Assembly (NCBI GenBank): GCA_963750945.1
Contig: CAVVSH010000015.1
Coordinates: 554,215-618,214, forward strand
DNA: 64,000 bases
Direction of reading: 5' to 3'
Source of the DNA: an uncultured Actinomycetota bacterium
Lineage (GTDB): Bacteria; Actinomycetota; UBA4738; HRBIN12
In this document: in pieces, positions 1-64,000 of the stretch
Position numbering within the stretch: the first letter of the stretch is position 1
How the letters are laid out: the number at the start of each line of letters is the position of its first letter
Program-made: the position numbers and the translations under genes
The notes under the pieces: model-generated
What the model saw: the letters and a program-made list of their open reading frames with translations, nothing else
Database searches by the model: none
What the model was told of the DNA's origin: nothing

Positions 1-517
1 CGCGCAGCTCCGCGCCTGCGGCGCGCGCCAGGCGAGCCTGCGCGCCGATCGCTTCGTCCGCCCGCAAGATCGCGCCCTCCGACTGGAAGACGAACGCCGA
101 CGCCCCATCGAAGCGGAGGGCCGGCCAGCGCTCGGAAACCTCGGACGCCGAGGGCCGCTCGAAGGACTCCCCGGCGGCTTCGAGCGCGGCGGCCGACAGG
201 TCGGTCGCCTTCCCGACGTCGAGCCCGCCCACGACCCGAAGGAGCTCGACGCCCGCGTCTGATTCGAGACGGCGCCACCGTGCGAGCGCCTCCCGTGCCA
301 TCCGAACGTAGACGGGGTCGTGATAGGTGAGCCGGAAGTTCCGGGTCGGCCCTCCCGAGCTGCCGCTGCCGTGGCCGAACGTGAATCGTTCGAGCAGGAC
401 CACCGCGCGGCCGCCCGAGGAGAGCGCTCGCGCGGCCGCCGTCCCCATCACGCCGCCGCCCACGATCACCACATCCGGTCGCTCCACGACGTCGCGGAGC
501 GTACCGGGTGTTGGCAT
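1..517 (-). CDS. FAD-dependent oxidoreductase of the DAO/ThiO/SoxB type, N-terminal part only. The gene runs off the window edge.
   Basis: The minus-strand translation starts MPTPGTLRDVVERPDVVIVGGGVMGTAAARAL, a Rossmann GxGxxG FAD-binding N-terminus. The start codon is the complement of cat at 515-517. It is absent from the ORF track because there is no stop in the window. Confidence 0.6.
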   Translation of the reverse strand, partial: MPTPGTLRDVVERPDVVIVGGGVMGTAAARALSSGGRAVVLLERFTFGHGSGSSGGPTRNFRLTYHDPVYVRMAREALARWRRLESDAGVELLRVVGGLDVGKATDLSAAALEAAGESFERPSASEVSERWPALRFDGASAFVFQSEGAILRADEAIGAQARLARAAGAELR

Positions 518-633
518 CGGCCCTCGGCCCGGGCGAGACTCGGACCGTGAACGAGTCCGGGAGCACGGCCCCTTCAGAGACGTCGGCCGACCCGACCGCC
601 GACTCAGACGGGTGGCGGCGTCGATGGCCGCCG

Positions 634-1803
634 ATGTCCTACTGGGTTCGGGTGCTGCTGACGATCGCCGCCGTCTCCGCGGTCCTGATCGCCCTGTGGT
701 CGGTGATCAACATCGTGATCCTGGTGTTGATCGCGGCCGTGCTGGCGATCGGCTTGGATCCCGCCGTTCGCTCGATCGAGCGACGCGGCCGGACCAGGGG
801 TCGGGCGGTGACGCTGATATTCCTGGCCGCCCTCAGCATCGCGATCCTGTTCGCGTGGCTGGTGATCCCACCACTCGTCACCCAGGTGGGAGGGCTCGCC
901 GACGACATCCCCGGGTACGTCGAGGAGCTCTCCACACGGGACGACGCGATCGGCCGGTATGTGAGAGAGAACAACGTTGCCGAGCGACTCCAGAGGTGGG
1001 TCGAGAGACTGCCGCAGACGGTCACGCGCTCGTTCGGCACGATCGTCGGTGTCGCCGGACGGGTCGGCAGCGTGATCTTCAACACGGTCACGGTCGCGAT
1101 CCTCACCATCTACTTCATGCTCTCCTTGCCGAGGATGCGGAGGAGCGCGGCGATCTGGTTCGCGCCTGGGGCGCGAGAGCGTGCCGAGGACGTGATGGAT
1201 CAGTCGATCAACCGGATCGGCGGATACGTGGCCGGCATCCTCACGACCGCGACGATCGCCGGAGCCTCCGCACTGCTGTTCTTCACGATCCTGGGCCTGT
1301 TCGGGGTGGGGATCGGGTTCGCGGTTCCGCTCGCCGTCTTCGCCGCGATCGCCGGGCTGATCCCGGCGGTGGGTGCGTACATCGGCGCTGCGCCGGCAGT
1401 GATCGTCGGCTTCTTCCAGTCCGGCCTGACCGGCGTCCTGATCCTCGTCTACTTCATCGTGTACCAACAGATCGAGAACTACGCGATCCAGCCGCGGATC
1501 ATGAAGAACGCGGTGAACCTGTCACCGACCGCGGTGATCCTCTCGACGCTGGTGCTGGGTTCGCTCGCCGGGTTCGCCGGCGCCATCCTCGCGCTGCCGG
1601 TCGCGGCGACGATCAAGGTCATCATGGTGGAGCTCGTCCTGCGCGACCGGGTCGCCGAGGGTGACCCGGCGGCGAAGGAAACGCTCGACAAGCACGATCG
1701 CGCGGAGGCCGAGGCCGAGGCAGATGCCGAGGCGAGAGCGAGGGCTCGCAAGCGCATGCTGAACCGACTGCAGGACCGCCTGCGCCGCAAGTCACGCGGG
1801 TAG
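634..1803 (+). CDS. AI-2E family transporter (PerM/YhhT, UPF0118)
   Basis: Polytopic membrane protein with the characteristic AI-2E layout and a charged C-terminal tail. ATG at 634 lies in frame inside track ORF 508..1803, and the first TM follows it. Confidence 0.75.
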   Translation: MSYWVRVLLTIAAVSAVLIALWSVINIVILVLIAAVLAIGLDPAVRSIERRGRTRGRAVTLIFLAALSIAILFAWLVIPPLVTQVGGLADDIPGYVEELSTRDDAIGRYVRENNVAERLQRWVERLPQTVTRSFGTIVGVAGRVGSVIFNTVTVAILTIYFMLSLPRMRRSAAIWFAPGARERAEDVMDQSINRIGGYVAGILTTATIAGASALLFFTILGLFGVGIGFAVPLAVFAAIAGLIPAVGAYIGAAPAVIVGFFQSGLTGVLILVYFIVYQQIENYAIQPRIMKNAVNLSPTAVILSTLVLGSLAGFAGAILALPVAATIKVIMVELVLRDRVAEGDPAAKETLDKHDRAEAEAEADAEARARARKRMLNRLQDRLRRKSRG

Positions 1804-1812
1804 CATCACGTC

Positions 1813-2331
1813 GTGCCTGATGAACCCCCCCGGCCGACGACGAGAGAAGAGGCGCGGGGCAAGGAGGGCAAGCCCACCGAGAGACGGAACAAGGGCGAGC
1901 GGCCCCGGGATCGTCTCGGCAGGCCGCTCCCGTGGGACGCAGCGAGCGAGCTCGAGCTGGAGGACTTCGGCTCGTTGAGCCTGGACGAGAATCACGAGCT
2001 CGGCAGGGCTCATGCGCGTGCCGGACGGTGGTTCGCGGCACACGAGGCTTGGGAGACCGCGTGGAAGCAAGCCCGAGACACGGGTGAGGCCGAGCTGTTC
2101 AAGGGTCTGTCGCAGATGGGCGCCGGCTACGTGCATCTGTTCCGGGGCAACGCACATGGGGCGGCAACACTGCTTCGCCGGGCGGCCATGCGGATCGCAC
2201 CGTACGAGGACGGGAGCCGCGACGTCCCCACGAAGTCGCTCGCGGACCGCCTCGAGGCCGACGCCGATGCGGTCGACCGAGGGGAATTGGTGCCGGGAGA
2301 GGCAGCGACGGTGGCGCCCGTGGAGTTGTAG
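1813..2331 (+). CDS. DUF309 domain protein
   Basis: Motif HELGRAHARAGRWFAAHEAWETAWK resembles DUF309. Basic low-complexity N-terminus. Confidence 0.5.
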   Translation: MPDEPPRPTTREEARGKEGKPTERRNKGERPRDRLGRPLPWDAASELELEDFGSLSLDENHELGRAHARAGRWFAAHEAWETAWKQARDTGEAELFKGLSQMGAGYVHLFRGNAHGAATLLRRAAMRIAPYEDGSRDVPTKSLADRLEADADAVDRGELVPGEAATVAPVEL

Positions 2332-2342
2332 CCTTTCCGCGC

Positions 2343-3056
2343 ATGAGTGAGGCGATCGAGCAGATCCGATGGACGGGGCGCACCGGCCCCTTCGAATTCC
2401 GGGTGAATCCCGGCGTCTTCGCGCCGACCCACACGAGCAAGACGATCGCCGAGGCCTTGGAATTGAGGCCCGAGGACACCGTCATCGACGTGGGATGCGG
2501 TTCCGGTGTGTTGTCGTTCGTCGCGGCGCGGCTCGGTGCCCACCGGGTGATCGGCTGCGACATCTCCGAGGAAGCCGTGGAGATCGCGCGCTTCAACGCC
2601 AAGCGGCTGGGGCTGGACGGGACCTGCGAGTTCCGAGTCGGCAGCCTCCTCGACCCCGTCCGTGACCTCCGGGCGGACGTCGTCATCGGCGACGTCTCCG
2701 GGATTCCCGATGAGATCGCGCAGGTGGCCGGATGGTTCCCCGACGGGAGGGCCGGCGGTCCGACCGGCGCCGAGCTCCCGTCGGCGATGCTGGAATCGAT
2801 CGGCGAGACGCTCAAGCATGGCGGTCATCTCTACCTGCCGACGGGCACGATCCAGGACGAACGGACGATCCTCGCGAAGGCGCGTGAGATGTTCGGCGAG
2901 CGGATGCAGGCGGTCATCGAAAGAGACTTCCCGCTCCCCGATGTCGTCGGGAAGTCGCTCGCGGCGGCGCGCATGATGAAGGAGGGGCTCCTGAACCTCC
3001 ACAAGCGCGGCTCTCGGTGGCTGTGGCGTCTCCGCGTGTGGCGCTGCGAGCGCTGA
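2343..3056 (+). CDS. Class I SAM-dependent methyltransferase (small-domain, PrmC/RsmC-like)
   Basis: Motif I VIDVGCGSGVLS followed by a post-I acidic residue (GCDISEEAV). Confidence 0.7.
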   Translation: MSEAIEQIRWTGRTGPFEFRVNPGVFAPTHTSKTIAEALELRPEDTVIDVGCGSGVLSFVAARLGAHRVIGCDISEEAVEIARFNAKRLGLDGTCEFRVGSLLDPVRDLRADVVIGDVSGIPDEIAQVAGWFPDGRAGGPTGAELPSAMLESIGETLKHGGHLYLPTGTIQDERTILAKAREMFGERMQAVIERDFPLPDVVGKSLAAARMMKEGLLNLHKRGSRWLWRLRVWRCER

Positions 3057-3092
3057 GAAGAAGCTCGAGCCGACCTCCGCCGATCCGGCGAT

Positions 3093-3599
3093 CTACTCCG
3101 TGGGCCTCAGCACCGCCACGGATTCGACCGTGTACCCCGCCTCGCGCAGGTGGTCGGCCCCGCCCCGATCGATCGCCAAGACGATCGTGACGATCTCGGC
3201 TCCGGCCGCCTCCAGCACCTCCGCGGCCTGCCGCACCTGGTGGCCGGTCGTCGAGACGTCCTCGAGCAGGGCGATACGGGTTCCCGGGCCGGCGACGCCT
3301 TCGACCTGCGCCTTGGTGCCGTACTCCTTCGGCTGCTTGCGGACGACCGTGATCGGCAGGCCGGTCTCGAGCGCTACCGCCGCGACCAGAAGCATCGCAG
3401 CGCCTTCGGGCGCCCCGAGGGAGGTGACACCGGGGGGGAGCAGCGATGCCGTGGCCTTGGCCACGTCGCGGAGGAGAGCCGGGTCGGTCAGGAAGCGGAA
3501 CTTGTCGAAGTACACCGACGATCGCCGACCGCTCGACAGGATGAAGTCTCCGTGCAGCTCCGACGCGGCCACCATCCGTCGCACGAGGTCGTCGTTCAC
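3093..3599 (-). CDS. pyrE: Orotate phosphoribosyltransferase
   Basis: PRPP-binding motif LLEDVSTTG and typical PyrE length and N-terminus. Confidence 0.9.
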   Translation of the reverse strand: MNDDLVRRMVAASELHGDFILSSGRRSSVYFDKFRFLTDPALLRDVAKATASLLPPGVTSLGAPEGAAMLLVAAVALETGLPITVVRKQPKEYGTKAQVEGVAGPGTRIALLEDVSTTGHQVRQAAEVLEAAGAEIVTIVLAIDRGGADHLREAGYTVESVAVLRPTE

Positions 3600-3618
3600 C
3601 GGCGGCTAGCATACGGAC

Positions 3619-4620
3619 GTGGGTCGAGGCGGGTGGTACGGAGCCGTCGGCCGCCCGGCGTTCTTCGCCCTCCCTCCTGAGGCCTCGCATCGCCTCGCGA
3701 CTTCCCTGCTGACCCTCCCGCTCCCGTGGCGCCGGATCGGAGGAGCCGTCCGCGATCCATCGATCGAGGTCGACCTCTGCGGCATCCGTCTCTCTAACCC
3801 GATCGGGCTCGCCGCGGGCTTCGACAAGACTTGCCGTCACCTCGATGCCCTTGGTCGGCTCGGGTTCGGGTTCGTCGTCGGAGGGACCATCACCCGCGCG
3901 CCCCGGAAGGGGAACCCGAAGCCGAGGATCGTCCGTTCGCCTCGGCGGGGCGCGATCGTGAATTCGATGGGACTGCCGAATCCGGGCGCCGACGCCGCGG
4001 CGGCGGCGCTGGCTCGAACCCGGCGAACGGCGCCCCGTTTCGCAAGCGTGGCGGACGAGGACGTCGATGCGGCGACCGAGACCGTCGAGATCCTTGCACC
4101 CCACGTCGAGGGGTTCGAGTTGAACGCGAGCAGTCCGAATGCCCCATGGCGGCACGACGCGGCCCACATGGGCACCCTGCTGGCGGCCTTCCGCAGCCGG
4201 ACCGACCTGCCGGTGCTCTTGAAGCTGCCGCCGTACACCAATGACGACGAGCGCACTCGGGTCCTGGCGCTTGCCCGCGATGCGATCGATGCCGGCGCGC
4301 GAGGGCTCGTCTGCTCCAACACGATCCCGGTCCAGGACCCCCGGTTGGCGGCCGGTCGCGGCGGCCTCTCGGGTGCACCACTCGGGGAGCTGACACCCAG
4401 GATCGTCTCGGACGTGGCCGCCGCGACCGGCCGCGCGGTTCCCATCGTTGCGTCCGGAGGCATCTCCACGACCGAGGACGTGCGGGCCTGCCTCGATGCC
4501 GGTGCGACGGCCGTCCAGCTCTACACGGGGCTGATATACCGAGGCCCGGGGATCCTCGGGGAGCTCACACGAGGGCTGTCGACACCTCCTCGGTCCGCGG
4601 GGGCACGCCCCGCCGGCTGA
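3619..4620 (+). CDS. pyrD: Dihydroorotate dehydrogenase (quinone), class 2
   Basis: N-terminal amphipathic start FFALPPEASHRL, GLAAGFDK, and the TIM-barrel FMN-site motifs (SNT, GGI). Confidence 0.9.
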   Translation: MGRGGWYGAVGRPAFFALPPEASHRLATSLLTLPLPWRRIGGAVRDPSIEVDLCGIRLSNPIGLAAGFDKTCRHLDALGRLGFGFVVGGTITRAPRKGNPKPRIVRSPRRGAIVNSMGLPNPGADAAAAALARTRRTAPRFASVADEDVDAATETVEILAPHVEGFELNASSPNAPWRHDAAHMGTLLAAFRSRTDLPVLLKLPPYTNDDERTRVLALARDAIDAGARGLVCSNTIPVQDPRLAAGRGGLSGAPLGELTPRIVSDVAAATGRAVPIVASGGISTTEDVRACLDAGATAVQLYTGLIYRGPGILGELTRGLSTPPRSAGARPAG

Positions 4621-4704
4621 GCGCGGCATTGCCGGACCCTCGCTTCGCCGTCAATATTGGCCGGGTTCACGACGCTGCCGGGGACAGGAGAGGGGGAACG
4701 GCGC

Positions 4705-5826
4705 GTGTCCGAGGCTGTCCGAGTGGAAGCCGTGCGTCCCGACGCGAGCGGTTCCGCGCCTGCCGTCGCGCTGGAGGACGTGGTCAAGCGCTTCGGGGAC
4801 GTCGTGGCGGTAGACGGCGTCAGCCTGGACGTGCGCCAGGGGGAGTTCTTCTCCTTGCTCGGCCCGTCCGGCTCCGGCAAGACCACCTGTCTCCGGATGA
4901 TCGCGGGATTCGAGCGACCGACCGAGGGGCGGATCCTCCTCGACGGCACCGACGTCTCCGACCTTCCGCCGTTCGAGCGCGATGTGAACACGGTGTTCCA
5001 GGACTACGCGCTGTTCCCACATATGACCGTCGCCCAGAACGTCGGCTACGGACTGATGGTGCGGAAGATTCCGAGAGACGAGCGGCACAAGCGGGTTTCC
5101 GACGCGCTGGAGATGGTCCGACTCGAGCGCATGGGTGACCGGAAGCCCGGACAGCTCTCGGGTGGACAACGACAGCGCGTCGCGCTCGCACGGTCGCTCG
5201 TGATGCGACCGACGGTGCTCCTGCTGGACGAGCCGCTCGGCGCGCTCGACCTGAAGCTCCGGCAGGCGATGCAGATCGAGCTGAAGGAGATCCAGCAGGA
5301 GGTGAGCCTCACCTTCATCTACGTGACGCACGACCAAGAAGAGGCGCTCACGATGAGCGATCGTCTCGCGGTCTTCAATGAGGGCAAGGTGGAGCAGGTG
5401 GGCACGCCGGCCGAGGTCTACGAGCTTCCGGCCACGGCGTTCGTCGCCGGGTTCATCGGTGTGTCGAACGTGCTCGACGGCGAGGTCGCCGAACGGATCA
5501 CGGGAAGCGACCACGCGTTCACCATCCGTCCCGAGAAGATCGCGATCGTCCCGATCGACGAGGTGGCCGGCGAGTCACAGTGCACGGCAACCGGCCACGT
5601 CCGAGAAGTCGTATACCTCGGTGCCATCACCCGCTACATCGTCGAGCTCGACGAAGGGGGAGAGCTGGTCCTGATGCAGCAGAACCTCGAGACCAGCTCG
5701 ATGGAGGCGTTGCAGGTCCGAGGGAAAGCGGTCCGCCTTCGGTGGGATCGAAGCAACAACAGGCCCGTGGAGGCAACGGGGGGGAACGAGGGGTCCGCGA
5801 GGGACCCGGAAGAGGGGGTTGTATGA
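4705..5826 (+). CDS. potA: Spermidine/putrescine ABC importer ATP-binding protein
   Basis: Walker [10 protein letters not shown], signature LSGGQRQR, Walker B LLLDEP, H-loop, and a C-terminal TOBE domain. GTG at 4705 is preceded by GGAGAGGGGGAA, a better SD than the track TTG at 4657. Confidence 0.85.
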
Positions 5827-7064
5827 GGAAGGTGAGCCGATGGCTCGTCGGATTCGCCGCGTTGACGCTGATCGCGGCGGCGTGCGGCGACGACACGACG
5901 GAGCCGGGTGGCGGCGACGACATCAAGACCTACGATTCGATCGGTGATGGTGAGGGCCAGCTGAAGCTGATCGCCTGGCACGGGTACACCGAGGACGGAA
6001 CGACCGAGGGCTATGAGGAGTACGACTGGATCACGCCGTTCGAAGACGACACGGGCTGTGAGGTCGAGGTCACATACGCCGACAGCTCGGACGAGATGGT
6101 GCAGCTGATGCGACAGGGTGGTGGATCCGAGTACGACGGCGTCTCCGCGTCCGGCGACGCGTCCAACCGCTTGATCGCCGGCGGCGACGTGGGTGCCGTC
6201 GACCCGAGTCTATTCCCGGAGATGGCGAACGTCATCGCGCCGATCAACCCGGACGGCGGCACGAACGCCGACCACTACGTCGTGGACGGCAACGTCTACG
6301 GCACCCCGTACATGTACGGGCCCAACTTCCTCATGTACAACACCGAGGAGGTCAGTCCCGCGCCGACGAGCTGGGACGTGACGTTCGAGGCGGACTCGCC
6401 GTACGCCGGCAAGGTGACGGCCTACGATTCGCCGATCTTCATCGCCGACGCGGCCATGTACCTGATGGCGCATCAGCCCGATCTGGGGATCACCGATCCC
6501 TACGAGCTGACGCAGGAGCAGTTCGACGCTTCCGTCGACCTGCTGAAGCAGCAGAAGGCGGAGCTGATCAGCGCGTATTGGGCGCTGTACACGGATGAGA
6601 TCGACGGGTTCGTGGACGGATCGATGGTGGTCGGGACCGCATGGCCCGTGAACCTCACGTACACGAAGGGACCGGACGCCGCCAACACGGCAGCCGTGGT
6701 TCCCTCGGAGGGTGTGACCGGCTGGGCCGACACGTGGATGATCTCGGCCAACGCACCCAACCCGAACTGCATGCTCAAGTGGATGGACCACACCCTCCAG
6801 CCGGACGTCCAGGCGGAGGTCGGGATCTACTACGGCGCCGCCGGCTCGAACGTCGAGTCCTGCCAGGTCATCGCCGACACCCTCGGCGAGGGTGGCGAGG
6901 ACCTGGTCGACTCGGTCGAGTACTCGTTCTGCGGAAACGAGGAGTTCCTGGACTCGATCCACCTGTGGAAGACGCCGCAGGTGGCCTGCGGCGACGACCG
7001 GGGCAACGAGTGCATCGACTACTCCCAATGGACGCAGGCCTGGACCGAGATCCGCGGTACCTAG
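5823..7064 (+). CDS. Polyamine ABC transporter substrate-binding lipoprotein (PotD/PotF family)
   Basis: Signal peptide with lipobox ([11 protein letters not shown]) starting at ATG 5823, which is in frame within track ORF 5580..7064. PotD-like fold length. Confidence 0.8.
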
Positions 7065-7071
7065 GAGCGCC

Positions 7072-7971
7072 GTGGCATCGGTGACCGAGGCGGCGGACGG
7101 CGGAGCCGTTCGCCGCCTCAGCGCCGCGCTCTACCGCCACCGCGCGGGGAGGCTCCTGCTCACGCTGGGGCCTCCCCTCGCGTGGATGGTCGTCATCTAC
7201 CTGGGCTCCCTGGCGCTGTTGCTCGCGTCGTCCCTCTGGCGCCTGGATGTGTTCACGACCAAGATCGTGCACGACTGGGGCTTCACCAACTTCCAGATCC
7301 TCTGGGAAGGCGAGGTCTACCGCAACATCGTCCTTCGGACGGTCGGGATCGCGGCGGCCGTCACCGTGACGGACATCGTCCTCGCGTTCCCGCTCGCCTA
7401 TTACGCCGCGCGACTCGCGACGCCCCGGATGCGCAACGCCCTGCTGATCGCCGTGGTGCTGCCTCTTTGGGCCAACTACCTCGTGCGGGTGTTCGCATGG
7501 CGGATCATCCTCACCCCCAACGGCTTCCTGAACTCGGTCGCCAACGCGATCGGACTGGGCTCGCTCCAGCTCGGCCGGTCCAACTGGGCGATCTGGCTCA
7601 CGTCGGTCTACCTGTGGCTGCCGTTCACGCTGCTGCCGATCTACGCGGCCCTCGAGCGGGTGCCGGCGTCGTTCCTCGAAGCGTCGGAGGATCTCGGCGC
7701 TCGTGGTTGGTTCACGTTCCGCCGTGTCGTGTTCCCGCTGATCCTGCCGGGCATCGTGGCGGGGTCGTTGTTCTCCTTCTCCCTCACGCTCGGCGACTAC
7801 ATCGTGCCGGAGCTCGTCGGGAACACGCAGTTCATCGGCAACGTGATCTACGACAACGTCGGGGTCGCGGGGAACACCCCGCTGGCCGCGGCGTTCGCGC
7901 TCGTGCCGATCGCGATCATGGCCGTCTATCTCACGCTCGCGAAGCGAGCGGGCGCGTTCGAGGCGCTGTAG
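7072..7971 (+). CDS. Polyamine ABC transporter permease (PotB-like)
   Basis: Six-TM BPD_transp_1 permease with the EAA-like loop (EASEDLGA). GTG 7072 follows AGGAG at 7064-7068. Confidence 0.8.
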   Translation: MASVTEAADGGAVRRLSAALYRHRAGRLLLTLGPPLAWMVVIYLGSLALLLASSLWRLDVFTTKIVHDWGFTNFQILWEGEVYRNIVLRTVGIAAAVTVTDIVLAFPLAYYAARLATPRMRNALLIAVVLPLWANYLVRVFAWRIILTPNGFLNSVANAIGLGSLQLGRSNWAIWLTSVYLWLPFTLLPIYAALERVPASFLEASEDLGARGWFTFRRVVFPLILPGIVAGSLFSFSLTLGDYIVPELVGNTQFIGNVIYDNVGVAGNTPLAAAFALVPIAIMAVYLTLAKRAGAFEAL

Positions 7972-7973
7972 CG

Positions 7974-8798
7974 ATGGAGTCGAGGGCGGCGCGCGTGCTG
8001 ATCAAGAGCGGGAGTGTGCTCACGCTCGTGTTCCTGTACGTGCCCCTCGCGATCGTGGCGATCTACGCGTTCAACGACAGCATCGGCCAGGCGTGGCCGA
8101 TCCAGGACTACACGACGAAGTGGTTCGGCATCGCGTTCCGGGAGGCGACGGTCCGCCAGGCGATGATCAACTCGCTGCAGATCGCGCTCTTCGCGACGGC
8201 GCTGGCATTGATCCTCGGCAGTGCCGCCGCGTTCGCCGTTCACCGCTTCGACTTCTTCGGCCGCAACACGGTGTCGTTCCTGCTGGTGCTCCCCATCGCC
8301 CTCCCGGGGATCGTGACCGCGATCTCGCTGCGCTCGGCGATCGAGACGTTCGGCGTGTCCTTCGGGGTGCTCACGATCGTGGTCGGCCACGCGACCTTCT
8401 GCATCGTGGTCGTCTACAACAACGTGTTGGCGCGCCTGCGGCGCACGCCGACCTCACTGGTGGAGGCGTCGATGGACCTCGGCGCGGACGGGTGGCAGAC
8501 GTTCCGCTACGTCACGTTCCCCGCGATCAGAACCGCGGTCCTCGCCGGCGGGTTGCTCTCGTTCGCGCTCTCCTTCGACGAGATCATCGTGACGAACTTC
8601 CTCGCGGGCAGCACCATCACGCTTCCGAAGTTCATCTACAACAGCATCCGGCTGCCCCGGAATCGCCCGGTGGTGAACGTGGTGGCGGTGGTGGTCGTCC
8701 TGCTGATGCTGATCCCGGTGTACATCGCGCAGCGGCTGGCGGGAGGCACCGACTCGCAGGTGGCCGCCGCCGGGTCGCGGGCGGGCGAGGACCCCTAG
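7974..8798 (+). CDS. Polyamine ABC transporter permease (PotC-like)
   Basis: Second BPD_transp_1 permease (EASMDLGA). ATG 7974 lies 2 nt after the potB stop. Confidence 0.8.
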   Translation: MESRAARVLIKSGSVLTLVFLYVPLAIVAIYAFNDSIGQAWPIQDYTTKWFGIAFREATVRQAMINSLQIALFATALALILGSAAAFAVHRFDFFGRNTVSFLLVLPIALPGIVTAISLRSAIETFGVSFGVLTIVVGHATFCIVVVYNNVLARLRRTPTSLVEASMDLGADGWQTFRYVTFPAIRTAVLAGGLLSFALSFDEIIVTNFLAGSTITLPKFIYNSIRLPRNRPVVNVVAVVVVLLMLIPVYIAQRLAGGTDSQVAAAGSRAGEDP

Positions 8799-9319
8799 AG
8801 GTACTGCCCCCGCGGCGGAGCACCCTGTTGCTCGGTCTGCTGGTCGGGGTTCTGCGCCATCAGGCCGCGCCGCCGGATCTCCTCGAACTGCTGTCGCGCC
8901 GCCATCTGCTGCGCGAACATCGCGGCCTGGATCCCATGGAACAACCCTTCCAGCCATCCCACCAGCTGCGCCTGCGCGACACGCATCTCGGATTCGCTTG
9001 GGACACCGTCGAGCGGCGGGACGAGCTCCTGAAGCTCGTCCTTCAGATCTTGGCTGACCGATTCGCCCAGCTCCTCGACGGACCGGTGGTAGATGTCCAC
9101 CAGCCGCTTGCGGCCGGCTTCGTCCATCGAGGCGTGGCGCGTCTCCTCCAGGAGCTCTCGGACCATCGACGCGATCCTGAGGAGCTTGGCCGGCTCGGTG
9201 ATGCTCTCCGCCGGCGGCGCGCCCTCGCCCTCGGTCCCCGGTTTCCCGGGCTCGGGCGGTACCTCGACGGGGACCGCGGGGATCGCCTGGACGGGGACAA
9301 CGTCCTCGGGGGTGCTCAC
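8795..9319 (-). CDS. bpa: Bacterial proteasome activator-like protein (Bpa/PafE family) with C-terminal GQYL
   Basis: The protein ends ...QGAPPRGQYL. A GQYL C-terminus is the 20S proteasome docking motif of mycobacterial Bpa. Helical central region of comparable length. Confidence 0.65.
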   Translation of the reverse strand: MSTPEDVVPVQAIPAVPVEVPPEPGKPGTEGEGAPPAESITEPAKLLRIASMVRELLEETRHASMDEAGRKRLVDIYHRSVEELGESVSQDLKDELQELVPPLDGVPSESEMRVAQAQLVGWLEGLFHGIQAAMFAQQMAARQQFEEIRRRGLMAQNPDQQTEQQGAPPRGQYL

Positions 9320-10704
9320 GCCTCCAAGGTAGCAGCCGGCTCGCCGGTTCCCTCGCCGAGGGTTCGGAGGAAGAGCGCCTCGGCGAGCGCGATGTGCTCG
9401 ATCTCGGACAGGTCGACGCTCTCGTTCACGGAATGGATGAACGAGCGTTCGTCCATCGCGCCCCAGATCAGGATCTCCATGCCAGGGAACGTCTCGGTGA
9501 GCATCGGGACCAGAGGGATCGATCCTCCCGAGCCCACCTCGATCGGGTCGCGCCCGTACGCCCGCGCGAGAGCGTCCATCGCCGCGCGGCTCGCGGGCGT
9601 CGACGTGTCGACCAGGTAGCCGTGTCCTGCTTCGAAACCGGACGCTCCCTCGAACGTCACCTCCACGCCCCAGGGGGCGTGGGCCCGGAGATGGTCCACG
9701 AGCGCCTCGCGTGCCGCGCCGGGATCGTCACCCGGCGCGAGCCGGAGGCTCACGCGGGCGCGAGCGACCGGCACGATCTGATTCGACGAGCCGGCGATCG
9801 CCGGCGCGTCGACGCCCAGCACGGCGACGGCGGGGGAGGACAGCAGACGGTCCGCGATCGTGCCCGACCCGATCAGCTCCACCGAGTCGAGGACACCCGA
9901 CTCATCGCGGAACTCGTCTTCGGGCAGCTGCGCGCCCTCCCACTCGAACCGCTTCAGACCTTCGATCGCGACGTCGCCCTCGTCCGTGTGCAGCGAGGCG
10001 ATCATCCGCGCGAGCGCCGTGATCGCATCCGGGATCGGTCCTCCGTACGCCCCCGAGTGCTGGGCACTCGGGAGGACGCGGACCTGCACCACGATGTCGG
10101 TCACCCCTCGGATCGAGGTGTTCATCGTCGGGACGCCGGTCCGGTAGTTGCCGCCGTCGGCGATCACGGCGACGTGCGCCCGCAGCAGATCGGCGTGGCC
10201 TTGGACGAGGTCGGGCAGATGCTCGGTCGAGCACTCCTCCTCGCCTTCGACGACGACCTTGATCGTCACCGGAGGTTCGCCGTCGGCGAGCAGGGCGCGG
10301 ATCGCCGCCGCGTGGACGACGATGCCGCTCTTGTCGTCCGCGGCCCCGCGCCCGTACATGCGTCCGTCATTCACCACCGGCTCGAACGGAGGCGTGTCCC
10401 ACTGGTCGACCGGACCCTCGGGCTGCACGTCGTGATGCGCGTAGAGCAGGACCGTCGCCGCGCCGTCGGGTCCGCGGATCTCACCGAAGACCGCCGGGTG
10501 TCCACCGTCCAGCTCCAGCAGGCGGGCGTCCTCCACGCCGGCCTCCCGCAGGATGTCTCTGGTCGTCTCGGCCGAGGCCCGGACATCGGCCGGGTCGTAG
10601 CCCGGGTAGCCCATCGACGGGATTCGTACGAGCCGCTCGAGCTCCGCGATCGTGCGCGGCATGTCGGCCGCGATCCGTTCGCGGAGTGTCTCGTCCTCGC
10701 TCAT
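9316..10704 (-). CDS. M20 family dipeptidase/peptidase
   Basis: M20 metal-ligand motifs (HHDVQP, GRGAADDKSG, EGEEE) plus a dimerisation domain. Confidence 0.8.
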   Translation of the reverse strand: MSEDETLRERIAADMPRTIAELERLVRIPSMGYPGYDPADVRASAETTRDILREAGVEDARLLELDGGHPAVFGEIRGPDGAATVLLYAHHDVQPEGPVDQWDTPPFEPVVNDGRMYGRGAADDKSGIVVHAAAIRALLADGEPPVTIKVVVEGEEECSTEHLPDLVQGHADLLRAHVAVIADGGNYRTGVPTMNTSIRGVTDIVVQVRVLPSAQHSGAYGGPIPDAITALARMIASLHTDEGDVAIEGLKRFEWEGAQLPEDEFRDESGVLDSVELIGSGTIADRLLSSPAVAVLGVDAPAIAGSSNQIVPVARARVSLRLAPGDDPGAAREALVDHLRAHAPWGVEVTFEGASGFEAGHGYLVDTSTPASRAAMDALARAYGRDPIEVGSGGSIPLVPMLTETFPGMEILIWGAMDERSFIHSVNESVDLSEIEHIALAEALFLRTLGEGTGEPAATLEA

Positions 10705-10723
10705 GGGCTGCGAAGCCTACCGG

Positions 10724-11341
10724 CTAGGGCGAGAGCCGCCGGATCGACCAGCCGCCGTCCGTCCGTTCGTACAGGAAGCGGTCGTGGAGCCGGTGCTGAC
10801 GGCCCTGCCAGAACTCGACGGTGATCGGCTCGATCCGGTAGCCCCCCCAGAACGGCGGTCGCGGCACGTCATCGCCCGGATACCGGGCATCGAAGGCGGC
10901 GAACCGCTCCATCAGCTCGTCTCGGGACGCCAGCTCGGCGCTCTGTCGCGAGGCCCACGCTCCCAGGCGCGCCTCGCGCGGGCGGGTCGCGAAGTAGGCG
11001 TCGGACTCCTCCGCGGGGACCCGGGAGACGTCGCCGGAGACGGAGATCTGCCGGTCGATCTCTCGCCAGTAGATCGAGAAGGCAGCCCGTGGGTTCTCGT
11101 CGAGCTCCGACCCCTTCCGACTTCCGTGGTTCGTGTAGAAGACGAATCCCCGGTCCTCGATCTCGCGGAGCAGCACATGACGGATGGACGGACGTCCGTC
11201 GGACGCCGCGGTCGCGAGGGCGATCGCGTTGGGGAGACGGATGCCCGCGCGCTCCGCATCCTCGTACCAACGCCGGAACAGCACGACCGGTTCGGAAGGG
11301 AGGCTCTCGAGCTCCAGCGGCAGGTCGTGCTCGGCGCCCAC
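10724..11341 (-). CDS. pdxH: Pyridoxamine 5'-phosphate oxidase
   Basis: PNPOx FMN-binding motifs (RHVLLRE, FYTNHGSRKG) and the C-terminal WGGYRIEP...EFWQGR...RLHDRF signature. Confidence 0.85.
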   Translation of the reverse strand: MGAEHDLPLELESLPSEPVVLFRRWYEDAERAGIRLPNAIALATAASDGRPSIRHVLLREIEDRGFVFYTNHGSRKGSELDENPRAAFSIYWREIDRQISVSGDVSRVPAEESDAYFATRPREARLGAWASRQSAELASRDELMERFAAFDARYPGDDVPRPPFWGGYRIEPITVEFWQGRQHRLHDRFLYERTDGGWSIRRLSP

Positions 11342-11345
11342 GGCG

Positions 11346-11417
11346 CGCCCCCGGCAGGATTCGAACCTGCGCCCCCGGCTCCGGAGGCCGGTGCTCTATC
11401 CCCTGAGCTACGGGGGC
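11346..11417 (-). tRNA. tRNA-Arg (anticodon CCG)
   Basis: Reverse complement GCCCCCGTAGCTCAGGGGATAGAGCACCGGCCTCCGGAGCCGGGGGCGCAGGTTCGAATCCTGCCGGGGGCG folds as a cloverleaf: 7-bp acceptor stem, D-arm GCTC/GAGC, anticodon stem CCGGC/GCCGG with loop CTCCGGA, T-arm GCAGG-TTCGAAT-CCTGC. CCA is not encoded. Confidence 0.8.
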
Positions 11418-11486
11418 TCGGGTCCGGAAGTCTAGCAACCGGCCTTCTGATGCTTTGGGCGACGTCGGCCGGGCTATCCTCGGCGC

Positions 11487-11867
11487 GTGTCCTCGTCAGA
11501 CTCACCTCGGGTCCTGTTCGCCGACGACGATCCGATCCTGCACCGACTTCTCCAGGTCAACTTCCGTGCGGTCGGGATCACGATCGACTCGGTGGGACGC
11601 GGCGACGACGCGCTCGTACGCGTGATCGCGGCCCCCCCCGATGCGCTCGTCCTGGACGCGACGATGCCGGGGATGGACGGCCACGAGGTCTACCAACGCC
11701 TCCGGGAGGAGCCGGCCCTCGCCTCGCTCCCGGTGATCTTCCTCACGGGGCGCGGCGCCGAGGAGTTCGAGGCCTACGCGGGGGAGCACGTGACGGTCGT
11801 GACGAAGCCGTTCGACCCCACGGAGCTCGTGAAGATCGTGTGCGAGGCGATCGGGGTGAGCGGGTGA
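11487..11867 (+). CDS. Single-domain response regulator (CheY-like receiver)
   Basis: Receiver-domain residues (DD near the N-terminus, phospho-acceptor D in LVLDATMPGMDG, T/K downstream). No output domain. Confidence 0.75.
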   Translation: MSSSDSPRVLFADDDPILHRLLQVNFRAVGITIDSVGRGDDALVRVIAAPPDALVLDATMPGMDGHEVYQRLREEPALASLPVIFLTGRGAEEFEAYAGEHVTVVTKPFDPTELVKIVCEAIGVSG

Positions 11868-13552
11868 TCGAGGACCGGCTGAAGGACCTGCTCAACGACG
11901 CGGTGACGGTGGCTGCTTCCGCGCTCGGACAGGAGCCTCCCTACCCCGAGCCCGAGCTCCAACGGCCCCGCCAGAAAGAGTTCGGCGACTTCACCACCAA
12001 CCTCGCGATGGTCGTCGCATCGCAGGCGGGCGCGGATCCACGGGCGACGGCGACAGCGATCGTGAACGCGCTGCCCGCCGCGCCCTTCCTCGAGAAAGCC
12101 GAGGTGGCAGGGCCCGGCTTCATCAACCTGTGGACGACCGATGAGTGGCTCCACGACGTCCTGCGGCAGATCGTCGGAGAGGGCGACCGATACGGCGCCG
12201 GTCGATCGACCGGCCGGCGGATCCAGGTGGAGTTCGTCTCCGCGAATCCGACGGGCCCTCTCACGATCGGCCACGCCCGGAACGCCGCGATCGGCGATGC
12301 GCTCGCCCGGCTGTTGACGTTCGCAGGGCACGACGTGGAACGCGAGTACTACTTCAACGATGCCGGCGGGCAGATGGACCGCTTCGGGGCCTCCGTCGAG
12401 GCTCGGTACCTGCAGCTCCTCGGTCGTGATGCGGAGATGCCCGAGGACGGCTACCACGGCGACTACGTCGCGGAGCTCGCGCGCGAGATCCTGGACATCG
12501 AGGGACCGAGCCTCGCCGATCTGCCCCCGGAAGAGCGGCTCATCCGACTCCGGGAGGAGGGCGCGCGGCGCGCGATGGAGCAGATCCGAGCCACCTTGGA
12601 GCGGTTCGGCGTCACCTTCGATTCGTACTTCCTCGAGGCGTCGCTCGTGGAGAAAGGCGAGATCGCGCAGGCGATCGAAACGCTGCGCGAGGCCGGTTTC
12701 GTCTTCGACGCGGAGGGCGCCACCTGGTTCCGGTCGACCGCGTTCGGCGACGACAAGGACCGCGTGGTGGTGCGGTCGGACGGGACGCACACGTACTTCG
12801 GGGCGGACATCGCCTACGTCCTCGACAAGTTCTCGCGCGGTTTCGATCACCTGGTCTACGTGTGGGGCGCCGACCACCACGGCGACATCGCGAGGGTGAC
12901 GGGCGCCGCGACGGCGCTCGGCTTCGACCCCGAGCGCGTCGAGATCGTGATGTACCAGTTCGTCTCGTTCCTGCGCGGAGGCCAGCCCGTGAAGATGAGC
13001 AAGCGGGCCGGGACGTTCGTCTCGCTGGACGAGCTGATCGACGAGGTGGGCACCGACGCCGCCCGCTTCCACCTGCTCCTGTTCTCCAACGACCGGCCGA
13101 TGAACTTCGACATCGCCGAGGTCGCCCGGCAGACGCTCGACAATCCCGTCTACTACGTGCAGTACGGGCACGCGCGGATCGCGTCGATCCTCCGCAAGGC
13201 CGCCGCGGAGGGGATCGCGCTCGGACCGATGGAGGACGCCGACCTGACGCTGCTCGCGTCCGAGCCGGAGCAGGAGCTGCTCCGGGCGCTGGCCGACGTC
13301 CCGGGCCTGATCGCGACGGCCGCGGAGCAACGCGCGCCGCACCGGTTGACCCATGCGGCGCAGGACCTCGCGGCCACGTTCCATCGCTTCTACACGGAGT
13401 GCCGCGTGGTCTCCGATGACGCCGCCCTGACACAGGCACGCTTGTGGCTTTCGTCGGGCGCGAAGCAGGTCCTTTCGAACCTCCTCGGGCTCCTGGGCGT
13501 CTCTGCCCCCGAGTCGATGGAGAGGATGGACGACGCGCGGCCGGATGGGTGA
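11864..13552 (+). CDS. argS: Arginine--tRNA ligase
   Basis: HIGH-type motif (ANPTGPLTIGHARN), KMSKR (PVKMSKRAG), and a DALR anticodon-binding C-terminus. GTG 11864 overlaps the upstream stop as GTGA. Track ORF 10652..13552 is this gene plus a spurious 5' extension. Confidence 0.9.
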   Translation: MIEDRLKDLLNDAVTVAASALGQEPPYPEPELQRPRQKEFGDFTTNLAMVVASQAGADPRATATAIVNALPAAPFLEKAEVAGPGFINLWTTDEWLHDVLRQIVGEGDRYGAGRSTGRRIQVEFVSANPTGPLTIGHARNAAIGDALARLLTFAGHDVEREYYFNDAGGQMDRFGASVEARYLQLLGRDAEMPEDGYHGDYVAELAREILDIEGPSLADLPPEERLIRLREEGARRAMEQIRATLERFGVTFDSYFLEASLVEKGEIAQAIETLREAGFVFDAEGATWFRSTAFGDDKDRVVVRSDGTHTYFGADIAYVLDKFSRGFDHLVYVWGADHHGDIARVTGAATALGFDPERVEIVMYQFVSFLRGGQPVKMSKRAGTFVSLDELIDEVGTDAARFHLLLFSNDRPMNFDIAEVARQTLDNPVYYVQYGHARIASILRKAAAEGIALGPMEDADLTLLASEPEQELLRALADVPGLIATAAEQRAPHRLTHAAQDLAATFHRFYTECRVVSDDAALTQARLWLSSGAKQVLSNLLGLLGVSAPESMERMDDARPDG

Positions 13553-14054
13553 AGCACTCGAGATCCGGCCCGCGAGACCCAGCGACGCTCGCGCCTTCCT
13601 CGAGCACTGGACCGCGATCGTGACCGAGGAGCGGTTCGTCAGGAGCGAGGAGGTGCAGACGTCGGCCCGAGCGTATCGACGGCGCTTCCGCCAGCGGTCG
13701 GACCTCGAGACGAACCTGCTCGCGTTCGAAGGCGGACGACTCATCGGTCATGTCACGGTGCAGCGCGACCGTCATCCGGTCACGCGGCATGTCGGGTCGC
13801 TCGCGATCGCGGTGGCAGCCGACGCCCGCGGACGGGGCATCGGACACCGGCTGATGGTCGAGGCGATCGCCTGGTCGAAGCAGGCGGGGGTCGAGAAGAT
13901 CGTCCTCTCCGTGTATCCGCACAACGACGCCGCGATCGCGCTGTATCGGAGCTTCGGGTTCGTCGAGGAGGGGAGGCTCGCGAGGCACTCGCGCAAGTCC
14001 TACGGTTACGAGGACGAGATACTCATGGCGGCCTGGATCGGGAGCGACGGGTGA
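13545..14054 (+). CDS. GNAT family N-acetyltransferase
   Basis: Acetyl-CoA binding motif A (RGRGIGHRLM) with the GNAT fold. Confidence 0.75.
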   Translation: MGEALEIRPARPSDARAFLEHWTAIVTEERFVRSEEVQTSARAYRRRFRQRSDLETNLLAFEGGRLIGHVTVQRDRHPVTRHVGSLAIAVAADARGRGIGHRLMVEAIAWSKQAGVEKIVLSVYPHNDAAIALYRSFGFVEEGRLARHSRKSYGYEDEILMAAWIGSDG

Positions 14055-15364
14055 CGGCGGACGGATCGAACGAGGCGGTCGAGCGGACGGTGCGCATCGG
14101 CCTCCTCGGGAGCGGCAACGTGGGCGCGGCCGTGCTCCGGCTGCTGCACGAGCACGGGGACGACGTGGCTCGCCGGGCGGGCGTGCATCTGGACGTCGCC
14201 CGGGTCGCCGTGCGCGATCCCGGCCGAGACCGAGGGGTACCGCTGCCACCCGACCGCTTCACCGACGACGCCGGCGCCGTCGTCGACGACCCAGGGATCG
14301 ACATCGTTTGCGAGTTGATGGGGGGTGTCGAGCCCGCACGCGGGCTGCTCTTGCGTGCGTTGGCGAGCGGGAAGTCGGTCGTGACCGCCAATAAGGAGCT
14401 CCTGGCGACCCACGGGGATGAGCTCTTCTCCGCGGCGGACCGGGCCGGCGGGGATCTCTACTTCGAAGCGGCGGTGGCGGGAGGGATCCCGCTGATCCGT
14501 CCCTTGCGCGAGTCTCTCGCCGGGGAGCGCGTCGATCGCGTCCTCGGGATCGTGAACGGGACGACCAACTTCATCCTGACGCAGATGTCGGAGCACGGCT
14601 GGACCTCCGAGGAGGCGATCGCCGAGGCACAGCGGCTCGGGTTCGCCGAGGCCGACCCCACCGCCGACGTCGACGGGTACGACGCGGCCGCGAAGTGCGC
14701 GATCCTCGCGTCGGTGGCGTTCGGGGCGCGTGTGGTCGCCGACGACGTCTATCGGGAGGGCATCTCGGAGGTCACGCCGCAGGACTTCGAGGACGCGGCT
14801 CGGCTCGGCTACGTGATCAAGCTGCTCGCGATCGCGGAGCTCGATGAGGAGGAGATCTCGGTCCGCGTCCATCCGTCGATGATCCCGATGGAGCACCCGC
14901 TCGCGGCCGTTCGCGGGGGCTCCAACGCGGTCTTCGTCGAGGGCCCGAAGATCGGACAGCTGATGTTCTACGGCGCCGGCGCGGGCGGGGACCCGACCGC
15001 GACCGCCGTCGTCGGGGACCTCGTGAGCGTCGCGAGGAACCTCCTGCAGGGTGCGCGAGGTCCCAGCTCGGCGCCGACCAACGCGCGGCGCGTTCGCCCC
15101 ATGGACGACACGCACGACCAGTACTACCTCAAGCTCCGCGTCGACGATCGACCCGGCGTGCTGGCGGAGATCGCCGACCGCTTCGGGCGGAACGGCATCT
15201 CGCTCGAGCGTGTGTGGCAGGAGGGCACCGGTGAGGAAGCCACGCTCTCGTTCATCACGCATCGCGCCCAGGAGGGCGCGTTTCAGAAGACGATGCAGGA
15301 GCTTCGGGAGCTCGATGCCGTCCACGCGGTCGCGAGCGTCATCCGCGTCGAGGGCGAGGAGTGA
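14051..15364 (+). CDS. hom: Homoserine dehydrogenase
   Basis: N-terminal NAD-binding GLLGSGNVG, a catalytic domain, and a C-terminal ACT domain. GTG start overlaps the upstream stop. Confidence 0.9.
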
Positions 15365-16446
15365 CCTCCTTGGAAGGGACACCGTCCGGGGACGGAGCGC
15401 CGCAATGGCGAGGCATCATCGAGGAGTACCGCACGCGGCTGCCGGTCTCCGTCGACACACCAGTCGTCACGCTCCGTGAAGGCGGCACGCCGCTCGTTCG
15501 ATCCGACGTCCTGTCGGCCGAGACCGGCTGCGACGTCTGGCTGAAGTACGACGGCACGAACCCCACCGGGTCGTTCAAGGACCGGGGGATGACGCTCGCG
15601 ATCTCGAAGGCGCTCGAGGAAGGGGCCAAAGCTGTCGTCTGCGCGTCCACCGGCAACACGAGTGCGAGTGCGGCGGCGTACGCGGCGAAAGCAGGTCTGA
15701 CGTGCGCCGTGCTCGTGCCCAAGGGGAAGATCGCGCTCGGCAAGATGGCCCAGACGCTCGTGCACGGGGCCCGGGTGCTCGAGGTCGACGGCAACTTCGA
15801 CGCGTCGCTCGAGCTCGCGAAAGGTCTCGCGGACCGGTACCCGGTGACCTTGGTCAACAGCGTGAACCGGTACCGGCTGGAGGGTCAGAAGACGGCGGCG
15901 TTCGAGATCTGCGACGCGCTCGGTCGACCTCCCGACCTGCACCTCGTCCCGGTCGGAAACGCGGGCAACATCTCCAGCCACTGGCTCGGCTACACGGAGT
16001 ACCTGGAGGCCGGCATGATCCACGACCCGCCCCGCCTCTTCGGGTTCCAGGCCCAGGGGGCGGCGCCGATCGTGCTGGGTGAGGTGGTGAAGGATCCGCA
16101 GACGATCGCGACCGCGATCCGGATCGGCAACCCGGCCTCCTGGGAGAAGGCGGTCGCGGCCGCGAAGGAGTCCGAGGGCGCGATCCTCGCGGTGACCGAC
16201 CGCGAGATCTTGGCTGCGTACCGGCGCGTCGCCCGCGAAGGGCTGTTCGCGGAGCCCGCATCGGCCGCGAGCGTGGCCGGGCTGCTGCACCTGCACGCCG
16301 AGGGCAAGCTCGCGGCCGATGCGACGGTGGTGTGCGTCCTCACCGGTCACGGGCTGAAGGATCCGGAGTGGGCGATCGCGGGAGCGGCGCGGCCGGAGAC
16401 CGTGCCGGCCGACCCCGCGGTGGTCGCCGCCGAGCTGGGGCTGTAG
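15361..16446 (+). CDS. thrC: Threonine synthase
   Basis: PLP-lysine motif (TGSFKDRG) and TGNTSAS in a short-form ThrC. Confidence 0.9.
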
Positions 16447-17334
16447 ATGCGCATCACCGTCCGGGTGCCGGCCACGTCGGCGAACCTCGGTCCGGGGTTC
16501 GACTGCTTCGGGCTCGCGCTCGACCTCTGCAACGAGGTCACGGTCGACACCGACGCCGAGCCCGGTGTCTCGTGGGAGGGCGAGGGGGCGGACGAGCTCC
16601 CGACCGACGGCTCCGACATGGTCAGCCGCGCGATCGCGTTCGCGCTCGGACAGCAGCTCCACTTCTTCCCGAGCGCTGCCCTTCCTTCGTTCTCCTTGCA
16701 CGGCATCAATCGGATCCCACTGGAGCGCGGGCTGGGGTCATCGTCTGCGGCTGCGGTCGCGGGGGTCGCGCTCTGTCGGAGTCTGCTCGGCGAGGCTGGA
16801 GGCGGCGACGACCCCCACACGACGTTCGCGTATGCGGCGGAGCTGGAGGGGCATCCGGACAATGCGGCCCCCGCTGCCTACGGAGGCCTCACGGTGATCG
16901 CTCCGGGCTCCTACGTGCACCGCTTCGAGCCGCACCGTGACCTCGATCCGGTGGTGGTCCTGCCGGATCGGCTCCGACTCGCGACCGGGGAAGCGCGCGC
17001 CGCCCTCTCCGACACGGTCGACCGGCGTGACGCCGTCTTCAATATCGGGCACGCCGCCCTCGCCGTCATGGCGTTCACACGCGAACCGGATCTCCTTCTC
17101 GTGGCCCTGCACGATCGTCTCCACGAAGACGCACGGGGAACCCTGGTTCCCGAATCGGCGGCGCTCCTCCACGATCTCCGCAGCCGGCAGATTCCCGCGT
17201 GCCTGTCCGGCGCCGGTCCATCGCTGCTCGCCTTCCAGCACGAGGGACATGCGATCGGCGAGTTGCCGGAGGGCTGGCGCGCGATCCGGCCCGGCGTTCG
17301 ATCGATGGGTGTCGAGGTGCAAGTCGAGGGCTGA
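16447..17334 (+). CDS. thrB: Homoserine kinase
   Basis: GHMP kinase motif PATSANLGPGFD at the N-terminus and GSSSAA. Confidence 0.9.
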   Translation: MRITVRVPATSANLGPGFDCFGLALDLCNEVTVDTDAEPGVSWEGEGADELPTDGSDMVSRAIAFALGQQLHFFPSAALPSFSLHGINRIPLERGLGSSSAAAVAGVALCRSLLGEAGGGDDPHTTFAYAAELEGHPDNAAPAAYGGLTVIAPGSYVHRFEPHRDLDPVVVLPDRLRLATGEARAALSDTVDRRDAVFNIGHAALAVMAFTREPDLLLVALHDRLHEDARGTLVPESAALLHDLRSRQIPACLSGAGPSLLAFQHEGHAIGELPEGWRAIRPGVRSMGVEVQVEG

Positions 17335-17342
17335 GCTCAGCC
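17329..17342. terminator. Perfect 14-bp palindrome GGCTGAGCTCAGCC. It contains the convergent stop codons of thrB and the MarP-like gene and could act as a bidirectional hairpin.
   Basis: Seen directly: tga at 17332-34 on the + strand and tca (complement of tga) at 17337-39 both lie inside the palindrome. No U-tract follows, so any terminator function is speculative. Confidence 0.2.
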
Positions 17343-18500
17343 GACGCACCGACCCGTGCGGACCTCGGCGGTGCGAGCCGTCGCCCGGTCGACCAGCGGG
17401 ATCAGTCTCGGGGAGGTGATCGCGTAGCCGAGGTCCTCGTTCGTGACGGATGCGCCGAAGATCAAGCCCGCGACCTGCCCACCGGGCAGCACGAACGGCC
17501 CGCCGCTGTTCCCGGGCTTGACCGTGGCCTGCAGCTCGTAGATCCGCCGCCGAGCCTCTTCCTCCGAGTAGATGTCTCGACCGACCGCATCCAACGCGCG
17601 TCGGACCGCCGCCGGGAGCTCCGTGTAGCCCCCGTGTGGATATCCCACGACGGCCCCGCCGGTGCCTCGTGCGACCTCCTCGGTGAGCAGGTCGAGCGGG
17701 GGCGCATCGAGACCTTCGACCCGGAGGACGGCGGCGTCGAGGTCTTCGTCGAAGAGCACCGGCACCGCGTCGAAGACCTGGCCCTTCCACTCCACCCGGG
17801 GGCTGCTGCCGGCGATCACATGAGCGTTCGTGAGGACGAGGTCATCTTCGACCACGAAGCCGGTCCCCTGGAGGATCCGATCGCACGCCGGTCCGGCGAC
17901 CAGGACGATCGAGGGACGCGCCGCCCTCGCCGCTCTCGCGGCGAGACCCTGCGGCGGCTGCGGTACCGGGTCGGCGGGCAGCGGAGGCAGGCCCGAGAAG
18001 ACGTCCGGGAAGCCGATGATGTCGAGTACGTTCCCCAGCTGCGCCGCGAGGGCCGGTGGTGGCGGGAGCGCCGTGTCGACGACCCGGATCACGGCCGAGC
18101 GCTGGAGCGATCGAGCGATGGAGGGGAACGGCCCCGCCGCCAGGTTGAGGCCGAGGAACCAGATCGCGAGGATGAGCGCGCTCACGCTGAGCGCCCCGCC
18201 TCCCACCGCATCCGCCGCCTTGAGCCGGGTTCCCCGGGTTCGCCGACGGAGCCTGAGCCCCAGGACCGAACCGACCGCGTCGCCGATCGCGCCGAGGAGA
18301 AGCACCGTCCCCAGGGCCACGCCCGCCTTCGCCGGATCCGACCGGACGAGGTCGGCAGTGAGGGGCGCGAGCCGGATGCCGACGACGAATCCGATCCCCA
18401 GTCCGACGAGCCCGGCGACCTGAAGCACCGCGCCGCGTCGATAGCCACCCCAGGCCGACAACACGAACAGCAGGAGGAGGACGACGTCCAAGACGGTCAC
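17337..18500 (-). CDS. MarP-like membrane-anchored serine protease (CvpA family 4-TM domain fused to a trypsin-like S1 domain)
   Basis: N-terminal four TM helices (CvpA-like), then an S1 protease with His (LTNAHV), Asp (DAAVLRV) and Ser (GNSGGP) motifs. Same architecture as mycobacterial MarP (Rv3671c). Confidence 0.7.
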   Translation of the reverse strand: MTVLDVVLLLLFVLSAWGGYRRGAVLQVAGLVGLGIGFVVGIRLAPLTADLVRSDPAKAGVALGTVLLLGAIGDAVGSVLGLRLRRRTRGTRLKAADAVGGGALSVSALILAIWFLGLNLAAGPFPSIARSLQRSAVIRVVDTALPPPPALAAQLGNVLDIIGFPDVFSGLPPLPADPVPQPPQGLAARAARAARPSIVLVAGPACDRILQGTGFVVEDDLVLTNAHVIAGSSPRVEWKGQVFDAVPVLFDEDLDAAVLRVEGLDAPPLDLLTEEVARGTGGAVVGYPHGGYTELPAAVRRALDAVGRDIYSEEEARRRIYELQATVKPGNSGGPFVLPGGQVAGLIFGASVTNEDLGYAITSPRLIPLVDRATARTAEVRTGRCVG

Positions 18501-18578
18501 GGGTCGCTATCGTCCCATGCGCCTTCGTGTCTCCAGGCAGTCTCGTCGACGGATGTCGGCGCCCCCTACACTGCCGAC

Positions 18579-19406
18579 GTGGTCACGATCGCCCACATCT
18601 CCGATCCGCACGTCGGTTCCCCCCACTTCGTGCCGAACCTCCTCCATCGGGTGATCGAGGAGATCAACGAGCTGGAACCCACGGCGGTGATCTGCAGTGG
18701 AGACCTCACCACCGACGGGTATCGACAGGAGTATCAGTCGTGGCTCTCGTACGCGGAGCGGATCCAGGCACCTCTCCACACGATCCCGGGCAACCACGAC
18801 TCGCGGAACGTCGGCTACCTACACTTCGAGGAGCTGATCGGTGCACGCAACTGGTCCGTGGACGTAGAGGGGATCAGGATCGTGGGTGTGGACTCGAGCG
18901 AGCCCGACCTGAACGAGGGGATGGTGGGCCGGGGCCATTACTCGTGGATCCGGAAGCAGTTCGCCGAACCGGCGGATCTCAAGGTGTTCGTGCTGCACCA
19001 CCACCTGATCCCGATCCCCGGCACTGGACGAGAGCGCAGCACCGTGATGGACGCGGGAGACCTGCTCGAGGTGCTCGTCCACTCGGGCGTGCACGTGGTG
19101 CTCGCAGGACACAAGCACGTTCCCTACGTCTGGCGGCTCGAGGACATGTACCTGGCGAGCGCCGGCACCTGTTCGTCCCTCCGCGTGCGAGGGCACACCA
19201 AGCCCTGCTACAACGTGTTGGAGATCGAGGGCGGGAAGGTCACGATCTTCCGGAAGTTCCCGTTCGGCGAGCGCCAGCAGATGGCCAAGGTCGCGATCGC
19301 CACGGGGACCCAGATGCAGCGCGAGGGCGAGGGTTTCATCCAGGAGTCCGCGCCCGTATCGGATCAGGTTGCCGATCAGGTGGCCGAGCCCGTTCCCGGC
19401 GACTGA
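18579..19406 (+). CDS. Metallophosphoesterase (calcineurin-like)
   Basis: Motifs IAHISDPH, GDLT, GNHD, VLHHH and GHKH. In-frame GTG at 18579. Track ORF 17199..19406 carries a long spurious 5' extension antisense to the MarP-like gene. Confidence 0.7.
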   Translation: MVTIAHISDPHVGSPHFVPNLLHRVIEEINELEPTAVICSGDLTTDGYRQEYQSWLSYAERIQAPLHTIPGNHDSRNVGYLHFEELIGARNWSVDVEGIRIVGVDSSEPDLNEGMVGRGHYSWIRKQFAEPADLKVFVLHHHLIPIPGTGRERSTVMDAGDLLEVLVHSGVHVVLAGHKHVPYVWRLEDMYLASAGTCSSLRVRGHTKPCYNVLEIEGGKVTIFRKFPFGERQQMAKVAIATGTQMQREGEGFIQESAPVSDQVADQVAEPVPGD

Positions 19407-19457
19407 CCGCCGACCCGTTCCCACTCCATCGACACGGCCAACACCAGGAGAACGCAC

Positions 19458-20792
19458 ATGCGAACGCTCGCCCTCGTGGACGGTGAGCACTACCCGCCGG
19501 TGACGCGTGCCGCCTTGGAAGCGGCAGGGGAGCGCGGCCACGAGATCGTGGCCGCGCTCCTCGTCGGTGGGACCGAGAAGCTCGCTGCCGGCGACGCTCC
19601 ACCCGACCTCGGCGTCCCCGTCCTCGTCACGGCCGGCGGACGCATGGACGCGTTGCGGACCGCGATCGCCGAGCTGTCGCCCGAGGTGATCCTCGATCTC
19701 TCCGACGAACCGGTCCTCGGGTATCGCGAGCGGATGGAGATGGTGGCAGTCGCCTTGGTGGCGGGGGTGCCCTATCTCGGCCCCGACTTCCGGATCGACC
19801 CACCAGAGCTCGCCGCCCCGCTCGGCATCGCGACGCTCGCGGTCATCGGCACCGGGAAACGGACGGGCAAGACCGCGATCGCCGGGGCGGTCGCTCGCCT
19901 GGCGGCCCGCCGCGGTCTGGAGCCGGTCGTCGTCGCGATGGGCCGCGGCGGGCCGCCGGAGCCCACCCTCGCGATGGCCGGTTCGGTCGACCTCGACCAG
20001 CTCGTTCGGCTGGTCGCCGAGGGGCAGCACGCGGCGTCGGACTACCTGGAGGACGCCATCACGACCGGCGTGACCACGGTGGGTGCCCTGCGCGCCGGCG
20101 GCGGGCTCGCCGGCGCGCCCTACGTGTCCAACGTCAGGGAGGCCGCCGAGCTGGCAGCCTCCCTCCACCCGGGGCTGGTGATCCTCGAGGGGAGCGGAGC
20201 GGCGATCCCGCCGGTGCCGTGGGACGCGGCCATCCTGGTGGTGCCCGCCACCGCCCCTCCGGAGTACCTCGGCGGCTACCTCGGCCCGTACCGGCTCTTG
20301 CGGTCCGATCTGGTGGTTGTTACCATGACAGGCGACCCATCCGGGTCCGAAAACCTTTCCGCGCTCCGGTCCCCTGTTCGGCGCTACCTGGACGATGCGG
20401 CGTTCATCCTGACGGACTTCGTTCCGGTAGCGCTGGAAGATATCCGGGGCAAGGAAGCGTTCTACGCTACGACTGCTCCTCCAGGGGTGGTCGAGAGGCT
20501 GATCCGACGCCTCGAAGCCGACCATGGGTGCACGGTCGTGGGCTGGAGCGCTCGACTGGCGGATCGCGCCGGTCTGGTCGAAGACCTCGATGCCGTCCAG
20601 GGATACGACGTCCTCCTCACGGAGCTGAAGGCGGCGGCCGTCGATACGGCGGTCGCCAGAGCCCTCGACCGAGGGGCGGAGGTCGTGTTCGTGGACAACC
20701 GCGCAGAGGCCGTGGAGGGATCCGCGGACCTCGACACCGCGCTCGGCGGCGCGATCGACATCGCGCTCGACCGGGCAGAAGACCGCTTATGA
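19458..20792 (+). CDS. Cyclic 2,3-diphosphoglycerate synthetase-like protein
   Basis: About 444 aa with a P-loop (GTGKRTGKT) and the overall length and composition of archaeal cDPGS. The call is supported by translational coupling (ATGA) to a clear 2-phosphoglycerate kinase. Confidence 0.55.
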   Translation: MRTLALVDGEHYPPVTRAALEAAGERGHEIVAALLVGGTEKLAAGDAPPDLGVPVLVTAGGRMDALRTAIAELSPEVILDLSDEPVLGYRERMEMVAVALVAGVPYLGPDFRIDPPELAAPLGIATLAVIGTGKRTGKTAIAGAVARLAARRGLEPVVVAMGRGGPPEPTLAMAGSVDLDQLVRLVAEGQHAASDYLEDAITTGVTTVGALRAGGGLAGAPYVSNVREAAELAASLHPGLVILEGSGAAIPPVPWDAAILVVPATAPPEYLGGYLGPYRLLRSDLVVVTMTGDPSGSENLSALRSPVRRYLDDAAFILTDFVPVALEDIRGKEAFYATTAPPGVVERLIRRLEADHGCTVVGWSARLADRAGLVEDLDAVQGYDVLLTELKAAAVDTAVARALDRGAEVVFVDNRAEAVEGSADLDTALGGAIDIALDRAEDRL

Positions 20793-21739
20793 CGAGAGAC
20801 CAACACCCACACCCACACATCACGATCTCCGACCAAGATCCCGGCCTGCCCTACTCCAAGGGTCTGATGGCCTCACAGGTCATGGTCACGGGGCTCTCCG
20901 CCTATCGCGCCTATGAGGTGGCGGAGACGATCGAGATCCGTTTGCTGGACGAGGACAGGTCTTCGATCAACAGCATCGAGCTCTCCGATTTCGCCCTCGA
21001 CATCATCAGGGAGCTCGCGGGAGATCGCTACGCGACCAACTTCGCGCGCTGGCAAGACGTGCAGCGGCTGGACGTGCCGCTCGTGATCCTGATCGGCGGT
21101 GCCACCGGCGTCGGGAAGTCCACGATCGCCACGCACCTGGCGCACCGGCTCGGGATCGTGCGCGTCGTCGCCACGGATGGCTCGATCCGAGAGGTGATGC
21201 GGTCGATGCTCTCCGCCGAGCTCATGCCGACGCTCCACGTCTCGTCGTTCCAGACGGACACCGTCGTTCGGGAACCGACGCGCCGTTCCGACTCGCTGGT
21301 CGCAGGCTTCCGGGAGCAGACGGCGGCGGTCTCGGTCGGGATCGAAGCCCTGATCAAGCGCTCGGCCGCCGACGGGACGAGCATCGTGATCGAAGGCGTC
21401 CACGTGGTCCCGGGATTCTTCGACCTGGAGGTCCACGGTGAACGCATCGTGCCCGTTCCCTTGATCGTCGAGGTCGACGAGGAAAGCCGACATCTGACTC
21501 ATTTCGCCGCCCGGGAAACGGGCGTCCGTCCGGCCGAGCGTTACGCGCAGAACTTCGAGAACATCAGGAAGCTCCAGCGCTACGTCAAGAGCCAGGCGCT
21601 CTCCCACGGTGTGCCGATCGTGCCGAACCACAGCTTCGATCAGGCGATCTCGGCGGTGCTCGACCTGGTGATGGAGCGTGCGACCGCGCGGGCCGCGCAG
21701 CACGCGGACGAGCTCGGACGACAGGGGAGGACCGCGTGA
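20789..21739 (+). CDS. 2-phosphoglycerate kinase
   Basis: P-loop ILIGGATGVGKSTIATHLAHRLGI typical of the 2PGK family, with an N-terminal regulatory region and a length of about 316 aa. Confidence 0.65.
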   Translation: MTRDQHPHPHITISDQDPGLPYSKGLMASQVMVTGLSAYRAYEVAETIEIRLLDEDRSSINSIELSDFALDIIRELAGDRYATNFARWQDVQRLDVPLVILIGGATGVGKSTIATHLAHRLGIVRVVATDGSIREVMRSMLSAELMPTLHVSSFQTDTVVREPTRRSDSLVAGFREQTAAVSVGIEALIKRSAADGTSIVIEGVHVVPGFFDLEVHGERIVPVPLIVEVDEESRHLTHFAARETGVRPAERYAQNFENIRKLQRYVKSQALSHGVPIVPNHSFDQAISAVLDLVMERATARAAQHADELGRQGRTA

Positions 21740-22389
21740 GACTGTTCCTGGACACGGCCAGCATCGACGAGATCCGCGAGATCAACCGGTGGGGCGTGCT
21801 CTCCGGCGTCACGACCAACCCGTCGCTCGTCGCGAAGGAGGGTGGCGATCCGGAAGCGGTCTGGAAGGAGATCCTCGCGGAGGTCGACGGCGACATCTCG
21901 CTGGAGACCACGGAGCTCGAGGCCGGGCCCATGTACGAGCAAGGGCAAAAGCTCGCGGGCATGGCGCCCAATGCGGTCGTGAAGGTCCCGATGATCCCCG
22001 CGGGCTTGGAAGCCGGGAAGCGGCTGGCCGGCGAGGGGATCCGGGTCAACGTGACACTCGTGTTCTCGGCGGCGCAGGCGATCTTGGCGGCCGAGATCGG
22101 GGCGTACTGCGTCTCGCCGTTCCTCGGCCGGTTGGACGACGTCGGCTCCGACGGGATGAAGCTCCTGCACGACATCTGCGAGATCTACGCGGTGCAGGGC
22201 TACGCCTCGAACGTGCTGGCGGCCTCACTGCGCCATCCCATGCATGTGGTGGAATCCGCGCTCGCGGGAGCGGACATCGCCACGATGCCGTACGACGTCT
22301 TCACGAAGCTCGTGAAGCACCCATTGACTGACTCCGGACTGGAGCGATTCCTCGCCGACTGGCGGACGCTTCAGGACGAACAGCCCTAG
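21736..22389 (+). CDS. Fructose-6-phosphate aldolase / transaldolase family (Fsa/TalC, about 217 aa)
   Basis: Start MRLFLDTASIDEI, Schiff-base lysine context (VKVP) and short-type transaldolase length. GTG start preceded by GGGGAGG. Confidence 0.8.
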   Translation: MRLFLDTASIDEIREINRWGVLSGVTTNPSLVAKEGGDPEAVWKEILAEVDGDISLETTELEAGPMYEQGQKLAGMAPNAVVKVPMIPAGLEAGKRLAGEGIRVNVTLVFSAAQAILAAEIGAYCVSPFLGRLDDVGSDGMKLLHDICEIYAVQGYASNVLAASLRHPMHVVESALAGADIATMPYDVFTKLVKHPLTDSGLERFLADWRTLQDEQP

Positions 22390-22411
22390 CGAAAGAAGAA
22401 AGGCAGGGCAC

Positions 22412-24106
22412 ATGGACACCATGGACCGCAGCACCTTGGAGGGGAAGCTCCTTCCGGAGCTGCAGCAGATCGCGCAGACGATGGGGATCGAAGGATCCCA
22501 GCGTCTGCGCAAGGCAGGCCTGATCGACGCGATCGTCGAGGCCTCGTCGAACGGAGAACGACCGGACAACGGCGAAGCGTCGGCCCGTCCGTCCCGTGAG
22601 ACGGCCGTCGCGACCATCGACGGCGCCACCGGCGACGGCGCGACGACCGACATCTCGTCGGACGAGGGCACCGAGAACGACGCGGACGGCTCGTTCGCCG
22701 AAGCCTCGGACGAGCAGCAGCCGTCGGACCGTCGTCCGGGTGGCGAGGACCGCCAGCCGGACGACCGCGCGAGCGGTCCCGGTAGCTCGCGGCCCCAGGA
22801 CCGCGGCGAGCGGAACCAGGACCGCGGCGGCCCCCAGGACCGGGGCGACCGCGGGGACCGCGGTGAGCAAGGGGATCGCAACGACCCCCGCAACCGGCGA
22901 CGCCGTCCAACCCGCGAGGAGCGGCGGCAGCAGCGAGAAGAGCGCCGGGAACGCGAGGAGCAGGAGCGGGTCGAAGCGCTGAAGACCGCCCCGTCGGCGG
23001 CCGGCATCCTCGACCTGCTCCCCGATGGCTACGGCTTCATGCGGACCTCGGGCTACCTGCCCGGTCCCGACGACATCTACGTCTCGATGTCCCAGGTGCG
23101 CAAGCACCAGCTGCGCAAGGGCGACGTCGTGACGGGCAAGGTGCGCCAGCCGAAAGACAGCGAGAAGTATTGGGCGCTCCTCGAGGTCGAGAAGGTCAAC
23201 GACGTCGGGGTCGATGACGTCAAGGAGCGGAGGAACTTCGACAAGCTCACGCCGTTGTTCCCCGACGATCGGTTCCGACTGGAATCCGGCCCGACCGCGG
23301 TGACCGAGCGGATCATCGACATGATCGCGCCGATCGGGAAAGGCCAGCGAGGGATGGTCGTGTCTCCGCCCAAGGCGGGGAAGACCACGGTGCTCAAGCA
23401 GATCGCGAACGGCATCATTAACTCGAGCCCGGACACGCACGTGATCGTGCTGCTCGTCGACGAGCGGCCGGAGGAGGTCACGGACTGGCAGCGCACCGTC
23501 GAAGCCGCCGAGGTCGTCTACTCCACGTTCGACAAACCGACCGACCAACACATCCAGGTGACGGAGCTCGTCCTCGAGCGCGCCCGGCGTCTCGCCGAAT
23601 CCGGCAGGGACGTGGCGGTCATCCTCGACTCGATCACCCGTCTGGCCCGTGCCTACAACCTGGCGGCGCCGTCCTCGGGCAAGATCCTGTCGGGCGGTAT
23701 CGACTCCGGTGCCCTCTACCCGCCGAGACGGTTCTTCGGCGCGGCGCGCAACATCGAGGAGGGCGGATCCCTCACGATCATCGCGAGCGCGCTGGTCGAG
23801 ACCGGATCCCGGATGGACGACGGCATCTTCGAGGAGTTCAAGGGAACCGGGAACATGGAGCTCCGGCTCGATCGTTCATTGTCGGAGAAGCGGTTGTTCC
23901 CCGCGATCAATGTCGACGCCTCGGGAACCCGCAAGGAAGAGCTGCTGATGCCGGCCGAGGAGCTCGCGCTGGTGATCAAGCTGCGGCGAGTGCTCCACGC
24001 GCTCGACGTGGGAGCTGCTCTGGAGCTGCTGGTCGACAAGGTCAGGGCGACCAAGTCGAACGAGCAGTTCCTCAAGGAGATCGCCAAGGCGCCGTCCGGG
24101 GGATAG
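22412..24106 (+). CDS. rho: Transcription termination factor Rho with an actinobacterial N-terminal RD/RG-rich insertion
   Basis: Rho N-terminal domain, a low-complexity R/D/G/E-rich insert of about 150 aa, an OB-fold RNA-binding domain, and a RecA-type ATPase ([15 protein letters not shown]). Confidence 0.9.
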
Positions 24107-24167
24107 GGAGCGTCGATCGGAGAAGGTCGCCGGCCTCGGTTACCCTGGAGGGCGAAGAGGAGAAGAG

Positions 24168-24395
24168 ATGAAACAGGGCATCCACCCCGAATACCAGATC
24201 GCCAACGTCCACTGCTCGTGTGGCAATACGTTCCAGACCCGCTCCACCGTGAGCGAGATCCGCGCAGAACTCTGCTCGAACTGCCACCCCTTCTACACCG
24301 GCAAGCAGAAGTTCGTGGACGCGGGCGGCCGTGTCGAGCGGTTCCAGCGGCGGTACGCGAAGACCCAGGCGGCCCAGCAGGCGCAGCAGGGCTAA
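24168..24395 (+). CDS. rpmE: 50S ribosomal protein L31 (zinc-binding type)
   Basis: MKQGIHPEY start with two CxxC pairs (CSCG and CSNC). Confidence 0.9.
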
Positions 24396-24402
24396 CCGAC
24401 CC

Positions 24403-25323
24403 GTGGCGGAGGCAGCGGCCCCCAAAGCGGCGTCCCCGCGCAGCCATCTCTATGGCGGTCAGGCGGTCGTCGAGGGCGTGATGATGCGCGGCGCCGGGTT
24501 CTGGGCGATCGCCGTCCGTAAGCCGGATGCGACGATCCACGTCGAGTCGCACGAGATCGACTCGATCGTGCTGCGTTATCCGCTCCTCGGCAAGCCCTTC
24601 TTCCGGGGCATCATCGTGCTCGGGCAGTCGCTCGCGATCGGCATGCGTGCGTTGATGGTCTCGGCCAACCAATCGCTCGAGGAAGAAGACCGGCTCACTC
24701 CACGGCAGGTCGCGCTCTCGATCGTCCTCGCGCTGGCGCTGTTCATCGGGATCTTCATCATCGCGCCGACGACGCTCTTCGCGTGGTTCGAGAATCGCAC
24801 GGGCGGCGGCGGCGTCCTCACGCTGATGGGCGAGGGTGTCTTCCGTGTCGCGCTCTTCGTCGCCTATCTGTGGTTGATCGGCAAGACCAAGGACATCCAT
24901 CGGGTGTTCGAGTATCACGGGGCCGAGCACAAGACGATCGCTGCCTACGAACACGGCGAGGAGTTGCAGGCGGATCTGATCGATCGATACCCCAAAGAGC
25001 ACGTCCGCTGCGGGACCAACTTCCTCATCATCGTCATGATCATCACGATCTTCGTGTTCACGCTCTTCGGCACCCCGGCGCTCATCTGGCGGATCGTCTC
25101 CCGGGTGATCGCCATCCCGATCATCGCCGCCATCTCCTACGAGGCGCTGCGGTTCGGCGCGAAGCACCCGGGGTCGCTCCTCATGCGAGCATTGATGACA
25201 CCGGGGATCTGGCTGCAGAAGATCACGACCCAGCAGCCCGACCGATCCCAGATCGAGGTCGCGGTCACGTCCTTCCAGGAGCTGCTCCGCCGCGAGGCGG
25301 AGGCGACTGCGCCCGAGCGCTAG
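24403..25323 (+). CDS. DUF1385 family membrane protein (YqhQ-like)
   Basis: Conserved YGGQAVVEGVMMRG N-terminal block and multi-TM body. In-frame GTG at 24403 just after the rpmE stop. The track start at 24331 would overlap rpmE. Confidence 0.65.
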   Translation: MAEAAAPKAASPRSHLYGGQAVVEGVMMRGAGFWAIAVRKPDATIHVESHEIDSIVLRYPLLGKPFFRGIIVLGQSLAIGMRALMVSANQSLEEEDRLTPRQVALSIVLALALFIGIFIIAPTTLFAWFENRTGGGGVLTLMGEGVFRVALFVAYLWLIGKTKDIHRVFEYHGAEHKTIAAYEHGEELQADLIDRYPKEHVRCGTNFLIIVMIITIFVFTLFGTPALIWRIVSRVIAIPIIAAISYEALRFGAKHPGSLLMRALMTPGIWLQKITTQQPDRSQIEVAVTSFQELLRREAEATAPER

Positions 25324-25428
25324 CGGTCGAGATCCCCCGGCCCGAGGACGCAGTTCGCGTCAGGTCGTTGCATCGCTCGTTTCTTGCGCGAAGATGATGC
25401 GGTTCCCCATGACTCGGGAGGTTTCCCC

Positions 25429-26217
25429 ATGCCGACCAGCGACCTGGATATGCCGTTGCTGCCGAGCGCGGAGCAGATCCGCCGCCGAGAGTTCGCAACG
25501 GTTCGTCGCGGCTACGACCCGCAGCAGGTGCGCGCCTACCTGACCTCGATCGCGAACCAGGTGGGGACGCTGGAGCAGGAGCTCAGCCAGCTCCGCCTCG
25601 AAGTGGGATCGTCGGCGGCCGCGAGGAGCGAGCAGATGGCCGGCCCGGCGATGGGCGAGTCCGCCGCCGCGTCTGATGCGTCCTCTTCCGCCGACCCGTA
25701 CGACGCGTTGTCCAAGCGCTTCGCCACCCTGATCGAGATGGCGGATCAGGAAGCCGACCGGATCCTCGAGAACGCGAGATCCGAATCGACCCGAGCGCTC
25801 GACGAAGCGAGGAGCGAGGCCGACCGCATCAGGGTTGATGCGCAGGCGCACGCGGAGGAGGCTCGTCAGGAGGGCACGGATCTGCTGGAGCGAGCCAAGA
25901 CCGAATCCGATCGGCTCTTGATCGGTCTCGCTGAGCGTCGACGGGGTCTCGTCGCCCAGCTGGAGGAGATGCGCGGGAAGCTCATCGAGGTGGCGGACGA
26001 TCTCGCCGTCCCGATCGAGGAGGCCGCGCGCGCAGACGCGGAGGACGACGATCTCGCGGGCACGGCCACCGACGCCACCGATGACGCGGGCGCCACCGAT
26101 GCTGCGGAGACGCCCGTCGATCCTCGATACGAGGCTCTCTGGGTGCAGAAGGACGAGTCGCTGCAGATCCCGGACCTCGCGTCGATCGACCTGGAGTTCG
26201 ACGAGCCCGACGAGTAG
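25429..26217 (+). CDS. DivIVA domain-containing protein
   Basis: N-terminal DivIVA motif (EFATVRRGYDPQQVRAYL) followed by coiled-coil and an acidic tail. ATG 25429 preceded by GGGAGG. Confidence 0.65.
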   Translation: MPTSDLDMPLLPSAEQIRRREFATVRRGYDPQQVRAYLTSIANQVGTLEQELSQLRLEVGSSAAARSEQMAGPAMGESAAASDASSSADPYDALSKRFATLIEMADQEADRILENARSESTRALDEARSEADRIRVDAQAHAEEARQEGTDLLERAKTESDRLLIGLAERRRGLVAQLEEMRGKLIEVADDLAVPIEEAARADAEDDDLAGTATDATDDAGATDAAETPVDPRYEALWVQKDESLQIPDLASIDLEFDEPDE

Positions 26218-26258
26218 CGGTCGCAGGCAGCCGGACGGCGCCTGGGAGAATCGACGTC

Positions 26259-27371
26259 ATGGACGTCGAGGATCGCCTCAAGGAGATCGAGGCTCGCTTC
26301 GAGCAGATCCAGGCCGAGATGGCCTCGGTCGAAGCCGCGACCGACCACGATCGGATGCGAACGCTCGGCCAGCTGTTCGCCGAACTCGACCAGATCGTGG
26401 GGCCGTACCGCGAGTTCCGGCAGGCCACGGCCGATGCGTCGGAAGCGCGTGAGCTGGCAGCCGCGGAGGCCGACCCCGAGATGGCGGAGGCGTTCGACGA
26501 GGAGGCCCGGGGCGCGTCGGGTCGAGCCGAGAAGCTCCGCGCGCGCCTCGAGCAGCTGCTGGTCCCGAAGGATCCCAACGAGGGCAAGGACCTGATCGTG
26601 GAGATCCGCGCGGGAGCGGGCGGTCAGGAGGCGGCCCTGTGGGCGGGGGATCTGTTCGAGATGTACCAGCATCTGGCGGACCGGCGGAAGTGGAAGTCCG
26701 AGGTCTTGGCGTCCGCGCCGGCGGAGATGGGTGGCTTCAAAGACGTCGTGCTCGGGATCCGAGGACGTGATGCGTACGGTCGCTTGAAGCACGAGTCCGG
26801 TGTGCATCGGGTGCAGCGCGTGCCGGTCACCGAGTCCCAGGGCAGGATCCACACGTCGACCGCCACGGTGGCGGTGATGCCCGAGGCCGAGGACGTGGAG
26901 GTCGAGATCCGTCCGGAGGATCTCGACATCGACGTCTACCGATCGAGCGGTCCCGGCGGGCAGTCGGTGAACACCACGGACTCCGCGGTGCGCATCGTGC
27001 ACAAGCCCACCGGCATCAAGGTGGAGGTCCAGGAGGAGCGCTCGCAGCTGCAGAACCGTGAGAAGGCGATGCGATACCTGCGCGCCCGCATCTACCAGAA
27101 GGCCCTCGACGAACAGCAAGCGAAGGAGGCCGCGGCACGCCGGTCGATGGTCGGGACGGGCGAGCGCTCCGAGAAGATCCGGACCTACAACTTCCCCGAG
27201 GGTCGAGTGACCGATCATCGCATCAAGCACACGTCGCACCAGCTGGCGAACGTGCTGGCGGGTGGGGACGAGCTGGACGGCTTCACGGAGCGACTGAACG
27301 CCGCGGAGCGGTCGGCACAGCTCGCCGAGGTCGAGGAAGTGGTGCCGGCGCGGCCCGGTTCCGAGAGCTGA
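26259..27371 (+). CDS. prfA: Peptide chain release factor 1
   Basis: GGQ motif (GPGGQSVNTTDSAVRIVHKPTGI) and PxT-type decoding region. Confidence 0.92.
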   Translation: MDVEDRLKEIEARFEQIQAEMASVEAATDHDRMRTLGQLFAELDQIVGPYREFRQATADASEARELAAAEADPEMAEAFDEEARGASGRAEKLRARLEQLLVPKDPNEGKDLIVEIRAGAGGQEAALWAGDLFEMYQHLADRRKWKSEVLASAPAEMGGFKDVVLGIRGRDAYGRLKHESGVHRVQRVPVTESQGRIHTSTATVAVMPEAEDVEVEIRPEDLDIDVYRSSGPGGQSVNTTDSAVRIVHKPTGIKVEVQEERSQLQNREKAMRYLRARIYQKALDEQQAKEAAARRSMVGTGERSEKIRTYNFPEGRVTDHRIKHTSHQLANVLAGGDELDGFTERLNAAERSAQLAEVEEVVPARPGSES

Positions 27372-27372
27372 C

Positions 27373-28239
27373 GTGCGGCCGGCGCAGGTCGTTCGGCGCG
27401 CGGCCGAGTACCTGGAGCGCCACGGCGAGGAGAGCCCGGTTCCCACCGCCGAGCGGCTCCTTTCGCACGTCCTCGGAACGGATCGGACGGGGATCTACGC
27501 CCGGGAGGGGCTGACCTCGCAGGAGGCGAAGCTCTTCGGACGGGCGCTCTGCCGACGGTGCGCCGGTGAACCGCTCCAGCACGTGACCGGCGAGCAGGGA
27601 TTCCGCCGGCTCCGTGTCGACGTCCGACCCGGCGTGTTCGTGCCCCGACCCGAGACCGAGGTCCTCGTCCAGGTGGTCCTGGATACTGCGGCGGAGGTCG
27701 AGTCGCCGGTGGTGGTCGACGTGTGCACGGGGAGCGGCGCGGTGGCGCTCGCGATCAAGGACGAGCGGCCGGACGCAACGGTGTTCGCCGTCGACCTCTC
27801 GCCCGAAGCCGTGGCGCTGGCGCGGAAGAACGCGGAGACCCTCGGCTTGGCGGTGACGGTCTTCGAGGGGAGCCTGCTCGATCCCCTGCCGCCCGACCTC
27901 CGAGGCCAGGTGGACGTGGTCGTCTGCAACCCGCCGTACGTGGCGCCCGAGCAGCGTGACTCGCTGCCTGCCGACGTGCGAGCCGAACCGGAGCTCGCGG
28001 TCTTCGGCGGGATCGACCTCTACGAACGGCTCTTCGCGCAGGCGATCGCCTGCCTTCGATCCGGGGGTCTCCTTGCCGTCGAGATCGAGGAGAGCATGGC
28101 GGCGTCGGTCTCGGAGGCGGCCGAACGGGCCGGTTTCGAGGACCTCGCCGTGCGCCGTGATCTGGCCGGACGGGACCGCGTGGTGTGCGGGCGGCAGCCC
28201 GCGGCTCCTGTGACACCACGGCCGACGCGGCTGCGATGA
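27373..28239 (+). CDS. prmC: Release factor glutamine N5-methyltransferase
   Basis: NPPY motif (VVCNPPYV), SAM motif I (VDVCTGSGAVA), and position directly after prfA. Confidence 0.85.
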   Translation: MRPAQVVRRAAEYLERHGEESPVPTAERLLSHVLGTDRTGIYAREGLTSQEAKLFGRALCRRCAGEPLQHVTGEQGFRRLRVDVRPGVFVPRPETEVLVQVVLDTAAEVESPVVVDVCTGSGAVALAIKDERPDATVFAVDLSPEAVALARKNAETLGLAVTVFEGSLLDPLPPDLRGQVDVVVCNPPYVAPEQRDSLPADVRAEPELAVFGGIDLYERLFAQAIACLRSGGLLAVEIEESMAASVSEAAERAGFEDLAVRRDLAGRDRVVCGRQPAAPVTPRPTRLR

Positions 28240-28874
28240 CCTCCCTCAGTGGTCCTTTGCGTGACGCGGCGGCCGCCGCCCGCGGCGGTGAGTTGATCGT
28301 CTTCCCGACCGACACCGTCTACGGGATCGGGACGCGCCCCGACGATCCCGCGGCGACCGCGAGGGTGTTCGAGGCGAAGCGTCGGCCCCGAGATCTCGAG
28401 CTCCCGGTGCTGGTCGCCACGGCGAACGCGGCGCGAGCCGTGGCGGTCTTCGATGAGCGGGCCGAGCGCCTCGCGGGGGCGCTGTGGCCGGGACCGCTCA
28501 CCCTGGTGCTGCCAAGAGGGGCGGACGCGTCCGCGTGGGACCTCGGCGGCGACGACACCACCGTCGGCGTCCGCGCCCCACACCACGCCCTCGCGCTCGC
28601 GCTCCTCGCGGAGACCGGGCCGCTCGCCGTCACCAGCGCGAACCTCTCCGGCCGCCCGCCCGCTGAGACTTGCGGCGAACTGCAGACACTGTTCGGTGAT
28701 GCCGTCGCCGTCTACCTGTGCCAGGAGGGGGCACTGGACGGAGTCGCGTCGACCGTCATCGACCTCGCCCACGGGCCGGCGACGATCATCCGGGAGGGCT
28801 CTGTTCCTCGCGACGTGCTCGTCGCGGTCCTGCCGGAGGAATCGTCGTTGCTAGACTCGCGCTCTTCGTCATGA
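28236..28874 (+). CDS. tsaC: L-threonylcarbamoyladenylate synthase (YrdC/Sua5 family)
   Basis: YrdC motifs (VFPTDTVYGIG and ...SANLSG). ATG overlaps the prmC stop as ATGA. Confidence 0.8.
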   Translation: MTSLSGPLRDAAAAARGGELIVFPTDTVYGIGTRPDDPAATARVFEAKRRPRDLELPVLVATANAARAVAVFDERAERLAGALWPGPLTLVLPRGADASAWDLGGDDTTVGVRAPHHALALALLAETGPLAVTSANLSGRPPAETCGELQTLFGDAVAVYLCQEGALDGVASTVIDLAHGPATIIREGSVPRDVLVAVLPEESSLLDSRSSS

Positions 28875-29413
28875 GCGGGATCCTGGTGGTCTGTACGGGC
28901 AACATCTGCCGCTCGCCGATGGCCGAGGGGTTCCTGCGCGCGGCCCTCGTCCAACGGCTCGGCGGGGCGGCGCCGGTCGTCACGTCGGCGGGCACCTCCG
29001 GCTGGGACGGTTCCGGGGCGATGATCGAGTCGATCCTCTCCGCCGAAGAGCGCGGCGCCGACATCCGAGCCCATCTCGCGAGGCGGCTGACGGGCGAGAT
29101 GCTCGACGACGCCGACCTGATCGTGTGCATGGCGGCGGACCATCGAGAGGCCATCGTCGCCGCGAGGCCGGACGTGGAGGCGAAGACCTTCACGATCAAG
29201 GAGCTGGTCCGGCTGATGGAGGCATCCCCGACCGGAGGTGCCCTCGACGCTCGGGTCGCGGCCGCCGCGGCCGGACGGAACGGCGCGATCCACCCGGCCG
29301 AGGACATCCGAGATCCGCTCGGCGACCCGATCGACGGCTACCGAGAGGTGGCCGACGAGCTCCACGACCTGTCCGATCGCTTGGCCGCCGCCCTCACCGA
29401 GGACCCGAGCTGA
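28871..29413 (+). CDS. Low molecular weight protein-tyrosine phosphatase
   Basis: CX5R P-loop at the N-terminus (VCTGNICRSPMAEG) and a DP loop downstream. Confidence 0.8.
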   Translation: MSGILVVCTGNICRSPMAEGFLRAALVQRLGGAAPVVTSAGTSGWDGSGAMIESILSAEERGADIRAHLARRLTGEMLDDADLIVCMAADHREAIVAARPDVEAKTFTIKELVRLMEASPTGGALDARVAAAAAGRNGAIHPAEDIRDPLGDPIDGYREVADELHDLSDRLAAALTEDPS

Positions 29414-29859
29414 TGCGCGTCGCCCTCGGCGCCGATCATGCCGGCTTCCCGCTGAAGGAAGACCTGAAGACGTTCCTCCTCGAGGAGGGGCACGAGGTCG
29501 ACGACCACGGCACCGACTCCACCGAACCGGTCGATTACCCGGCCTTCTGCGCGGCCGCGGCGCGCGCCGTTGCGACGGGGGAGGCCGACCGCGCGATCGT
29601 GCTCGGCGGATCCGGTCAGGGGGAGCAGATCGCCGCCAACAAGGTGGACGGCATCCGGGCGGCGCTCTGCCATGACCTCTGGCTGGCGCGCATGTGTCGC
29701 CAGCACAACGACGCCAACGTCCTGGCGATGGGAGCGCGGGTGATCGCGTCCGCGTACGCTCGGGAGATCGTGCGCATCTGGTTGGAAACGCCGTTCGAAG
29801 GCGGGCGTCACACGAAGAGGCTGGATCAGGTCGCACAGATCGAGCGAGGGGAGCTCTGA
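29413..29859 (+). CDS. rpiB: Ribose-5-phosphate isomerase B
   Basis: RpiB/LacAB fold, start MRVALGADHAGF, catalytic Cys region, about 148 aa. Confidence 0.85.
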   Translation: MRVALGADHAGFPLKEDLKTFLLEEGHEVDDHGTDSTEPVDYPAFCAAAARAVATGEADRAIVLGGSGQGEQIAANKVDGIRAALCHDLWLARMCRQHNDANVLAMGARVIASAYAREIVRIWLETPFEGGRHTKRLDQVAQIERGEL

Positions 29860-29860
29860 G

Positions 29861-31126
<1,266 letters not shown>

Positions 31127-31167
31127 GACGCGATCCGGTTGCCGGACGGCAACCGCCCCCGCAGACT

Positions 31168-32409
31168 GTGCCCACCGTGGTCGCCTACCTGATCGTCTTC
31201 CTGGTCGCAGCGGGCACCACATTCGCCCTCACGCCCGTCGTCCGGACGCTCGCAGTGCGGTTCGGAGCGATCGATCACCCGTCGGAGCGGAAGCTCCACG
31301 TGGTCCCCACACCGACGATGGGCGGGCTCGCGATGTGGGTCGGATTCCTCGTCGCGATGGGGGTGGCGTGGCTCCTGCCCTTCTTCGGGCAGCTCAAGCA
31401 GACCGCGCCCGAGCCGGTCGCCGCGATCGTGACGTGCACCCTGATGGTCGGGCTCGGCGTGATCGACGACCGGCGCGGGACGTCGGCGCTCGCGAAGCTG
31501 ACCGCGCAGATCTTCATCGCCGGCATCCTCGTTCTGATGGGCGTCCAGCTCGCGTACTTCGTCCTTCCCGACCAGGGGCTCGCCGTCCTCGGGACCGACG
31601 AGGCGGTGCCGCTCACGATCCTGTGGGTCTTGGCGGCTGCGAACGCGATCAACCTCATCGACGGACTCGATGGGCTGGCCGCGGGGATGGTCGCGATCGC
31701 GGCCACCACGTTCTTCATCTACATGATCCGGGGCGGCGATACCTCGGACTCGGCCTCGGTCGCGGCGCTCTTCTCCGTGATCACCGTCGGGATCTGCATC
31801 GGGTTCCTCCCCTGGAACTTCCACCCCGCGAAGATCTTCATGGGGGACACGGGCTCGATGCTCCTCGGCATGCTCGTCGCGATCGCGACGATCGCCGGTG
31901 TCGGGAACGACCTCGGACCCCCGACCCGCGGGGGCGCCGCGGTCATCGCGCTGCCGCTGCTGGTGCCGCTGCTGGTGCTCGCGATCCCGTTCCTCGACGT
32001 GCTCCTCGCGATCGTGCGCCGCACGCGGAAGGGCCTCGGGATCGCGCACGCGGACAAGGAACACATCTTCCACCGGCTCATGGACATCGGGCACGGCCAT
32101 CGCCAGACCGTGCTGCTGATGTACCTCTGGTCGGCGCTGGTGTGCGGCTCCGCGCTCGCGATCGGTGTGATCGACGCGCGGCTGGTCGCCGGGGTGATCG
32201 TCGGGTGCGCCTTGGTCCTGTTCTTGGTGACGGCCCTGCCGCGGTTGCTCGAACGGCGGCGGAACGGCGAGCTGAACGGCAAGCACGTCGCCACGATCGG
32301 CTCCGAGCCGGCGGACGCCGACCGATCCTCCACCGCCGAGCCCGACTCGGCGCCGACCGGTCCGGCACCGGTAGACCCGACCCGGCCCTCGCCGGGGTCG
32401 ACATCCTGA
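31168..32409 (+). CDS. wecA: UDP-GlcNAc:undecaprenyl-phosphate GlcNAc-1-phosphate transferase (WecA/Rfe; MraY/GT4 superfamily)
   Basis: Polytopic protein with DDxxD-like (VIDDRRG) and NAINLIDGLDGLA motifs. Positioned upstream of the atp operon as in mycobacteria. Confidence 0.8.
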   Translation: MPTVVAYLIVFLVAAGTTFALTPVVRTLAVRFGAIDHPSERKLHVVPTPTMGGLAMWVGFLVAMGVAWLLPFFGQLKQTAPEPVAAIVTCTLMVGLGVIDDRRGTSALAKLTAQIFIAGILVLMGVQLAYFVLPDQGLAVLGTDEAVPLTILWVLAAANAINLIDGLDGLAAGMVAIAATTFFIYMIRGGDTSDSASVAALFSVITVGICIGFLPWNFHPAKIFMGDTGSMLLGMLVAIATIAGVGNDLGPPTRGGAAVIALPLLVPLLVLAIPFLDVLLAIVRRTRKGLGIAHADKEHIFHRLMDIGHGHRQTVLLMYLWSALVCGSALAIGVIDARLVAGVIVGCALVLFLVTALPRLLERRRNGELNGKHVATIGSEPADADRSSTAEPDSAPTGPAPVDPTRPSPGSTS

Positions 32410-32529
32410 TTTGTGAATTCCTTCACAAGCTCGGGTCGACAAGCCGCGGAAATGCCCTCTGACCAGCGGAAACACACGCTCGAGGCGTTTGACGGCGTGC
32501 GTCGCAGACGTTTAGAGTGTCCGCCTCCC

Positions 32530-32748
32530 ATGAACGGGCCCGGCAAGAGCGACGCGTGGTCCGGCATGGGGACCGGCTGGGCGATCACCTCGACGCTCGT
32601 GGGGGGGATGGCCACGGTCGGATTGCTGGGCTATCTGCTCGACCGGCTCCTCGACACGGGATCCGGGTTCACGGCGCTCGGCATCGTCCTCGGGGCGGCG
32701 AGCGCGATCTACATCGTGTATCTGCGGTACGGCGGGGGAGGCGAGTGA
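32530..32748 (+). CDS. Small hydrophobic protein at the head of the atp operon (AtpZ/AtpI-like accessory protein)
   Basis: About 72 aa with two predicted TM helices, directly upstream of atpI/atpB. ATG 32530. Confidence 0.45.
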   Translation: MNGPGKSDAWSGMGTGWAITSTLVGGMATVGLLGYLLDRLLDTGSGFTALGIVLGAASAIYIVYLRYGGGGE

Positions 32749-33175
32749 CCAAGACGCGAGAGCCGGAGCGCGAGCTGGTGCGCCGGCTCCTGCCGTTCGC
32801 CGTGCCCGCCATCGCGATCGCGGCAGGAGCCGGCGCCGCTTTCGGAGGAGCCGGAGCTCCCTGGTCGGCGACGATCGCGATCATCGTGGTCGTCCTGAAC
32901 TTCGTCGCCCACGCCGGATCGATGGCCTGGGCCGCGCGGATCTCGCCGATGATCCTGATGGCCGTCGGATTGGGCGGCTACGTCGTACGCCTCGCGGCGT
33001 TCACGGTCGCCCTCGTGCTCCTTGACCGGCTCACCTGGTTCTCCCCGCTCGCGTTCGTCGCCGCGTTCGTGCCGGCCACGATCGCGCTCCTCGTGGTGGA
33101 GATGCGGCTTCTGGCGGGCCGGATGCAGGCCGACCTCTGGTACTTCCCCGAAAAGACCTGGCCGGAGCGGACCTC

Positions 33176-33179
<4 letters not shown>
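32745..33179 (+). CDS. atpI: Putative ATP synthase protein I
   Basis: About 144-aa four-TM protein between the small leader ORF and atpB. GTG overlaps the upstream stop as GTGA. Confidence 0.45.
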
Positions 33180-34269
<1,090 letters not shown>

Positions 34270-34279
34270 GGGGCGGACG

Positions 34280-34882
34280 ATGCTCGCGTTGATCGGATCG
34301 ATCCTCGCTCAGGCCGAGGAAGGCGCCGAGGAGGTCTCGGAGGCCAAGGACCTCTACCCCGCGATGGGGGAGCTCATCGTCGGGCTGTTCGCGTTCGCCG
34401 TCCTGTTCTTCTTCACCTGGAAATGGGTGCTCCCCAAGTTCAAGCAGGTGCTCGAGGAGCGTCGAGAGCAGATCCAAGGCGAGATGGAGAAGGCGGAGGC
34501 GGAGCGCAAGGAGGCCGGGAAGCTGCAGGAGGAGTATCGGACGCAGCTCGCCGGTGCCCGCGAAGAAGCCAACACGATCATCGAGGAGGCGCGCACGACC
34601 GCCGAGCAGGTGCGCCGTGACCTCCAGGCCAAGGCCGAGGAGGAGGCGCAGGCGACGGTCGCCCGAGCGCAGGAGGAGATCCGCGCCGAGCGTGACCGCG
34701 CGTTCCAGGAGCTCCGGGCCCAGATCGGTTCGATCGCGGTCGAGCTCGCGGAGCGTGTCGTCGGGCAATCGCTCGACGAGCAGGCGCACCAGCGCCTGAT
34801 CGACGAGTTCATCGACGAGGTTGCCTCGGGCGCGTCCTCGGATGGCAACGGTTCCAACGGCAACGGCAAGGGTGAGGCCTGA
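34280..34882 (+). CDS. atpF: ATP synthase F0 subunit b
   Basis: Single N-terminal TM helix then a long charged coiled-coil. Sits between atpE and atpH. Confidence 0.85.
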
Positions 34883-35421
34883 GTGGCGAAGGACGACGCC
34901 GTCCGCGGGTATGCACAGGCGCTCCTGTCGATCGCGGAAGCCGAGGGCGTCCTCGATCGTGTCGAGGACGAGCTCTACGCGTTCGCGAAGTCGGTCGAGC
35001 GCCATGCGGACCTGCGCGAGGCGCTCACCGACGAGGCGCTTCCGTCGGAGCGGAAGAAGGCCGTGATCGACGAGCTGCTCGGGGAACGCGCCCATCCGCT
35101 GACGGCGACCCTCGTGGGGTTCCTCGTGGACGCCGGCCAGGCTCGCCACATCGGGCAGATCGCCGAGGAGCTCGCGCGCGAAGCCGCCCACCGGTCCGAG
35201 CGGACCCTCGCCGAGGTCCGGGTCGCCGTGCCGCTCACGGACGCGCAGAGGACGAAGCTGGAGAAGGCGCTGACGAAGGCCACGGGACATCCGGTAGAGC
35301 TGAAGGTCGACGTCGACCCGTCCGTGATCGGCGGTGTGGTCGCCCGGGTGGGCGACGAGGTGTTCGACGGCTCGGTGGCCAGCCGGCTGGCCGAGGCGAG
35401 GCAGTACCTCATAGGGAGCGT

Positions 35422-35425
<4 letters not shown>
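34883..35425 (+). CDS. atpH: ATP synthase F1 subunit delta
   Basis: OSCP/delta family by length and position. GTG start directly after the atpF stop. Confidence 0.85.
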
Positions 35426-39501
<4,076 letters not shown>

Positions 39502-39502
<1 letters not shown>

Positions 39503-39894
39503 TGGCCCTCGAGGTCCACGTCGTCACACCCGAACGCGAGGTCTGGGCTGGGCAGGCGACCGAGGTGGTCGCGCACGGCGTGGACGGCGACGTCGGGATC
39601 CTCACCGGACACGCGCCCCTGCTCGTGCAGCTCGCGATCGGGCCTCTCCAAGTACAGGAGGAGGACGGCACCTGGCTGAAGGCGGTCGTCGACGGCGGGT
39701 TCCTGCATGTGTCCAGCGAGGAGGGCGCCACCCGGGTGGACGTCCTCGCCACGAACGCGCAGCTGGAGGCCGAGATCGACGTGGAGGCGGTCAAGCGGCG
39801 GCTCGAGCAGCTGCGGTCGGGCCCCGCGGATGACGACGAGCATGCGAAGACCGAGATCGCGAGGGCCGAGGCCCGTCTCGCGCTGACCGGCTAG
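39502..39894 (+). CDS. atpC: ATP synthase F1 subunit epsilon
   Basis: Beta-sandwich N-terminus plus a helical C-terminus, about 130 aa, directly after atpD. Confidence 0.85.
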
Positions 39895-39952
39895 CGCCGC
39901 GACGCTCGCGAGCCGGGCGGCCGCCGGCGCCCGCGCCGGTACGATTCCTCTC

Positions 39953-41221
39953 ATGGACCGCCTCTTCGTCACGGGCGGCGCCCGTCTCGCCGGATCCGTC
40001 CGGATCTCGGGCGCCAAGAACTCCGCACTCAAGCTCATGGCCGCCTCGCTGCTCGCACCGGGTCGTTCGGTGCTGCGCAACGTTCCTCGCATCCTGGACT
40101 GCTTCACGATGGGGGAGGTCCTCGAGCACCTCGGGGCGGGCGTCTCGTGGGAGGAAGGGGGGGTGGCGGTCGACGCGACACACCTTTCCTCGGTCGAGGC
40201 CCCCTACGAGCTGGTCCGGCGGATGCGTGCATCGATCGCCGTCCTCGGGCCGTTGCTCGCCCGCACCGGCGAGGCTCGCGTCGCGATGCCGGGCGGCGAC
40301 AACATCGGCTCGCGTCCGATCGACCTCCATCTCGACGGCCTCCGGCGGATGGGCGCCGAGATCGTCGCCGAGCACGGGTTCCTGGTCGCGCGGGCCGACG
40401 GCCTCACCGGCGCATCGATCACCCTCGACTATCCGAGCGTCGGGGCCACCGAGAACCTGATGATGGCGGCGGTCACGGCCGAGGGCGTCACGGCGATCGA
40501 CAACGCCGCCCGAGAGCCCGAGATCGCGGACCTGGCCGCGTACCTCGTCGCGATGGGCGCGGGGATCCGCGGCGCCGGTTCCGCGACGATCGAGGTCGTG
40601 GGGGTTGAGGAACTGCGGGCGGCCGAGCACTCGGCGATCCCCGATCGGATCGAGGCCGGCACGTGGGCCGCGGCCGCGGTCGCGACCCGCGGCGACCTCG
40701 TGCTGGACGGCGCCCGCCCCGACCACCTCGAGCTGTTCCTCGAGAAGCTGGCGGAGGGCGGCGCCGAGATCCGGATGACGGACGAGGGGCTGCGGGTGAG
40801 GCAAGCCGAGCGGACGAAGGCCGCCGACTTCGTGACGCTGCCCTATCCGGGGCTCGCCACCGACTTCCAGCCGATCCTGCTGGCGATGCTCGCCACCGCG
40901 AACGGCACCAGCATCGCCACCGAGAACGTCTTCGAAGGGAGGTTCACCTACGTGGACGAGCTGCGCCGGATGGGCGCGGACATCCGCACCGAGGGGCACC
41001 ACGCGGTGATCCGCGGCGTCGAGCAGCTGTCCGCTGCGCCGGTCCGGGCGATGGACATCCGAGCGGGGGCCGCGATGGCGATCGCGGCGCTGACGGCGGA
41101 CGGCGTGAGCGAGATCGCCGACATCGACCACGTCGATCGGGGCTACGAGGACTTCGAAGCGAAGCTCACCGCGCTCGGCGCCGAGGTCAGGCGCGACCCC
41201 GAGCTCGTCCGTCTCCCGTGA
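39953..41221 (+). CDS. murA: UDP-N-acetylglucosamine 1-carboxyvinyltransferase
   Basis: EPT-family fold with the active-site loop (KNSALKLMAAS). Downstream of atpC as in mycobacteria. Confidence 0.9.
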   Translation: MDRLFVTGGARLAGSVRISGAKNSALKLMAASLLAPGRSVLRNVPRILDCFTMGEVLEHLGAGVSWEEGGVAVDATHLSSVEAPYELVRRMRASIAVLGPLLARTGEARVAMPGGDNIGSRPIDLHLDGLRRMGAEIVAEHGFLVARADGLTGASITLDYPSVGATENLMMAAVTAEGVTAIDNAAREPEIADLAAYLVAMGAGIRGAGSATIEVVGVEELRAAEHSAIPDRIEAGTWAAAAVATRGDLVLDGARPDHLELFLEKLAEGGAEIRMTDEGLRVRQAERTKAADFVTLPYPGLATDFQPILLAMLATANGTSIATENVFEGRFTYVDELRRMGADIRTEGHHAVIRGVEQLSAAPVRAMDIRAGAAMAIAALTADGVSEIADIDHVDRGYEDFEAKLTALGAEVRRDPELVRLP

Positions 41222-42879
41222 GGAAGGCGCTCCTCGCGGCGCTCGTCGCGCTGATCGCGGTCCCTCTGCCCGCGTCAGCTCAGCCCGTACCTCGTCAGGC
41301 TGTCGTTCTCTTCGTGGACGGCGTCTCGATGCCGGAGCTGCTCGAGGTCCCAGAGGTGCGAGCGATGGCGACACGAGGCGGCGTAGCCCTCATGAATGGT
41401 CGTTCGAGTGCGCGCGGCGAGATCCGAGCCATCCTGGAGGAGCATCCGGACAAGGCGACACAGCTGGAGATCGGCGGCCCCGGCCGGGTCGAGGATCTCG
41501 CTGTTGTTCTCGGCAAGGTTGGCTTCGTCGGCCGTGGCCCCACACTGCTGATGGTCATCTCGACGTCGCCGTCGGCGGCGTCGGCCGCGGACGGCGACGA
41601 GCTCGGGACCGTGATCGCCGCGTGGGGCGATCCGGAACAGCTCCTCGAGGCCCAGGGCGAGCCGCGGACGCTCACATCGGACTCCACGAGGCGCGCCGGT
41701 GTCGTCGCCGACGTCGACCCCGCCGCGACGGTCGCCGAGTGGCTGGACCTGCCGTATGAGGCCGGCGCGCCGATGAGACCCACCAGTGAGCCGGCGCCCC
41801 TGGATCTCTACGAGCGCTACCTCCAGCAGCGCCGGCTCGCCGTGCCGGTCGCCGCCGGTGCGTGGGGCTTGATGTTGCTTTTCGGCCTGGCCGGGGTCCT
41901 CGCGCTGGTGTTCCGCCGTCGCGTGTCCCCCCGTACCCTCGCGGTCGCCGGCGCGCTCGTCGGCTCGCTGCCGTGGCTCGCCCTCGGCCTCTTGCTCGTG
42001 GGTCACCTGCCGTCGCTCACGTACGCGACCGCCGTTCCGTTCCTGGTGACGACGATGGTGGCCGGTGTCGTGTTCACCCGGTGGATGCAAAGGCGCCGAA
42101 GCATCTTCGTCTCCATCGCGGCCTCCGGGGCCGTGATCCTCGTCGTCCTGGGCATCGAGGCGGCGCTCGGCTGGCCCGCGGCCGTCACCCCGCTCGCGGG
42201 CGGCGGGCAGCTGGACGGCGGCCGCTTCTTCGGGATGCCGAACATCGAGATCGGGATCGTCCTCGGGTCCGCGATGTTCCTCGCGCACCGCATCCGAGTG
42301 GGCTCCGGTGTCCTGCTCCTCGCCGCCTGCGCCGTCATCGCCGGGTCGCCGTGGACCGGGTCGAACTTCGGCGCGGCGATCACGCTCTTCGCGGCTGCCG
42401 GCCTCTGGCTCGGGATCCGACGCCGCCGCCCGTGGTGGTTGATCGTCGTGATCACCGGCGCGTTCGCGGCTCTCGGGACGGCCGCGGTCGCGCTGATGCA
42501 CCGGTACCTGACCGACCGGTCCACCCACGTCACCGCGTTCCTCGAGGAGACCGACGGCGTCGTGGGGGCCGTCGAGCGACAGCTCGACCGTCTTGGCGTG
42601 GGGCTCGACCTGATCGCCGACAATCCGCTCGCGCTGATACCGGTGGTGGGCACACTGATCCTGCTGATCATCGTGCTCCGCCCGCCGACGGCGATCGCGC
42701 AGTCCTTCGAGGGACACGACGCCTGGCACGATGCCCTTCTCGTCATCGCGCTCGGGTCGATCGTCGCTTACCTCGCCGAAGACACCGGCGCGGCGGCCGT
42801 CGGCTTCGCGTTCGGGTTCGCGCTGTCCGGTCTCATCGACGTGTCGCTCGACTCCGCCCGGAGGATGATTGCCCGATGA
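41218..42879 (+). CDS. Hypothetical exported membrane protein with an N-terminal signal peptide, an extracytoplasmic domain of about 200 aa, and a C-terminal polytopic membrane domain (about 10 TM)
   Basis: GTG overlaps the murA stop. Signal peptide ALLAALVALIAVPLPASAQP. The extracytoplasmic block VVLFVDGVSMPEL is faintly alkaline-phosphatase-superfamily-like. The C-terminal 300 aa are highly hydrophobic. Confidence 0.5.
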   Translation: MRKALLAALVALIAVPLPASAQPVPRQAVVLFVDGVSMPELLEVPEVRAMATRGGVALMNGRSSARGEIRAILEEHPDKATQLEIGGPGRVEDLAVVLGKVGFVGRGPTLLMVISTSPSAASAADGDELGTVIAAWGDPEQLLEAQGEPRTLTSDSTRRAGVVADVDPAATVAEWLDLPYEAGAPMRPTSEPAPLDLYERYLQQRRLAVPVAAGAWGLMLLFGLAGVLALVFRRRVSPRTLAVAGALVGSLPWLALGLLLVGHLPSLTYATAVPFLVTTMVAGVVFTRWMQRRRSIFVSIAASGAVILVVLGIEAALGWPAAVTPLAGGGQLDGGRFFGMPNIEIGIVLGSAMFLAHRIRVGSGVLLLAACAVIAGSPWTGSNFGAAITLFAAAGLWLGIRRRRPWWLIVVITGAFAALGTAAVALMHRYLTDRSTHVTAFLEETDGVVGAVERQLDRLGVGLDLIADNPLALIPVVGTLILLIIVLRPPTAIAQSFEGHDAWHDALLVIALGSIVAYLAEDTGAAAVGFAFGFALSGLIDVSLDSARRMIAR

Positions 42880-43652
42880 GCGCGTACGTGCCCCCGCGGC
42901 CCGACGAGCCGTTCCTCGAGGACCTGCCGGCGAAGGCGACCTGGCGATGGTGGGAGGCGCTCGTCGCCGTCCTCCTTGCCTGGCTGGCGGGAGGACTCGC
43001 CACGCTGCCGTTGCTGGCCCTGTTCGACCCGGAGACGGTCGGGCCGATCGGGGGTGAGGCGCTCTTCTTCGGCATCGTGTCGAACACGGTGTCGATGGCC
43101 GTGCTCATCGCGTGGCTGCGGAAGGCGCACCCGGCGTGGATCGAGATCATCGGGTGGCCGGATCGGTCGCGTGCCCTCATCGAGATCGCCGTGGGGGCAG
43201 GCCTCGGCATCGTGGTTCGCATCGCATCGGCGATCGTGGCCACCGGCGTCGTCTTCGTCCTGCGTGGTGCCACCGACGAGTCGGTGCAACTTCCTACCCA
43301 GATCGATCCCGACCTCACGGGGTGGGGCCTCGTGAGCTTCGCGATCTTCGCCGTGATCGCGGCGCCCGTCCTCGAGGAGTTCGTCTTCCGAGGTCTCTTG
43401 TTCCGCTCGATCGCCGATCGGAGCGGCTTCTGGGCCGGCGCGATCGTCTCGGCGGTCGCGTTCGGCGCGTTCCATCTCCTGACACCGGGCGACGGATTGG
43501 AGGTCCTCGCTCTCGGCCTCACGCACGTCGGCACGGGGATCGGCCTCGCGTGGATCTACTGGACCCGGCGGAACCTCCTCGCCAGCATCGCCGGCCACGC
43601 CGTCTTCAATCTGATCGCCGTGGTCACGATCATCGCGGGTTGGGAGGTCTGA
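42876..43652 (+). CDS. CPBP family intramembrane glutamic endopeptidase (CAAX protease / Abi)
   Basis: Motifs EEFVFRG, FGAFH and HAVFN. The ATG overlaps the upstream stop as ATGA. Confidence 0.75.
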   Translation: MSAYVPPRPDEPFLEDLPAKATWRWWEALVAVLLAWLAGGLATLPLLALFDPETVGPIGGEALFFGIVSNTVSMAVLIAWLRKAHPAWIEIIGWPDRSRALIEIAVGAGLGIVVRIASAIVATGVVFVLRGATDESVQLPTQIDPDLTGWGLVSFAIFAVIAAPVLEEFVFRGLLFRSIADRSGFWAGAIVSAVAFGAFHLLTPGDGLEVLALGLTHVGTGIGLAWIYWTRRNLLASIAGHAVFNLIAVVTIIAGWEV

Positions 43653-43654
43653 CC

Positions 43655-44074
43655 ATGCCGAAGTTCCCGACCGAGGACTGGTTCCAGGCCTTCATCGAAG
43701 CGATCAACGCATCGGAGGAATACGCGGAGTTCGCGGCGACCTGGGAGGGCGATGTGGTCTTCCAGATCGATGCCGAACCGGACAAGGGTCTGACCGAGAA
43801 CGTGCATGGGCTCCTCGACCTCTGGCACGGGGGATGCCGCGGCGGCGGCATCGTCGACGAGGAGAGGTCCGCGGCCGCCGAGTTCGCCGTCCGAGCCCCG
43901 TACTCGCGGTGGAAGGACGTGATCCAGGGAAACCTCGAGCCCATCAAGGGCCTGGTGCAGGGGAAGCTCCGGGTCCGGGGCGATCTGCCGAAGATCCTCC
44001 GCTACGTGAAGGGCACCCAGGAGCTCGCGTACATCGCCGGTCAGGTGGACACGACCTTTCCCGACGAGTCCTGA
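43655..44074 (+). CDS. SCP2 sterol-binding domain protein
   Basis: About 139 aa. The C-terminal GKLRVRGDLPKILRY block is typical of SCP-2. GGGAGG SD upstream. Confidence 0.6.
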   Translation: MPKFPTEDWFQAFIEAINASEEYAEFAATWEGDVVFQIDAEPDKGLTENVHGLLDLWHGGCRGGGIVDEERSAAAEFAVRAPYSRWKDVIQGNLEPIKGLVQGKLRVRGDLPKILRYVKGTQELAYIAGQVDTTFPDES

Positions 44075-45114
44075 TGCGCGGCGTCGTCTTCGACGGAGTG
44101 GGTCGCGTCCGCGTGACCGATCTGCCCGATCCGGAGATCGAAGCTCCCGGCGAGGCGATCGTGCGGGTCACGAGGACCGCGATCTGCGGGAGCGATCTCC
44201 ACCTGCTCCACGGCAAGGCTCCGATGGAGCCGGGAGAGCCGCTCGGTCACGAGGCGGTCGGCGTCGTGGAAGCGGTCGGCGGAGCCGTCGAACGCACGCG
44301 GGTCGGTGATCGAGTCGCGGTGGCGTTCAACGTCGCCTGCGGACGGTGTTGGTTCTGCGGGAACGGGCAGTCGGCTCTCTGCGACGACGATGCGATCTTC
44401 GGCTACGGGATCTTCGGAGGGGCGCTCCCGGGGGCGCAGGCCGAACGGCTGCGCGTCCCCAACGCCGACATCAACCTGCTCCGGCTCCCCGACGCCGTCG
44501 ACGACGAGGCCGGTGTCTTCGTGGGCGATGTGTTGACCACGGGCTTCTACGGTGCGTCGCTCGCCGCTGCCGGGCAGGACGACGTCGTCGCGGTGATGGG
44601 CTGCGGGCCGGTGGGGTTCTGCACCATCGAAGGGTTGCGGGCGCTCGGTGCGACGACGATCTACGCGCTCGACCGCGAGCCGTCGCGGCTGGCGCTCGCG
44701 GCGGCGGCGGGGGCGATCCCCGTGCACGTGAACGAGCGGAACCCCGTGACGGCGCTCGCCGAGGCGACGGACGGTCGCGGGGCCGACGTCGTGATCGATG
44801 CGGTCGGGCACCCCTTGGCCTTCGAAGGGGCGATCGACGCGGTGCGGCGAGGCGGCACCGTCGTCGTGCTCGGCGTCTACTCGTCGGAGACGACCCACGT
44901 GCAGCTCGGCGCCTACTGGTCGCGCGCCCTCACCGTCCGGTTCGCGGGACTCACGCCGGTCCTCGCCTGGTGGGAGCGGGCGACGGCAGCTCTCGAACGA
45001 GGTGAGGTCGATCCCACGCCGTTGATCAGCCATCGCCTGCGGCTGGAGGACGCGGCAGAGGGCTACGCGTTGTTCGATCGACGCGAGGCGACCAAGGTCG
45101 TGCTGGCACCGTGA
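44074..45114 (+). CDS. Zinc-binding alcohol dehydrogenase (MDR family)
   Basis: Catalytic zinc motif (GHEAVGVVEAVG), structural zinc cysteines (CGRCWFCGNG...C), and the NAD fold GCGPVG. Confidence 0.8.
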   Translation: MRGVVFDGVGRVRVTDLPDPEIEAPGEAIVRVTRTAICGSDLHLLHGKAPMEPGEPLGHEAVGVVEAVGGAVERTRVGDRVAVAFNVACGRCWFCGNGQSALCDDDAIFGYGIFGGALPGAQAERLRVPNADINLLRLPDAVDDEAGVFVGDVLTTGFYGASLAAAGQDDVVAVMGCGPVGFCTIEGLRALGATTIYALDREPSRLALAAAAGAIPVHVNERNPVTALAEATDGRGADVVIDAVGHPLAFEGAIDAVRRGGTVVVLGVYSSETTHVQLGAYWSRALTVRFAGLTPVLAWWERATAALERGEVDPTPLISHRLRLEDAAEGYALFDRREATKVVLAP

Positions 45115-45536
45115 AGATCACCGTCGTCGGCTCCGAACCGAGCGGGCTCGCGTCGATGGCCGCCGAGCTCATCGAACAGAACCTCGCCCGCGATCCCGCG
45201 CGGCGCGGACTCCTCCGACGGTCGGTCGCGGTGCTGGACGCATCGGACGTCGACGTCACGGTCTTCCTCCGGATCGCGCCGGAGGAGGTGCGAGTGGGAG
45301 ACGGGAACGTCCCCGACGCGCATCTCGTGATCAGAGCGGAGTCGGGGCGGCTGCTCGATCTGACGACCGCGCCACTCCGCTTCGGGTTGCCCGACGTGCT
45401 GACTCCGGAAGGGCGCGCGATCGTCGGCGACCTCCTCGGGCGACGCATGCGGATCCGAGGGCTGCTGCGTCATCCTCTGCGGCTCGCGCGACTCACCAAG
45501 CTGTTGTCCGTCGCCGACACCGGAAGGAAGGCGTGA
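45111..45536 (+). CDS. Hypothetical protein, possibly a divergent SCP2-like lipid-binding domain
   Basis: About 141 aa. The C-terminal amphipathic pattern (GDLLGRRMRIRGLLRHPLRLARLTKLL) is reminiscent of SCP2. GTG start overlaps the ADH stop. Confidence 0.4.
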   Translation: MKITVVGSEPSGLASMAAELIEQNLARDPARRGLLRRSVAVLDASDVDVTVFLRIAPEEVRVGDGNVPDAHLVIRAESGRLLDLTTAPLRFGLPDVLTPEGRAIVGDLLGRRMRIRGLLRHPLRLARLTKLLSVADTGRKA

Positions 45537-46162
45537 TCCGCTCGTCCGATGTGCCGGTCCGGCCGGACGCGCCTGCCGGCGCGTCCCGGCCGGCCCGGCG
45601 CTGGCTCCCCACCGCGCTCGTCACGCTCGTGATGTCGGTGACGGTGCTCGGCGGGTTCGTCGTCGCGGAGACGCTCCCGGCGCCGGACGTGCAGCCGATC
45701 GCGCTCGCGGACGTGCTCCGGTTCCGACCGCTCCCCGGTTGGGAAGTGGTTCGCCGCGAGCAGGCAACGGTGCCGCTCCCTCCCGGCGGCGTCGTCTCGG
45801 GCGAGTTCGCGCAGCTCACGCGCGGGAGCGGGGCCCTCGATCTCCTCGCGCTCCCGGACGTCGGCGGTGACGCGCTCGAGCTGGCGGATCTCTATGCCAC
45901 CGCCGTCCTCACGAGCCAGCTCGAGCGCCTGTCCGTCTCCGACCTGGTGGAACGGATCACGCTGCCGAGTGGCATGGAGGCCGTTCGCTTCGGCTACATC
46001 GGTTCGCAGCCGCAGACCGGAGCGGCGCTCGAAGGCTCGGTCACGGTCGTCGTCGCCCCGTCCGGCAACGGCGCGGTGTTCGACGGGTGGGCACCGCAGG
46101 GTCAGCTCGAGCTGATCTCCGAGGAGCTCGTCGCGATGATCGCGCGGGCGGAGGTCGCCTGA
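45533..46162 (+). CDS. Hypothetical membrane-anchored protein (single N-terminal TM helix plus an extracytoplasmic domain)
   Basis: TM helix LPTALVTLVMSVTVLGGFVVA. No recognisable domain. Translationally coupled on both sides. Confidence 0.4.
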   Translation: MIRSSDVPVRPDAPAGASRPARRWLPTALVTLVMSVTVLGGFVVAETLPAPDVQPIALADVLRFRPLPGWEVVRREQATVPLPPGGVVSGEFAQLTRGSGALDLLALPDVGGDALELADLYATAVLTSQLERLSVSDLVERITLPSGMEAVRFGYIGSQPQTGAALEGSVTVVVAPSGNGAVFDGWAPQGQLELISEELVAMIARAEVA

Positions 46163-47389
46163 GTGGCCCGCCCTCTGTCCCTCTCGCGGTCGCCGCTTCA
46201 CCACGCGCGGTTCCTCCAGCCACGGCTGCCCGCCTTCTGGCTGTACACGTTGGTCGTCGCGCTCACCGGGATCGTGGCGATCGGAGAACAGAACCTGTTC
46301 CGCGAGATCTCCCCGAGCGGCTGGGCCCTGTCCTGGGGTCTCGTCCTCCTGTACGCCGCGCCCGTCGCGGCGCTGATCTACCTGCTGGATCTGTACGAGC
46401 GGGAGCCGATCCCGCTGCTGGTGGCGGCGTTCGTCTGGGGGGCGGTGGCCGCGACCACCCTGTCCGCGATCGGCAACGCCGGATGGGGGATCGTCGTCGC
46501 CCGTCTCGGAGGAGCCGAGTTCGCGACCCGATGGACGGCGGCGCTGACGGCGCCGTTCGTCGAGGAGATCCTGAAGGGCGTCGGCGTCGTCCTGATCGTC
46601 CTGATCGCACGCGACGAAGTCGACGACGTCATGGACGGGTTCGTCTACGGCGCCCTGTGCGGCCTGGGATTCACGATCGTCGAGGACGTCTTCTACTTCA
46701 TCGCGGTCTTCGGTGGGGACGTCGAGGGCGTGTTGCAGGGATTCTTCGTCCGCGTCATCGCGAGCGGCCTGTACTCCCACGTGTTGTACACGGGGCTGGT
46801 CGGCATGGCGATCGGGATCGTCACGACCCGCCGCGACGACCGTCCCCTCCCCGAGCGGCTGCGTCCCGCCGGTCTGCTCGCCGGCGCCGCCGTCTTCGGT
46901 CACTTCCTCTGGAACTCGCCGTTCCTCGAGTTCTTCCCGCCGCATCCGTGGGAAGGAGTGGAATGGTTCCTGATCCCGGTGGCCACCGCCGTCAAGGGGC
47001 TTCCGCTCTTGCTGTTCGTGGTGCTCCTGGTCCGCCTCGCACACACGCGGGAGCGCCGATGGCTGCACGAGACCCTCGCGTCGGAGCTCGACGAGGGATC
47101 CGTGACCCCCCAGGAACTGGCGATCCTCGAGAGCCCGCGACGTCGTTTCCACGCTCGGCGCGAGCTCCGGCGGCGTGCGGGCGATCGCGCCGCCGACCTG
47201 CTGAAGCGTCTCCAGCGCGAGCAGGTGAACCTCGCGATGGTGCGGTCGCGCGTCGCCTCCGAGGACGATCCCGCGCTCATCCGGCAGCGCGCCGTGTGCC
47301 GGTCGATCCGCGATGCGTTGGAGGCGATCCCCGGCGCCGCATCCGCGGTCGGGAGCGGGCAGCCCGGAGCGGATGGGCCGCTAGGGTGA
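46163..47389 (+). CDS. PrsW family intramembrane metalloprotease
   Basis: PrsW signatures (FVEEILKG and FGHFLWN) in a polytopic membrane protein, plus a cytoplasmic C-terminal domain. Confidence 0.65.
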   Translation: MARPLSLSRSPLHHARFLQPRLPAFWLYTLVVALTGIVAIGEQNLFREISPSGWALSWGLVLLYAAPVAALIYLLDLYEREPIPLLVAAFVWGAVAATTLSAIGNAGWGIVVARLGGAEFATRWTAALTAPFVEEILKGVGVVLIVLIARDEVDDVMDGFVYGALCGLGFTIVEDVFYFIAVFGGDVEGVLQGFFVRVIASGLYSHVLYTGLVGMAIGIVTTRRDDRPLPERLRPAGLLAGAAVFGHFLWNSPFLEFFPPHPWEGVEWFLIPVATAVKGLPLLLFVVLLVRLAHTRERRWLHETLASELDEGSVTPQELAILESPRRRFHARRELRRRAGDRAADLLKRLQREQVNLAMVRSRVASEDDPALIRQRAVCRSIRDALEAIPGAASAVGSGQPGADGPLG

Positions 47390-48336
47390 ACGCCGTGATG
47401 GACGTCGGGGCGCTGGTCGAAGGGGTCTTGGCCGGCGATCGGCGTGCCGTGGCACGCGCGATCTCGGCCGTCGAGGACGACGCCCCCGAGCTGGCGGACC
47501 TCTCCGCCGGCATCTACGGCAAGACCGGGGAAGCGACGACGATCGGCCTGACCGGAGCGCCGGGCGTCGGGAAGTCGACGCTCGCAGGTGAGCTGGTCCG
47601 CATCGCGCGAGGAGAGGACCTCCGCGCCGCCGTGCTCGCCGTCGATCCGACCTCTCCCTATACGGGAGGCGCGCTCCTCGGGGACCGCGTGCGGATGCAG
47701 GACCATGCGGTCGATCCCGGCGTGTTCATCCGGTCGATGGCGACCCGCGGCCACCTCGGCGGGATGGCGCTCGCCGCGCCCGAGGCGGTTCGCATCCTCG
47801 ACGCGGCCGGCTACGACGTGATCTTCGTGGAGACGGTCGGCGTCGGGCAGGCCGAGGTCGACGTGGCGGCGGCCACGGATACCGCTGTCGTGGTGATGGC
47901 GCCGGGGATGGGCGACGCGGTGCAGATGGCGAAGGCCGGCATCCTCGAAGCGGCGGACGTCTTCGTCGTGAACAAGGCGGATCGCGAAGGCGCCCCGGAG
48001 GTCGCGAAGGAGCTCCGGCAGATGCTGCATCTGGGCGCCGCACGGGACTGGGACCCGCCCGTCCTCATGGCGACGGCGGCCAGGAGCGAGGGGGTCGACG
48101 AGGTCTGGGCCGCGGTGCGTCAGCACCGCGACCAGGCCGAGGCGTCCGGCGCGCTCGCCGCGAAGCGGCGAGCGCGCCTGCTCCGGGAGGCGGAGAGCCT
48201 TGCGGCCGAGCGCTTCCGGATCCGCGCCGCCGAGGCGCTCGAGGCCGATCCGGCACTCGGCGACGATCTCGCCGAGCGCCGGATCGACCCCTACCGCGCT
48301 GCGCAGGAGCTCCTCCGCCGCGCCGGCACTCCGTGA
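47386..48336 (+). CDS. meaB: Methylmalonyl-CoA mutase-associated GTPase (MeaB/ArgK)
   Basis: G1 motif GAPGVGKST, VETVGVGQ and NKAD motifs. Confidence 0.85.
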   Translation: MNAVMDVGALVEGVLAGDRRAVARAISAVEDDAPELADLSAGIYGKTGEATTIGLTGAPGVGKSTLAGELVRIARGEDLRAAVLAVDPTSPYTGGALLGDRVRMQDHAVDPGVFIRSMATRGHLGGMALAAPEAVRILDAAGYDVIFVETVGVGQAEVDVAAATDTAVVVMAPGMGDAVQMAKAGILEAADVFVVNKADREGAPEVAKELRQMLHLGAARDWDPPVLMATAARSEGVDEVWAAVRQHRDQAEASGALAAKRRARLLREAESLAAERFRIRAAEALEADPALGDDLAERRIDPYRAAQELLRRAGTP

Positions 48337-48379
48337 ACGTGACGGACTCACGTGTGGTTCGCGGCCGTATCCTCGAAGC

Positions 48380-50014
48380 GTGAGCCCCGAGCGAACACGA
48401 GCCTCGTGGAGCGAGCGTTCGCATCGTTCCCTTTCCGGCGAGCCGGTCCCGGCGGTGGTCGGTCCGGACGATCTCGACGGCTGGGATCCCGACGAGAAGC
48501 TCGGTGAACCCGGCGCGTACCCCTTCACCCGAGGCGCGTACCCCTCGATGTACCGAGGCCGGCTCTGGACGATGCGCCAGTTCGCCGGGTACGGCACGCC
48601 GGCCGAGACGAACGCCCGCTACCGCTTCCTGACCGAGCACGGCCAGACCGGCTTGTCGGTCGCGTTCGACATGCCGACGCTCATGGGCCTGGACTCCGAC
48701 GACCCGCGGAGCGAGGGCGAAGTCGGGCGCTGCGGTGTCGCCACGGATTCCCTCGACGACTTCGAGACGCTCTTCGACAAGATCCCGCTCGGTGACGTCA
48801 CCACCTCGATGACGATCAGCGGGCCCGCGGTCGTCGTGTTCGCGTTCTTCCTCGCCACGGCGGAAGAACAGGGGGTCGACTGGACAACCCTCGACGGCAC
48901 GCTCCAGACCGATATCTTCAAGGAGTACATCGCGCAGAAGGAATGGGTGTTCCCGCCGCGCCCGCACCTGCGGCTCATCGGTGACCTGATGGAGTTCTGC
49001 GCCGAGCACGTGCCCAAGTGGCACCCGATCAGCGTTTCCGGCTACCACATCCGCGAGGCCGGAGCGACCGCAGCGGAGGAGCTCGCGTTCACGCTCGCCG
49101 ACGGATTCGCCTACGTCGAGCTCGGCATGCAGCGCGGCCTCGACGTCGACGTCTTCTCGCCCGCGCTCTCGTTCTTCTTCAACGCACACATCGACTTCTT
49201 CGAGGAGATCGCGAAGCTCCGCGCCGCGCGCCGGATCTGGGCTCGCTGGATGCGCGACCGCTATGGTGCGAAGTCGCCCGAGGCGATGCGCCTGCGATTC
49301 CACACACAGACGGCCGGCGTGTCCCTCACGGCCCAGCAGCCGATGAACAACGTGGTCCGCACCGCGATCGAGGCTCTGGCCGCGGTCCTGGGCGGCACGC
49401 AGTCGCTGCACACGAACGCGCTGGACGAGGTCCTCGCGCTTCCCACCGAGGACACCGCGAAGCTCGCGCTCCGTACCCAACAGGTGATCGCGTTCGAGTC
49501 GGGTGTCCCCGACGTCATCGATCCGCTGGGGGGCTCGTGGTTCGTCGAGGAGGCCACCGACCGGATCGAAGCTCGCGCCGAGGAGATCTTCGCGGAGATC
49601 GAGCAGATGGGGAACGGCTCGATGCTCGAGGGTGTCCTCGAGGGGATCGAGCAGGGCTGGTTCCAACGGCGGATCGCCGAGTCGGCGTTCCAGGAGCAGC
49701 GGCGCTACGAGTCCGGCGACCTCGTGAAGGTGGGCGTCACGGACTTCGTCGACGCGAACGAGACCCCGATCGACACGCTCGTGATCGGAGAGGAGGCGGA
49801 GCGCAGCCAGCTCGAGAGCGTCGGCCGCACCCGCGCCGCTCGCGACGCCGGTGCTGCCGACGACGCCCTCATCGCCCTGAAGGAGGCGGCGACGACCGAC
49901 GCGAACCTGATGGAGCCCATCATCCGGTGTGCCCGGGCCCGCTGCACGGAGGGGGAGATCGTGGGGGCCCTGGCGTCCGTCTTCGGGACGTACCGAGAGA
50001 CACCTGCCTTCTGA
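48380..50014 (+). CDS. Methylmalonyl-CoA mutase large subunit (catalytic N-terminal domain; no B12-binding domain in this ORF)
   Basis: Conserved MCM TIM-barrel blocks (FTRGAYPSMY, RQFAGYGT, FDMPTLMG, HTQTAG). In-frame GTG 48380. About 544 aa, so the B12 subunit must be encoded elsewhere. Confidence 0.85.
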   Translation: MSPERTRASWSERSHRSLSGEPVPAVVGPDDLDGWDPDEKLGEPGAYPFTRGAYPSMYRGRLWTMRQFAGYGTPAETNARYRFLTEHGQTGLSVAFDMPTLMGLDSDDPRSEGEVGRCGVATDSLDDFETLFDKIPLGDVTTSMTISGPAVVVFAFFLATAEEQGVDWTTLDGTLQTDIFKEYIAQKEWVFPPRPHLRLIGDLMEFCAEHVPKWHPISVSGYHIREAGATAAEELAFTLADGFAYVELGMQRGLDVDVFSPALSFFFNAHIDFFEEIAKLRAARRIWARWMRDRYGAKSPEAMRLRFHTQTAGVSLTAQQPMNNVVRTAIEALAAVLGGTQSLHTNALDEVLALPTEDTAKLALRTQQVIAFESGVPDVIDPLGGSWFVEEATDRIEARAEEIFAEIEQMGNGSMLEGVLEGIEQGWFQRRIAESAFQEQRRYESGDLVKVGVTDFVDANETPIDTLVIGEEAERSQLESVGRTRAARDAGAADDALIALKEAATTDANLMEPIIRCARARCTEGEIVGALASVFGTYRETPAF

Positions 50015-50161
50015 GGCCAGTTGCAAGGCGTTGCAAGAACAGGGTAGGCCTGCCTGCATGGCAGTGCGACACGCCGTCGCTCGGCCCTCCTGCCTGCCCT
50101 GCTCCTCGACGGAGGCGCCTGCTCGACGAGCTCGCCCGCCGACGAGTCTCTCGTCCAGGTC

Positions 50162-51051
50162 GTGACGACCGTCTCTCCGATCACCAACATCGTGCAGAAC
50201 GTGGGCGGCGACCGCGTCTCCGTCTCGGGGATCGTGCCGGAGGGAACGAACAGCCACACGTTCGAGCCTGCCCCCGCGGACGCTGCGCTGATGGAGGAGG
50301 CCGAGATCGTCTTCATCAACGGGCTCCACCTCGAGGAGCCCACGCGGGAGCTCGCGGAGGCGAACGTGGGCGAGGAGGTGCCGATCGTCCAGCTCGCCGA
50401 TCGGACGATCTCCGAGGACGAGTACATCTTCGACTTCTCGTTCCCTGAGTCCGAGGGTTTCCCGAACCCCCACCTCTGGACGAATCCTCCCTACGCGAAG
50501 GAGTACGCCGAGATCGTGAAGGCCGAGCTCTCGAAGCTGGATCCTGAGGGGGCGTCGACCTACCAGGAGAACCTCGACGCGTTCGCCCGGCGCCTCGACG
50601 GCCTCGATCAGGCCGTCCGGACCGCGACGGCGACCGTCCCCGAGGAAGACCGGAGGTTGCTCACCTACCACGACTCGTTCCCCTACTTCGCCCGCGAATA
50701 CGGTTGGGAGGTGGTGGGAGCGATCCAGCCGTCGGACTTCGCCGAGCCCACCCCGCAGGAGGTGGCGGGATTGATCGAGCAGATCCGAACGGAAGACCTC
50801 CCCGCGATCTTCGGCTCGGAAGTGTTCCCCAGTCCGGTGCACGAGCAGATCGCGGCGAGACCGGGACGACATACGTGGATGATCTCCGAGACCACGACCT
50901 GCCGGGCGAGGCGGGCGACCCCGACCACAGCTACCTCGGGCTGATGGTGTTCGACTTCACGACGATCGTGGACGCGCTCGGTGGCGACGGCTCGGCCTTC
51001 CAGGGCATCGACGTCGCCAACCTCTCGACCGGCGGCGGGGCTCGATACTGA
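50162..51051 (+). pseudogene. znuA: Metal (Zn/Mn) ABC transporter substrate-binding protein ZnuA/TroA family. Interrupted by a -1 frameshift near 50851, and no canonical start codon precedes the signal peptide.
   Basis: Frame 2 reads ...EQIAAR and then nonsense. The conserved C-terminus (TYVDDLRDHDLPG...LMVFDFTTIVDALGG) continues in frame 1 (track ORF 50704..51051). gcggcgagacc looks like gcggcgGagacc minus one g. The upstream in-frame peptide RRRSALLPALLLDGGAC looks like a lipoprotein signal but has only a CTG start. Confidence 0.65.
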
Positions 51052-51859
51052 TGGAAGATCTCGTCCGCCTCGAGCGGGTCACGTGTCGGTACGGCAGGGA
51101 CCCCGTCCTGGTGAACGTGGATCTCGAGATCGGAGCAGGTGAGTTCGTCGGGATCGTCGGCCCGTCGGGCAGCGGCAAGAGCACCTCCTGAAGGCGATCG
51201 CCGGGTCCGTCGAGCCCATCGCCGGCCGGATCGAACGCGCCTCCGATCTCTCGATCGGCTACGTCCCGCAGGTCGAGACGGTGAACTGGTTCTTCCCGGT
51301 GACCGTGCGCGAGGCGATCCTCATGGCTCGGGTCGACGGTCGGCGGCTGCCCTGGCCGTCGAAGCAGGAGGTCGCGGAAGCAGAGGAGGTGCTCGAGCGG
51401 CTGGACCTCGCGGGCCTCGCGAACCGGCACATCCGGGAGCTCTCGGGCGGGCAACAGCAGCGGGTCTTCATCGCGCGCGCGATGCTCGGGCGACCACGGC
51501 TGCTCCTCCTGGATGAGCCCACCAGCGGGATCGACGTCCGAACCCGTCACGACGTGATGCACGTGATCCACGACTTGCATCACGAGGGCCTCGCGATCGT
51601 GCTGACGACGCACGACCTGAACGGGATCGCGTCGCACCTGCCGCGGCTCGTGTGCCTGAACCGCGAGGTCATCGCGACGGGCTCGCCGCGTCAGGTGATC
51701 ACCAGCGAGGTTCTCGAGAAGACCTACGGCGCGCCACTCGAAGTGCTCTCGCACGGCGGGATGCCGGTGGTGCTCGAGCAGTACCCCGAGCTCCTCGACG
51801 ACCGAGACGGCGCGAAGGTGCTGCCGCTCCGGGAGGACCACCATGAACACCCTGCTTGA
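51051..51859 (+). pseudogene. znuC: Metal ABC transporter ATP-binding protein ZnuC, with a -1 frameshift inside Walker A
   Basis: From ATG 51051: ...GPSGSGKSTS*. The other frame then reads LLKAIAG...VNWFF and joins track ORF 51281..51859 (LSGGQQQR, LLLLDEP, TTHDL). agcacctcctg looks like agcacCctcctg minus one c. Confidence 0.7.
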
Positions 51860-52683
51860 GCCCTTCAGCTACGAGTTCTTCCAGCGGGCGCTCATCGTCG
51901 CCACGATCACCGGCGCTCTCTGCGGGCTGATCGGCGTCTACGTCGTCCTGCGAGGGATGAGCTACATCGGTCACGGCCTGTCGCACGCGATCTTCGGAGG
52001 TGCGGTGGCGAGCTACATCGTGGGTGTCAACGTCTTCCTTGGTGCCGGGCTCTGGGGATTGGTCTCCGCGCTGTTCATCAACAAGGTCGCTCGCCGACGT
52101 TCGATCGGCGCCGATGCAGCGATCGGCGCGATCACGTCGGCGAGCATCGCCATCGGCATCATCCTGATCTCGACGCAGCGGACGTTCATCGTGAACTTCG
52201 AAGCCCTGCTGTGGGGCAACGTGCTGGGCGTCGCCCCCGCCGACGTGCTCGTCGTGCTCGGCGTCGCGATCGCGTCGACGATCTTCGTCTTCTTCGGCTA
52301 CCGCCAGCTGCTGTTCTCGACGTTCGATCCCGAGGTGGCCGAGGTCTCCGGCGTGCGGACCGCTCGCGTCGACGTCGGGCTGGCGGTGATGCTCACCGCC
52401 ACGATCGCCGCGACCATGACCGTGAACGGGTGACGATGATCGCGGCGATGCTCGTGATCCCGCCGGTCATCGGACGCCTCCTCACCGACTCGTTCAGCGG
52501 ATACTGTGGATCTCGGTCGGCGCCGGCACGCTGTGCGGGTTCGTGGGCGTCTACGGTTCGTACTACTTGAACTGGTCCTCGGGCGGCACCGTCGTCCTGG
52601 CCGCCGGAGTCCTGTTCGTCGTGGCCTTCGTGTTCAGCGGCTGGCGGCGCAAGCTCCCTGCACTCGGCGCCGGGGCGCACTGA
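51843..52683 (+). pseudogene. znuB: Metal ABC transporter permease ZnuB, with two -1 frameshifts
   Basis: ABC-3 permease is continuous across three frames (51843..52433, then VTMIAAMLVIPPVIGRLLTDSF, then ILWISVGAGTLCGFVGVY...AH* ending 52683). Single-base losses are inferred at gggtgacg (about 52430) and ttcagcgg (about 52497). Confidence 0.65.
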
Positions 52684-52686
52684 TCG

Positions 52687-53088
52687 TCAGGCGGCAGCGC
52701 AGTCGGCGCACAGACCCGTGATCGCGAAGTGCGTCAGGTCGGCGACGAAGCCGTGATGGCGGCGGATCAGCTTCTGGAGCTTGTCGGCTTCGTCCAGAGA
52801 GAGCTCGTCGTCCTGACCGCAGTTCCGGCAGGTGAGGTGGACGTGGTGCGCCTCGTCCGCCCGGTGGTACTCGGCGCCGGTCTCGACGTGGGAGTGCTGG
52901 AGCACGCCGACGCTCTCCAGGAGGGACAGGGTCCGGTAGACGGTCGAAGCGTTCACGCCCGGCATGTCGCCCTGGATCTTGCGCGCGATGGCGGTCGGGG
53001 AGATGTGACCCTTGGCACGCATCACCTCCGCGACGATCGCTCGGCGCTGTGGCGTCATGCGCAACCCCCGGCTCCGGAGCTGATCCAT
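52687..53088 (-). CDS. zur: Fur family transcriptional regulator, probably Zur
   Basis: 133-aa Fur fold with a winged helix, HHxH and CxxC (CRNCG...CADC) metal sites. Convergent with znuACB. Confidence 0.75.
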   Translation of the reverse strand: MDQLRSRGLRMTPQRRAIVAEVMRAKGHISPTAIARKIQGDMPGVNASTVYRTLSLLESVGVLQHSHVETGAEYHRADEAHHVHLTCRNCGQDDELSLDEADKLQKLIRRHHGFVADLTHFAITGLCADCAAA

Positions 53089-53156
53089 CAGGTCGGTGTA
53101 GGACGCATCCACGAAACGGAATAGTAGCAGCGTGTTGCAGGTGCAAGTTCCGGTCG

Positions 53157-54041
53157 CTACGCCGGCGGCGGGAGGTCCAGGAGCCGAGCCGCCCACGGCA
53201 GGGCAGTTCTCGACTGCATCAGCTGCAGGGGACGGGCGTGAGGTGCCTGTGGGATCGCGGGCAGACCCGCCCGCGCACAGAAATAGCCGGCCAGCAGCGA
53301 CGCGATCGCGGGCAACCCGGGGGTCTCGTCCGGGAGGATCACGTGCGGCGCCGGGCCGCCTTCGGCCTCGAGACTGGGAAGCCAGGAGGCGGTATCCAGC
53401 ACCGGGTTCCCGACGCATGCGCTGTTCCAGTCGACCAGCACGACGCGACCGTCCCGGGCACAGAGGTTGTCGCTCCGCACGTCGAAGTGCAGCAATGAGG
53501 TCCCCCCGATCTCGGCCGTGGCCGACGCCGCCGCGAGCGTGGGCAGGTGATGGAGCCAGTTCGCAGAGCAGAGTCCGAGCGAGAGGAAGGGCTCCGGGTC
53601 GGCGATCACGGCCGGCCAGCCGTCCTGCCCGAACTGGCTCTCGACGGCACCAGGCACCCCTTCGGGCGGCGGCGTCGCATGCACGGACGCGAGGCTCGCG
53701 AGGACGGCGTCGATCCGTGCGAAGTCCCACGGCGGAGGCCACGTCGCACCGGACAGATCCTCGAGGGCGAGCGCGGGGGCCAGCCCGTCGTCATCCCAAC
53801 CGGCCAGGCGCGGGAGGAAGGGCTGCCCGTCGAGCGCCGAGTAGATACGGAACTCGTCTCGCAGCCATTCCGCCGTGTAGTCATAGGCCGCGATCTTCAC
53901 GAACGCCGACCGCCCGTCCTCGAGGTCGACGACGAATCGCCTGTTCGACGGGGCGCCGTGCCCGGACGCAGCACGCCAAGCCACGGGCGCCGACCCGATG
54001 GCGCGGCGCACCCGTTCGACGTCGGCGACGTCGGGCTGCAT
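53157..54041 (-). CDS. Phosphotransferase enzyme family protein (APH/choline-kinase-like)
   Basis: Brenner motif HFDVRSDNL and the Mg site VDWNSA. Confidence 0.7.
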   Translation of the reverse strand: MQPDVADVERVRRAIGSAPVAWRAASGHGAPSNRRFVVDLEDGRSAFVKIAAYDYTAEWLRDEFRIYSALDGQPFLPRLAGWDDDGLAPALALEDLSGATWPPPWDFARIDAVLASLASVHATPPPEGVPGAVESQFGQDGWPAVIADPEPFLSLGLCSANWLHHLPTLAAASATAEIGGTSLLHFDVRSDNLCARDGRVVLVDWNSACVGNPVLDTASWLPSLEAEGGPAPHVILPDETPGLPAIASLLAGYFCARAGLPAIPQAPHARPLQLMQSRTALPWAARLLDLPPPA

Positions 54042-54099
54042 CTCGGGAGGGTAACTGCGTCATGGGACCCAGGCGGTCCGCCGGTAGCATCGCCGGACC

Positions 54100-54981
54100 A
54101 TGACGGTGATGGTGACCGGCGCGTCGGGACTCCTCGGGCGGGCGATCGTGGAGGCTCTGGTCCAACGCGACGAGGTGCGGGCGACCGTCCGGCGCCCCGA
54201 GGCGGGCGAGGCACTCCGCCGGCTGGGCGCGAAGGTGGCGGTGCTCCCGATCGAGGAGCCGGACGAGCTGATCGAGATCCTCCCTCGCGTGCACACGATC
54301 GTGCATCTGGTCGGGGGCGTGAACCAGCCGAGCGACGCAGAGATCTTCGCCGCCAACCACCGCTCGACGCTCGCCGCCGTCGCGGCGGCGAAGGAGGGTG
54401 GGGTTCGCCGGCTGATCCTGCTGTCCGTCCCCGGTGCCGCGGTCGACCACCCGCATCCGTTCCTCCGAGCGAAGGGACTCGCGGAGGAGGTGGTCGTCCA
54501 GAGCGGGCTCGAACACGCGGTGCTCCGGTCCTCCCATGCCTACGGGCTGGGCGGCTTGTGGTTCGCTTCGACGGTGATGGGTGCGGAACACGGCTTCGTC
54601 GTGGGCGACGGGAAACAGCGTGTCGCACCGGTGCTCGCCGAGGACGTGGCGAAGGTGGTCGCGGCGATCGACGATCTACGCGAACCGATCGAGGGCATCT
54701 GGAGGCTCCGCGGTCCGGATGAGCTCACCGCGGACGAGGTGTTCGACCTCGTGGGGGAGGGCGGCGAGCCGACCCACCTCGACCCGCCATCGGGGGCCGA
54801 ACGATTGTCGACCCTCCTCGAGATCCCCGTGTCGGTCCGCGCCACCGAATCCTTCGCCGGGTTGTCGACGGCCGATGCCCTCGAAGCCGCCGCGCCCGAT
54901 GCCGCCGCTGCCTTCGACGTGTCGACCACGCCGTTCGACGATGGCCTCCGAGCGATCGCCGCGAAGGCGGGCGAGGACTAG
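54100..54981 (+). CDS. NAD(P)-binding SDR/NmrA-like oxidoreductase
   Basis: N-terminal VTGASGLLGRA Rossmann motif, atypical SDR/NmrA layout. Confidence 0.75.
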   Translation: MTVMVTGASGLLGRAIVEALVQRDEVRATVRRPEAGEALRRLGAKVAVLPIEEPDELIEILPRVHTIVHLVGGVNQPSDAEIFAANHRSTLAAVAAAKEGGVRRLILLSVPGAAVDHPHPFLRAKGLAEEVVVQSGLEHAVLRSSHAYGLGGLWFASTVMGAEHGFVVGDGKQRVAPVLAEDVAKVVAAIDDLREPIEGIWRLRGPDELTADEVFDLVGEGGEPTHLDPPSGAERLSTLLEIPVSVRATESFAGLSTADALEAAAPDAAAAFDVSTTPFDDGLRAIAAKAGED

Positions 54982-55060
54982 GGATGTCTCCAAGGATGGA
55001 CTTAAGCTCTGCCGGTAGGTCGCGACGGCGACCGCCACCACAGGAGGAGCGAGCGGATCG

Positions 55061-55513
55061 ATGGACCAGCCAACGGCGGAGCACGCGCTCCGAGAGCTCG
55101 AGCCTCTGGTCGGCGAGTGGACCATGGAGGCGAAGTGGCCCGACGGAGAGCAGTGGCAAGGCGGGGGAAGGGTCACCTTCGAGTGGCACGCCTCGGGGGC
55201 ACATCTGGTCGAACACGGGACGGTCGAGCTTCCCGAAGCGCCGGACAACATCTCGATCATCGGATGTGACGCGGCCAACGGCAGGTACTTCCAGTTGTAC
55301 TCCGACGATCGTGGCGTCTGCCGCGTCTACGAGATGAGCATCGGCAACGGCGAGTGGAAGCTCTGGCGGGAGGGCGAGCCGTTCGCCCAGCGCTTCACCG
55401 CGACGTTCAGCGACGACGGGAACACGATCACCGGACGCTGGGAGATCGCCGAGGACGGCGCCGACTACACGACCGACTTCGACCTCATCTACCGCAGGGT
55501 GCGCGATGCCTGA
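55061..55513 (+). CDS. Hypothetical protein (DUF1579-like beta-barrel)
   Basis: 150 aa. Tentative similarity of the LVGEWT...ITGRWEI pattern to DUF1579. Confidence 0.4.
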   Translation: MDQPTAEHALRELEPLVGEWTMEAKWPDGEQWQGGGRVTFEWHASGAHLVEHGTVELPEAPDNISIIGCDAANGRYFQLYSDDRGVCRVYEMSIGNGEWKLWREGEPFAQRFTATFSDDGNTITGRWEIAEDGADYTTDFDLIYRRVRDA

Positions 55514-56279
55514 GCTCGTGCACCTCGAGGTGGACGACGGCGTCGGGATCATCCGCCTGGATCGTCCACCGGCGAACGCGATCTCGTTGCAGCTGTCGAT
55601 CGAGCTGTTGGCCGCGCTCGAGGAGGCGGGATCACGTGACGACGTCGGCGCGCTGGTCGTGTGGGGAGGCCCGAAGCTCTTCGCCGCGGGCGCGGACATC
55701 AAGGAGATGGTCGACCACGGGCCCGACGAGATCCGCAACCAGGTGACGCAGCTCGGTGACGCCTGCGATCTCCTGGAGGCGACGCCCAAGGTCTCGATCG
55801 CGGCGATCACCGGGTTCGCTTTGGGCGGCGGGTTCGAGCTCTCGCTCGCGTGCGACCTCCGCTACGCGGCCGACGACGCCACGGTCGGGCAGCCCGAGGT
55901 GCGGATCGGCGTGATCCCCGGCGCGGGCGGTTCGCAACGGATGACCTGGCTCGCGGGTGCCGGGGTGTCGAGGGATCTCAGCTACACGGGCCGGCAGGTG
56001 GACGCCGAGGAGGCGAAGGCGCTCAAGCTGGTCGAGCGGGTGCTGCCCGCGGACCGGGTCTTCGAGACCGCGGTGCAGGATGCACGGGTGTTCGCGCACG
56101 GGCCCAGGCGCGCCCTCGCGGCGGCCAAGGAGGCCATCAACGCGGCCGTGAGGACCCCCGGTCCCGCGAGTATCGCGAGGGAGAAGGAGCTCTTCATCGC
56201 GCTGTTCGGGGGCGATGACCAGCGAGAAGGCATGCGGGCGTTCATCGAGAAGCGGCCTCCGGAGTTCCTGGGCAGCTGA
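55506..56279 (+). CDS. Enoyl-CoA hydratase/isomerase (crotonase family)
   Basis: Crotonase oxyanion motifs (FAAGADIKEM and GGGFELSLACD). Confidence 0.85.
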   Translation: MPELVHLEVDDGVGIIRLDRPPANAISLQLSIELLAALEEAGSRDDVGALVVWGGPKLFAAGADIKEMVDHGPDEIRNQVTQLGDACDLLEATPKVSIAAITGFALGGGFELSLACDLRYAADDATVGQPEVRIGVIPGAGGSQRMTWLAGAGVSRDLSYTGRQVDAEEAKALKLVERVLPADRVFETAVQDARVFAHGPRRALAAAKEAINAAVRTPGPASIAREKELFIALFGGDDQREGMRAFIEKRPPEFLGS

Positions 56280-56429
56280 GACCTCCCGCCCGGGTCTGTG
56301 GCGTCTTCGTGACGACTCCGACCGGGCTGAAACCGAGGAATGAACCGGTCCCTCACATCGTTCGAATCACACGACGAGGAAGGACGCCCGATCCGTCCTC
56401 AGCTGAGACGACGAAGGGAAGTGAACGAG

Positions 56430-56639
56430 ATGGCGGAGGAGAGTTTCCGGGGCCAATCGGTCCGGTCGCTCCCGAGGGCCAACAAGCGCTATCAGGCCGA
56501 TCGCAGCTGTGCGGCCCCCGGGTGTAACACGAAGCTTTCGATCTATAACAAGTGGGATTACTGCTGGCAGCACGAACCGGTCCACACCTACATCGCGCGC
56601 GGCAAGCGACGCAGCCGCAAGGAGATGGAAGCCGCGTAA
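56430..56639 (+). CDS. Small hypothetical zinc-binding protein (69 aa)
   Basis: ATG 56430 preceded by GAAGGGAAG. Contains CAAPGC...CWQH, a C-x4-C...C-x2-H arrangement. Lies in a region of lower GC. Confidence 0.4.
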   Translation: MAEESFRGQSVRSLPRANKRYQADRSCAAPGCNTKLSIYNKWDYCWQHEPVHTYIARGKRRSRKEMEAA

Positions 56640-56696
56640 GGACCCCCCTTCGCGGAACCCCCCGACGACCCTCCCGCCCGGGAGGGTCGTCGCGTG

Positions 56697-57283
56697 TCAG
56701 TCACGGTCGGTCAGGTCACGACCTCGGGTGACAGTCGTCGCCTCGCCTGGACTGATCGTCTGCTGGAAGAAGTACGTTTGCGTTCGCTCCGTTGAAGACC
56801 GCCGCCCGAAGCGCGGTGCCGGACTTCCAGGGCCTCCAGTGCCCGGGCCGATCGGGTACTGCACCCCGAATCGCAGGTCGTGGGAGAGGCGTTTTCGCCA
56901 CCTCACCGTGAAGGAGTTCGTGGACGGCGCCGCCAGCGCTCTCGGGAGCACCTTGATCGGGGCATGCCATTGCCCGAGGACGACGGCGGAGAGGTAGGTC
57001 CCGGCCCCGAGGATCCGTCTTTCCCTCTCCTCGCCGGGATCCAGGGTCACGGTCCAGAACCCGTCACGTTGGTACACGGTTTGGGTGCCGGTGCACGCGT
57101 TGTCTATCGTGATGGTCTCGCCGAGAAGGTGGACCGCGTCGGGCTGGACATGGAGGCGGCAGCTGAGATCGAACTGGGTGAGCGCCTGCAGGATCGTCCG
57201 CGGCTCGGGACGCGGAACGCCTGCCGATGCCGATCCGCGCCGGCCACGAGAGCGATCGCGATCCCGAGGGCAACTCTCTTCAT
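56697..57283 (-). pseudogene. Small secreted protein of about 190 aa with a frameshift between the signal peptide and the mature region. It uses codons that are unusual for this genome.
   Basis: Minus-strand ATG at 57281-57283 gives MKRVALGIAIALVAGA (signal peptide) and then runs out of frame. The long ORF (track 56697..57602) continues in another frame as ...HLLGETITIDNACTGTQTVYQRDGFWTV.... Rare codons (ata, aga, aaa, caa) are seen. Confidence 0.35.
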
Positions 57284-57440
57284 CAAGGTTGACGATCTTT
57301 CGGCGCAGGTTGCGGAGGATAGGGCGTTCTTGGGCAGGTCTGCCTGATTCAAGGTAGGCGATCTTCCCGCCGATGCAGGCAGGAGACCGCTCCCCCCGAG
57401 CGCGATGCCGATGCCGAATGAAACAGAGCAACCTCCCGCG

Positions 57441-57581
57441 ATGCGAGAAGGCGATTGCCCGTACTGCGAGCGGACCGTGCTCGTGTACGAGGAGCCGCCT
57501 CGCTGCCCGCTCTGTGACTGCCCCCTGGAAGAGCACGGCATGCGCCCGTTCTCCTTCCCCGTCGAGCCGGAGCGCGACTAG
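57441..57581 (+). CDS. Small Cys4 zinc-ribbon protein (46 aa; absent from the ORF track)
   Basis: MREGDCPYCERTVLVYEEPPRCPLCDCPLEEHGMRPFSFPVEPERD* has two CxxC pairs 18 aa apart and very high GC3. No obvious SD. A possible upstream ATG at 57405 has poor codon usage. Confidence 0.4.
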   Translation: MREGDCPYCERTVLVYEEPPRCPLCDCPLEEHGMRPFSFPVEPERD

Positions 57582-59347
57582 ACGAGGTCCGCGCGGCGCC
57601 ATCCTCGCGTGTCGCTGATCAGTGCGAGCTCCTCCGAGGACCGCAGGTCTTCGATCGTGACCGGCGCCTCGACCAACGCCCCTTCTTCCAGCGCCACCGC
57701 GCGCCCGATCCCCGGCAGAAGCCCCGACCCGATCGGTGGTGTCACCCAGCGCCCATCCGTCCGTACCGCCACGTTCGCGATCGTCGACTCGGTCACCTCG
57801 CCCCGGTCGTTCACGAGGACGACGTCGTCGGCGTCGGGATGGCGGCGGCGTGCCTCCTCGTATCGCTCGCGCCGTGAGGTCTTGTGGAACAGGAACACGT
57901 CGCGGGGATCCTGCGGCACGTCATCGAGCGCGACGCGCACCACATCCGGGTCGCTCGCGAGCGGCGTGCACACCACCCTCGCTGTTCCGTCCTTCGTGAG
58001 GGCGAAGCGGACCCGGCACGGCGTGGCCGGCGCGGACGCCACGGCCTTCTCCACCGCCTCACGCACCTCGGTCTCGTCGTACCGGAAACCGAAGTAGTCG
58101 GCCGACTCCGACAGGCGCCGGAGGTGCCGGTCCAGGTGACGCGTGCCATCCGCGGCGTCGTGACGCATGGTCTCCAGGAGCTCGAAGCCGGGACGACGCG
58201 CGGTCAGGACGCGGGTCTTCGCGACCGCCTCCTCGTATTCGGCCTCGGCGTCGGAGTCCCACGTGATGCCACCGCCCACGCCGTACTCCGCCGTTCCCGA
58301 GGCGGTGTCGACGGTCACGGTACGGATCGCGACGTTGAAGCGAGCGCGCGGATGCCCGGATCCATCCGGCGCGAGGTAGCCGACCGCGCCGCAGTAGATG
58401 CCTCGCGGGGAGTCCTCGAGCTCGCTGATGATCTGCATCGTCCGGACCTTCGGCGCGCCGGTGACCGATCCGCTCGGGAAGAGCCCCCGGAACACGCCCG
58501 CCACCCCGACGCCGCTCTCGAGCTCGGAAGACACCGTGGTGGTGAGCTGCCAGACGGTCTCGTAGCGCTCGGCCTGGAAGACGTCCGCCCACGTGACCGA
58601 GCCGGTCCGGCTGATCCGGCCGAGGTCGTTCCGCAGCAGGTCCACGATCATCGCGTTCTCCGCACGATCCTTCGCCGAGGCGAGGAGACGCTCCGCGACG
58701 GCGCGATCCTCCTCGGGCCATCTTCCACGCGGCGCCGTGCCCTTCATGGGCTTGGTGACGATCGCGCCGTCGCGGAGCTCGAAGAAGAGCTCGGGCGACG
58801 CCGACAGGATGCGATAGCGCCCGAGATCCAGATACGCGGAGAACGCGCCGCGCTGTGCGTAGCAGAGGTCGCGATAGAGCCCGCGCGGGTCGCCCTCCAC
58901 CCGGGAGCGCAGGCGCATCGTGTGGTTCACCTGATACGTCTCGCCGGCCGCGATCAGCTCCCGGATCCGGTCGACGGAGGACTCGTATCGGTCGCGAGGC
59001 GTCGTCGGGATCCAGGTCCCCTCGGCGGCCGCGCCGACGCCGTCGTCCCGGGGGAGCGGCAAGGTGGTCTCCTCGGCGCGCTCGAACATCGCGAACCACG
59101 CCAAGGGGAGGGCGGCGAACGGGTCGTCGAGGGCGCGGGCGCGAACGACGAGGTCGGGGTCGAGGCCCGGCGCGGCTTCGTAGGCGACGAACCCCGCGAC
59201 CCATAGCCCGCGACCGGTCGCCGCCTCGGCGGCTTCGATCGTGCCGACGACCTCACCGGCGCGCGTCGCCTCCAGCACCCCGACCGGTTCCACGAGCCGG
59301 AACGACGGCGAGGCACCGGTGAGGTCGTCGAATCGGGCTTCCAGCAT
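57578..59347 (-). CDS. pabB: Aminodeoxychorismate synthase component I fused to aminodeoxychorismate lyase (PabB-PabC fusion)
   Basis: Chorismate-binding domain (SPELFF...GAPK...GIYCGAVGY) followed by a class-IV aminotransferase-like domain. 589 aa. Confidence 0.8.
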   Translation of the reverse strand: MLEARFDDLTGASPSFRLVEPVGVLEATRAGEVVGTIEAAEAATGRGLWVAGFVAYEAAPGLDPDLVVRARALDDPFAALPLAWFAMFERAEETTLPLPRDDGVGAAAEGTWIPTTPRDRYESSVDRIRELIAAGETYQVNHTMRLRSRVEGDPRGLYRDLCYAQRGAFSAYLDLGRYRILSASPELFFELRDGAIVTKPMKGTAPRGRWPEEDRAVAERLLASAKDRAENAMIVDLLRNDLGRISRTGSVTWADVFQAERYETVWQLTTTVSSELESGVGVAGVFRGLFPSGSVTGAPKVRTMQIISELEDSPRGIYCGAVGYLAPDGSGHPRARFNVAIRTVTVDTASGTAEYGVGGGITWDSDAEAEYEEAVAKTRVLTARRPGFELLETMRHDAADGTRHLDRHLRRLSESADYFGFRYDETEVREAVEKAVASAPATPCRVRFALTKDGTARVVCTPLASDPDVVRVALDDVPQDPRDVFLFHKTSRRERYEEARRRHPDADDVVLVNDRGEVTESTIANVAVRTDGRWVTPPIGSGLLPGIGRAVALEEGALVEAPVTIEDLRSSEELALISDTRGWRRADLV

Positions 59348-59433
59348 CGATCGTCACGATACGGCCCCGGCGGTCTGGAGGGGACCGTCGATTAGGCTCG
59401 ATCCCCTGAAAGGCGGGTGAACCCTTCGGAGCG

Positions 59434-62400
59434 ATGATCTGTTCGAACTGCGGTGTCGAGAACGAGCACGGAAGGAAGTTCTGCGGCAGTTGCGGCAGCG
59501 CCTTGTCGGTGGTCTGCGGCGTGTGCGCCACTCCAACTCCCGCGGAACGAAGTTCTGTGGCGATGTGGGTCGTCGCTCGCGACGAACCGGCGGCGGAAGT
59601 CGTCAGGGACATGCCCGCAGCCGAGCGTCGGCTGTATCCGTGCTGTTCGCGGATCTCGTCGGCTTCACGACGATCTCGGAATCGCGAGACCCCGAAGAGG
59701 TCCGTGAGCTGCTCACGGGCTACTTCGACACCTGCCGGCGCCTGATCGATCGATACGGAGGGACGGTCGAGAAGTTCATCGGCGACGCCGTCATGGCGGT
59801 GTGGGGGGCGCCGGTGGCGAAGGAGGACGACGCCGAGCGCGCGGTCCGCGCGGCGCTCGAGCTCACCGCCGCGGTCGCGAACCTCGGTGAGGACGCGGGA
59901 GCGGCCGACCTGCGCGCGCGGGCCGGGGTGCTCACCGGTGAGGCCGCGGTCACGCTCGGCGCCGAGGGACAGGGCATGGTCGCCGGCGATCTAGGTGAAC
60001 ACCGCCTCGCGCATCCAGGCGACGGCGAAGCCGGGTGGAGGTGTTCGTCGGCGATGCGACCAAGCGGGCGAGCGATGCTGCGATCGCGTACGAGGACGCC
60101 GGTTCTCACGAGCTCAAGGGGAAGGCGGAGCCGATGCAGCTCTGGCGCGCCGTGCGGGTGGTCGGGCTCGGAGAGGCGTGGCCACCTCCTCTGCACTCGA
60201 GCCGCCGTTCGTCGGCCGCGATCGCGAGCTCCGCCTCGTGAAGGAGCTGTATCACGCTACCGCCGACGAGCATCGGACACAACCTCGTCTCGGTGATCGG
60301 CGTCGGCGGGATCGGCAAGTCCCGCCTGGCATGGGAGTTCGAGAAGTACTTCGACGGCCTCGCCGACGACGCGTGGTGGCATCGAGGGCGCTGCCTCGCG
60401 TACGGGGACGGAGTCGCGTTCTGGGCGCTCGCCGAGATGGTGCGAGGGCGGGCCGGGATCGTGGAGGACGAGGACTCCGTCTCCGCGTCGGCGAAGCTCC
60501 GGGCGATCGTGGACGACATCGTGCCCGATCCGAACGAACGGCGGTTCGTCGAGCCGAGGCTCGCACAGCTCCTCGGGCTCGAGGACCGGCCGCCGGGAGA
60601 CGAGGCGAACCTCTTCGCCGCATGGCGGCTCTTCTTCGAGCGGATGTCGGACACCGACCCCGTGATCATGCTGTTCGAGGACATCCACTGGGCCGACAGC
60701 GCACTGCTAGAACTTCATCGAGCACATGCTCGACTGGTCCCGGGAGCGGCCGATCTTCATCCTGACGCTTTCCCGGCCCGAGCTACTGGACCGTCGACCC
60801 ACGTGGGGAGCGAGCAAGCGTGGGTTCACCTCGATCTTCCTCGAGCCGCTGCCAGACGGAGGCGATGGAATCGTTGTTGGCCGGACCGCTCCCAGGACTT
60901 CCCGTTGACGTCCTCGAGAAGATCCTGCAGCGGGCCGAGGGTGTTCCCTTCTATGCGGTGGAGACGGTACGGATGCTGCTCGACCGGGGCCTGATCGTCC
61001 GGGAGGGGAACGTCTACCGGGCGACCGGACCGATCGAGACGCTGAGGTCCCGGAGACGCTGCAGGCGCTGATCGCCGCGAGACTCGACGGCCTCGCGACC
61101 GACGAGCGGTGGCTCCTTCAGCGCGCCTCGGTGCTCGGGAAGTCCTTCACGCTTCAGGGGCTGGCAGCCGTGACGGACATCGAGGAGGCGCAGCTCGAGC
61201 CCACGCTGTCCTCGCTCGTACACAAGGAGGTCCTGGGGGTCACGACCGATCCGATGTCGCCCGAGCGAGGCCAGTACGGGTTCCTGCAGGACCTCGTGAA
61301 GAAGGTGGCGTACGACACGATGTCACGACGGGAGCGCAAGGCTGGGCATCTCGCGGCCGCCTCGTACCTCCTCGGTGCCGTGGACGAGGACGAGATCGTC
61401 GAGGTGGTGGCGGCCCACTACCTGGACGCCTACAAGGCTGAGCCCAACGCCGACGACTCGAGCGTGATCCGGACGAAGGCGCGGGACATGCTGATCCGGG
61501 CCGCCGAGCGAGCCGCCTCGCTGGGCGCCAACGCCGAGGCGCAGCGTTCGTTCGAGCACGCGACGGAGCTTGGAGACGACAGGCTGGAACAGGCCGGGCT
61601 CCTGGAACGTGCAGGGCGTATGGCGCGCGCCGGCGGACGGGCGGATGAGGCCACCGCCCACTACGAACGATCGATCTCGCTGTTCGAGGCCGAGGGTGCG
61701 ACACACCCGGCAGCCCGCGTGTCCGCCCGTCTGGCGGAGATCATGTGGGACCGGGGGCGGCTCGGCGACGGCGTCCGGCGGATGGAGCGCTCGTTCGCGG
61801 TGCTCTCGGAGGAGGAGCCCGACAGCGACCTGGCGGCGGTCGCGGCGACGCTCGCGCGGCTGCTGTTCTTCTCCGGGCAGGCGGCCGCGGCCGCGGAGCG
61901 CGTCGAGGTGGCGCTGGAGATCGCCGAAGCACTCGGGCTCCCGGAGGTCTTGTCCCAGGCCCTGAACACGAAGAGCCTCGTCCTGCTCGCGCGCGGGCGA
62001 CAGCGCGAGGCGCTCGCACTCTTGCGGTACGCCCTGGACGTCGCGCTGGACCACGAGATCCCGACGGCTGCGCTCCGCGCGTACTACAACCTCACCGACG
62101 CCGCGATCCAGGTCGATTCGTACCGTGAGGCGACCGAGCGGATCCAGTCGGGGCTGGCGCTGGCTCGCCGGGTCGGCCATCGCGACTGGGAGTGGCAGTT
62201 CGTCGGCCAGATGTACCCGCAGGTCGCGCTGGGCGAATGGGACGACGTGCTCGAAACCGCCGAAGCGTTGCCCCACGACGTGATCGACGACAACCGCATC
62301 GCGTACAACGGGTTCCTGTGCACCATCCCCTCGATCCGCGTCCACCGAGGGGAGCTCGACGGAGGCGAAGACCAGCCACGCGATCTTCGCCGACGCGGAG

Positions 62401-62968
62401 ACGTCCGACGACATGCAGGAGCGAGCGACCGCGGCGGCGGGGGCGGCGATCATCGCCCTGCGCGGAGGGGCGGCAAGAGGATGCCTTGCGCGACGCGCAG
62501 CAGGCGCTCGAGGCACGGAGTGAGCTCGGCATCGGCCACGAGGCGATGAAGGACGCGTTCGTGGAGGGGGTCGAGGCCGCCATCGCTCTGGACAAGCTCG
62601 AGGAAGCCGAGGAGATCCTGTCGATCGTGGCGGCGATCCCGCCCGGCCGACAGAGCCCGTACCTCGATGCGCACACCCTGCTGCTGCCGAGGCGGAAGCC
62701 GTCAGGGCGACGCGAGCCGGTGGAGTCCGGATACAAGAGCGCGGTCGGCATGTTCCGCGAGCTGGAGACGCCGTTCTGGCTGGCGGTCGCTCTCCTCGAG
62801 TTCGCGGAGTGGCTAGTGAACGAGGGTCGGAAGGACGACGCGAAACCGCTCCTGGATGAGGCTCGCGAGTGTTCGAGCGTTGCGAGCAAGACCCTGGCTG
62901 GAAAGGGTCGAAGCAGTCGCGATAGACTGTGCCACATCGGCTGAGATGGGTCGAGAAGTCGCTGTTAG
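59434..62968 (+). pseudogene. Large multidomain regulator: double zinc ribbon, class III adenylyl/guanylyl cyclase domain, AAA/STAND ATPase and TPR repeats. Fragmented by eight or more frameshifts.
   Basis: Recognisable blocks lie in successive frames. MICSNCGVENEHGRKFCGSCG is in frame 1. NSRGTKFCGD...VLFADLVGFTTISE...KFIGDAVMAVWGAP is the cyclase domain in frame 3. VNTASRIQATAKPG, EVFVGDATKRAS, PPFVGRDRELRL, IGVGGIGKSRLAWEF and ...HWADSALLELH follow, then the TPR region (61131..62549 and 62192..62944), ending ARPWLERVEAVAID* at 62968. The junctions inspected look like single-base losses in G/C runs. Confidence 0.65.
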
Positions 62969-62977
62969 CCTCGTCGC

Positions 62978-64000
62978 ATGCCTTCGGTGCTGGTCGCGAT
63001 GTCGGGAGGCGTCGACTCCTCGGTCGCCGCGTGCCTCCTGCACGAGCAGGGTTTCGACGTGCTCGGGTCCCATATGCGCTTGGTTCACCTCGACGGCGTC
63101 GATCACGGGTGCTGCGGACCGAGCGCGAGGCGGGATGCCGCCGAGACCGCCCGCATCGTCGGGATCCCCTTCGAGATCTGCGACCTCACGGACGCGTTCG
63201 AGCGGACGGTGCTCGCGGACTTCGCATCGGAGCACGAGGCCGGGCGCACGCCCAACCCTTGCGCTCGGTGCAACGGCGAGATCAAGTTCGGAGCGTTCCT
63301 GCGTCGAGCCGACGAGCTCGGGATCGACATGGTGGCGAGCGGGCACTACGTGAGGAAGGCCGGCGACGACGCGAGCGGTTGGCGGCTGCTGCGTGGGCTC
63401 GATCCCGCGAAGGACCAGTCGTACATGCTCCACATGCTCGGACAGGGAGCGCTCGCCCGGTCACTGTTCCCGGTGGGAGAGATCCCCAAGACGGAGACCC
63501 GCGCGCTCGCCGAGCGGTTCGGTCTCCCGGTCGCGACCAAGCCCGACTCGCAGGAGCTCTGCTTCGCCCCGTCGGGCGATGCCGGCGCGTACGCGCGCGC
63601 CAACCTCCCGCACCTCGTGCGCGAGGGCGATGTCGTCGACCCGGGCGGCGCCGTCATCGGACATCACGAGGGAGCGTTCGGGTTCACGATCGGACAGCGC
63701 CGGGGGACGGGCGTCGCAACGGGTGAACGACGGTACGTCGTCGACGTCGAACCCCGTGCGAACACGGTCGTCCTCGGGCCGGTCGAGCTGCTCGACCGCC
63801 GGGGGCTCGTCGCCGACCGGTTTTCGTGGATCGCGGGCGAGCCGCCTGGCGGCGGACCGTTCGAGGCAGGCGTCCGGATCCGCTACCGGGGCGACGACGT
63901 GCCGTGCGTGGTGGAGCCTCTCGACGACGCACGGGTCCGCATCGAGTTCCGGTCGCCTCAACGCGCGGTGGCGCCGGGCCAGAGCGCCGTCCTGTATCGC
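62978..64000 (+). CDS. mnmA: tRNA-specific 2-thiouridylase MnmA (5' portion; continues past the window end)
   Basis: PP-loop VAMSGGVDSSVAA, a catalytic Cys context (CARCNGEIKF), and the DQSY region. It has no stop in the window and so is absent from the ORF track. Confidence 0.85.
   Translation, partial: MPSVLVAMSGGVDSSVAACLLHEQGFDVLGSHMRLVHLDGVDHGCCGPSARRDAAETARIVGIPFEICDLTDAFERTVLADFASEHEAGRTPNPCARCNGEIKFGAFLRRADELGIDMVASGHYVRKAGDDASGWRLLRGLDPAKDQSYMLHMLGQGALARSLFPVGEIPKTETRALAERFGLPVATKPDSQELCFAPSGDAGAYARANLPHLVREGDVVDPGGAVIGHHEGAFGFTIGQRRGTGVATGERRYVVDVEPRANTVVLGPVELLDRRGLVADRFSWIAGEPPGGGPFEAGVRIRYRGDDVPCVVEPLDDARVRIEFRSPQRAVAPGQSAVLYR

Follow-up and report, generated by a model that had tools for sequence, protein, structure and literature searches.

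Cyclic 2,3-diphosphoglycerate (cDPG) has been stated to occur only in methanogens (PMC10690619), and current papers limit it to hyperthermophilic methanogens, where it is viewed as an extremolyte and is under commercial development. The cDPG synthetase (cDPGS) of M. fervidus has been solved (PDB IDs: 8ORK and 8ORU), as has a second cDPG synthetase (PDB ID: 9SXB), and the archaeal 2-phosphoglycerate kinase (2PGK; NF003259, COG2074) has been characterised in M. fervidus. For M. thermautotrophicus, a cDPG hydrolase activity and a role of cDPG as a carbon and phosphate store have been described (PMC1224877). We found no description of bacterial cDPG in the literature searched; genomes that encode cDPG synthetase come from at least 508 species of bacteria and archaea, and thousands of metagenomic protein clusters encode it as well. 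What is new here is, as predicted from its genes, a bacterial member of this known pathway, with the synthetase tightly coupled to the kinase.

Results

Layout of the locus

We analysed a stretch of DNA of 64,000 nucleotides (the window), whose source organism is an uncultured soil actinobacterium. On the upstream side lie argS (within the open reading frame at 10652–13552), hom (14051–15364), thrC (15361–16446) and thrB (16447–17334). Downstream, rho (22412–24106, plus strand; Pfam Rho_N, Rho_RNA_bind and ATP-synt_ab) is followed by rpmE (24168–24395), with prfA, prmC (hemK), tsaC, a GT4 (rfe-like) gene (31168–32409) and the atp operon also present, so that all of the flanking genes named in a preliminary description of this DNA were located as described. 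That description also counted five genes between thrB and rho. The count is right, but the first of these, encoding a MarP-family protease (17337–18500; NF033740, 342 bits), lies on the minus strand and is divergent from the other four, which are on the plus strand.

These four encode a metallophosphoesterase (MPE) of 275 residues (18579–19406), a cDPG synthetase homologue of 444 residues (19458–20792), a 2PGK family protein of 316 residues (20789–21739) and a short, subfamily-4-type transaldolase of 217 residues (21736–22389). The last three occupy the positions previously claimed for them, and their translational coupling is borne out by the junctions. The cDPGS gene starts with an ATG at 19458, with AGGAGA ahead of it, and its stop codon (20790–20792) overlaps the kinase ATG at 20789 in the sequence ATGA. 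The transaldolase GTG at 21736, preceded by GGGGAGGA, overlaps the kinase stop codon in the same way (GTGA). Only 22 nucleotides separate the end of the transaldolase gene (22389) from the rho ATG (22412). Across related loci, cDPGS and 2PGK overlap in 47 of 74 and 2PGK and the transaldolase in 54 of 60, while the transaldolase adjoins rho across a short gap in 43 of 48 (start calls being heuristic). We regard rho as context and not as a component of the pathway, although it may be co-transcribed with the transaldolase.

The cDPG synthetase homologue

A phmmer search of the PDB aligned residues 4–419 of the 444-residue protein with 9SXB (E = 1.1e-89), and residues 3–439 collinearly with residues 6–454 of the M. 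fervidus chain (8ORU/8ORK; E = 4.7e-88). The likeness to both solved synthetases is full-length and includes the family-unique N-terminal dimerisation domain, at approximately 43–45% identity. The protein had no match in our Pfam and NCBIfam profile search, whereas its homologues carry precomputed matches to Pfam PF27272 (CpgS_N), so this model seems to be missing from the profile sets that we used.

We then mapped the ligand residues reported for M. fervidus cDPGS (PMC10690619). Nine of the ten mapped residues are kept (E45, K46, K145, R146, K149, T150, D208, T353 and E404), among them every contact to 2,3-diphosphoglycerate (2,3-DPG) and Mg2+; an eleventh listed residue, P335, does not fit the numbering of the paper. 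The 2,3-DPG-binding residues K145 and R146, with E45 and K46 from the partner subunit, correspond to K134, R135, E40 and K41 in the window protein. The P-loop and Mg2+ ligands K149, T150 and D208 correspond to K138, T139 and D195, and the adenine and ribose contacts T353 and E404 to T339 and E389. The exception is the ADP-contacting E305, which is replaced by Gly292, with D293 adjacent. The P-loop has the form GTGKR(T/I)GKT in both proteins; here it reads GTGKRTGKT (residues 131–139; 19848–19874, plus strand) and includes the 2,3-DPG-contacting K134 and R135. Among 53 diverse cDPGS representatives the mapped ligand residues are invariant or nearly so, with K134, R135, G137, K138 and T139 invariant.

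By homology, then, the 444-residue protein is a true member of the cDPG synthetase family (EC 6.5.1.9), as first proposed; it neither falls into another P-loop family nor has lost the catalytic residues. It differs from its archaeal counterparts in being encoded by a bacterial gene of 71% GC that is translationally coupled to 2PGK and has a metallophosphoesterase gene ahead of it. In the two archaeal loci examined, from Methanopyri and Methanothermobacter, cDPGS stands alone, with neither 2PGK nor a metallophosphoesterase as neighbour.

The 2-phosphoglycerate kinase homologue

The 316-residue protein matches the archaeal 2PGK model NF003259 end to end (residues 10–306 to model positions 5–300 of 306; E = 3.5e-82), as expected from its first annotation. 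Its score of 276.2 bits differs from that of a curated equivalog in lying below the cut-off of 343 bits, and the combination of a full-model alignment with a sub-cut-off score makes it a 2PGK family member of predicted function. Other bacterial neighbours of cDPGS score 281–352 bits against the same model, one of them (352 bits, in locus L085) above the cut-off. Not all COG2074 kinases act on 2-phosphoglycerate, the family including at least mevalonate-3-phosphate 5-kinase as an exception, but the model for that enzyme (NF008996) gave only 67 bits, approximately one quarter of the 2PGK score. Both the kinase core, with its Walker A motif GATGVGKS (residues 104–111; 21098–21121, plus strand) within P-loop Pfam matches at residues 97–140, and the family's characteristic N-terminal domain are present, and 2PGK homologues beside cDPGS carry precomputed ATP-cone matches. 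We found no solved 2PGK structure for comparison.

The transaldolase

The preliminary description called the third gene an Fsa-type aldolase. The protein scores 264 bits against TIGR00875, above the cut-off of 246 bits, although this model spans both transaldolases and fructose-6-phosphate aldolase (FSA). Its nearest solved proteins are all transaldolases, those of Thermus thermophilus (1WX0), Thermotoga maritima (1VPX) and Bacillus subtilis (3R8R), at 226–238 bits, against about 110 bits for E. coli FSA. The window protein shares the catalytic pattern of these transaldolases, with D6, E57, K83, T107 and F129 where E. coli FsaA (1L6W) has D6, Q59, K85, T109 and Y131 (in the FsaA sequence used for the comparison, the key residues fell at their published positions). 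Since Gln59 and Tyr131 of FsaA are missing, replaced by the Glu57/Phe129 signature, and similarity to the solved transaldolases is roughly double that to E. coli FSA, we rejected the aldolase label. A transaldolase gene follows cDPGS-2PGK in the thr/rho context only, and it is missing in Acidimicrobiia-type loci.

The metallophosphoesterase and its putative promoter

The cassette as earlier drawn started at 19458 and left out the metallophosphoesterase, which belongs to it: a conserved upstream hexamer, a short gap and rearranged loci elsewhere tie this gene to cDPGS-2PGK, and the true start of the unit lies upstream, at MPE. cDPGS follows the MPE gene immediately, at a median distance of 34 nucleotides across loci, and the two genes overlap in loci L082 and L084. 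A TA[N]ACT hexamer whose last base lies 6–10 nucleotides before the MPE start codon is present in 44 of 49 loci, and the hexamer was absent from the other 44 upstream nucleotides in the same loci. In the window it reads TACACT (18567–18572, plus strand), resembles a -10 element and lies 6 nucleotides upstream of the MPE GTG, before which there is no Shine–Dalgarno sequence. From its position we infer that TACACT is likely the promoter of a leaderless operon transcript, which probably starts at MPE and runs on towards rho.

The protein matches Pfam Metallophos (PF00149; E = 5.1e-19). Its closest solved relatives, the class-III metallophosphoesterases GpdQ (2ZO9 and 2DXL) and Rv0805 (2HY1), share the binuclear-metal motifs DxH, GD, GNHD, H and GHxH, but at an E value of only about 1e-11, and the window protein belongs to a separate subfamily marked by five invariant arginines. 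In 57 sequences, the metal-binding positions D9, G41, N72, H73, D74, H140, H141, G177, H178 and H180 and the arginines R76, R118, R151, R153 and R204 are all at least 95% conserved. The arginines would suit a polyanionic substrate, and the gene neighbourhood makes this protein a candidate cDPG or 2,3-DPG hydrolase.

If so, it would, like the cDPG hydrolase of M. thermautotrophicus, hydrolyse cDPG or 2,3-DPG at a phosphoanhydride or phosphoester bond. The archaeal activity is described as membrane-bound, whereas the window protein, in whose sequence we found no transmembrane or hydrophobic segment, is predicted to be soluble. We know of no gene assigned to the activity in M. thermautotrophicus. 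No MPE gene lies closer than 8 kb to cDPGS in loci of the Acidimicrobiia type or in either of the archaeal loci examined, so it is either not obligatory or encoded elsewhere in those genomes.

Rearranged bacterial contexts

Adjacent cDPGS and 2PGK genes also occur in five unrelated bacterial contexts (L084, L085, L086, L088 and L089). Together with the gene overlaps, this kept adjacency is genomic evidence that places the kinase in one pathway with the synthetase. In L085 the pair is accompanied by a genuine phosphoglycerate mutase of the ApgM type (TIGR00306; 440 bits, cut-off 320 bits), the enzyme making 2-phosphoglycerate. In L084 it is followed by a gene for the fructose-1,6-bisphosphatase GlpX and preceded, outside any thr/rho context, by an MPE orthologue that is 61% identical to the window protein and thereby more conserved than cDPGS (46%). 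In L086 and L089, a gene downstream of 2PGK encodes two fused MPE domains. The GlpX, ApgM and transaldolase neighbours point to C3 and sugar-phosphate metabolism.

History of the locus

The order hom-thrC-thrB-...-cDPGS-2PGK-(tal)-rho was found in 79 loci of Actinomycetota metagenome-assembled genomes (MAGs), a set retrieved via cDPGS itself and confined to genomes that encode it. They belong to several classes (Acidimicrobiia, Euzebyaceae, Ca. Aquicultor, Actinomycetes-labelled and unclassified MAGs) and extend down to 43–50% cDPGS identity. The identity of cDPGS follows that of its neighbours closely (Spearman coefficients of 0.96 for hom, 0.91 for thrC and 0.86 for prfA). The GC content of the cassette matches that of the flanks, as does its GC at third codon positions (GC3; 0.85–0.91 against 0.83–0.90). 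Around the cassette, we found no flanking repeats above chance level, mobility genes, integrase or adjacent tRNA. In the cDPGS tree, class-level clades have 95–98% bootstrap support, and the clade of the window protein (97%) is not nested in the archaeal clade, in a tree whose deep branches have 2–8% support. Judged by this synteny and composition, the putative cDPG operon has long belonged to the chromosome of many uncultured Actinomycetota and has been passed on vertically.

According to record titles, the related MAGs come mostly from soil, pasture and groundwater. Methanobacterium and Methanobrevibacter, both mesophilic genera, are among the sources of close archaeal cDPGS homologues. An IVYWREL estimate from the window reading frames gave about 58 °C, a crude and unreliable value that lends no positive support to mesophily.

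Discussion

We consider it probable that positions 18567–22389 form a four-gene operon, MPE-cDPGS-2PGK-transaldolase, that is old, vertically inherited and encodes a cycle for making and mobilising cDPG. The kinase would use ATP to convert 2-phosphoglycerate, a glycolytic intermediate, into 2,3-DPG, and the synthetase would spend a second ATP on closing the two phosphates of 2,3-DPG into the cyclic pyrophosphate cDPG. The synthetase likely acts as a dimer, each site being completed by E40 and K41 from the partner subunit. MPE would most likely reopen or dephosphorylate cDPG, so that its carbon and phosphate re-enter central metabolism. In the apparently mesophilic habitats of these organisms, cDPG may serve as a reserve of phosphate, carbon and energy, as a protectant against osmotic, desiccation or oxidative stress, or as both; a thermoprotectant role appears disfavoured.

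The preliminary description instead saw an archaeal-type cassette inserted into a conserved synteny block and conferring acquired thermoadaptation or osmoadaptation. In mycobacteria thrB lies directly before rho, and the window enzymes are clear homologues of those of the archaeal pathway, the sole one characterised (PMC10690619), both of which would fit a recent insertion of archaeal origin. We nevertheless think such an event very improbable, and rejected a recently acquired genomic island: the composition expected to betray acquisition equals that of the flanks, there are no repeats, integrase, adjacent tRNA or other mobility genes, and, among the cDPGS-encoding genomes sampled, the same thr-rho position is kept across Actinomycetota classes down to 43% cDPGS identity, with divergence that tracks hom, thrC and prfA. 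The phylogeny, with its poorly supported deep branches, did not bear out an archaeal origin either, the clade of the window protein not being nested in the archaeal one, and acquired thermoadaptation sits poorly with relatives from soils and groundwater and with homologues in mesophilic archaea. An ancient inter-domain transfer of the cDPG genes, in either direction, is possible.

A different question is whether the same folds carry out other chemistry, acting on a different phosphorylated molecule or stopping at 2,3-DPG as a cofactor or regulator. The sub-cut-off kinase score, the mevalonate-3-phosphate 5-kinase within COG2074 (matched through NF008996) and the lack of reports of bacterial cDPG (PMC10690619) would all allow for this, and the steady-state level could be kept low by a hydrolase encoded alongside. 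We judge it improbable, given that all M. fervidus 2,3-DPG contacts are conserved and family-invariant, that the 2PGK model outscores its rival about fourfold, that the kinase in L085 passes the 2PGK cut-off and sits with ApgM, and that the other neighbours also belong to C3 and sugar-phosphate metabolism. Somewhat less doubtful is the idea that MPE and the transaldolase are both positional neighbours, housekeeping genes that share the transcript but stand outside cDPG metabolism. The transaldolase, missing from Acidimicrobiia-type loci and probably an ordinary pentose-phosphate enzyme, is quite likely just such a neighbour. MPE is likewise not beside cDPGS in those loci or in archaea and weakly resembles generic class-III phosphodiesterases; yet its subfamily accompanies cDPGS-2PGK in at least three contexts outside thr/rho (L084, L086 and L089), and in L084 it is better conserved than the synthetase.

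A bolder form of the make-and-mobilise reading holds that MPE-cDPGS-2PGK is a complete cDPG cycle, with MPE the missing hydrolase, that this cycle is ancestral to Actinomycetota or at least very old there, and that cDPG is a widespread phosphate and energy reserve or stress solute of abundant, uncultured soil and groundwater bacteria whose habitats are apparently mesophilic; we put this forward tentatively, as something that may well prove too broad. Were it true, cDPG would be no curiosity of hyperthermophilic methanogens, and the cycle would exist in other bacterial phyla too. If the operons are active, the ecological range of cDPG and its presumed role in heat protection would need revising, MPE would be a concrete candidate for a cDPG-degrading enzyme, and enzyme variants of likely mesophilic origin would become available for biocatalytic production. 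Large groups of uncultured soil Actinomycetota would, on the same condition, gain a phosphate and carbon pool not previously considered.

Gene content of the cassette and its flanks

The window has a GC content of ~69%, with a third-position GC (GC3) of 0.8–0.9 in its real genes; an Rfam scan placed one tRNA and no rRNA in it. The three open reading frames that the preliminary description had called a cyclic 2,3-diphosphoglycerate (cDPG) cassette, encoding proteins of 444, 316 and 217 aa, lie exactly where it had put them. The first, a cDPG synthetase homologue (cDPGS, 19458–20792, plus strand), is preceded by an AGGAGA ribosome-binding site. The second, encoding a 2-phosphoglycerate kinase family protein (2PGK, 20789–21739), starts with an ATG that overlaps the preceding TGA as ATGA, while the GTG of the third (tal, 21736–22389) overlaps the preceding stop as GTGA, with a GGGGAGGA site ahead of it. 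Downstream, rho (22412–24106) starts only 22 nt past the tal stop and has almost no leader; the N-terminal domain of its product is followed by a lengthy low-complexity insertion (residues about 45–190) enriched in Arg, Asp, Glu and Gly.

The flanking genes agree with the earlier account. Upstream are argS (inside the open reading frame 10652–13552), a GNAT acetyltransferase gene (13545–14054), hom, thrC and thrB, followed by a MarP-family protease gene on the minus strand (17337–18500) and a metallophosphoesterase gene (MPE, 18579–19406). No lysA was seen between argS and hom in the window, the position that it occupies in mycobacteria. Past rho lie rpmE (24168–24395), genes for a DUF1385 membrane protein (24331–25323) and a DivIVA-like protein (25384–26217), prfA, prmC, tsaC, a low-molecular-weight phosphatase gene, glyA, a GT4 (rfe-like) gene and the atp operon. 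The DUF1385 and DivIVA-domain genes separate rpmE from prfA, which are adjacent in the mycobacterial order. On the minus strand, a gene for the bacterial proteasome activator Bpa (PF10759, 8795–9319) runs into the end of a gene for an M20 peptidase (9316–10704); the presence of the Bpa gene suggests a proteasome-bearing actinobacterium. Long plus-strand open reading frames at 17199–19406, 20219–21739 and 10652–13552 reach far upstream of the true MPE, 2PGK and argS starts, one of them crossing marP in antisense; such high-GC artefacts would mislead naive gene calling.

Identity of the encoded proteins

Compared with the PDB, the 444-aa protein matched the solved cDPG synthetases 9SXB (1.1e-89) and that of M. 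fervidus (8ORU and 8ORK, 4.7e-88) over essentially its whole length, and its homologues are assigned to the Pfam family PF27272 (CpgS_N). It found no match in the Pfam and NCBIfam copies searched, apparently because PF27272 is newer than these libraries, not because the family is absent. Through the PDB alignment we transferred the ligand residues of the M. fervidus enzyme (PMC10690619) to the window protein. Glu45, Lys46, Lys145, Arg146, Lys149, Thr150, Asp208, Thr353 and Glu404 are all conserved, as Glu40, Lys41, Lys134, Arg135, Lys138, Thr139, Asp195, Thr339 and Glu389. The sole differing contact is the adenosine-contacting Glu305, replaced by Gly292, which Asp293 adjoins. Across 53 diverse cDPGS representatives the mapped ligand residues are invariant or nearly so.

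The 316-aa protein matches the archaeal 2PGK model NF003259 end to end with 276 bits, below the 343-bit equivalog cut-off, and the mevalonate-3-phosphate 5-kinase model with only 67 bits; there is no solved structure for the 2PGK family. The 217-aa protein scores above the TIGR00875 cut-off, with 226–238 bits to solved short transaldolases versus about 110 bits to E. coli FSA, and has Glu57 and Phe129 where E. coli FSA has Gln59 and Tyr131. These transaldolase residues, and a score twice that to FSA, overturn its earlier naming as an Fsa-type aldolase. Judged by its sequence it is a transaldolase, probably an ordinary pentose-phosphate enzyme carried on a shared transcript.

Extent of the operon and a putative promoter

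The unit is larger than the cassette first delimited, with MPE (275 aa) as the first gene of a proposed MPE–cDPGS–2PGK–tal operon. In the loci fetched from other genomes, adjacent genes of the unit usually overlap or almost touch. The median gap is −4 nt both for cDPGS–2PGK (overlap in 47 of 74 pairs) and for 2PGK–tal (54 of 60 pairs), and 34 nt for MPE–cDPGS. Comparative alignment uncovered a hexamer, TA[N]ACT, ahead of MPE in the window and among L001–L062; in 44 of 49 loci it ends 6–10 nt before the start codon, and its window copy is TACACT (18567–18572). In the same loci the rest of the MPE upstream sequence contains no TA[N]ACT, and these regions are otherwise unalignable between loci. 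No Shine–Dalgarno site precedes the MPE start. The hexamer looks like an actinobacterial −10 element, from which a leaderless transcript would start at MPE. A sigma-70 scan of 17–24.5 kb, whose consensus is ill-suited to actinobacterial TAnnnT promoters, returned no promoter-like site, and terminator-like matches over the same interval were at chance level.

The cassette is inherited with the chromosome

The cassette had been read as an insertion between thrB and rho. Its GC3 (0.85–0.91) equals that of the flanks (0.83–0.90), and no flanking repeats surround it in the window. We scanned one genome per GTDB species with a 12-sequence cDPGS alignment and found a relative in at least 508 genomes. 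The best 80 of these loci came from 79 Actinomycetota MAGs, mostly from soil, pasture and groundwater surveys and including Acidimicrobiia, Euzebyaceae, Ca. Aquicultor and Actinomycetes-labelled bins, and from one Methanopyri archaeon. A search for a cultured carrier with a Euzebyaceae homologue returned MAG names only. Among the 79 Actinomycetota loci, which were sampled through cDPGS itself so that genomes without it fall outside the sample, the order hom-thrC-thrB-(marP)-(MPE)-cDPGS-2PGK-(tal)-rho-...-prfA is retained down to 43–50% cDPGS identity. The identity of cDPGS to the window protein also tracks that of its neighbours (Spearman correlation 0.96 for hom, 0.91 for thrC, 0.86 for prfA and 0.88 for 2PGK). 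A bootstrapped neighbour-joining tree supports the window's clade (97%), Acidimicrobiia (98%), Nitriliruptoria (95%) and Methanobacteriales (100%, or 88% with Methanopyri included); its backbone has 2–8% bootstrap, too little to give inter-domain transfer a direction. From the composition, the lack of repeats, the conserved order, the identity correlation and the supported shallow clades, we conclude that the cassette is old and was inherited with the chromosome, not inserted.

The metallophosphoesterase and partners in other contexts

Representatives of distant cDPGS clusters (L082, L084, L085, L086 and L089) place the same genes in other arrangements. L082 has MPE–cDPGS–2PGK–tal–rho, with MPE overlapping cDPGS, while L084 has MPE–cDPGS–2PGK–GlpX outside the thr/rho context, its MPE being 61% identical to that of the window. 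In L086, from a LigA-bearing bacterium, cDPGS–2PGK is followed by a double-MPE fusion (8272–9792). L089 also has such a fusion (8733–10232), after cDPGS–2PGK and an intervening CBS-domain gene; both fusions stand in non-actinobacterial contexts and comprise two tandem MPE domains in about 500 aa. The L089 contig also encodes a protein with a Por_Secre_tail (type IX secretion-sorting) domain, from which we read its host as an FCB-group (Bacteroidota-like) bacterium. L085 is arranged 2PGK–cDPGS–ApgM–CBS, with a 2PGK that exceeds the cut-off (352 bits) and an ApgM of the true phosphoglycerate mutase type.

Every metal-binding motif is kept in the MPE subfamily, along with five arginines that never vary, and no membrane segment is present. 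Among solved structures it comes nearest to GpdQ and Rv0805, both of them distant. No MPE lies near cDPGS in Acidimicrobiia-type loci.

ApgM-like genes also occur beside cDPGS in L068 and L082, and were considered as a supply of 2-phosphoglycerate; this was dropped, their best score being to the thr-operon type, and the ApgM of L085 is the sole one counted as such a link. They encode a metalloenzyme and follow thrC (L068, 6306–7673; L082, 1577–2752) where the thr cluster has no thrB. Their top model is NF003242 (cofactor-independent phosphoglycerate mutase), with TIGR02535 (proposed homoserine kinase) a close second. This hints that, in these lineages, a non-orthologous gene has taken the place of thrB.

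Physiological role

What the sequences establish is homology, retention of the ligand residues and a recurrent pairing of the kinase and synthetase genes. The kinase would convert 2-phosphoglycerate and ATP to 2,3-diphosphoglycerate, and the synthetase would use a second ATP to form cDPG. MPE may then hydrolyse cDPG or 2,3-diphosphoglycerate, returning phosphate and carbon. M. thermautotrophicus, for which a hydrolase activity and a role in storage have been discussed (PMC1224877), offers a parallel to such a step.

Thermoadaptation, one of the roles that the preliminary description proposed, would make the solute a heat protectant. The IVYWREL fraction of 50 window open reading frames (0.42) corresponds to ~58 °C by the Zeldovich relation, in conflict with relatives that come from soil and groundwater; the frames were few, crudely called, mostly housekeeping and in part spurious. 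The high value is probably a bias of this housekeeping-gene sample, and we discarded it as evidence either way. The closest relatives of M. fervidus cDPGS (67–73% identity, P0412–P0528) include proteins from the mesophilic genera Methanobacterium and Methanobrevibacter. Among archaea, too, the gene extends beyond hyperthermophiles. Because of these relatives, and because the source habitats of the bacterial ones (soil, pasture, groundwater) point elsewhere, heat protection is unlikely. At the two archaeal loci examined, a Methanopyri MAG (L078, 8001–9350) and Methanothermobacter (AP011952; L090, 8001–9389), cDPGS is solitary among unrelated neighbours, with neither 2PGK nor MPE nearby; the operon arrangement looks like a bacterial trait.

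Overall, the genes and positions first reported stand, and their interpretation is supported in part, though not as to insertion or an FSA, and heat protection is unlikely. The gene call itself is not new, since annotation pipelines already apply the name cDPG synthetase to thousands of MAG proteins. The papers found by literature search make no mention of bacterial cDPGS or cDPG, and recent ones describe cDPG as exclusive to hyperthermophilic methanogens. The window is thus an additional predicted bacterial carrier of a known pathway; the phylum-wide, vertically inherited operon form and its associated MPE seem to be undescribed.

Follow-up and report, generated by a model that had tools for sequence, protein, structure and literature searches.

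A murA-to-meaB gene row of uncultured Actinomycetota with two intramembrane proteases: a possible conserved backbone with a variable slot

Several described systems come close to parts of the locus reported here. In the PrsW-RsiW-SigW system of Bacillus subtilis (site-1 regulated proteolysis), a polytopic PF13367 protease with the motifs EExxK and HxxxN is found beside a single-pass protein with an extracytoplasmic domain. CPBP/Abi proteases (PF02517) include the bacteriocin-immunity Abi proteins, MroQ, SpdC/LyrA and the CTERM-sorting proteases MrtJ/MrtS. Membrane enzymes of the alkaline phosphatase superfamily such as LtaS, EptA/MCR-1 and BcsG combine an exported domain with a polytopic membrane domain, and in eukaryotic PIG-N/O/G (PIG-N type) an N-terminal alkaline phosphatase domain is followed by many transmembrane (TM) helices. 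The PsbP/Mog1 fold is shared by DcrB of Salmonella, LpqN and Mtc28 of Mycobacterium tuberculosis and the Eag/SciW chaperones. SCP2 domains are partners of lipid enzymes, e.g. in bacterial UbiJ/UbiT and in eukaryotic MFE-2, SCPx and HSDL2. Here we describe a gene row of an uncultured Actinomycetota bacterium whose products resemble each of these systems in part. The window, i.e. the whole stretch of DNA analysed, comprises 64,000 nucleotides.

Layout of the row

39953..41221, + strand: murA (UDP-GlcNAc 1-carboxyvinyltransferase), 422 aa; TIGR01072 537 bits, PF00275 E 1e-101; the stop codon overlaps with the start of g1 (GTGA, 41218-41221)
41218..42879, + strand: g1, 553 aa, signal peptide, ectodomain of about 190 aa, 11 predicted TM helices; ATGA overlap with g2 (42876-42879)
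42876..43652, + strand: g2, CPBP (Rce1-like) glutamic intramembrane protease, 258 aa, PF02517 E 1e-17; gap of 2 nt to g3
43655..44074, + strand: g3, cytosolic SCP2 protein, 139 aa, PF02036 E 2e-8; TGATG, overlap of 1 nt with g4 (44074)
44074..45114, + strand: g4, zinc-dependent medium-chain alcohol dehydrogenase (ADH), 346 aa, PF08240 and PF00107; GTGA overlap with g5 (45111)
45111..45536, + strand: g5, divergent SCP2-like protein, 141 aa; GTGA overlap with g6 (45533)
45533..46162, + strand: g6, 209 aa, short conserved cytoplasmic tail (about 26 aa), a single TM helix at residues 27-47, ectodomain; TGAGTG, gap of 0 nt to g7
46163..47389, + strand: g7, PrsW-family intramembrane protease, 408 aa, PF13367 E 2e-39; GTGA overlap with meaB (47386)
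47386..48336, + strand: meaB, G-protein chaperone of acyl-CoA mutases, PF03308 E 8e-87, TIGR00750 327 bits
48380..50014, + strand: large subunit of an acyl-CoA mutase, consisting of just the substrate-binding domain, PF01642 (MM_CoA_mutase) E 1e-204

Frame plots of GC content at third codon positions (GC3) show that the genes between 38075 and about 50014 all run on the + strand and use the reading frames given by a preliminary description of this DNA. Its assignments of CPBP, SCP2, Zn-ADH, PrsW and MeaB stand in Pfam/NCBIfam searches. The near-continuous tight junctions that it reported from murA to meaB are likewise real, with neighbours overlapping (GTGA/ATGA) or 0-2 nt apart, and recur in orthologous loci, with a median of -4 nt for murA>g1, g1>CPBP and ADH>g5 and of -1 nt for g5>g6 and g6>PrsW. 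The seven-gene row at 41218-47389 is genuine and probably co-transcribed.

Overlaps of stop and start codons are also frequent in other parts of the genome, e.g. in the atp operon (atpD/atpC); further overlapping pairs come from a crude ORF list, whose starts are merely first-in-frame. On this list the genes face in one direction all the way from about 19.4 kb to 52.4 kb, and the gaps flanking the row are also short (atpC-murA 58 nt, meaB-mutase 43 nt). The operon borders first proposed are therefore not defined by the sequence. The mutase gene encodes no B12-binding domain and is followed by znuA. Upstream, wecA and the atp operon are present in syntenic loci; the order wecA-atp-murA is an ancient actinobacterial synteny.

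Conservation of the backbone and content of the slot

The gene row is conserved among uncultured Actinomycetota of soil. The census comprised about 140 loci, all from uncultured Actinomycetota and every genome being an uncultured MAG. Most of 51 species-level genomes have the genes in the complete order murA-g1-CPBP-SCP2-ADH-g5-g6-PrsW-meaB, with identities as low as about 40% in g1 and about 70% in murA. murA lies immediately upstream of g1 in 78/78 loci. The gene directly after g1 encodes CPBP in 86 loci and an HDAC-type deacetylase in 18, and in these 18 none of the row's other genes follows g1. Each of the 53 CPBP-type architectures traceable downstream ends in meaB, and between CPBP and meaB the slot contains:

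SCP2-ADH-g5-g6-PrsW: 33 loci (clean in 28; in the other 5, matches are split or duplicated)
SCP2-ADH-g6-PrsW: 4 loci
SCP2-ADH-g5: 6 loci
SIR2-SCP2-ADH-g5: 4 loci
SIR2 alone: 3 loci
SCP2-ADH: 2 loci
SCP2-g5: 1 locus

g6 and PrsW occur together (37/37 loci) and are lost jointly; in three species a zinc-ribbon membrane protein takes their place. g5 is missing from at least seven ADH-bearing loci (L041, L048, L051, L076-L078, L104). The SCP2-ADH-g5 trio, SIR2 and g6-PrsW vary independently of each other within a constant frame of murA-g1-CPBP and meaB-mutase. CPBP is found without PrsW in 16 architectures, which together with the independent gain and loss of slot genes indicates that the two proteases are not a conserved pair. 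The earlier proposal of one module pairing CPBP and PrsW is not borne out.

With moderate confidence we interpret the row as a conserved chromosomal backbone whose variable slot is occupied here by separately inherited, probably co-transcribed modules. The backbone would consist of murA, g1 and CPBP at one end and meaB with the acyl-CoA mutase gene at the other.

Mere inherited synteny in compact genomes would make the genes functionally unrelated and their tight junctions a matter of genome-wide packing. This is unlikely, despite the overlaps elsewhere in the window, a co-directional run of more than 30 kb, the likewise conserved wecA-atp-murA order and the variable slot. The linkages murA-g1 and g6-PrsW are stricter than expected from drift, with g1 copies 24-45% identical across lineages; the junctions g4>g5, g5>g6 and g6>g7 measure at most 3 nt in 90-97% of loci; and the murA-to-mutase block is kept where other genes replace the upstream atp operon (L059, L060).

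Stability of the complete nine-gene order over a wide clade could also be the mark of a single selected pathway. In such an undescribed envelope-lipid/proteolytic signalling pathway, CPBP and then PrsW would act, g6 would be an RsiW-like substrate, and SCP2/ADH would supply or sense a lipid. Eight successive junctions of at most 2 nt, the recurrence of the complete order, the strict g6-PrsW co-occurrence and intact catalytic residues in both proteases speak for it. We nevertheless regard it as quite improbable, given the CPBP architectures without PrsW, the HDAC-type loci, the independent gain and loss of trio, SIR2 and g6-PrsW, and the properties of g6 and PrsW given below.

g1 and the CPBP protease

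The g1 start at 41218 is backed by conserved N-terminal residues in homologues of 553-560 aa; one public gene call begins 58 codons later (P0001, 495 aa). Searches of two protein databases gave 285 word-index and 608 HMM matches, and the few named matches as well as all 51 genome loci belong to uncultured Actinomycetota. g1 had been described as a protein of unknown family with signal peptide, ectodomain and about 10 TM helices. This holds, with no Pfam family matched and 11 TM helices predicted; the topology obeys the positive-inside rule (the 47 'inside' residues include 16 K+R, and the short 'outside' loops hardly any). Three parts of g1 are distinguished:

41404..41565, + strand: hypervariable cassette of the ectodomain, residues 63-116
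41671..41772, + strand: putative C-terminal signature segment of the alkaline phosphatase superfamily, consensus LTSDTTRRxGxVSNxDVAPTILxFxGxPxPxEMxG
41851..42840, + strand: membrane domain, TM1-TM11

g1 itself has no match in Pfam or NCBIfam, and its AF2 model is poor (pLDDT 61) and finds no fold match in the PDB. A profile of 55 family members matches iPGM, sulfatases and phosphonate monoester hydrolase weakly at the signature (E 0.02-0.4), and PF16347 SGSH_C is matched by 32 of the 55 (best E 8e-5). S154, G161, V163 and D167 are invariant in this segment; the signature is degenerate in the window copy. This single short motif ('DVAPTIL..G.P.P.EM.G') with marginal E-values weakly suggests an alkaline-phosphatase-superfamily-like ectodomain, as in LtaS, EptA/MCR-1 and BcsG, in a domain order like that of the PIG-N type. 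In contrast to these enzymes, g1 has no significant Pfam or PDB match, and neither the canonical metal ligands nor the nucleophile could be recognised. The membrane domain represents an unrelated, undescribed family. Among 55 diverse members G334/R336/G339/N342, P378, H437/R458 and D522 are invariant and position 333 is Asp (D333) in 41 and Glu in 10; all of these fall into predicted extracytoplasmic loops, and every invariant polar residue of g1 is predicted to face outwards.

The cassette lies between two conserved motifs, GGxALMNGR and SPSAASAADGDELG, and measures 52-66 aa in homologues. DNA identity to two loci (L003/L004) is 23-66% inside 41213-41580 and 90-98% outside. Homologue pairs at least 90% identical over residues 117-553 have a median cassette identity of 25%, and column entropy is 2.4 bits in the cassette versus 0.04-1.2 elsewhere. 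Cassette alleles form discrete families.

CPBP was earlier named an intramembrane protease, as was PrsW, and both retain their catalytic motifs. E167, E168, R172, H200, H241 and N245 of CPBP are invariant in 49 orthologues, and residue 196 is Phe (F196) in 46 and Trp in 3. The three catalytic motifs are intact as in CPBP/Abi proteases; moreover, CPBP adjoins a gene for an exported/membrane protein and is polymorphic as immunity genes are. Close relatives carry two allele classes, A and B, only 38-44% identical where neighbouring genes are 81-97% identical; the classes are incongruent with these neighbours and have recombination-like boundaries. Unlike the described examples, CPBP scores far under the cut-off of every NCBIfam equivalog, genes for bacteriocin, Agr or CTERM-sorting substrates are absent nearby, and its linkage to murA-g1 is constant.

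Abi/CPBP proteins give bacteriocin self-immunity in Firmicutes, and polytopic membrane enzymes are receptors of several bacteriocins. g1-CPBP might accordingly be a conflict locus, g1 being a surface-exposed receptor of membrane-targeting bacteriocins or phages whose cassette diversifies for escape and CPBP a likewise diversifying immunity or processing factor. The sharply bounded cassette in the exported part of proteins otherwise at least 90% identical and the two CPBP allele classes would fit. We consider this very doubtful: bacteriocin, toxin and phage genes are absent from the cluster, PADLOC gave no match, cassette and CPBP alleles correlate weakly (r = 0.34), and the universal murA-g1 linkage suggests a housekeeping role. 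The cassette could also be a weakly constrained surface insertion; long-form homologues carry a far larger insertion near the same place.

In the backbone-and-slot reading, g1 and CPBP would form a first module. g1, with its exported domain fused to the 11-TM domain, may be an extracytoplasmic enzyme whose substrate, on the outer side of the membrane, is an envelope precursor that is lipid-linked or phosphorylated, and may be tied stoichiometrically to MurA through the GTGA overlap. CPBP would process or protect a membrane partner, possibly g1.

g6-PrsW and the SCP2-ADH trio

g6 has no Pfam match. Its AF2 model, however, reaches pLDDT 81.6, with most of the ectodomain above 90, and Foldseek against the PDB retrieves PsbP/CyanoP (E 2e-5) as well as DcrB, LpqN, Mtc28 and the Eag/SciW chaperones (E 2e-5 to 2e-3 over the fold as a whole). 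As modelled, the ectodomain is of the PsbP/DcrB/LpqN fold. Like DcrB and LpqN, g6 is predicted to be tethered to the cytoplasmic membrane on its outer side; unlike them it has a TM-helix anchor instead of a lipobox and no sequence-level family match.

PrsW shares the motifs EExxK and HxxxN with the B. subtilis protease. All 33 orthologues have E134/E135/K138, E174 and H247, and 32 of them also have D175 and N251. Orthology to B. subtilis PrsW is not supported, as g7 scores 42 against the 225-bit cut-off of the NCBIfam equivalog; beyond its last predicted TM helix it also carries an additional tail of about 110 aa. The single-pass protein g6 had been proposed as an RsiW-like substrate of PrsW. 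The linkage holds, and the strict co-occurrence and joint loss make a functional link between g6 and PrsW plausible, whereas the RsiW analogy is not supported. An anti-sigma domain cannot fit into about 26 cytoplasmic residues, g6 has a PsbP/DcrB-like ectodomain and not a zinc-binding anti-sigma domain, and neither the cluster nor the ten ORFs scanned at 50-62 kb yielded a sigma factor gene. Obligate pairing of PsbP/Mog1-fold proteins with PrsW was not described in the literature searched. We propose g6-PrsW as a module without sigma or anti-sigma involvement. Proteins of the g6 fold bind lipids or TM helices; g6, anchored in the membrane, would here report the envelope state, and PrsW, as its dedicated protease, would cleave g6 or be gated by it.

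The third module would be a cytosolic oxidoreductase acting on a hydrophobic alcohol or aldehyde delivered by two carriers. Stand-alone SCP2 genes beside a dehydrogenase suggest presentation of a hydrophobic substrate, as by the SCP2 partners of lipid enzymes. In contrast to these partners, two separate SCP2 proteins flank a Zn-dependent MDR alcohol dehydrogenase without fusion; the trio adjoins meaB-mutase, and quinone, sterol and beta-oxidation genes are absent beside it. The best solved relative of g3 is Thermus thermophilus SCP2 (1wfr/2cx7, E 3e-26), that of g4 the alcohol dehydrogenase 4cpd (E 3e-81); catalytic C38/H59/E60 and structural Cys89/92/95/103 of g4 are invariant in 43 orthologues. 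The second SCP2-like protein of the preliminary description proved to be a real, divergent SCP2: the window copy of g5 has no Pfam match, PF02036 is matched by 13 of 21 orthologues (best E 2.6e-4), and hhalign weakly aligns the C-terminal SCP2 motif of g5 with that of g3.

Gene order and junctions of the row

The row consists of murA, seven genes (41218-47389) and meaB, followed by an acyl-CoA mutase large-subunit gene (48380-50014). The seven genes encode g1 (553-aa membrane protein, 41218-42879), a CPBP protease, the SCP2 protein g3, the Zn-dependent alcohol dehydrogenase (ADH) g4, g5 (141 aa), g6 (209-aa single-pass protein, 45533-46162) and PrsW (46163-47389). The overlapping or nearly touching stops and starts reported from murA to meaB in the preliminary description agree exactly with ours at all junctions.

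Junctions of the row (position where noted, strand, genes, geometry)
41218, +, murA/g1, GTGA overlap
42876, +, g1/CPBP, ATGA overlap
+, CPBP/SCP2, 2-nt gap
44074, +, SCP2/ADH, TGATG
45111, +, ADH/g5, GTGA overlap
45533, +, g5/g6, GTGA overlap
+, g6/PrsW, TGAGTG, 0-nt gap
47386, +, PrsW/meaB, GTGA overlap

Pfam and NCBIfam searches recovered the gene content as described before, i.e. murA, CPBP/Rce1-like, SCP2, Zn-ADH, PrsW-family, MeaB and the acyl-CoA mutase large subunit, and gave no family match for the 553-, 141- and 209-aa products. Every recognisable protein of the row is a member of a known superfamily. Among the row proteins, MurA and MeaB are the only ones to reach a curated orthologue group in NCBIfam. 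PADLOC matched none of the seven proteins to known anti-phage defence, and no description of the cluster was found in the literature on PrsW in Actinobacteria and on SCP2/ADH operons. Public gene calls are too short for g1 (495 aa in the public protein record P0001, 345 aa in L054, a near-identical contig with a frameshift) and for g5 (101 aa), affecting 41218-41391 and 45111-45230, respectively. The longer forms are backed by homologue conservation and GC3, and it is these that create GTGA overlaps.

GC3 frame plots show a + strand gene series without break over 38-50 kb, and a crude ORF call puts almost every gene on the + strand over more than 30 kb (~19400-52400). By synteny with two orthologous loci (L001, L002) this stretch contains wecA, the atp operon, murA, the cluster, meaB-mutase and znuACB; wecA and the atp operon lie upstream in the syntenic loci and znuACB downstream in the window. 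Since the co-directional stretch is this long and the atp operon also has overlapping junctions, the borders "murA to meaB" are not defined by the sequence. Stop/start overlaps are numerous across ~19400-52400, so that tight junctions are a genome-wide habit. Overlaps leave no intergenic space between row genes, and scans for consensus promoters and terminators gave nothing useful in this high-GC DNA. Rfam and tRNA scans were negative for the cluster and its vicinity; across the 64-kb window they detected no riboswitch or other Rfam family at threshold. The sole RNA gene detected in the window is a tRNA-Arg(CCG) at 11345-11417 (-).

Occurrence and modular composition

A word-indexed database yields 285 homologues of g1 and an exhaustive HMM search 608 cluster representatives, most of them unnamed. 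The named homologues and all 51 species-level genome loci are labelled as uncultured Actinomycetota or Actinomycetes MAGs, with the exception of one locus labelled Candidatus Limnocylindrales. Homologues come overwhelmingly from metagenome assemblies, and the lineages carrying the block are known from metagenomes only. A search of a plasmid collection found no g1 homologue; the PrsW homologues in it are all distant and stand in unrelated contexts.

Synteny of the 51 genome loci was examined by tblastn. The order atpD-atpC-murA-g1-CPBP-SCP2-ADH-g5-g6-PrsW-meaB-mutase is complete in nearly all of them, including a clade with about 40% identity in g1 and about 70% in murA. Conservation of the neighbourhood, which the preliminary description had singled out for checking, thus holds within the uncultured Actinomycetota loci examined. 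The tight junctions are kept in orthologous loci; in the clade with ~40% g1 identity 35-66 nt separate CPBP from SCP2 and about 10 nt separate PrsW from meaB. A wider census pooled these loci with the contexts of distant g1 relatives and 80 more metagenome loci retrieved with a long-form g1 profile. In it, murA lies immediately upstream of g1 wherever there is enough upstream sequence (78/78 loci). Directly after g1, 86 loci encode CPBP and 18 an HDAC-type deacetylase; 1 locus has neither there. All other cluster genes are missing from the HDAC-type loci. Every CPBP-type locus that could be traced downstream is closed by meaB-mutase, with varying genes in between.

Genes between CPBP and meaB (pooled census)
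SCP2-ADH-g5-g6-PrsW, 28 loci, and 5 more with frameshift-split hits
SCP2-ADH-g6-PrsW, 4 loci
SCP2-ADH-g5, 6 loci
SIR2-SCP2-ADH-g5, 4 loci
SIR2 alone, 3 loci
SCP2-ADH, 2 loci
SCP2-g5, 1 locus

The genes for g6 and PrsW occur together throughout (37/37 loci) and in three species are jointly swapped for a gene encoding a zinc-ribbon four-TM protein. From this phyletic pattern we conclude that a backbone, murA-g1-CPBP ... meaB-mutase, carries a slot whose modules are independently gained and lost. The same pooled variation contradicts the earlier pairing of CPBP with PrsW as a conserved unit. A single pathway comprising all genes, as put forward there, would have to accommodate both the recurrent complete order and this independent variation, and we consider it improbable. 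Mere inherited synteny is the other reading of the row; the long co-directional stretch speaks for it and the persistence of the block at loci without the atp operon as upstream neighbour against it, and we regard it as rather unlikely. On balance, we lean towards three modules, A, B and C, which are probably co-transcribed and would have the functions proposed below. Observed are the gene models, families, motifs, the fold of g6, the phyletic distribution and the hypervariability, whereas activities, substrates and the single transcript are inferred.

The protein replacing g6-PrsW (L039:14340-15038; also in L026 and L031, all one sub-clade) has 232 aa and combines a zinc ribbon at its N-terminus (CPKCG...CRKCG) with a Pro-rich linker and about four TM helices. 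In other lineages the HDAC-type deacetylase gene follows g1 with a 4-nt overlap (L056:12151-13347, L058:12073-13218), and a SIR2 deacetylase of CobB size follows CPBP (L060:12339-13163, L062:12267-13070); two unrelated deacetylase families thus occur in neighbouring positions. In the long-read MAG loci L049, L017, L027, L028 and L038, tblastn hits are split or duplicated inside individual genes, probably through frameshift errors, and gene losses from these loci are therefore to be read with caution.

The g1 family and its variable cassette

Structure prediction had been suggested for both the 553-aa and the 209-aa product. It gave a confident fold for g6 only; the AlphaFold model of g1 has a pLDDT of 61 and, compared with the PDB by Foldseek, matched no fold. 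A profile of close g1 homologues likewise matched no PDB sequence. A 55-member profile matches the short C-terminal signature of the alkaline-phosphatase superfamily, 'DVAPTIL..G.P.P.EM.G', with weak matches in the PDB to iPGM, sulfatases and phosphonate monoester hydrolase (E 0.02-0.4). SGSH_C is matched by 32/55 members (best E 8e-5, under the gathering score). In the ectodomain the superfamily matches found are confined to this signature. The family has the conserved columns D..S.E, GDE and S154/D167, which may or may not correspond to the metal-binding Asp/His and the Ser/Thr/FGly nucleophile of the superfamily. The predicted 11-TM topology is consistent with the positive-inside rule and places the family-invariant residues G334/R336/G339/N342, P378, H437/R458 and D522 in extracytoplasmic loops, together with position D333 (Asp in 41/55 members, Glu in 10/55). 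From this predicted topology we infer a putative active site at the outer face of the membrane, cooperating with the ectodomain. In our own comparison, such an arrangement may resemble enzymes acting on polyprenyl-phosphate-linked or phospholipid substrates. The novelty of g1 is at the family level: it is a new family of membrane proteins, invariably tied to murA. Because of this invariable link it is a candidate for an undescribed step of actinobacterial envelope assembly.

The CPBP protein matches PF02517 (64.5 bits, cut-off 22.4) and carries the EExxxR, FxxxH and HxxxN motifs. Among 49 orthologues E167, E168, R172, H200, H241 and N245 are invariant, with Phe at position 196 in 46 of them and Trp in the other 3. 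It stays far under the cut-offs of the NCBIfam equivalogs MroQ (20.5 of 270), MrtJ/MrtS (MrtJ 38.5 of 75), Rv0804 and PEP-CTERM CAAX. In module A, MurA-coupled g1 would represent a new family of envelope enzymes working on the extracytoplasmic side, and the CPBP protease may process or protect a membrane partner.

Two segments with sharp borders diverge between genomes that share 90-98% DNA identity in the neighbouring genes. DNA identity falls to 23-66% in the first ~360-500 nt of g1, the divergence spanning 41213-41580, and to 46-64% over nearly the whole CPBP gene in pairs of different allele classes. We compared 92 full-length g1 homologues over a cassette at residues 63-116 (41404-41565). 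Among pairs sharing 90% or more identity across residues 117-553, the median identity in the cassette is 25%, and column entropy is 2.4 bits there versus 0.04-1.2 in the remaining mature g1. The cassette measures 52-66 aa, has conserved motifs at both borders and falls into discrete allele families. A diversity-generating retroelement is an unlikely source of the hypervariability, because the window holds no template-repeat copy of the cassette. The CPBP alleles fall into two classes that share 38-44% identity and are incongruent with flanking genes (93-97% DNA identity). Their borders are recombination-like, starting about 90 nt into the gene (window 42876-43652; L007:11749-12457 versus L002), and both classes keep intact catalytic motifs. 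Cassette and CPBP alleles correlate weakly (r = 0.34).

A pattern of this kind suggests that divergent alleles of surface-exposed parts have recombined, perhaps under diversifying selection. For the cassette, the alternative is an insertion-prone loop of g1 under relaxed constraint, since long-form homologues have a far larger insertion near this position. A receptor/immunity conflict locus formed by g1 and CPBP would be compatible with the three-module reading; the divergent alleles speak for it and their weak correlation against it, and we regard it as quite improbable. The cassette and the CPBP allele classes offer a concrete entry point for testing, by population genomics, whether selection acts at the cell surface of uncultured soil bacteria.

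Proposed lipid carriers, the g6-PrsW pair and the mutase

The SCP2 protein g3 matches PF02036 (35 bits, cut-off 21.3), its closest structure being T. thermophilus SCP2 (E 3e-26). With its ADH_N and ADH_zinc_N domains g4 is a Zn-dependent medium-chain dehydrogenase/reductase, and C38, H59, E60 and the structural C89/92/95/103 are invariant in orthologues. Its closest structure is the alcohol dehydrogenase 4cpd (E 3e-81), the Thermus enzyme TADH. Neither ADH nor SCP2 reached an NCBIfam equivalog. The window copy of g5 does not match PF02036; 13/21 of its orthologues do (best E 2.6e-4), and profile-profile comparison of g5 with g3 (hhalign) gave a weak match. By these sequence matches g5 is a candidate divergent SCP2-like protein. 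Module B would then be a cytosolic oxidoreductase for a hydrophobic alcohol or aldehyde, served by two SCP2 carriers.

The AlphaFold2 model of g6 has a pLDDT of 81.6, exceeding 90 across most of the ectodomain. Its best PDB matches are PsbP/CyanoP, DcrB, LpqN, Mtc28 and the Eag/SciW chaperones (E 2e-5 to 2e-3), and 26 matches have E <=1e-3, with target-normalised Foldseek TM-scores of 0.43-0.67. The model thus assigns g6 to the PsbP/Mog1-like fold (DcrB, LpqN, DUF1795) at the level of fold only; g6 has no sequence-family match, and Pfam scans of its orthologues returned noise. Proteins with the PsbP/DcrB/LpqN fold act at the membrane surface, where they bind lipids, detergents or TM helices. 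The cytoplasmic part of g6 has ~26 residues, several Pro and Arg positions being conserved, a length which excludes an anti-sigma domain.

PrsW matches PF13367 (135.7 bits, cut-off 23.5) and carries the EExxK/R and HxxxN/D motifs, with E134, E135, K138 and H247 invariant among 33 orthologues and N251 kept in 32. It scores 42.1 bits against NF033739, the NCBIfam equivalog of the B. subtilis type, under the cut-off of 225. Neither the cluster genes nor the ten ORFs scanned at 50-62 kb revealed a sigma-factor domain. B. subtilis PrsW-RsiW combines an anti-sigma substrate having a cytoplasmic domain with an ECF sigma gene, neither of which was found in the genes scanned here. The PrsW-RsiW paradigm invoked previously does not apply here, given the missed equivalog, the lack of an anti-sigma domain in g6 and of a sigma gene among the genes scanned. 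A PsbP-fold protein with PrsW is a new pairing, in which the obligate partner of PrsW is a non-anti-sigma protein with a lipid- or TM-helix-binding fold. Such a partner would broaden the known uses of PrsW-type proteolysis. In module C, membrane-anchored g6 and its dedicated PrsW may form an envelope-sensing or quality-control pair whose output would bypass sigma and anti-sigma factors.

All three ideas can be joined: g1 as a murA-coupled surface enzyme, cassette and CPBP/Abi as a bacteriocin or phage receptor-immunity arms race, and g6-PrsW as an anti-sigma-free envelope-sensing pair. This combination is a long shot. If true, the arms race would be part of a central cell-wall locus in soil Actinomycetota that are abundant and uncultured, next to a protease pair, PsbP-fold protein and PrsW, not described before.

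The mutase gene (48380-50014) encodes the large substrate-binding domain alone; there is no adjacent gene for a B12-binding subunit, and znuA is next. We rejected g5 as the missing small subunit because its orthologues match SCP2 and not a B12-binding domain. At the sites which, by the P. shermanii MCM sequence, we take to be substrate-specificity positions, the mutase has 'SMY' and 'AQKEW' and so combines Tyr with Gln. It differs there from both methylmalonyl-CoA mutase (Tyr/Arg) and isobutyryl-CoA mutase (Phe/Gln).

Follow-up and report, generated by a model that had tools for sequence, protein, structure and literature searches.

The znuACB operon of Streptomyces coelicolor adjoins zur. Actinobacterial znuACB-zur loci and AztABC/TroA-like (cluster A-I) importers share an arrangement in which the genes for a substrate-binding protein, an ATPase and a permease follow one another beside a Fur-family regulator, and a conserved palindromic operator lies upstream of the znuACB-zur loci. 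Where genes truly decay, as in Mycobacterium leprae, nonsense mutations and larger deletions occur together with a dN/dS near 1, and bacterial mutation is biased towards deletion. Indels that cause frameshifts are retained in R10.4 bins under about 40x coverage (Sereika et al. 2022, PMC9262707), and the Microflora Danica long-read MAGs, which supplied the relatives compared here, were built from Nanopore reads only, by Flye assembly and a single round of Medaka polishing (PMC12313526).

The same gene order and an upstream palindrome are found in the window, by which we mean the whole 64 kb stretch of DNA analysed. As in AztABC/TroA-like importers, the three proteins belong to PF01297, PF00005 and PF00950, and AztC, AztA and AztB are their best NCBIfam matches. 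The locus consists of the following features.

50021..50036, + strand, palindromic operator-like motif TTGCAA-N4-TTGCAA upstream of znuA
50043..50050, + strand, -10-like element 7-8 nt before the znuA ATG, containing an extra G at 50047
50058..51051, + strand, znuA-like gene for a substrate-binding lipoprotein (PF01297), with two frame changes
51051..51859, + strand, znuC-like gene for an ABC ATPase, with one deletion (ABC_tran profile, alignments)
51843..52683, + strand, znuB-like permease gene (PF00950, ABC-3), with two deletions (alignments)
52687..53112, - strand, Fur-family regulator gene, intact and convergent with znuB
53134..53147, strand not assigned, conserved palindrome GTTGCAGGTGCAAG upstream of the regulator gene

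Interruption of the znuACB reading frames

At least 13 MAGs of related Actinomycetota contain intact orthologues that are collinear with znuA-znuC-znuB. As deposited, the ORFs of the window operon are not intact, being broken by five one-base deletions (at about 50078, 50856, 51184, 52429 and 52498), and the znuA promoter carries a window-specific one-base insertion (+G at 50047). A preliminary description, made from the letters alone, had recognised all three genes end to end but across frames, and three-frame translation with Pfam confirmed that they are legible in that way only. The four deletions that it named were scored by alignment against 10-17 relatives and all of them are present; its count of four fell short, since a fifth deletion exists at 50078/50079 in addition to the promoter insertion.

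The first missing base lies between 50078 and 50079, in the signal-peptide region of znuA, where L030, a sister contig of about 96% nucleotide identity, reads GTCGGCT, and the second between 50856 and 50857, where the relatives read GCGGC(G/A/C)GAG. The single znuC deletion, at 51184/51185, falls in the Walker A codons (AGCAC(G/C)CTC in the relatives). In znuB one base is gone between 52429 and 52430 (relatives CGG(T/C)GTG) and another at 52498 (relatives AGCCGG). The Pfam profiles reflect these breaks. The first unrepaired fragment of ZnuA matches PF01297 from profile position 1 to 232 (of 263), the ABC_tran match of ZnuC is broken exactly at Walker A (2-26, then 27-137), and the ABC-3 match of ZnuB comes in two pieces, 1-187 and 213-257, with a stretch of 22 codons in a third frame. 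The ATG of znuC overlaps the znuA stop codon (TGATG).

No substitution has created a stop codon within the znuACB coding sequence, and longer indels are absent, one-base deletions being the only frame-breaking change; GC3 stays at 0.88. The preliminary description attributed each deletion to the shortening of a G or C run. This holds loosely, for runs of 2-3 nt, but not for the fourth site, at which the G's of the relatives are parted by T or C (GGT/GGC GTG). Classical homopolymer errors were considered as a cause and rejected, the runs at the sites being 1-3 nt long while 5-nt runs are untouched; all four 5-nt G/C runs within the operon are unaffected.

Since each lesion removes just one base, one might ask whether the operon is expressed in spite of the frame changes, by programmed +1 ribosomal frameshifting or by transcriptional slippage. 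We regard this as scarcely credible. It would require five separate events in three genes, one of them inside the Walker A codons, at sites that have no slippery homopolymer and for which no common motif was found (e.g. a methylation motif or GATC), while at least 13 orthologues are plain ORFs. Programmed frameshifting was rejected on the further ground that there is no conserved recoding signal.

Repaired products and identity of the transporter

Repair of the deletions restores full-length ZnuA, ZnuC and ZnuB proteins. Repaired ZnuA has 331 aa and shares 91-94% identity with P0001 and P0002, which are intact and equally long, and 86-94% with homologues of 331-333 aa; no JGI protein more than 94% identical to it was seen among the matches listed. 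Residues 1-280 of repaired ZnuB are matched in one piece by 13 relatives at 89-95% identity. The repaired proteins cover AztC from 1 to 277 of 277 positions, AztB from 2 to 254 of 254, and AztA also over its full length, and the ATPase shows the motifs GPSGSGKST (Walker A), LSGGQQQR (signature) and LLLLDEP (Walker B). The repaired locus thus has the parts of a TroA-like importer (ZnuABC/AztABC/MntABC), namely a substrate-binding protein that has the whole PF01297 fold and carries a lipoprotein signal, an ATPase with the ABC motifs, and a PF00950 permease. The lipobox (GGAC/S) is present, and a window-specific V>D replacement lies in the hydrophobic core of the signal peptide.

Unlike the znuACB and AztABC systems, the window operon scores below every equivalog cut-off (for the substrate-binding protein AztC 192 bits of 350, MntC 170 of 400 and ZnuA 64 of 268), and its substrate-binding protein has no His-rich loop. 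The adjacent gene, named zur in the preliminary description, does encode a Fur-family regulator but is only a candidate zur: in contrast to znuACB-zur loci, it scores higher with the PerR (73 bits of 180) and Fur (70 of 220) models than with Zur (37 of 167), and none attains its cut-off. Because of the scores below cut-off, the missing His-rich loop and the precedence of PerR and Fur over Zur, a specificity for zinc rather than manganese is unproven. The regulator gene gained 5 synonymous and 0 non-synonymous changes on the window branch.

Operators and promoter

The motif TTGCAA-N4-TTGCAA is invariant in all relatives amid variable intergenic flanks (alignment of 11 genomes plus L031 and L032). 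In L031 and L032 it also precedes an alternative cassette, a NicO-like permease gene that replaces window positions 50060-52692. This permease is His-rich. We presume the motif to be a putative binding site of the Fur-family regulator, and it differs from what we take to be the usual Zur boxes. The palindrome GTTGCAGGTGCAAG is likely an autoregulatory operator. The spacing of the -10-like element suggests that the znuA transcript may be leaderless.

The -10 region reads TAGGCCT in the window, TAGCCT in L030, L001-L003 and L008, and TAGGCT in L005, L009, L010, L012, L013, L031 and L032. The window string combines both haplotype states, a hint that reads of mixed origin may have piled up at the edge of the cassette. 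The same string would suit a mixed origin of the lesions, in which one or two of them are real polymorphisms and the rest errors, or in which the consensus joins two coexisting znuACB haplotypes and loses a base at points of difference; sites 2 and 3 are moreover at wobble positions that vary among relatives (C/G/A and C/G, respectively). Such a mixture is nevertheless highly unlikely in our judgement, since the position at site 4 hardly varies (T or C in all relatives) and it would presuppose that the source sample held two znuACB haplotypes.

Extent of the damage

Frameshifts were called from frameshift-aware protein-to-DNA alignment, multiple alignments and Pfam profile coverage. The preliminary description held the surrounding genes to be intact. 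This stands for mcm, zur, aph, sdr, the enoyl-CoA hydratase gene and pabBC, as it does for meaB (alignments), and 40 genes in 0.5-38 kb are intact as well, but it fails for a gene at 59434-62944, which sits 7 kb downstream of the znu lesion cluster and is split over its 3.5 kb by at least 15 window-specific, frame-breaking one-base indels.

59434..62944, + strand, second damaged gene, encoding a double zinc ribbon, an adenylate/guanylate cyclase, AAA_16 and TPR, about 1170 aa
59532, 59562, 59633, 60168, 61043, examples of deletions in this cyclase gene
59993, 60279, 60709, 60854, examples of insertions of A in this cyclase gene

No split gene was found in the approximately 55 kb of other coding sequence. 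Apparent frameshifts at 48355, 53119/53161, 54047-54099, 54970 and 55036 were discarded as non-coding 5' or 3' extensions of stop-to-stop reference translations. About 20 indels all fall within 6.1 of the 64 kb, for which the uniform expectation is about 4e-21, so that chance is no explanation of the clustering. Scans of the window for tRNAs and Rfam families gave a tRNA-Arg at 11345-11417 as the only match, which has no bearing on the znu lesions. The L31 gene (24168-24395) has the four-Cys type A motif, in line with its earlier designation as zinc-binding type.

The cyclase gene is whole in L005 (1175 aa) and L032 (1172 aa). Substitutions on the window lineage number 33 synonymous to 8 non-synonymous, whereas neutral accrual of the 15 indels should have brought non-synonymous changes in the tens (P(<=8 | 35) = 4.5e-8). 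The ratio of 33:8 indicates purifying selection, for which long neutral decay gives no account. All four of its polarised insertions are A, and C>A changes outnumber G>T by 5 to 0.

Both damaged stretches (2.6 and 3.5 kb) coincide with strain-variable segments. The first is the cassette replaced in L031 and L032, and the segment from 59.4 to 62.95 kb is missing from L002-L004, L006, L007, L009, L010 and L031. Variability is not always paired with damage, because aph (53189-54061) is also missing from L031 yet intact in the window. The comparison with the orthologous loci of related strains, which the preliminary description had proposed, found the relatives intact and the missing bases present, L030 having the base at all five deletion sites. 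The breaks occur in none of the 120 homologues listed, and the four truncated znu products (260, 46, 192 and 196 aa) are found on a single 831 kb contig only. Two related raw contigs assembled in the same manner, L030 and L031, show one-base indels along their whole length.

Substitutions in znuACB

Window-unique substitutions were scored at positions invariant in 10 relatives, with these results from the alignment (+ strand).

50109 (V>D, signal peptide), 50841 (L>H), 52146 (F>I), 52426 (I>N), window-unique T>A
50871, 52281, window-unique C>A
50893 G>C (D>H), 52503 G>A (M>I), 52631 C>T, other window-unique changes

The T>A at 52426 is 3 nt from deletion 4 and the G>A at 52503 is 5 nt from deletion 5. 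T>A makes up 4 of 13 changes in znuACB and 0 of 71 core changes (Fisher p = 3.7e-4), and no A>T occurs among the window-derived znuACB changes. To our knowledge no bacterial mutation spectrum has T>A without A>T. Since the spectrum is strand-asymmetric, read errors are favoured over mutations fixed in double-stranded DNA. The substitution rate on the window branch is not raised (3.7-10.9 per kb in znuACB and 4.8-30.7 in the neighbouring genes), and non-synonymous to synonymous changes stand at 8:9 in znuACB; the conserved neighbours have 15:53 and the L030 branch 1:5. In total, 5-6 indels accompany about 13-17 lineage-specific substitutions.

Decay or consensus error

Several of these data can be read as genuine and recent pseudogenisation. 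The operon might have become unneeded, e.g. because of another zinc importer, and after a first polar frameshift more deletions and substitutions would have followed, the Fur-family regulator being retained since it controls other genes. The ratio of 8:9, against 15:53 in the conserved neighbours, and the radical replacements of otherwise invariant residues, V>D in the core of the signal peptide among them, are what such a course would leave. That all five coding lesions are deletions, with no insertion among them, agrees with the bacterial deletion bias. Genuine loss is made plausible by L031 and L032, because their replacement of the operon by the NicO-like permease behind the same operator shows that it is dispensable in the clade and that the locus turns over.

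We nonetheless judge pseudogenisation to be unlikely. The 5-6 indels are too many for the substitutions alongside them, the probability of at most 8 non-synonymous changes being 0.002-0.06 at neutral indel to substitution ratios of 0.2-0.3. True decay would be expected to mix lesion types, and nonsense substitutions and larger deletions are absent; T>A without A>T is missing from the 71 core changes; and no other assembly examined has the lesions. A second frameshift cluster lies on the same contig in a gene under purifying selection, and because this cyclase gene is damaged all the same, the assembly does yield clusters of artefacts. There is, by our estimate, a slightly smaller chance still that the deletions record a strain caught in the multi-hit inactivation of an ABC cassette, a snapshot of cassette turnover with the regulator, the operators and the zinc-type L31 kept.

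The znuACB lesions are rather to be seen, quite probably, as consensus errors that arose locally in a metagenome assembly from long reads, where coverage of an accessory segment was thin. The preliminary description had left the choice between decay and a localised homopolymer error; an error cluster is favoured, but not one of classical homopolymer errors. It is favoured over decay because there is a second indel cluster in a gene under purifying selection, both patches lie on strain-variable segments where low depth is expected, the T>A spectrum is unnatural and strand-asymmetric, the lesions are confined to one contig, and L030 has the missing bases. Some observations weigh against consensus error. 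The 8:9 ratio and the radical changes V>D, L>H, D>H and I>N fit relaxed selection too, and all five coding lesions in znu are deletions, whereas the cyclase cluster mixes insertions and deletions. The undamaged state of the strain-variable aph and the dispensability of the operon in the clade count on the same side.

The error could have arisen as follows. The source would be a contig (831 kb) of a long-read metagenome assembly, its platform presumably that of the Nanopore MAG relatives. The znuACB genes would be an accessory cassette of some co-occurring strains, others having the NicO-like permease at the same site, and both haplotypes may have been together in the source sample. Because only some strains carry znuACB, read depth over the cassette would have been far below that of the shared flanks, possibly with reads from one strand only. 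Polishing may then have left errors of the raw-read type, i.e. one-base indels, N>A miscalls, and substitutions with an adjacent indel, and the same process would have hit the second accessory segment 7 kb downstream.

As far as the sequence allows us to judge, znuACB is most likely a normal, functional TroA-like/Azt-type metal-uptake operon under the adjacent Fur-family regulator. The broken operon is probably not a real biological feature, and the bacterium has probably not lost zinc uptake. Real lesions would make a modest point about metal homeostasis, in that a free-living soil actinobacterium would be without an ABC-type zinc/manganese importer while keeping the regulator. The value of the case is mainly cautionary, since frameshift errors in long-read MAGs can concentrate in accessory segments that differ between strains, and the genes there are those that a comparative study would count as lost, or as pseudogenes specific to one strain. 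Such artefacts can be flagged without reads by setting the indel count against the synonymous and non-synonymous changes of the same lineage, together with the substitution spectrum and the overlap with a variable segment. As a genuine by-product, the analysis shows that in this clade one conserved operator fronts two alternative metal-transporter cassettes, ZnuACB-type and NicO-like.

Comparison with described systems

Multi-hit pseudogenes of the Mycobacterium leprae type likewise have several frame-breaking lesions per operon and synteny with intact orthologues. The window differs from them in that its lesions are one-base indels only, with a low substitution load and an abnormal spectrum, and in that the neighbouring gene that appears broken is clearly under purifying selection. 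Unlike the frameshift artefacts of Nanopore-only assemblies made with Flye and Medaka (PMC9262707), the errors in the window are not contig-wide and not in long homopolymers, being confined to two accessory segments, and they are accompanied by N>A substitutions, with a link to low depth that we infer. With those artefacts they share the one-base indels that fragment conserved genes, and lesions that are unique to one contig.

Frame disruption in the znuACB operon

The window has a G+C content of 68.9%. Frame translation, together with the consecutive order of the Pfam fragments, bore out the preliminary description in that the three genes in 50058-52683 are legible only across frames:

znuA: ATG at 50058 in phase 0, phase 2 from about 50079, phase 1 from 50857, stop at 51051
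znuC: ATG at 51051 in phase 0, overlapping the znuA stop (TGATG), phase 2 from 51185, continuing to 51859
znuB: ATG at 51843 in phase 0, phase 2 at 52430, phase 1 at 52498, end at 52683
One-base deletions: between 50078/50079, 50856/50857, 51184/51185 and 52429/52430, and at 52498

Every frame change is a -1 step, i.e. one missing base. Profile positions 1-232 of the 263 in ZnuA (PF01297) were covered, ABC_tran was split into positions 2-26 and then 27-137 with the break within Walker A, and ABC-3 into 1-187 and then 213-257; these fragments are successive parts of single domains. Inserting one base per site gave repaired proteins of 331, 269 and 280 amino acids with full-length matches to the AztC, AztA and AztB models.

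Alignments with 10 relatives and the sister contig L030 revealed exactly five window-specific frame-breaking coding indels between 43.3 and 55.0 kb, all of them in znuACB. The four deletions reported earlier are among them, but that total was too low, a deletion in the signal peptide (50078/50079) having been overlooked. A frameshift-aware protein-to-DNA alignment using proteins of two related genomes (L001 and L002) recovered the identical five sites and none within mcm, meaB, prsW, adh, sdr, ECH or the regulator gene. Loss from G or C runs is a weak description of these lesions, since the runs are 2-3 nt long and the operon's four 5-nt G/C runs are untouched; at the fourth site, a T or C lies between the G's in all relatives. 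There is also an extra window-specific G at 50047, inside a -10-like element. In the public protein collection the four truncated znu products come from a single 831,296-nt contig only, no other assembly among the homologues compared has the breaks, and L030 retains the base at all five sites.

Scanning species-representative genomes with the repaired ZnuB identified 13 Actinomycetota MAGs, many of them Microflora Danica long-read MAGs, that encode a one-piece protein at 89-95% identity and share the order meaB-mcm-znuACB-regulator-aph-sdr. Three further contigs were compared: L030 (ENA ERZ25039541 contig_104488; approximately 96% nucleotide identity to window 40287-61618), L031 (ENA ERZ25039550 contig_59400; 283 kb, approximately 95% identical) and L032 (ERZ25039586; 164 kb, approximately 90% identical). 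In L030 and L031, practically every gene carries one-base indels at intervals of a few hundred bases, nearly all of those in L030 being G or C insertions, and the gene calls from both contigs are fragments (e.g. ZnuA 253 aa, ZnuB 227 aa, FUR 72 aa).

A second damaged stretch

The surrounding genes had been described as intact. This holds for those beside znuACB but not for the window overall, where one further gene is damaged:

59434-62944, plus strand: gene of about 1170 amino acids with a double zinc ribbon, adenylate/guanylate cyclase, AAA_16 and TPR domains

This gene is broken into at least 9 ORF pieces. Its orthologues in L005, a short-read MAG, and L032 are intact (1175 and 1172 aa, respectively), and comparison with them reveals at least 15 one-base insertions and deletions specific to the window. 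Together the two damaged stretches make up 6.1 kb, set in approximately 55 kb of coding sequence that looks intact, and the chance that some 20 indels would all fall there under uniform placement is about 4e-21. Between 0.5 and 38 kb, 40 predicted genes, among them ArgRS, homoserine dehydrogenase, ThrC, Rho, RF1, SHMT and the ATP synthase operon, have Pfam matches that extend across the profile, without any family being divided between neighboring ORFs.

Two long plus-strand ORFs, 19419-20792 (457 aa) and 41215-42879 (554 aa), appear intact and have no Pfam match; L031 has a conserved, unbroken counterpart of the latter (553 aa). At 56689-57333 there is a 645-nt insertion of lower G+C, found in the window only (the corresponding stretch is about 35-45 nt long in L030, L031 and every other relative), with a 170-aa minus-strand ORF that has no Pfam match.

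Transporter, regulator and alternative cassette

The operon encodes a metal ABC importer of the TroA-like type (cluster A-I); the NCBIfam models it matches best are AztC/AztA/AztB and MntC/MntA of Deinococcus, with every score below the equivalog cut-off. For the neighboring Fur-family regulator, PerR and Fur models outscore Zur, again all below cut-off. Because no NCBIfam cut-off was reached, the labels "zinc" and "Zur" first given to these genes are plausible rather than established. The L31 protein, noted earlier as being of the zinc-binding type, is indeed the four-Cys, type A form. The associated features are as follows:

50021-50036: palindromic motif TTGCAA-N4-TTGCAA, upstream of znuA
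52687-53112, minus strand: Fur-family regulator gene
53134-53147: palindromic motif GTTGCAGGTGCAAG, upstream of the regulator gene
53189-54061, minus strand: aph, aminoglycoside-phosphotransferase-like (PF01636 in L032)
24168-24395, plus strand: L31, with C16, C18, C37 and C40 (112 bits to the NCBIfam L31 equivalog; no type B paralogue seen within the window)

Both palindromes are unchanged in relatives with 77-96% identity, in contrast to the variable intergenic DNA around them, and they are probably operators of the Fur-family regulator. From its sequence the znuA transcript looks leaderless, with TAGCCT or TAGGCT 7 nt before the ATG. The first form occurs in L030, L001-L003 and L008, the second in L005, L009, L010, L012, L013, L031 and L032; the window's TAGGCCT is the union of the two haplotype states, as would be expected from a two-haplotype pile-up at a cassette border.

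The match of L031 to the window runs as far as 50059 (the znuA ATG) and resumes from 52693; between these points L031 has approximately 930 nt (L031 12668-13596) coding for one membrane protein, marked by an HX4DH motif and a His-rich loop, which scored 28.3 bits against NicO (PF03824), at threshold. L032 has the same arrangement (reverse complement, about 5500-6410). The NicO-like gene thus replaces znuACB (window 50060-52692) behind the same conserved operator and beside the same regulator, the presumed operators being conserved in all relatives and ahead of both cassettes. At this locus the clade has two alternative metal-transporter cassettes, and it can demonstrably do without znuACB. The segment at 59.4-62.95 kb also varies between strains, being present in L030, L005 and L032, partly present in L008, and absent from L002-L004, L006, L007, L009, L010 and L031. 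The lesions of both stretches (50047-52631 and 59532-62935) lie inside strain-variable boundaries. The aph gene, carried intact by the window, by L030 and L032 and by the other relatives but lacking in L031, is a further presence/absence polymorphism, without damage.

Decay or consensus error

Changes in the cyclase gene were polarized over its first 2.2 kb, taking L030 as the sister and L005 as the outgroup. Of the substitutions assigned to the window branch, 33 are synonymous and 8 non-synonymous, with 30 at third codon positions, which amounts to strong purifying selection. Bacterial indels per substitution are typically roughly 0.1-0.2, and neutral accumulation of even 8-15 indels would be expected to bring tens of non-synonymous changes (P(<=8 | 35) = 4.5e-8). 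With so few observed, the frameshifts are not old mutations, nor is it credible that 15 arose in one very recent burst. Evidently, the contig holding the window contains error patches.

For znuACB itself, genuine recent decay is a rather unlikely explanation, although several observations fit it. Its main support is the raised ratio of non-synonymous to synonymous changes on the window branch (8:9, against 15:53 in conserved neighbors and 1:5 on the L030 branch), which together with radical replacements fits relaxed selection as well as error; the operon's dispensability also favors decay, and the intact state of aph, which L031 lacks as well, counts against an artefact. Against decay stand the excess of indels (5-6 to 13-17 substitutions; P = 0.002-0.06 by assumed ratio), the confinement of the breaks to one contig while L030 has all five bases, and an abnormal spectrum: T>A makes up 4/13 window-derived substitutions versus 0/71 in the core (Fisher p = 3.7e-4), with no A>T. 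The substitution rate is not raised (3.7-10.9 per kb; neighbors 4.8-30.7), GC3 is 0.88, and there are no nonsense substitutions or longer indels on this branch. The T>A changes all fall at positions invariant in 10 relatives, and two window-derived substitutions, T>A at 52426 and G>A at 52503, are only 3-5 nt away from the fourth and fifth deletions. In the cyclase gene all 4 insertions polarizable with L030 are A, C>A occurs 5 times and G>T not at all, and one substitution is directly beside an indel (60709/60711). Such a strand-asymmetric A bias and such substitution-indel pairs have the look of base-calling or consensus errors from few reads, unlike fixed mutations in double-stranded DNA.

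We therefore consider it likely that the znuACB lesions are an artefact of the consensus, most probably existing in the sequence but not in the organism; mixtures or other readings are very improbable. Biologically the feature is of little interest, but in annotation three functional genes and a large fourth downstream would be labelled pseudogenes, and errors in long-read MAGs can cluster in accessory segments. Related Microflora Danica MAGs are Nanopore-only, assembled with Flye and one Medaka round (PMC12313526), and the source contig is probably of the same type. In Nanopore-only data, frameshift-causing indels persist below approximately 40x coverage (PMC9262707). When co-occurring strains carry different gene sets, shared flanks would receive summed depth and an accessory cassette only that of its carrier strain, so that the consensus over the cassette may stay near raw-read quality. 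The raw contigs L030 and L031 exemplify that quality when depth is low throughout.

Follow-up and report, generated by a model that had tools for sequence, protein, structure and literature searches.

An apparently shattered signalling gene in the window, the 64,000-nt stretch of DNA analysed here, owes its 18 frame-breaking indels very probably to errors of consensus or assembly, and judged from the aligned sequences the organism itself would carry a normal, functional gene for a 1172-aa signalling protein. The gene occupies 59434-62944 on the forward strand (3.5 kb), between PabB (57578-59347, reverse strand) and MnmA (from 62978, forward strand), and combines a double zinc ribbon (DZR), a class III nucleotide cyclase, an AAA_16 (STAND) ATPase and TPR repeats. 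Alignment to intact orthologues places its start at the ATG at 59434 and gives a frame-corrected length of 1172 codons. The original prediction of a single fragmented zinc-ribbon, cyclase, AAA/STAND and TPR gene of about 1170 aa is thereby borne out, except that the gene does not run to 62968; its stop codon is the TGA at 62942-62944.

We aligned the window at the nucleotide level with three intact orthologues (loci L003, L004 and L005) and two further relatives and counted frame-breaking indels private to the window. Of the 18 identified, eleven are deletions (ten of 1 nt, one of 5 nt) and seven are 1-nt insertions, and together they reach from 96 nt past the start to 9 nt short of the stop. 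The original count of eight or more frameshifts was correct in recognising many disruptions but was an undercount. On the forward strand, single bases are missing after 59530 (where relatives have a run of four to five C), 59562 (GAA to GA), 59582, 59633 (CTC/CTG to CT), 60168 (CTCC to CTC), 61043, 62869, 62879 and 62935, the last with the stop codon 9 nt further on. An A is inserted at 59993, where it makes a TAG within the GDLVNTASR motif region, at 60279, at 60709, where it makes another TAG and adjoins a private D427N change, and at 60854; a T is inserted at 62459, a C or G at 62360-62361, and one base at 60036-60039, its position ambiguous inside GGTGGAGG. The 5-nt deletion after 62687 and a 1-nt deletion after 62712, both of uncertain exact placement, are jointly in frame and leave about eight out-of-frame codons in between.

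Overall, 17 of the 18 indels measure exactly 1 nt, only about one or two fall inside runs of at least three identical bases, and seven have a window-private substitution within 3 nt, against an expectation of 19%. Inserted bases are A/T-rich and deleted bases G/C-rich, for which natural AT-biased mutation could be an alternative source. The two junctions originally examined base by base (59530 and 59633) are indeed single-base losses, but losses in G/C runs do not hold as a general signature, since seven events are insertions and most lie outside runs. In its sizes, its scarcity in runs and its proximity to private substitutions, the indel spectrum is unlike that of natural decay. Nor is there any realistic prospect that recoding, by programmed ribosomal frameshifting or otherwise, is at work. 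The mere presence of frameshifts speaks for it and nothing more, whereas the 18 shifts are of both signs and lack slippery sites, in-frame TAG codons result from two of the insertions, and the orthologues are plain ORFs, by which recoding is effectively refuted.

Removal of the indels yields a 1172-aa protein, 91.6% identical to that of L003, with zero in-frame stops. As predicted, the domains follow in order in alternating frames; on the uncorrected sequence Pfam finds DZR, Guanylate_cyc, AAA_16 and TPR_12/MalT-TPR each on separate fragments. The double zinc ribbon (CSNC...CGSC and CGVC...CGxC; 59440-59569; Pfam DZR PF12773, aa 3-46 of the corrected protein, E=6.7e-8) spans two deletion sites, those after 59530 and 59562. 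Its second ribbon had been suspected of degeneracy because it read FCGDVG; that reading is in the wrong frame, and undoing the overlooked deletion after 59562 restores FCGxCG (FCGECG in all relatives). All four Cys pairs of the zinc ribbons are kept in the corrected protein. The class III nucleotidyl cyclase catalytic domain (59626-60136; Pfam PF00211, aa 66-235) scores 83.3 bits against a gathering score of 21.9, and its closest solved relative is Cya2 (2w01, E=1.5e-24). Its motifs FADLVGFT (59646-59669), EKFIGDAV (59769-59792) and VNTASR (59995-60012) are intact after frame correction and hold the two metal-binding Asp, the transition-state Asn/Arg and the substrate-recognition Lys. In the alignment with Cya2, this Lys stands opposite the specificity Glu. 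The STAND NTPase domain (60205-60761; Pfam PF13191, aa 259-443) likewise exceeds its cut-off (73.8 versus 32.6 bits) and has both a Walker A motif of the form GxxxxGK[ST] (GVGGIGKS, 60299-60322, with its Lys at K296) and a Walker B motif of the form hhhhD/E (MLFEDIHWAD, 60668-60697), each intact after correction. A TPR/MalT-like helical repeat region at 61572-62265 is recognised by TPR_12 (PF13424; aa 764-833 of the corrected protein, 61722-61931) and a sub-threshold match to TPR_MalT at residues 175-405 of the fragment 61050-62390, and the helical C-terminal region extends as far as the stop codon. All of these features are on the forward strand. Decay and artefact had been posed as the two alternatives, which proved to be the right pair, and the integrity of the cyclase catalytic residues and of Walker A in the corrected ORF falls on the side of artefact.

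Relaxed selection on the gene is absent in the window lineage. Codon changes on the window branch number 77 synonymous and 28 non-synonymous, versus 76 and 25 on the branch of the intact L003, and dN/dS is 0.109 both between the window and L003 and between L003 and L004. Non-synonymous divergence from the outgroups is 0.0807 for the window versus 0.0794 for its intact sister in one comparison and 0.1425 versus 0.1400 in the other. From these differences we estimate that only about 3-7 excess non-synonymous changes stand beside the 18 indels. After frame correction, the window branch has no nonsense substitutions or in-frame stops. Replacements at columns at least 90% conserved number five on the window branch versus one, mostly G:C to A:T; this small excess aside, none of the marks of a decaying pseudogene (raised dN/dS, longer branch, nonsense changes, degraded motifs) was seen. 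Private substitutions of the window and L003 stand at 120:115 in the gene, 41:56 in PabB and 27:43 in MnmA. We considered the branch-length excess as a sign of noise or decay and rejected it, since the excess is mostly synonymous and points to differences in rate or history. Because frame correction leaves every catalytic and nucleotide-binding motif intact and the window dN/dS equals that of the intact sister, artefact is favoured, and in a gene that otherwise looks healthy and under selection the breaks are most likely long-read consensus errors and not decay.

The breaks are sharply confined. All 18 private indels in coding regions lie within the cyclase-STAND gene, and none occurs in PabB (57578-59347), in the part of MnmA within the window (62978-64000) or in the enoyl-CoA hydratase gene (55506-56279); by our own calculation from those counts, chance would produce this with a probability of 0.497^18, about 3e-6. 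A GC3 frame census found the first 50 kb of the window free of frameshifts; in the window as a whole, znuACB is the only other frameshifted locus. Rfam returned no RNA family in 50-64 kb, and no repeats or mobile-element ends were found flanking the gene. Confinement at the gene borders would fit gene-specific relaxed selection, whereas an artefact would require a drop in read support specific to this locus. Furthermore, the gene can be dispensable, given two large deletions inside it in the related population L002, and znuACB is wholly missing from the relative L001; both noisy patches of the window are thus structurally variable among relatives, a point that also speaks for the artefact. Real indel pseudogenes are on record in the related mycobacterial mclx family, with frameshift indels known in M. 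tuberculosis complex strains (PMC4452763). Together with the slight G:C to A:T-biased excess of replacements at conserved columns, the gene-border confinement, the deletions in relatives and the mclx precedent are what a genuine and very recent pseudogene, the main rival, has in its favour, selection having been lifted on the regulator and on znuACB so that small indels arose only in dispensable genes.

We nevertheless regard such a pseudogene as improbable. The handful of excess non-synonymous substitutions and the unchanged dN/dS are difficult to reconcile with 18 indels. Indels amount to roughly one tenth of substitutions in bacterial mutation-accumulation data, and at that rate the 18 indels should be accompanied by about 100 or more neutral substitutions. 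The near-uniform 1-nt size of the events, with no larger deletions, the lack of nonsense substitutions and the position of the indels outside homopolymer runs, the preferred sites of natural 1-nt slippage, also count against it, as does the identical type of indel in noisy Nanopore relatives, essential genes included. That an uncultured soil actinobacterium very recently silenced both the cyclase-STAND-TPR gene and znuACB by an indel-biased, AT-inserting, GC-deleting, non-homopolymer process with hardly any substitutions is more doubtful still. If true, this recent indel-driven silencing would have a spectrum unlike any reported in bacterial mutation-accumulation work.

Comparison with relatives connects broken copies to sequencing technology. 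As an uninterrupted ORF of 1172-1175 codons, the gene is present in L003 (4384-7902), L004 (4384-7902) and L005 (4375-7902), in the same PabB-gene-MnmA context; L003 (from contig CAVXJL010000001.1) and L004 are Nanopore MAGs and L005 is a short-read MAG. Among the 240 protein-database matches listed, the longest was 833 aa despite intact orthologues of about 1175 aa in the fetched loci, and hit lengths were left out of the evidence. A genome scan recovered relatives of the window at 94% identity at most, the closest being Microflora Danica Nanopore MAGs, which derive from Nanopore-only metaFlye+Medaka assemblies (PMC12313526). In the known Nanopore relatives L001 and L031 the indels are likewise mostly of 1 nt and outside homopolymers; they cluster in kb-scale patches that run over gene borders and also strike PabB, MnmA and LigA. 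Across the cyclase-STAND-TPR family, 11 of 22 long-read loci have frame-broken copies versus none of 12 short-read loci (Fisher, about 0.0025, own calculation). Long-read relatives therefore exhibit the same indel type and kb-scale patchiness, and the short-read assemblies are without broken copies.

Since its closest relatives are Nanopore MAGs, it is contiguous over at least 64 kb and its lineage is known from MAGs only, the window itself presumably comes from a long-read assembly in which reads over 59.4-62.9 kb were few or mixed. The artefact would then be a patch of about 3.6 kb with poor local support, most likely in a Nanopore-type metagenome assembly, in which few reads or mixed strains over a strain-variable locus may have let raw-read-like 1-nt indels outlast polishing. 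A variant of this explanation, to which we give perhaps a minor share of the credit, is the collapse of at least two co-assembled strain haplotypes, with the caller dropping or doubling bases at strain differences. The seven indels close to private substitutions would fit, as would codon position, since all deletions allow a placement at third positions and five of the insertions one immediately ahead of such a position; microdiversity is, moreover, described as hampering MAG recovery from soil in the Microflora Danica MAG paper (PMC12313526). However, when all equally good placements were enumerated the enrichment at third codon positions was not significant, and we dropped a preference for such positions or for polymorphic sites as a hint of haplotype merging. 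The five inserted A's would also imply minor alleles ending in A (CTA, GGA, ACA, CCA), which one would hardly expect in a genome of 69% GC with the very GC-rich third codon position this suggests.

The main value of a consensus-error reading lies in quality control. Gene callers would render this locus as at least nine fragments or as a pseudogene, and a reader might conclude from consensus errors that cAMP signalling had been lost or that a zinc ribbon was degenerate. MAG-type sequence can thus hold kb-scale patches of about 0.5% indel error within otherwise clean contigs. Such patches are recognisable without reads, by equal lineage dN/dS after correction, by the sizes and sequence contexts in which the indels occur, and by setting broken copies against sequencing technology.

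A model for the function of the intact protein can be drawn from its domains and from what is established about STAND NTPases and class III cyclases. In this model the TPR array at the C-terminus would sense a ligand or partner; the AAA_16/STAND module, thereby released, would bind nucleotide and form oligomers, which may in turn bring the N-terminal cyclase domains together to make cAMP. Class III cyclase domains are active only as dimers, so their union by oligomerisation would lead to cAMP as the predicted product; EKFIGD has the adenine-type Lys. As for the double zinc ribbon, it is a candidate accessory interaction module.

Several known systems share parts of this architecture. The original prediction described a mycobacterial-type regulator, and like the Mclx proteins (Rv0386/Mclx1, Rv1358 and Rv2488c), which join a class III cyclase to an AAA/NB-ARC module and a LuxR HTH (PMC4452763), the window protein has a class III cyclase homology domain in its N-terminal part, with a STAND-type ATPase behind it. 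The description does not carry over, because the window protein ends in TPRs only (over all 1172 aa of the corrected sequence, GerE/LuxR gave nothing at E<=0.01), has an additional N-terminal double zinc ribbon and is encoded in a conserved PabB-gene-MnmA-LigA context of uncultured soil Actinomycetota. The TOMM system kinase/cyclase fusion profile (NCBIfam TIGR03903) aligns at positions 283-1120 of 1267 with aa 64-896 (E=2.3e-62), but the score of 211.3 bits is below the curated cut-off of 705.75, the N-terminal kinase of the profile (1-282) is unmatched, with the zinc ribbon in its place, and the neighbouring genes included none of a TOMM system. PADLOC models of PycC, the anti-phage cCMP/cUMP cyclases of Pycsar, match the cyclase domain (best E=7.8e-19), a similarity that reflects the generic class III cyclase fold only. 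In contrast to a mobile defence island, the locus keeps its synteny in several species, and PabB and MnmA, not a cNMP-binding effector gene, adjoin it in the window and in the syntenic loci.

MalT and AfsR resemble the window protein in that a long TPR/MalT-like helical sensor comes after the AAA_16-type NTPase, with weak matches to TPR_MalT and the TPR part of AfsR, all below family cut-offs. They differ in that the window protein has a cyclase as its output and not a DNA-binding domain. STAND proteins undergo ligand-released, nucleotide-dependent oligomerisation, and by analogy this logic is likely common to MalT/AfsR and the window protein. The family, which unites a double zinc ribbon with a class III cyclase, a STAND ATPase and TPRs, occurs widely in soil Actinomycetota and is uncharacterised; it amounts to an ordinary variant of the cyclase-STAND architectures already known.

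Pieces of one large protein are spread over three forward frames at 59434-62944 (+), in a window whose G+C content stays near 69% throughout. Pfam searches of the separate fragments detected a double zinc ribbon, a class III cyclase domain represented by its N-terminal half, an AAA_16 ATPase and repeats of the TPR_12/MalT-like type, bearing out the original prediction of one multidomain gene fragmented over alternating frames. Protein searches with this cyclase-STAND-TPR gene returned only metagenomic Actinomycetota, the nearest among the matches listed at 81-90% identity. A scan of species-representative genomes yielded 41 loci, the nearest being L003 (Microflora Danica [MFD] MAG MFD09206.bin.2.176), L004 (another MFD MAG) and L005 (a short-read MAG), all three with the gene as an unbroken single ORF of 1172-1175 codons. 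Related contigs keep the order Fur, enoyl-CoA hydratase, PabB (-), cyclase-STAND-TPR gene, MnmA, LigA, FolD and GatCAB. Members of the family are widespread in MAGs of soil Actinomycetota, in many cases as several paralogues or tandem copies. Single MAGs may hold several paralogues (e.g., L003 and L020, L004 and L036, L005 and L029), and head-to-tail tandem pairs are frequent (L008 881-7875; L016 1430-7869; L023 4378-10235; L030 2321-9358; L011). Intact orthologues have about 1175 aa, yet the longest protein among 240 listed database matches has at most 833 aa. One match (P0089) lacks the ATPase and joins the zinc ribbon and half of the cyclase domain to TPR, and in another (P0145) glycine-cleavage T-protein domains are fused with zinc ribbon, cyclase and AAA; in either case the gene caller seems to have read across frameshifts or deletions in another assembly.

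Nucleotide alignments of the window with L003, L004, L005, L031 and L001 revealed 18 window-private frame-breaking indels inside the gene (5.1 per kb), all on the forward strand: ten 1-nt deletions (after 59530, 59562, 59582, 59633, 60168, 61043, 62712, 62869, 62879 and 62935), one 5-nt deletion (after 62687) and seven 1-nt insertions (59993, 60036, 60279, 60709, 60854, 62361 and 62459). The predicted frameshifts are therefore present in the sequence, although orthologue alignment shows that only about half of the 18 had been recognised. Homopolymers are where natural 1-nt indels concentrate, and natural pseudogenes also gather larger deletions. The spectrum observed here is atypical of such decay, with 17 of 18 events exactly 1 nt in size and just one or two in runs of at least 3 identical bases. 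A private substitution lies within 3 nt of 7 of the 18 indels, versus 19% expected. Five of the insertions (59993, 60036, 60279, 60709 and 60854) are consistent with a surplus A immediately ahead of the third base of a codon (CT[A]G, GG[A]G, AC[A]C, CT[A]G and CC[A]G), and nine of the ten single-base deletions remove C or G. Artefact and pseudogene alike are compatible with the A/T bias of the inserted bases and with the G:C to A:T skew among odd replacements.

Dropping insertions and padding deletions gave a corrected protein of 1172 aa with 91.6% identity to L003 and no in-frame stop in the corrected gene. Pfam placed the DZR double zinc ribbon at aa 3-46, Guanylate_cyc at aa 66-235, AAA_16 at aa 259-443 and TPR_12 at aa 764-833. 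Intact cyclase catalytic residues and Walker A motif in a frame-corrected ORF had been proposed as a sign of artefact, and all were found: the metal-binding Asp motifs FADLVGFT and IGDAV, the Lys of EKFIGD, the Asn/Arg of VNTASR, and Walker A (GVGGIGKS), along with Walker B (LFEDIHWAD). All four Cys pairs of the zinc ribbons are likewise intact. The supposedly degenerate second ribbon, "FCGDVG", was a wrong-frame reading; once a deletion after 59562 that had been missed is undone, the motif is FCGxCG, and every relative compared reads FCGECG.

Polarising window-L003 differences with the remaining relatives assigned 77 synonymous and 28 non-synonymous codon changes to the window branch versus 76 and 25 to that of L003. 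Nei-Gojobori dN/dS was 0.109 for both window-L003 and L003-L004. From dN to L004 (window 0.0807, L003 0.0794) and to L005 (0.1425 and 0.1400), we estimate a surplus of at most a handful of non-synonymous changes, about 3-7, on the window branch. Conservation across 20 intact family members gave the same picture, with 5 window-private replacements at columns at least 90% conserved, several of them adjoining indels, versus 1 for L003. Because indels arise in bacteria at roughly one tenth of the substitution rate, drift long enough for 18 indels should bring neutral substitutions on the order of 100, mostly non-synonymous. That load is absent from the window branch, which counts against genuine, very recent loss of the gene. 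The decaying cAMP/cGMP regulator originally offered as one of two alternatives is thus most likely not real, the corrected gene being intact and its dN/dS equal to that of L003-L004.

Among fetched loci, the reading frame of the primary family copy was broken in 11 of the 22 from long-read assemblies and in none of the 12 from short-read assemblies (one-sided Fisher ~0.0025). MFD MAGs are Nanopore-only metaFlye assemblies with one Medaka polishing round, and their authors, who checked for Nanopore-associated errors, noted reduced coding density as a sign of them in some MAGs of lower coverage (PMC12313526). In two visibly noisy long-read assemblies, L001 and L031, private indels are mostly 1-nt and non-homopolymer; they form kb-scale patches that cross gene borders, with PabB, MnmA and LigA also broken. 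Those of L001 are dense over 57675-60106, number one over 60106-62889 and are dense again beyond. This heavily frameshifted contig (ENA ERZ25039532 contig_45799) has a split PabB, a LigA spread over three or more frames and a FolD reduced to a 91-aa call. Insertions make up 87% of its private indels and, in both assemblies, are mostly C/G, without the window's extra-A bias. Substitution evidence, indel size and context, and technology association all agree, and we therefore consider the 18 indels to be most likely consensus or assembly artefact.

Damage bounded by the gene is what relaxed selection predicts, and alignment to relatives showed no private indels in PabB, 1 kb of MnmA or the enoyl-CoA hydratase gene. 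Even so, given the spectrum and substitution load, a recent pseudogene seems unlikely; the little probability left falls to other causes. A GC3-based frame census found no frameshift-like junctions in the first 50 kb of the window. The sole other frameshifted locus is the zinc-uptake operon znuACB (50083-52680, +), with four frameshifts (~50852, 51159-51187, 52429 and 52495, all +; frame census and domain matches). The ZnuA Pfam match ends at ~50852 (profile position 225 of 263), ZnuC is split at ~51159-51187, and 1-nt deletions at 52429 and 52495 split ZnuB.

Artefact would require local loss of read support at the cyclase-STAND-TPR locus. In a mixed soil population, variable segments would receive fewer or conflicting reads, and the structure of both noisy loci differs between relatives, which is circumstantial backing for such loss. 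The znuACB operon is absent altogether from L001, and L002 (ENA ERZ25039547 contig_29435) lacks blocks of the cyclase-STAND-TPR gene matching window 59965-60377 and 61942-62958, reflecting a genuine deletion allele or a pseudogene, or else assembly collapse. The L002 orthologue (7427-9530) belongs to a relative of 82-88% identity with intact neighbours such as LigA. Elsewhere in the neighbourhood, no aligned relative has the ~640 nt that lie between the genes for enoyl-CoA hydratase and PabB (56698-57339), L003 having 34 nt in that place, and the frame model called the stretch non-coding; a 301-aa ORF (56697-57602, -) and small ORFs at 56340-56639 and 57405-57581 had no Pfam match. A ~535-nt segment (54967-55502) with a 148-aa ORF (55060-55506) is a further small structural polymorphism, aligned across only in L003 among compared loci and replaced by about 10-40 nt in L004, L001, L031, L005 and L002.

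As judged from its sequence, the product is predicted to be a soluble multidomain signalling protein in which a double zinc ribbon is followed, in order, by a class III nucleotidyl cyclase, a STAND-type (AAA_16) NTPase and a long array of TPRs. Among solved structures, bacterial class III cyclases are nearest to its cyclase domain (best match Cya2 2w01, E=1.5e-24). A Lys aligns with the Glu of guanylyl cyclase Cya2, which suggests ATP as the putative substrate. Class III cyclases are active only as dimers. Given this property, and by analogy with STAND proteins such as MalT and AfsR, the TPR sensor would most likely keep the NTPase closed; ligand binding would permit nucleotide-dependent oligomerisation, bringing cyclase domains together and switching on cNMP synthesis.

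PADLOC matches to Pycsar PycC reflect the shared cyclase fold only, and no effector gene, as Pycsar would have, adjoins the gene at this locus. The cyclase-ATPase-TPR part matches the TOMM kinase/cyclase fusion model far below cut-off, and the kinase is absent. The nearest named relatives are Mclx proteins (Rv0386/Rv1358/Rv2488c), which combine cyclase, AAA/NB-ARC and LuxR HTH (PMC4452763). Cyclase and AAA-type ATPase are common to both, whereas a domain search of the corrected protein found no HTH and the zinc ribbon is extra; Mclx membership was rejected for these two reasons. Beneath the breaks, the gene is an ordinary and uncharacterised example of an architectural theme already known.
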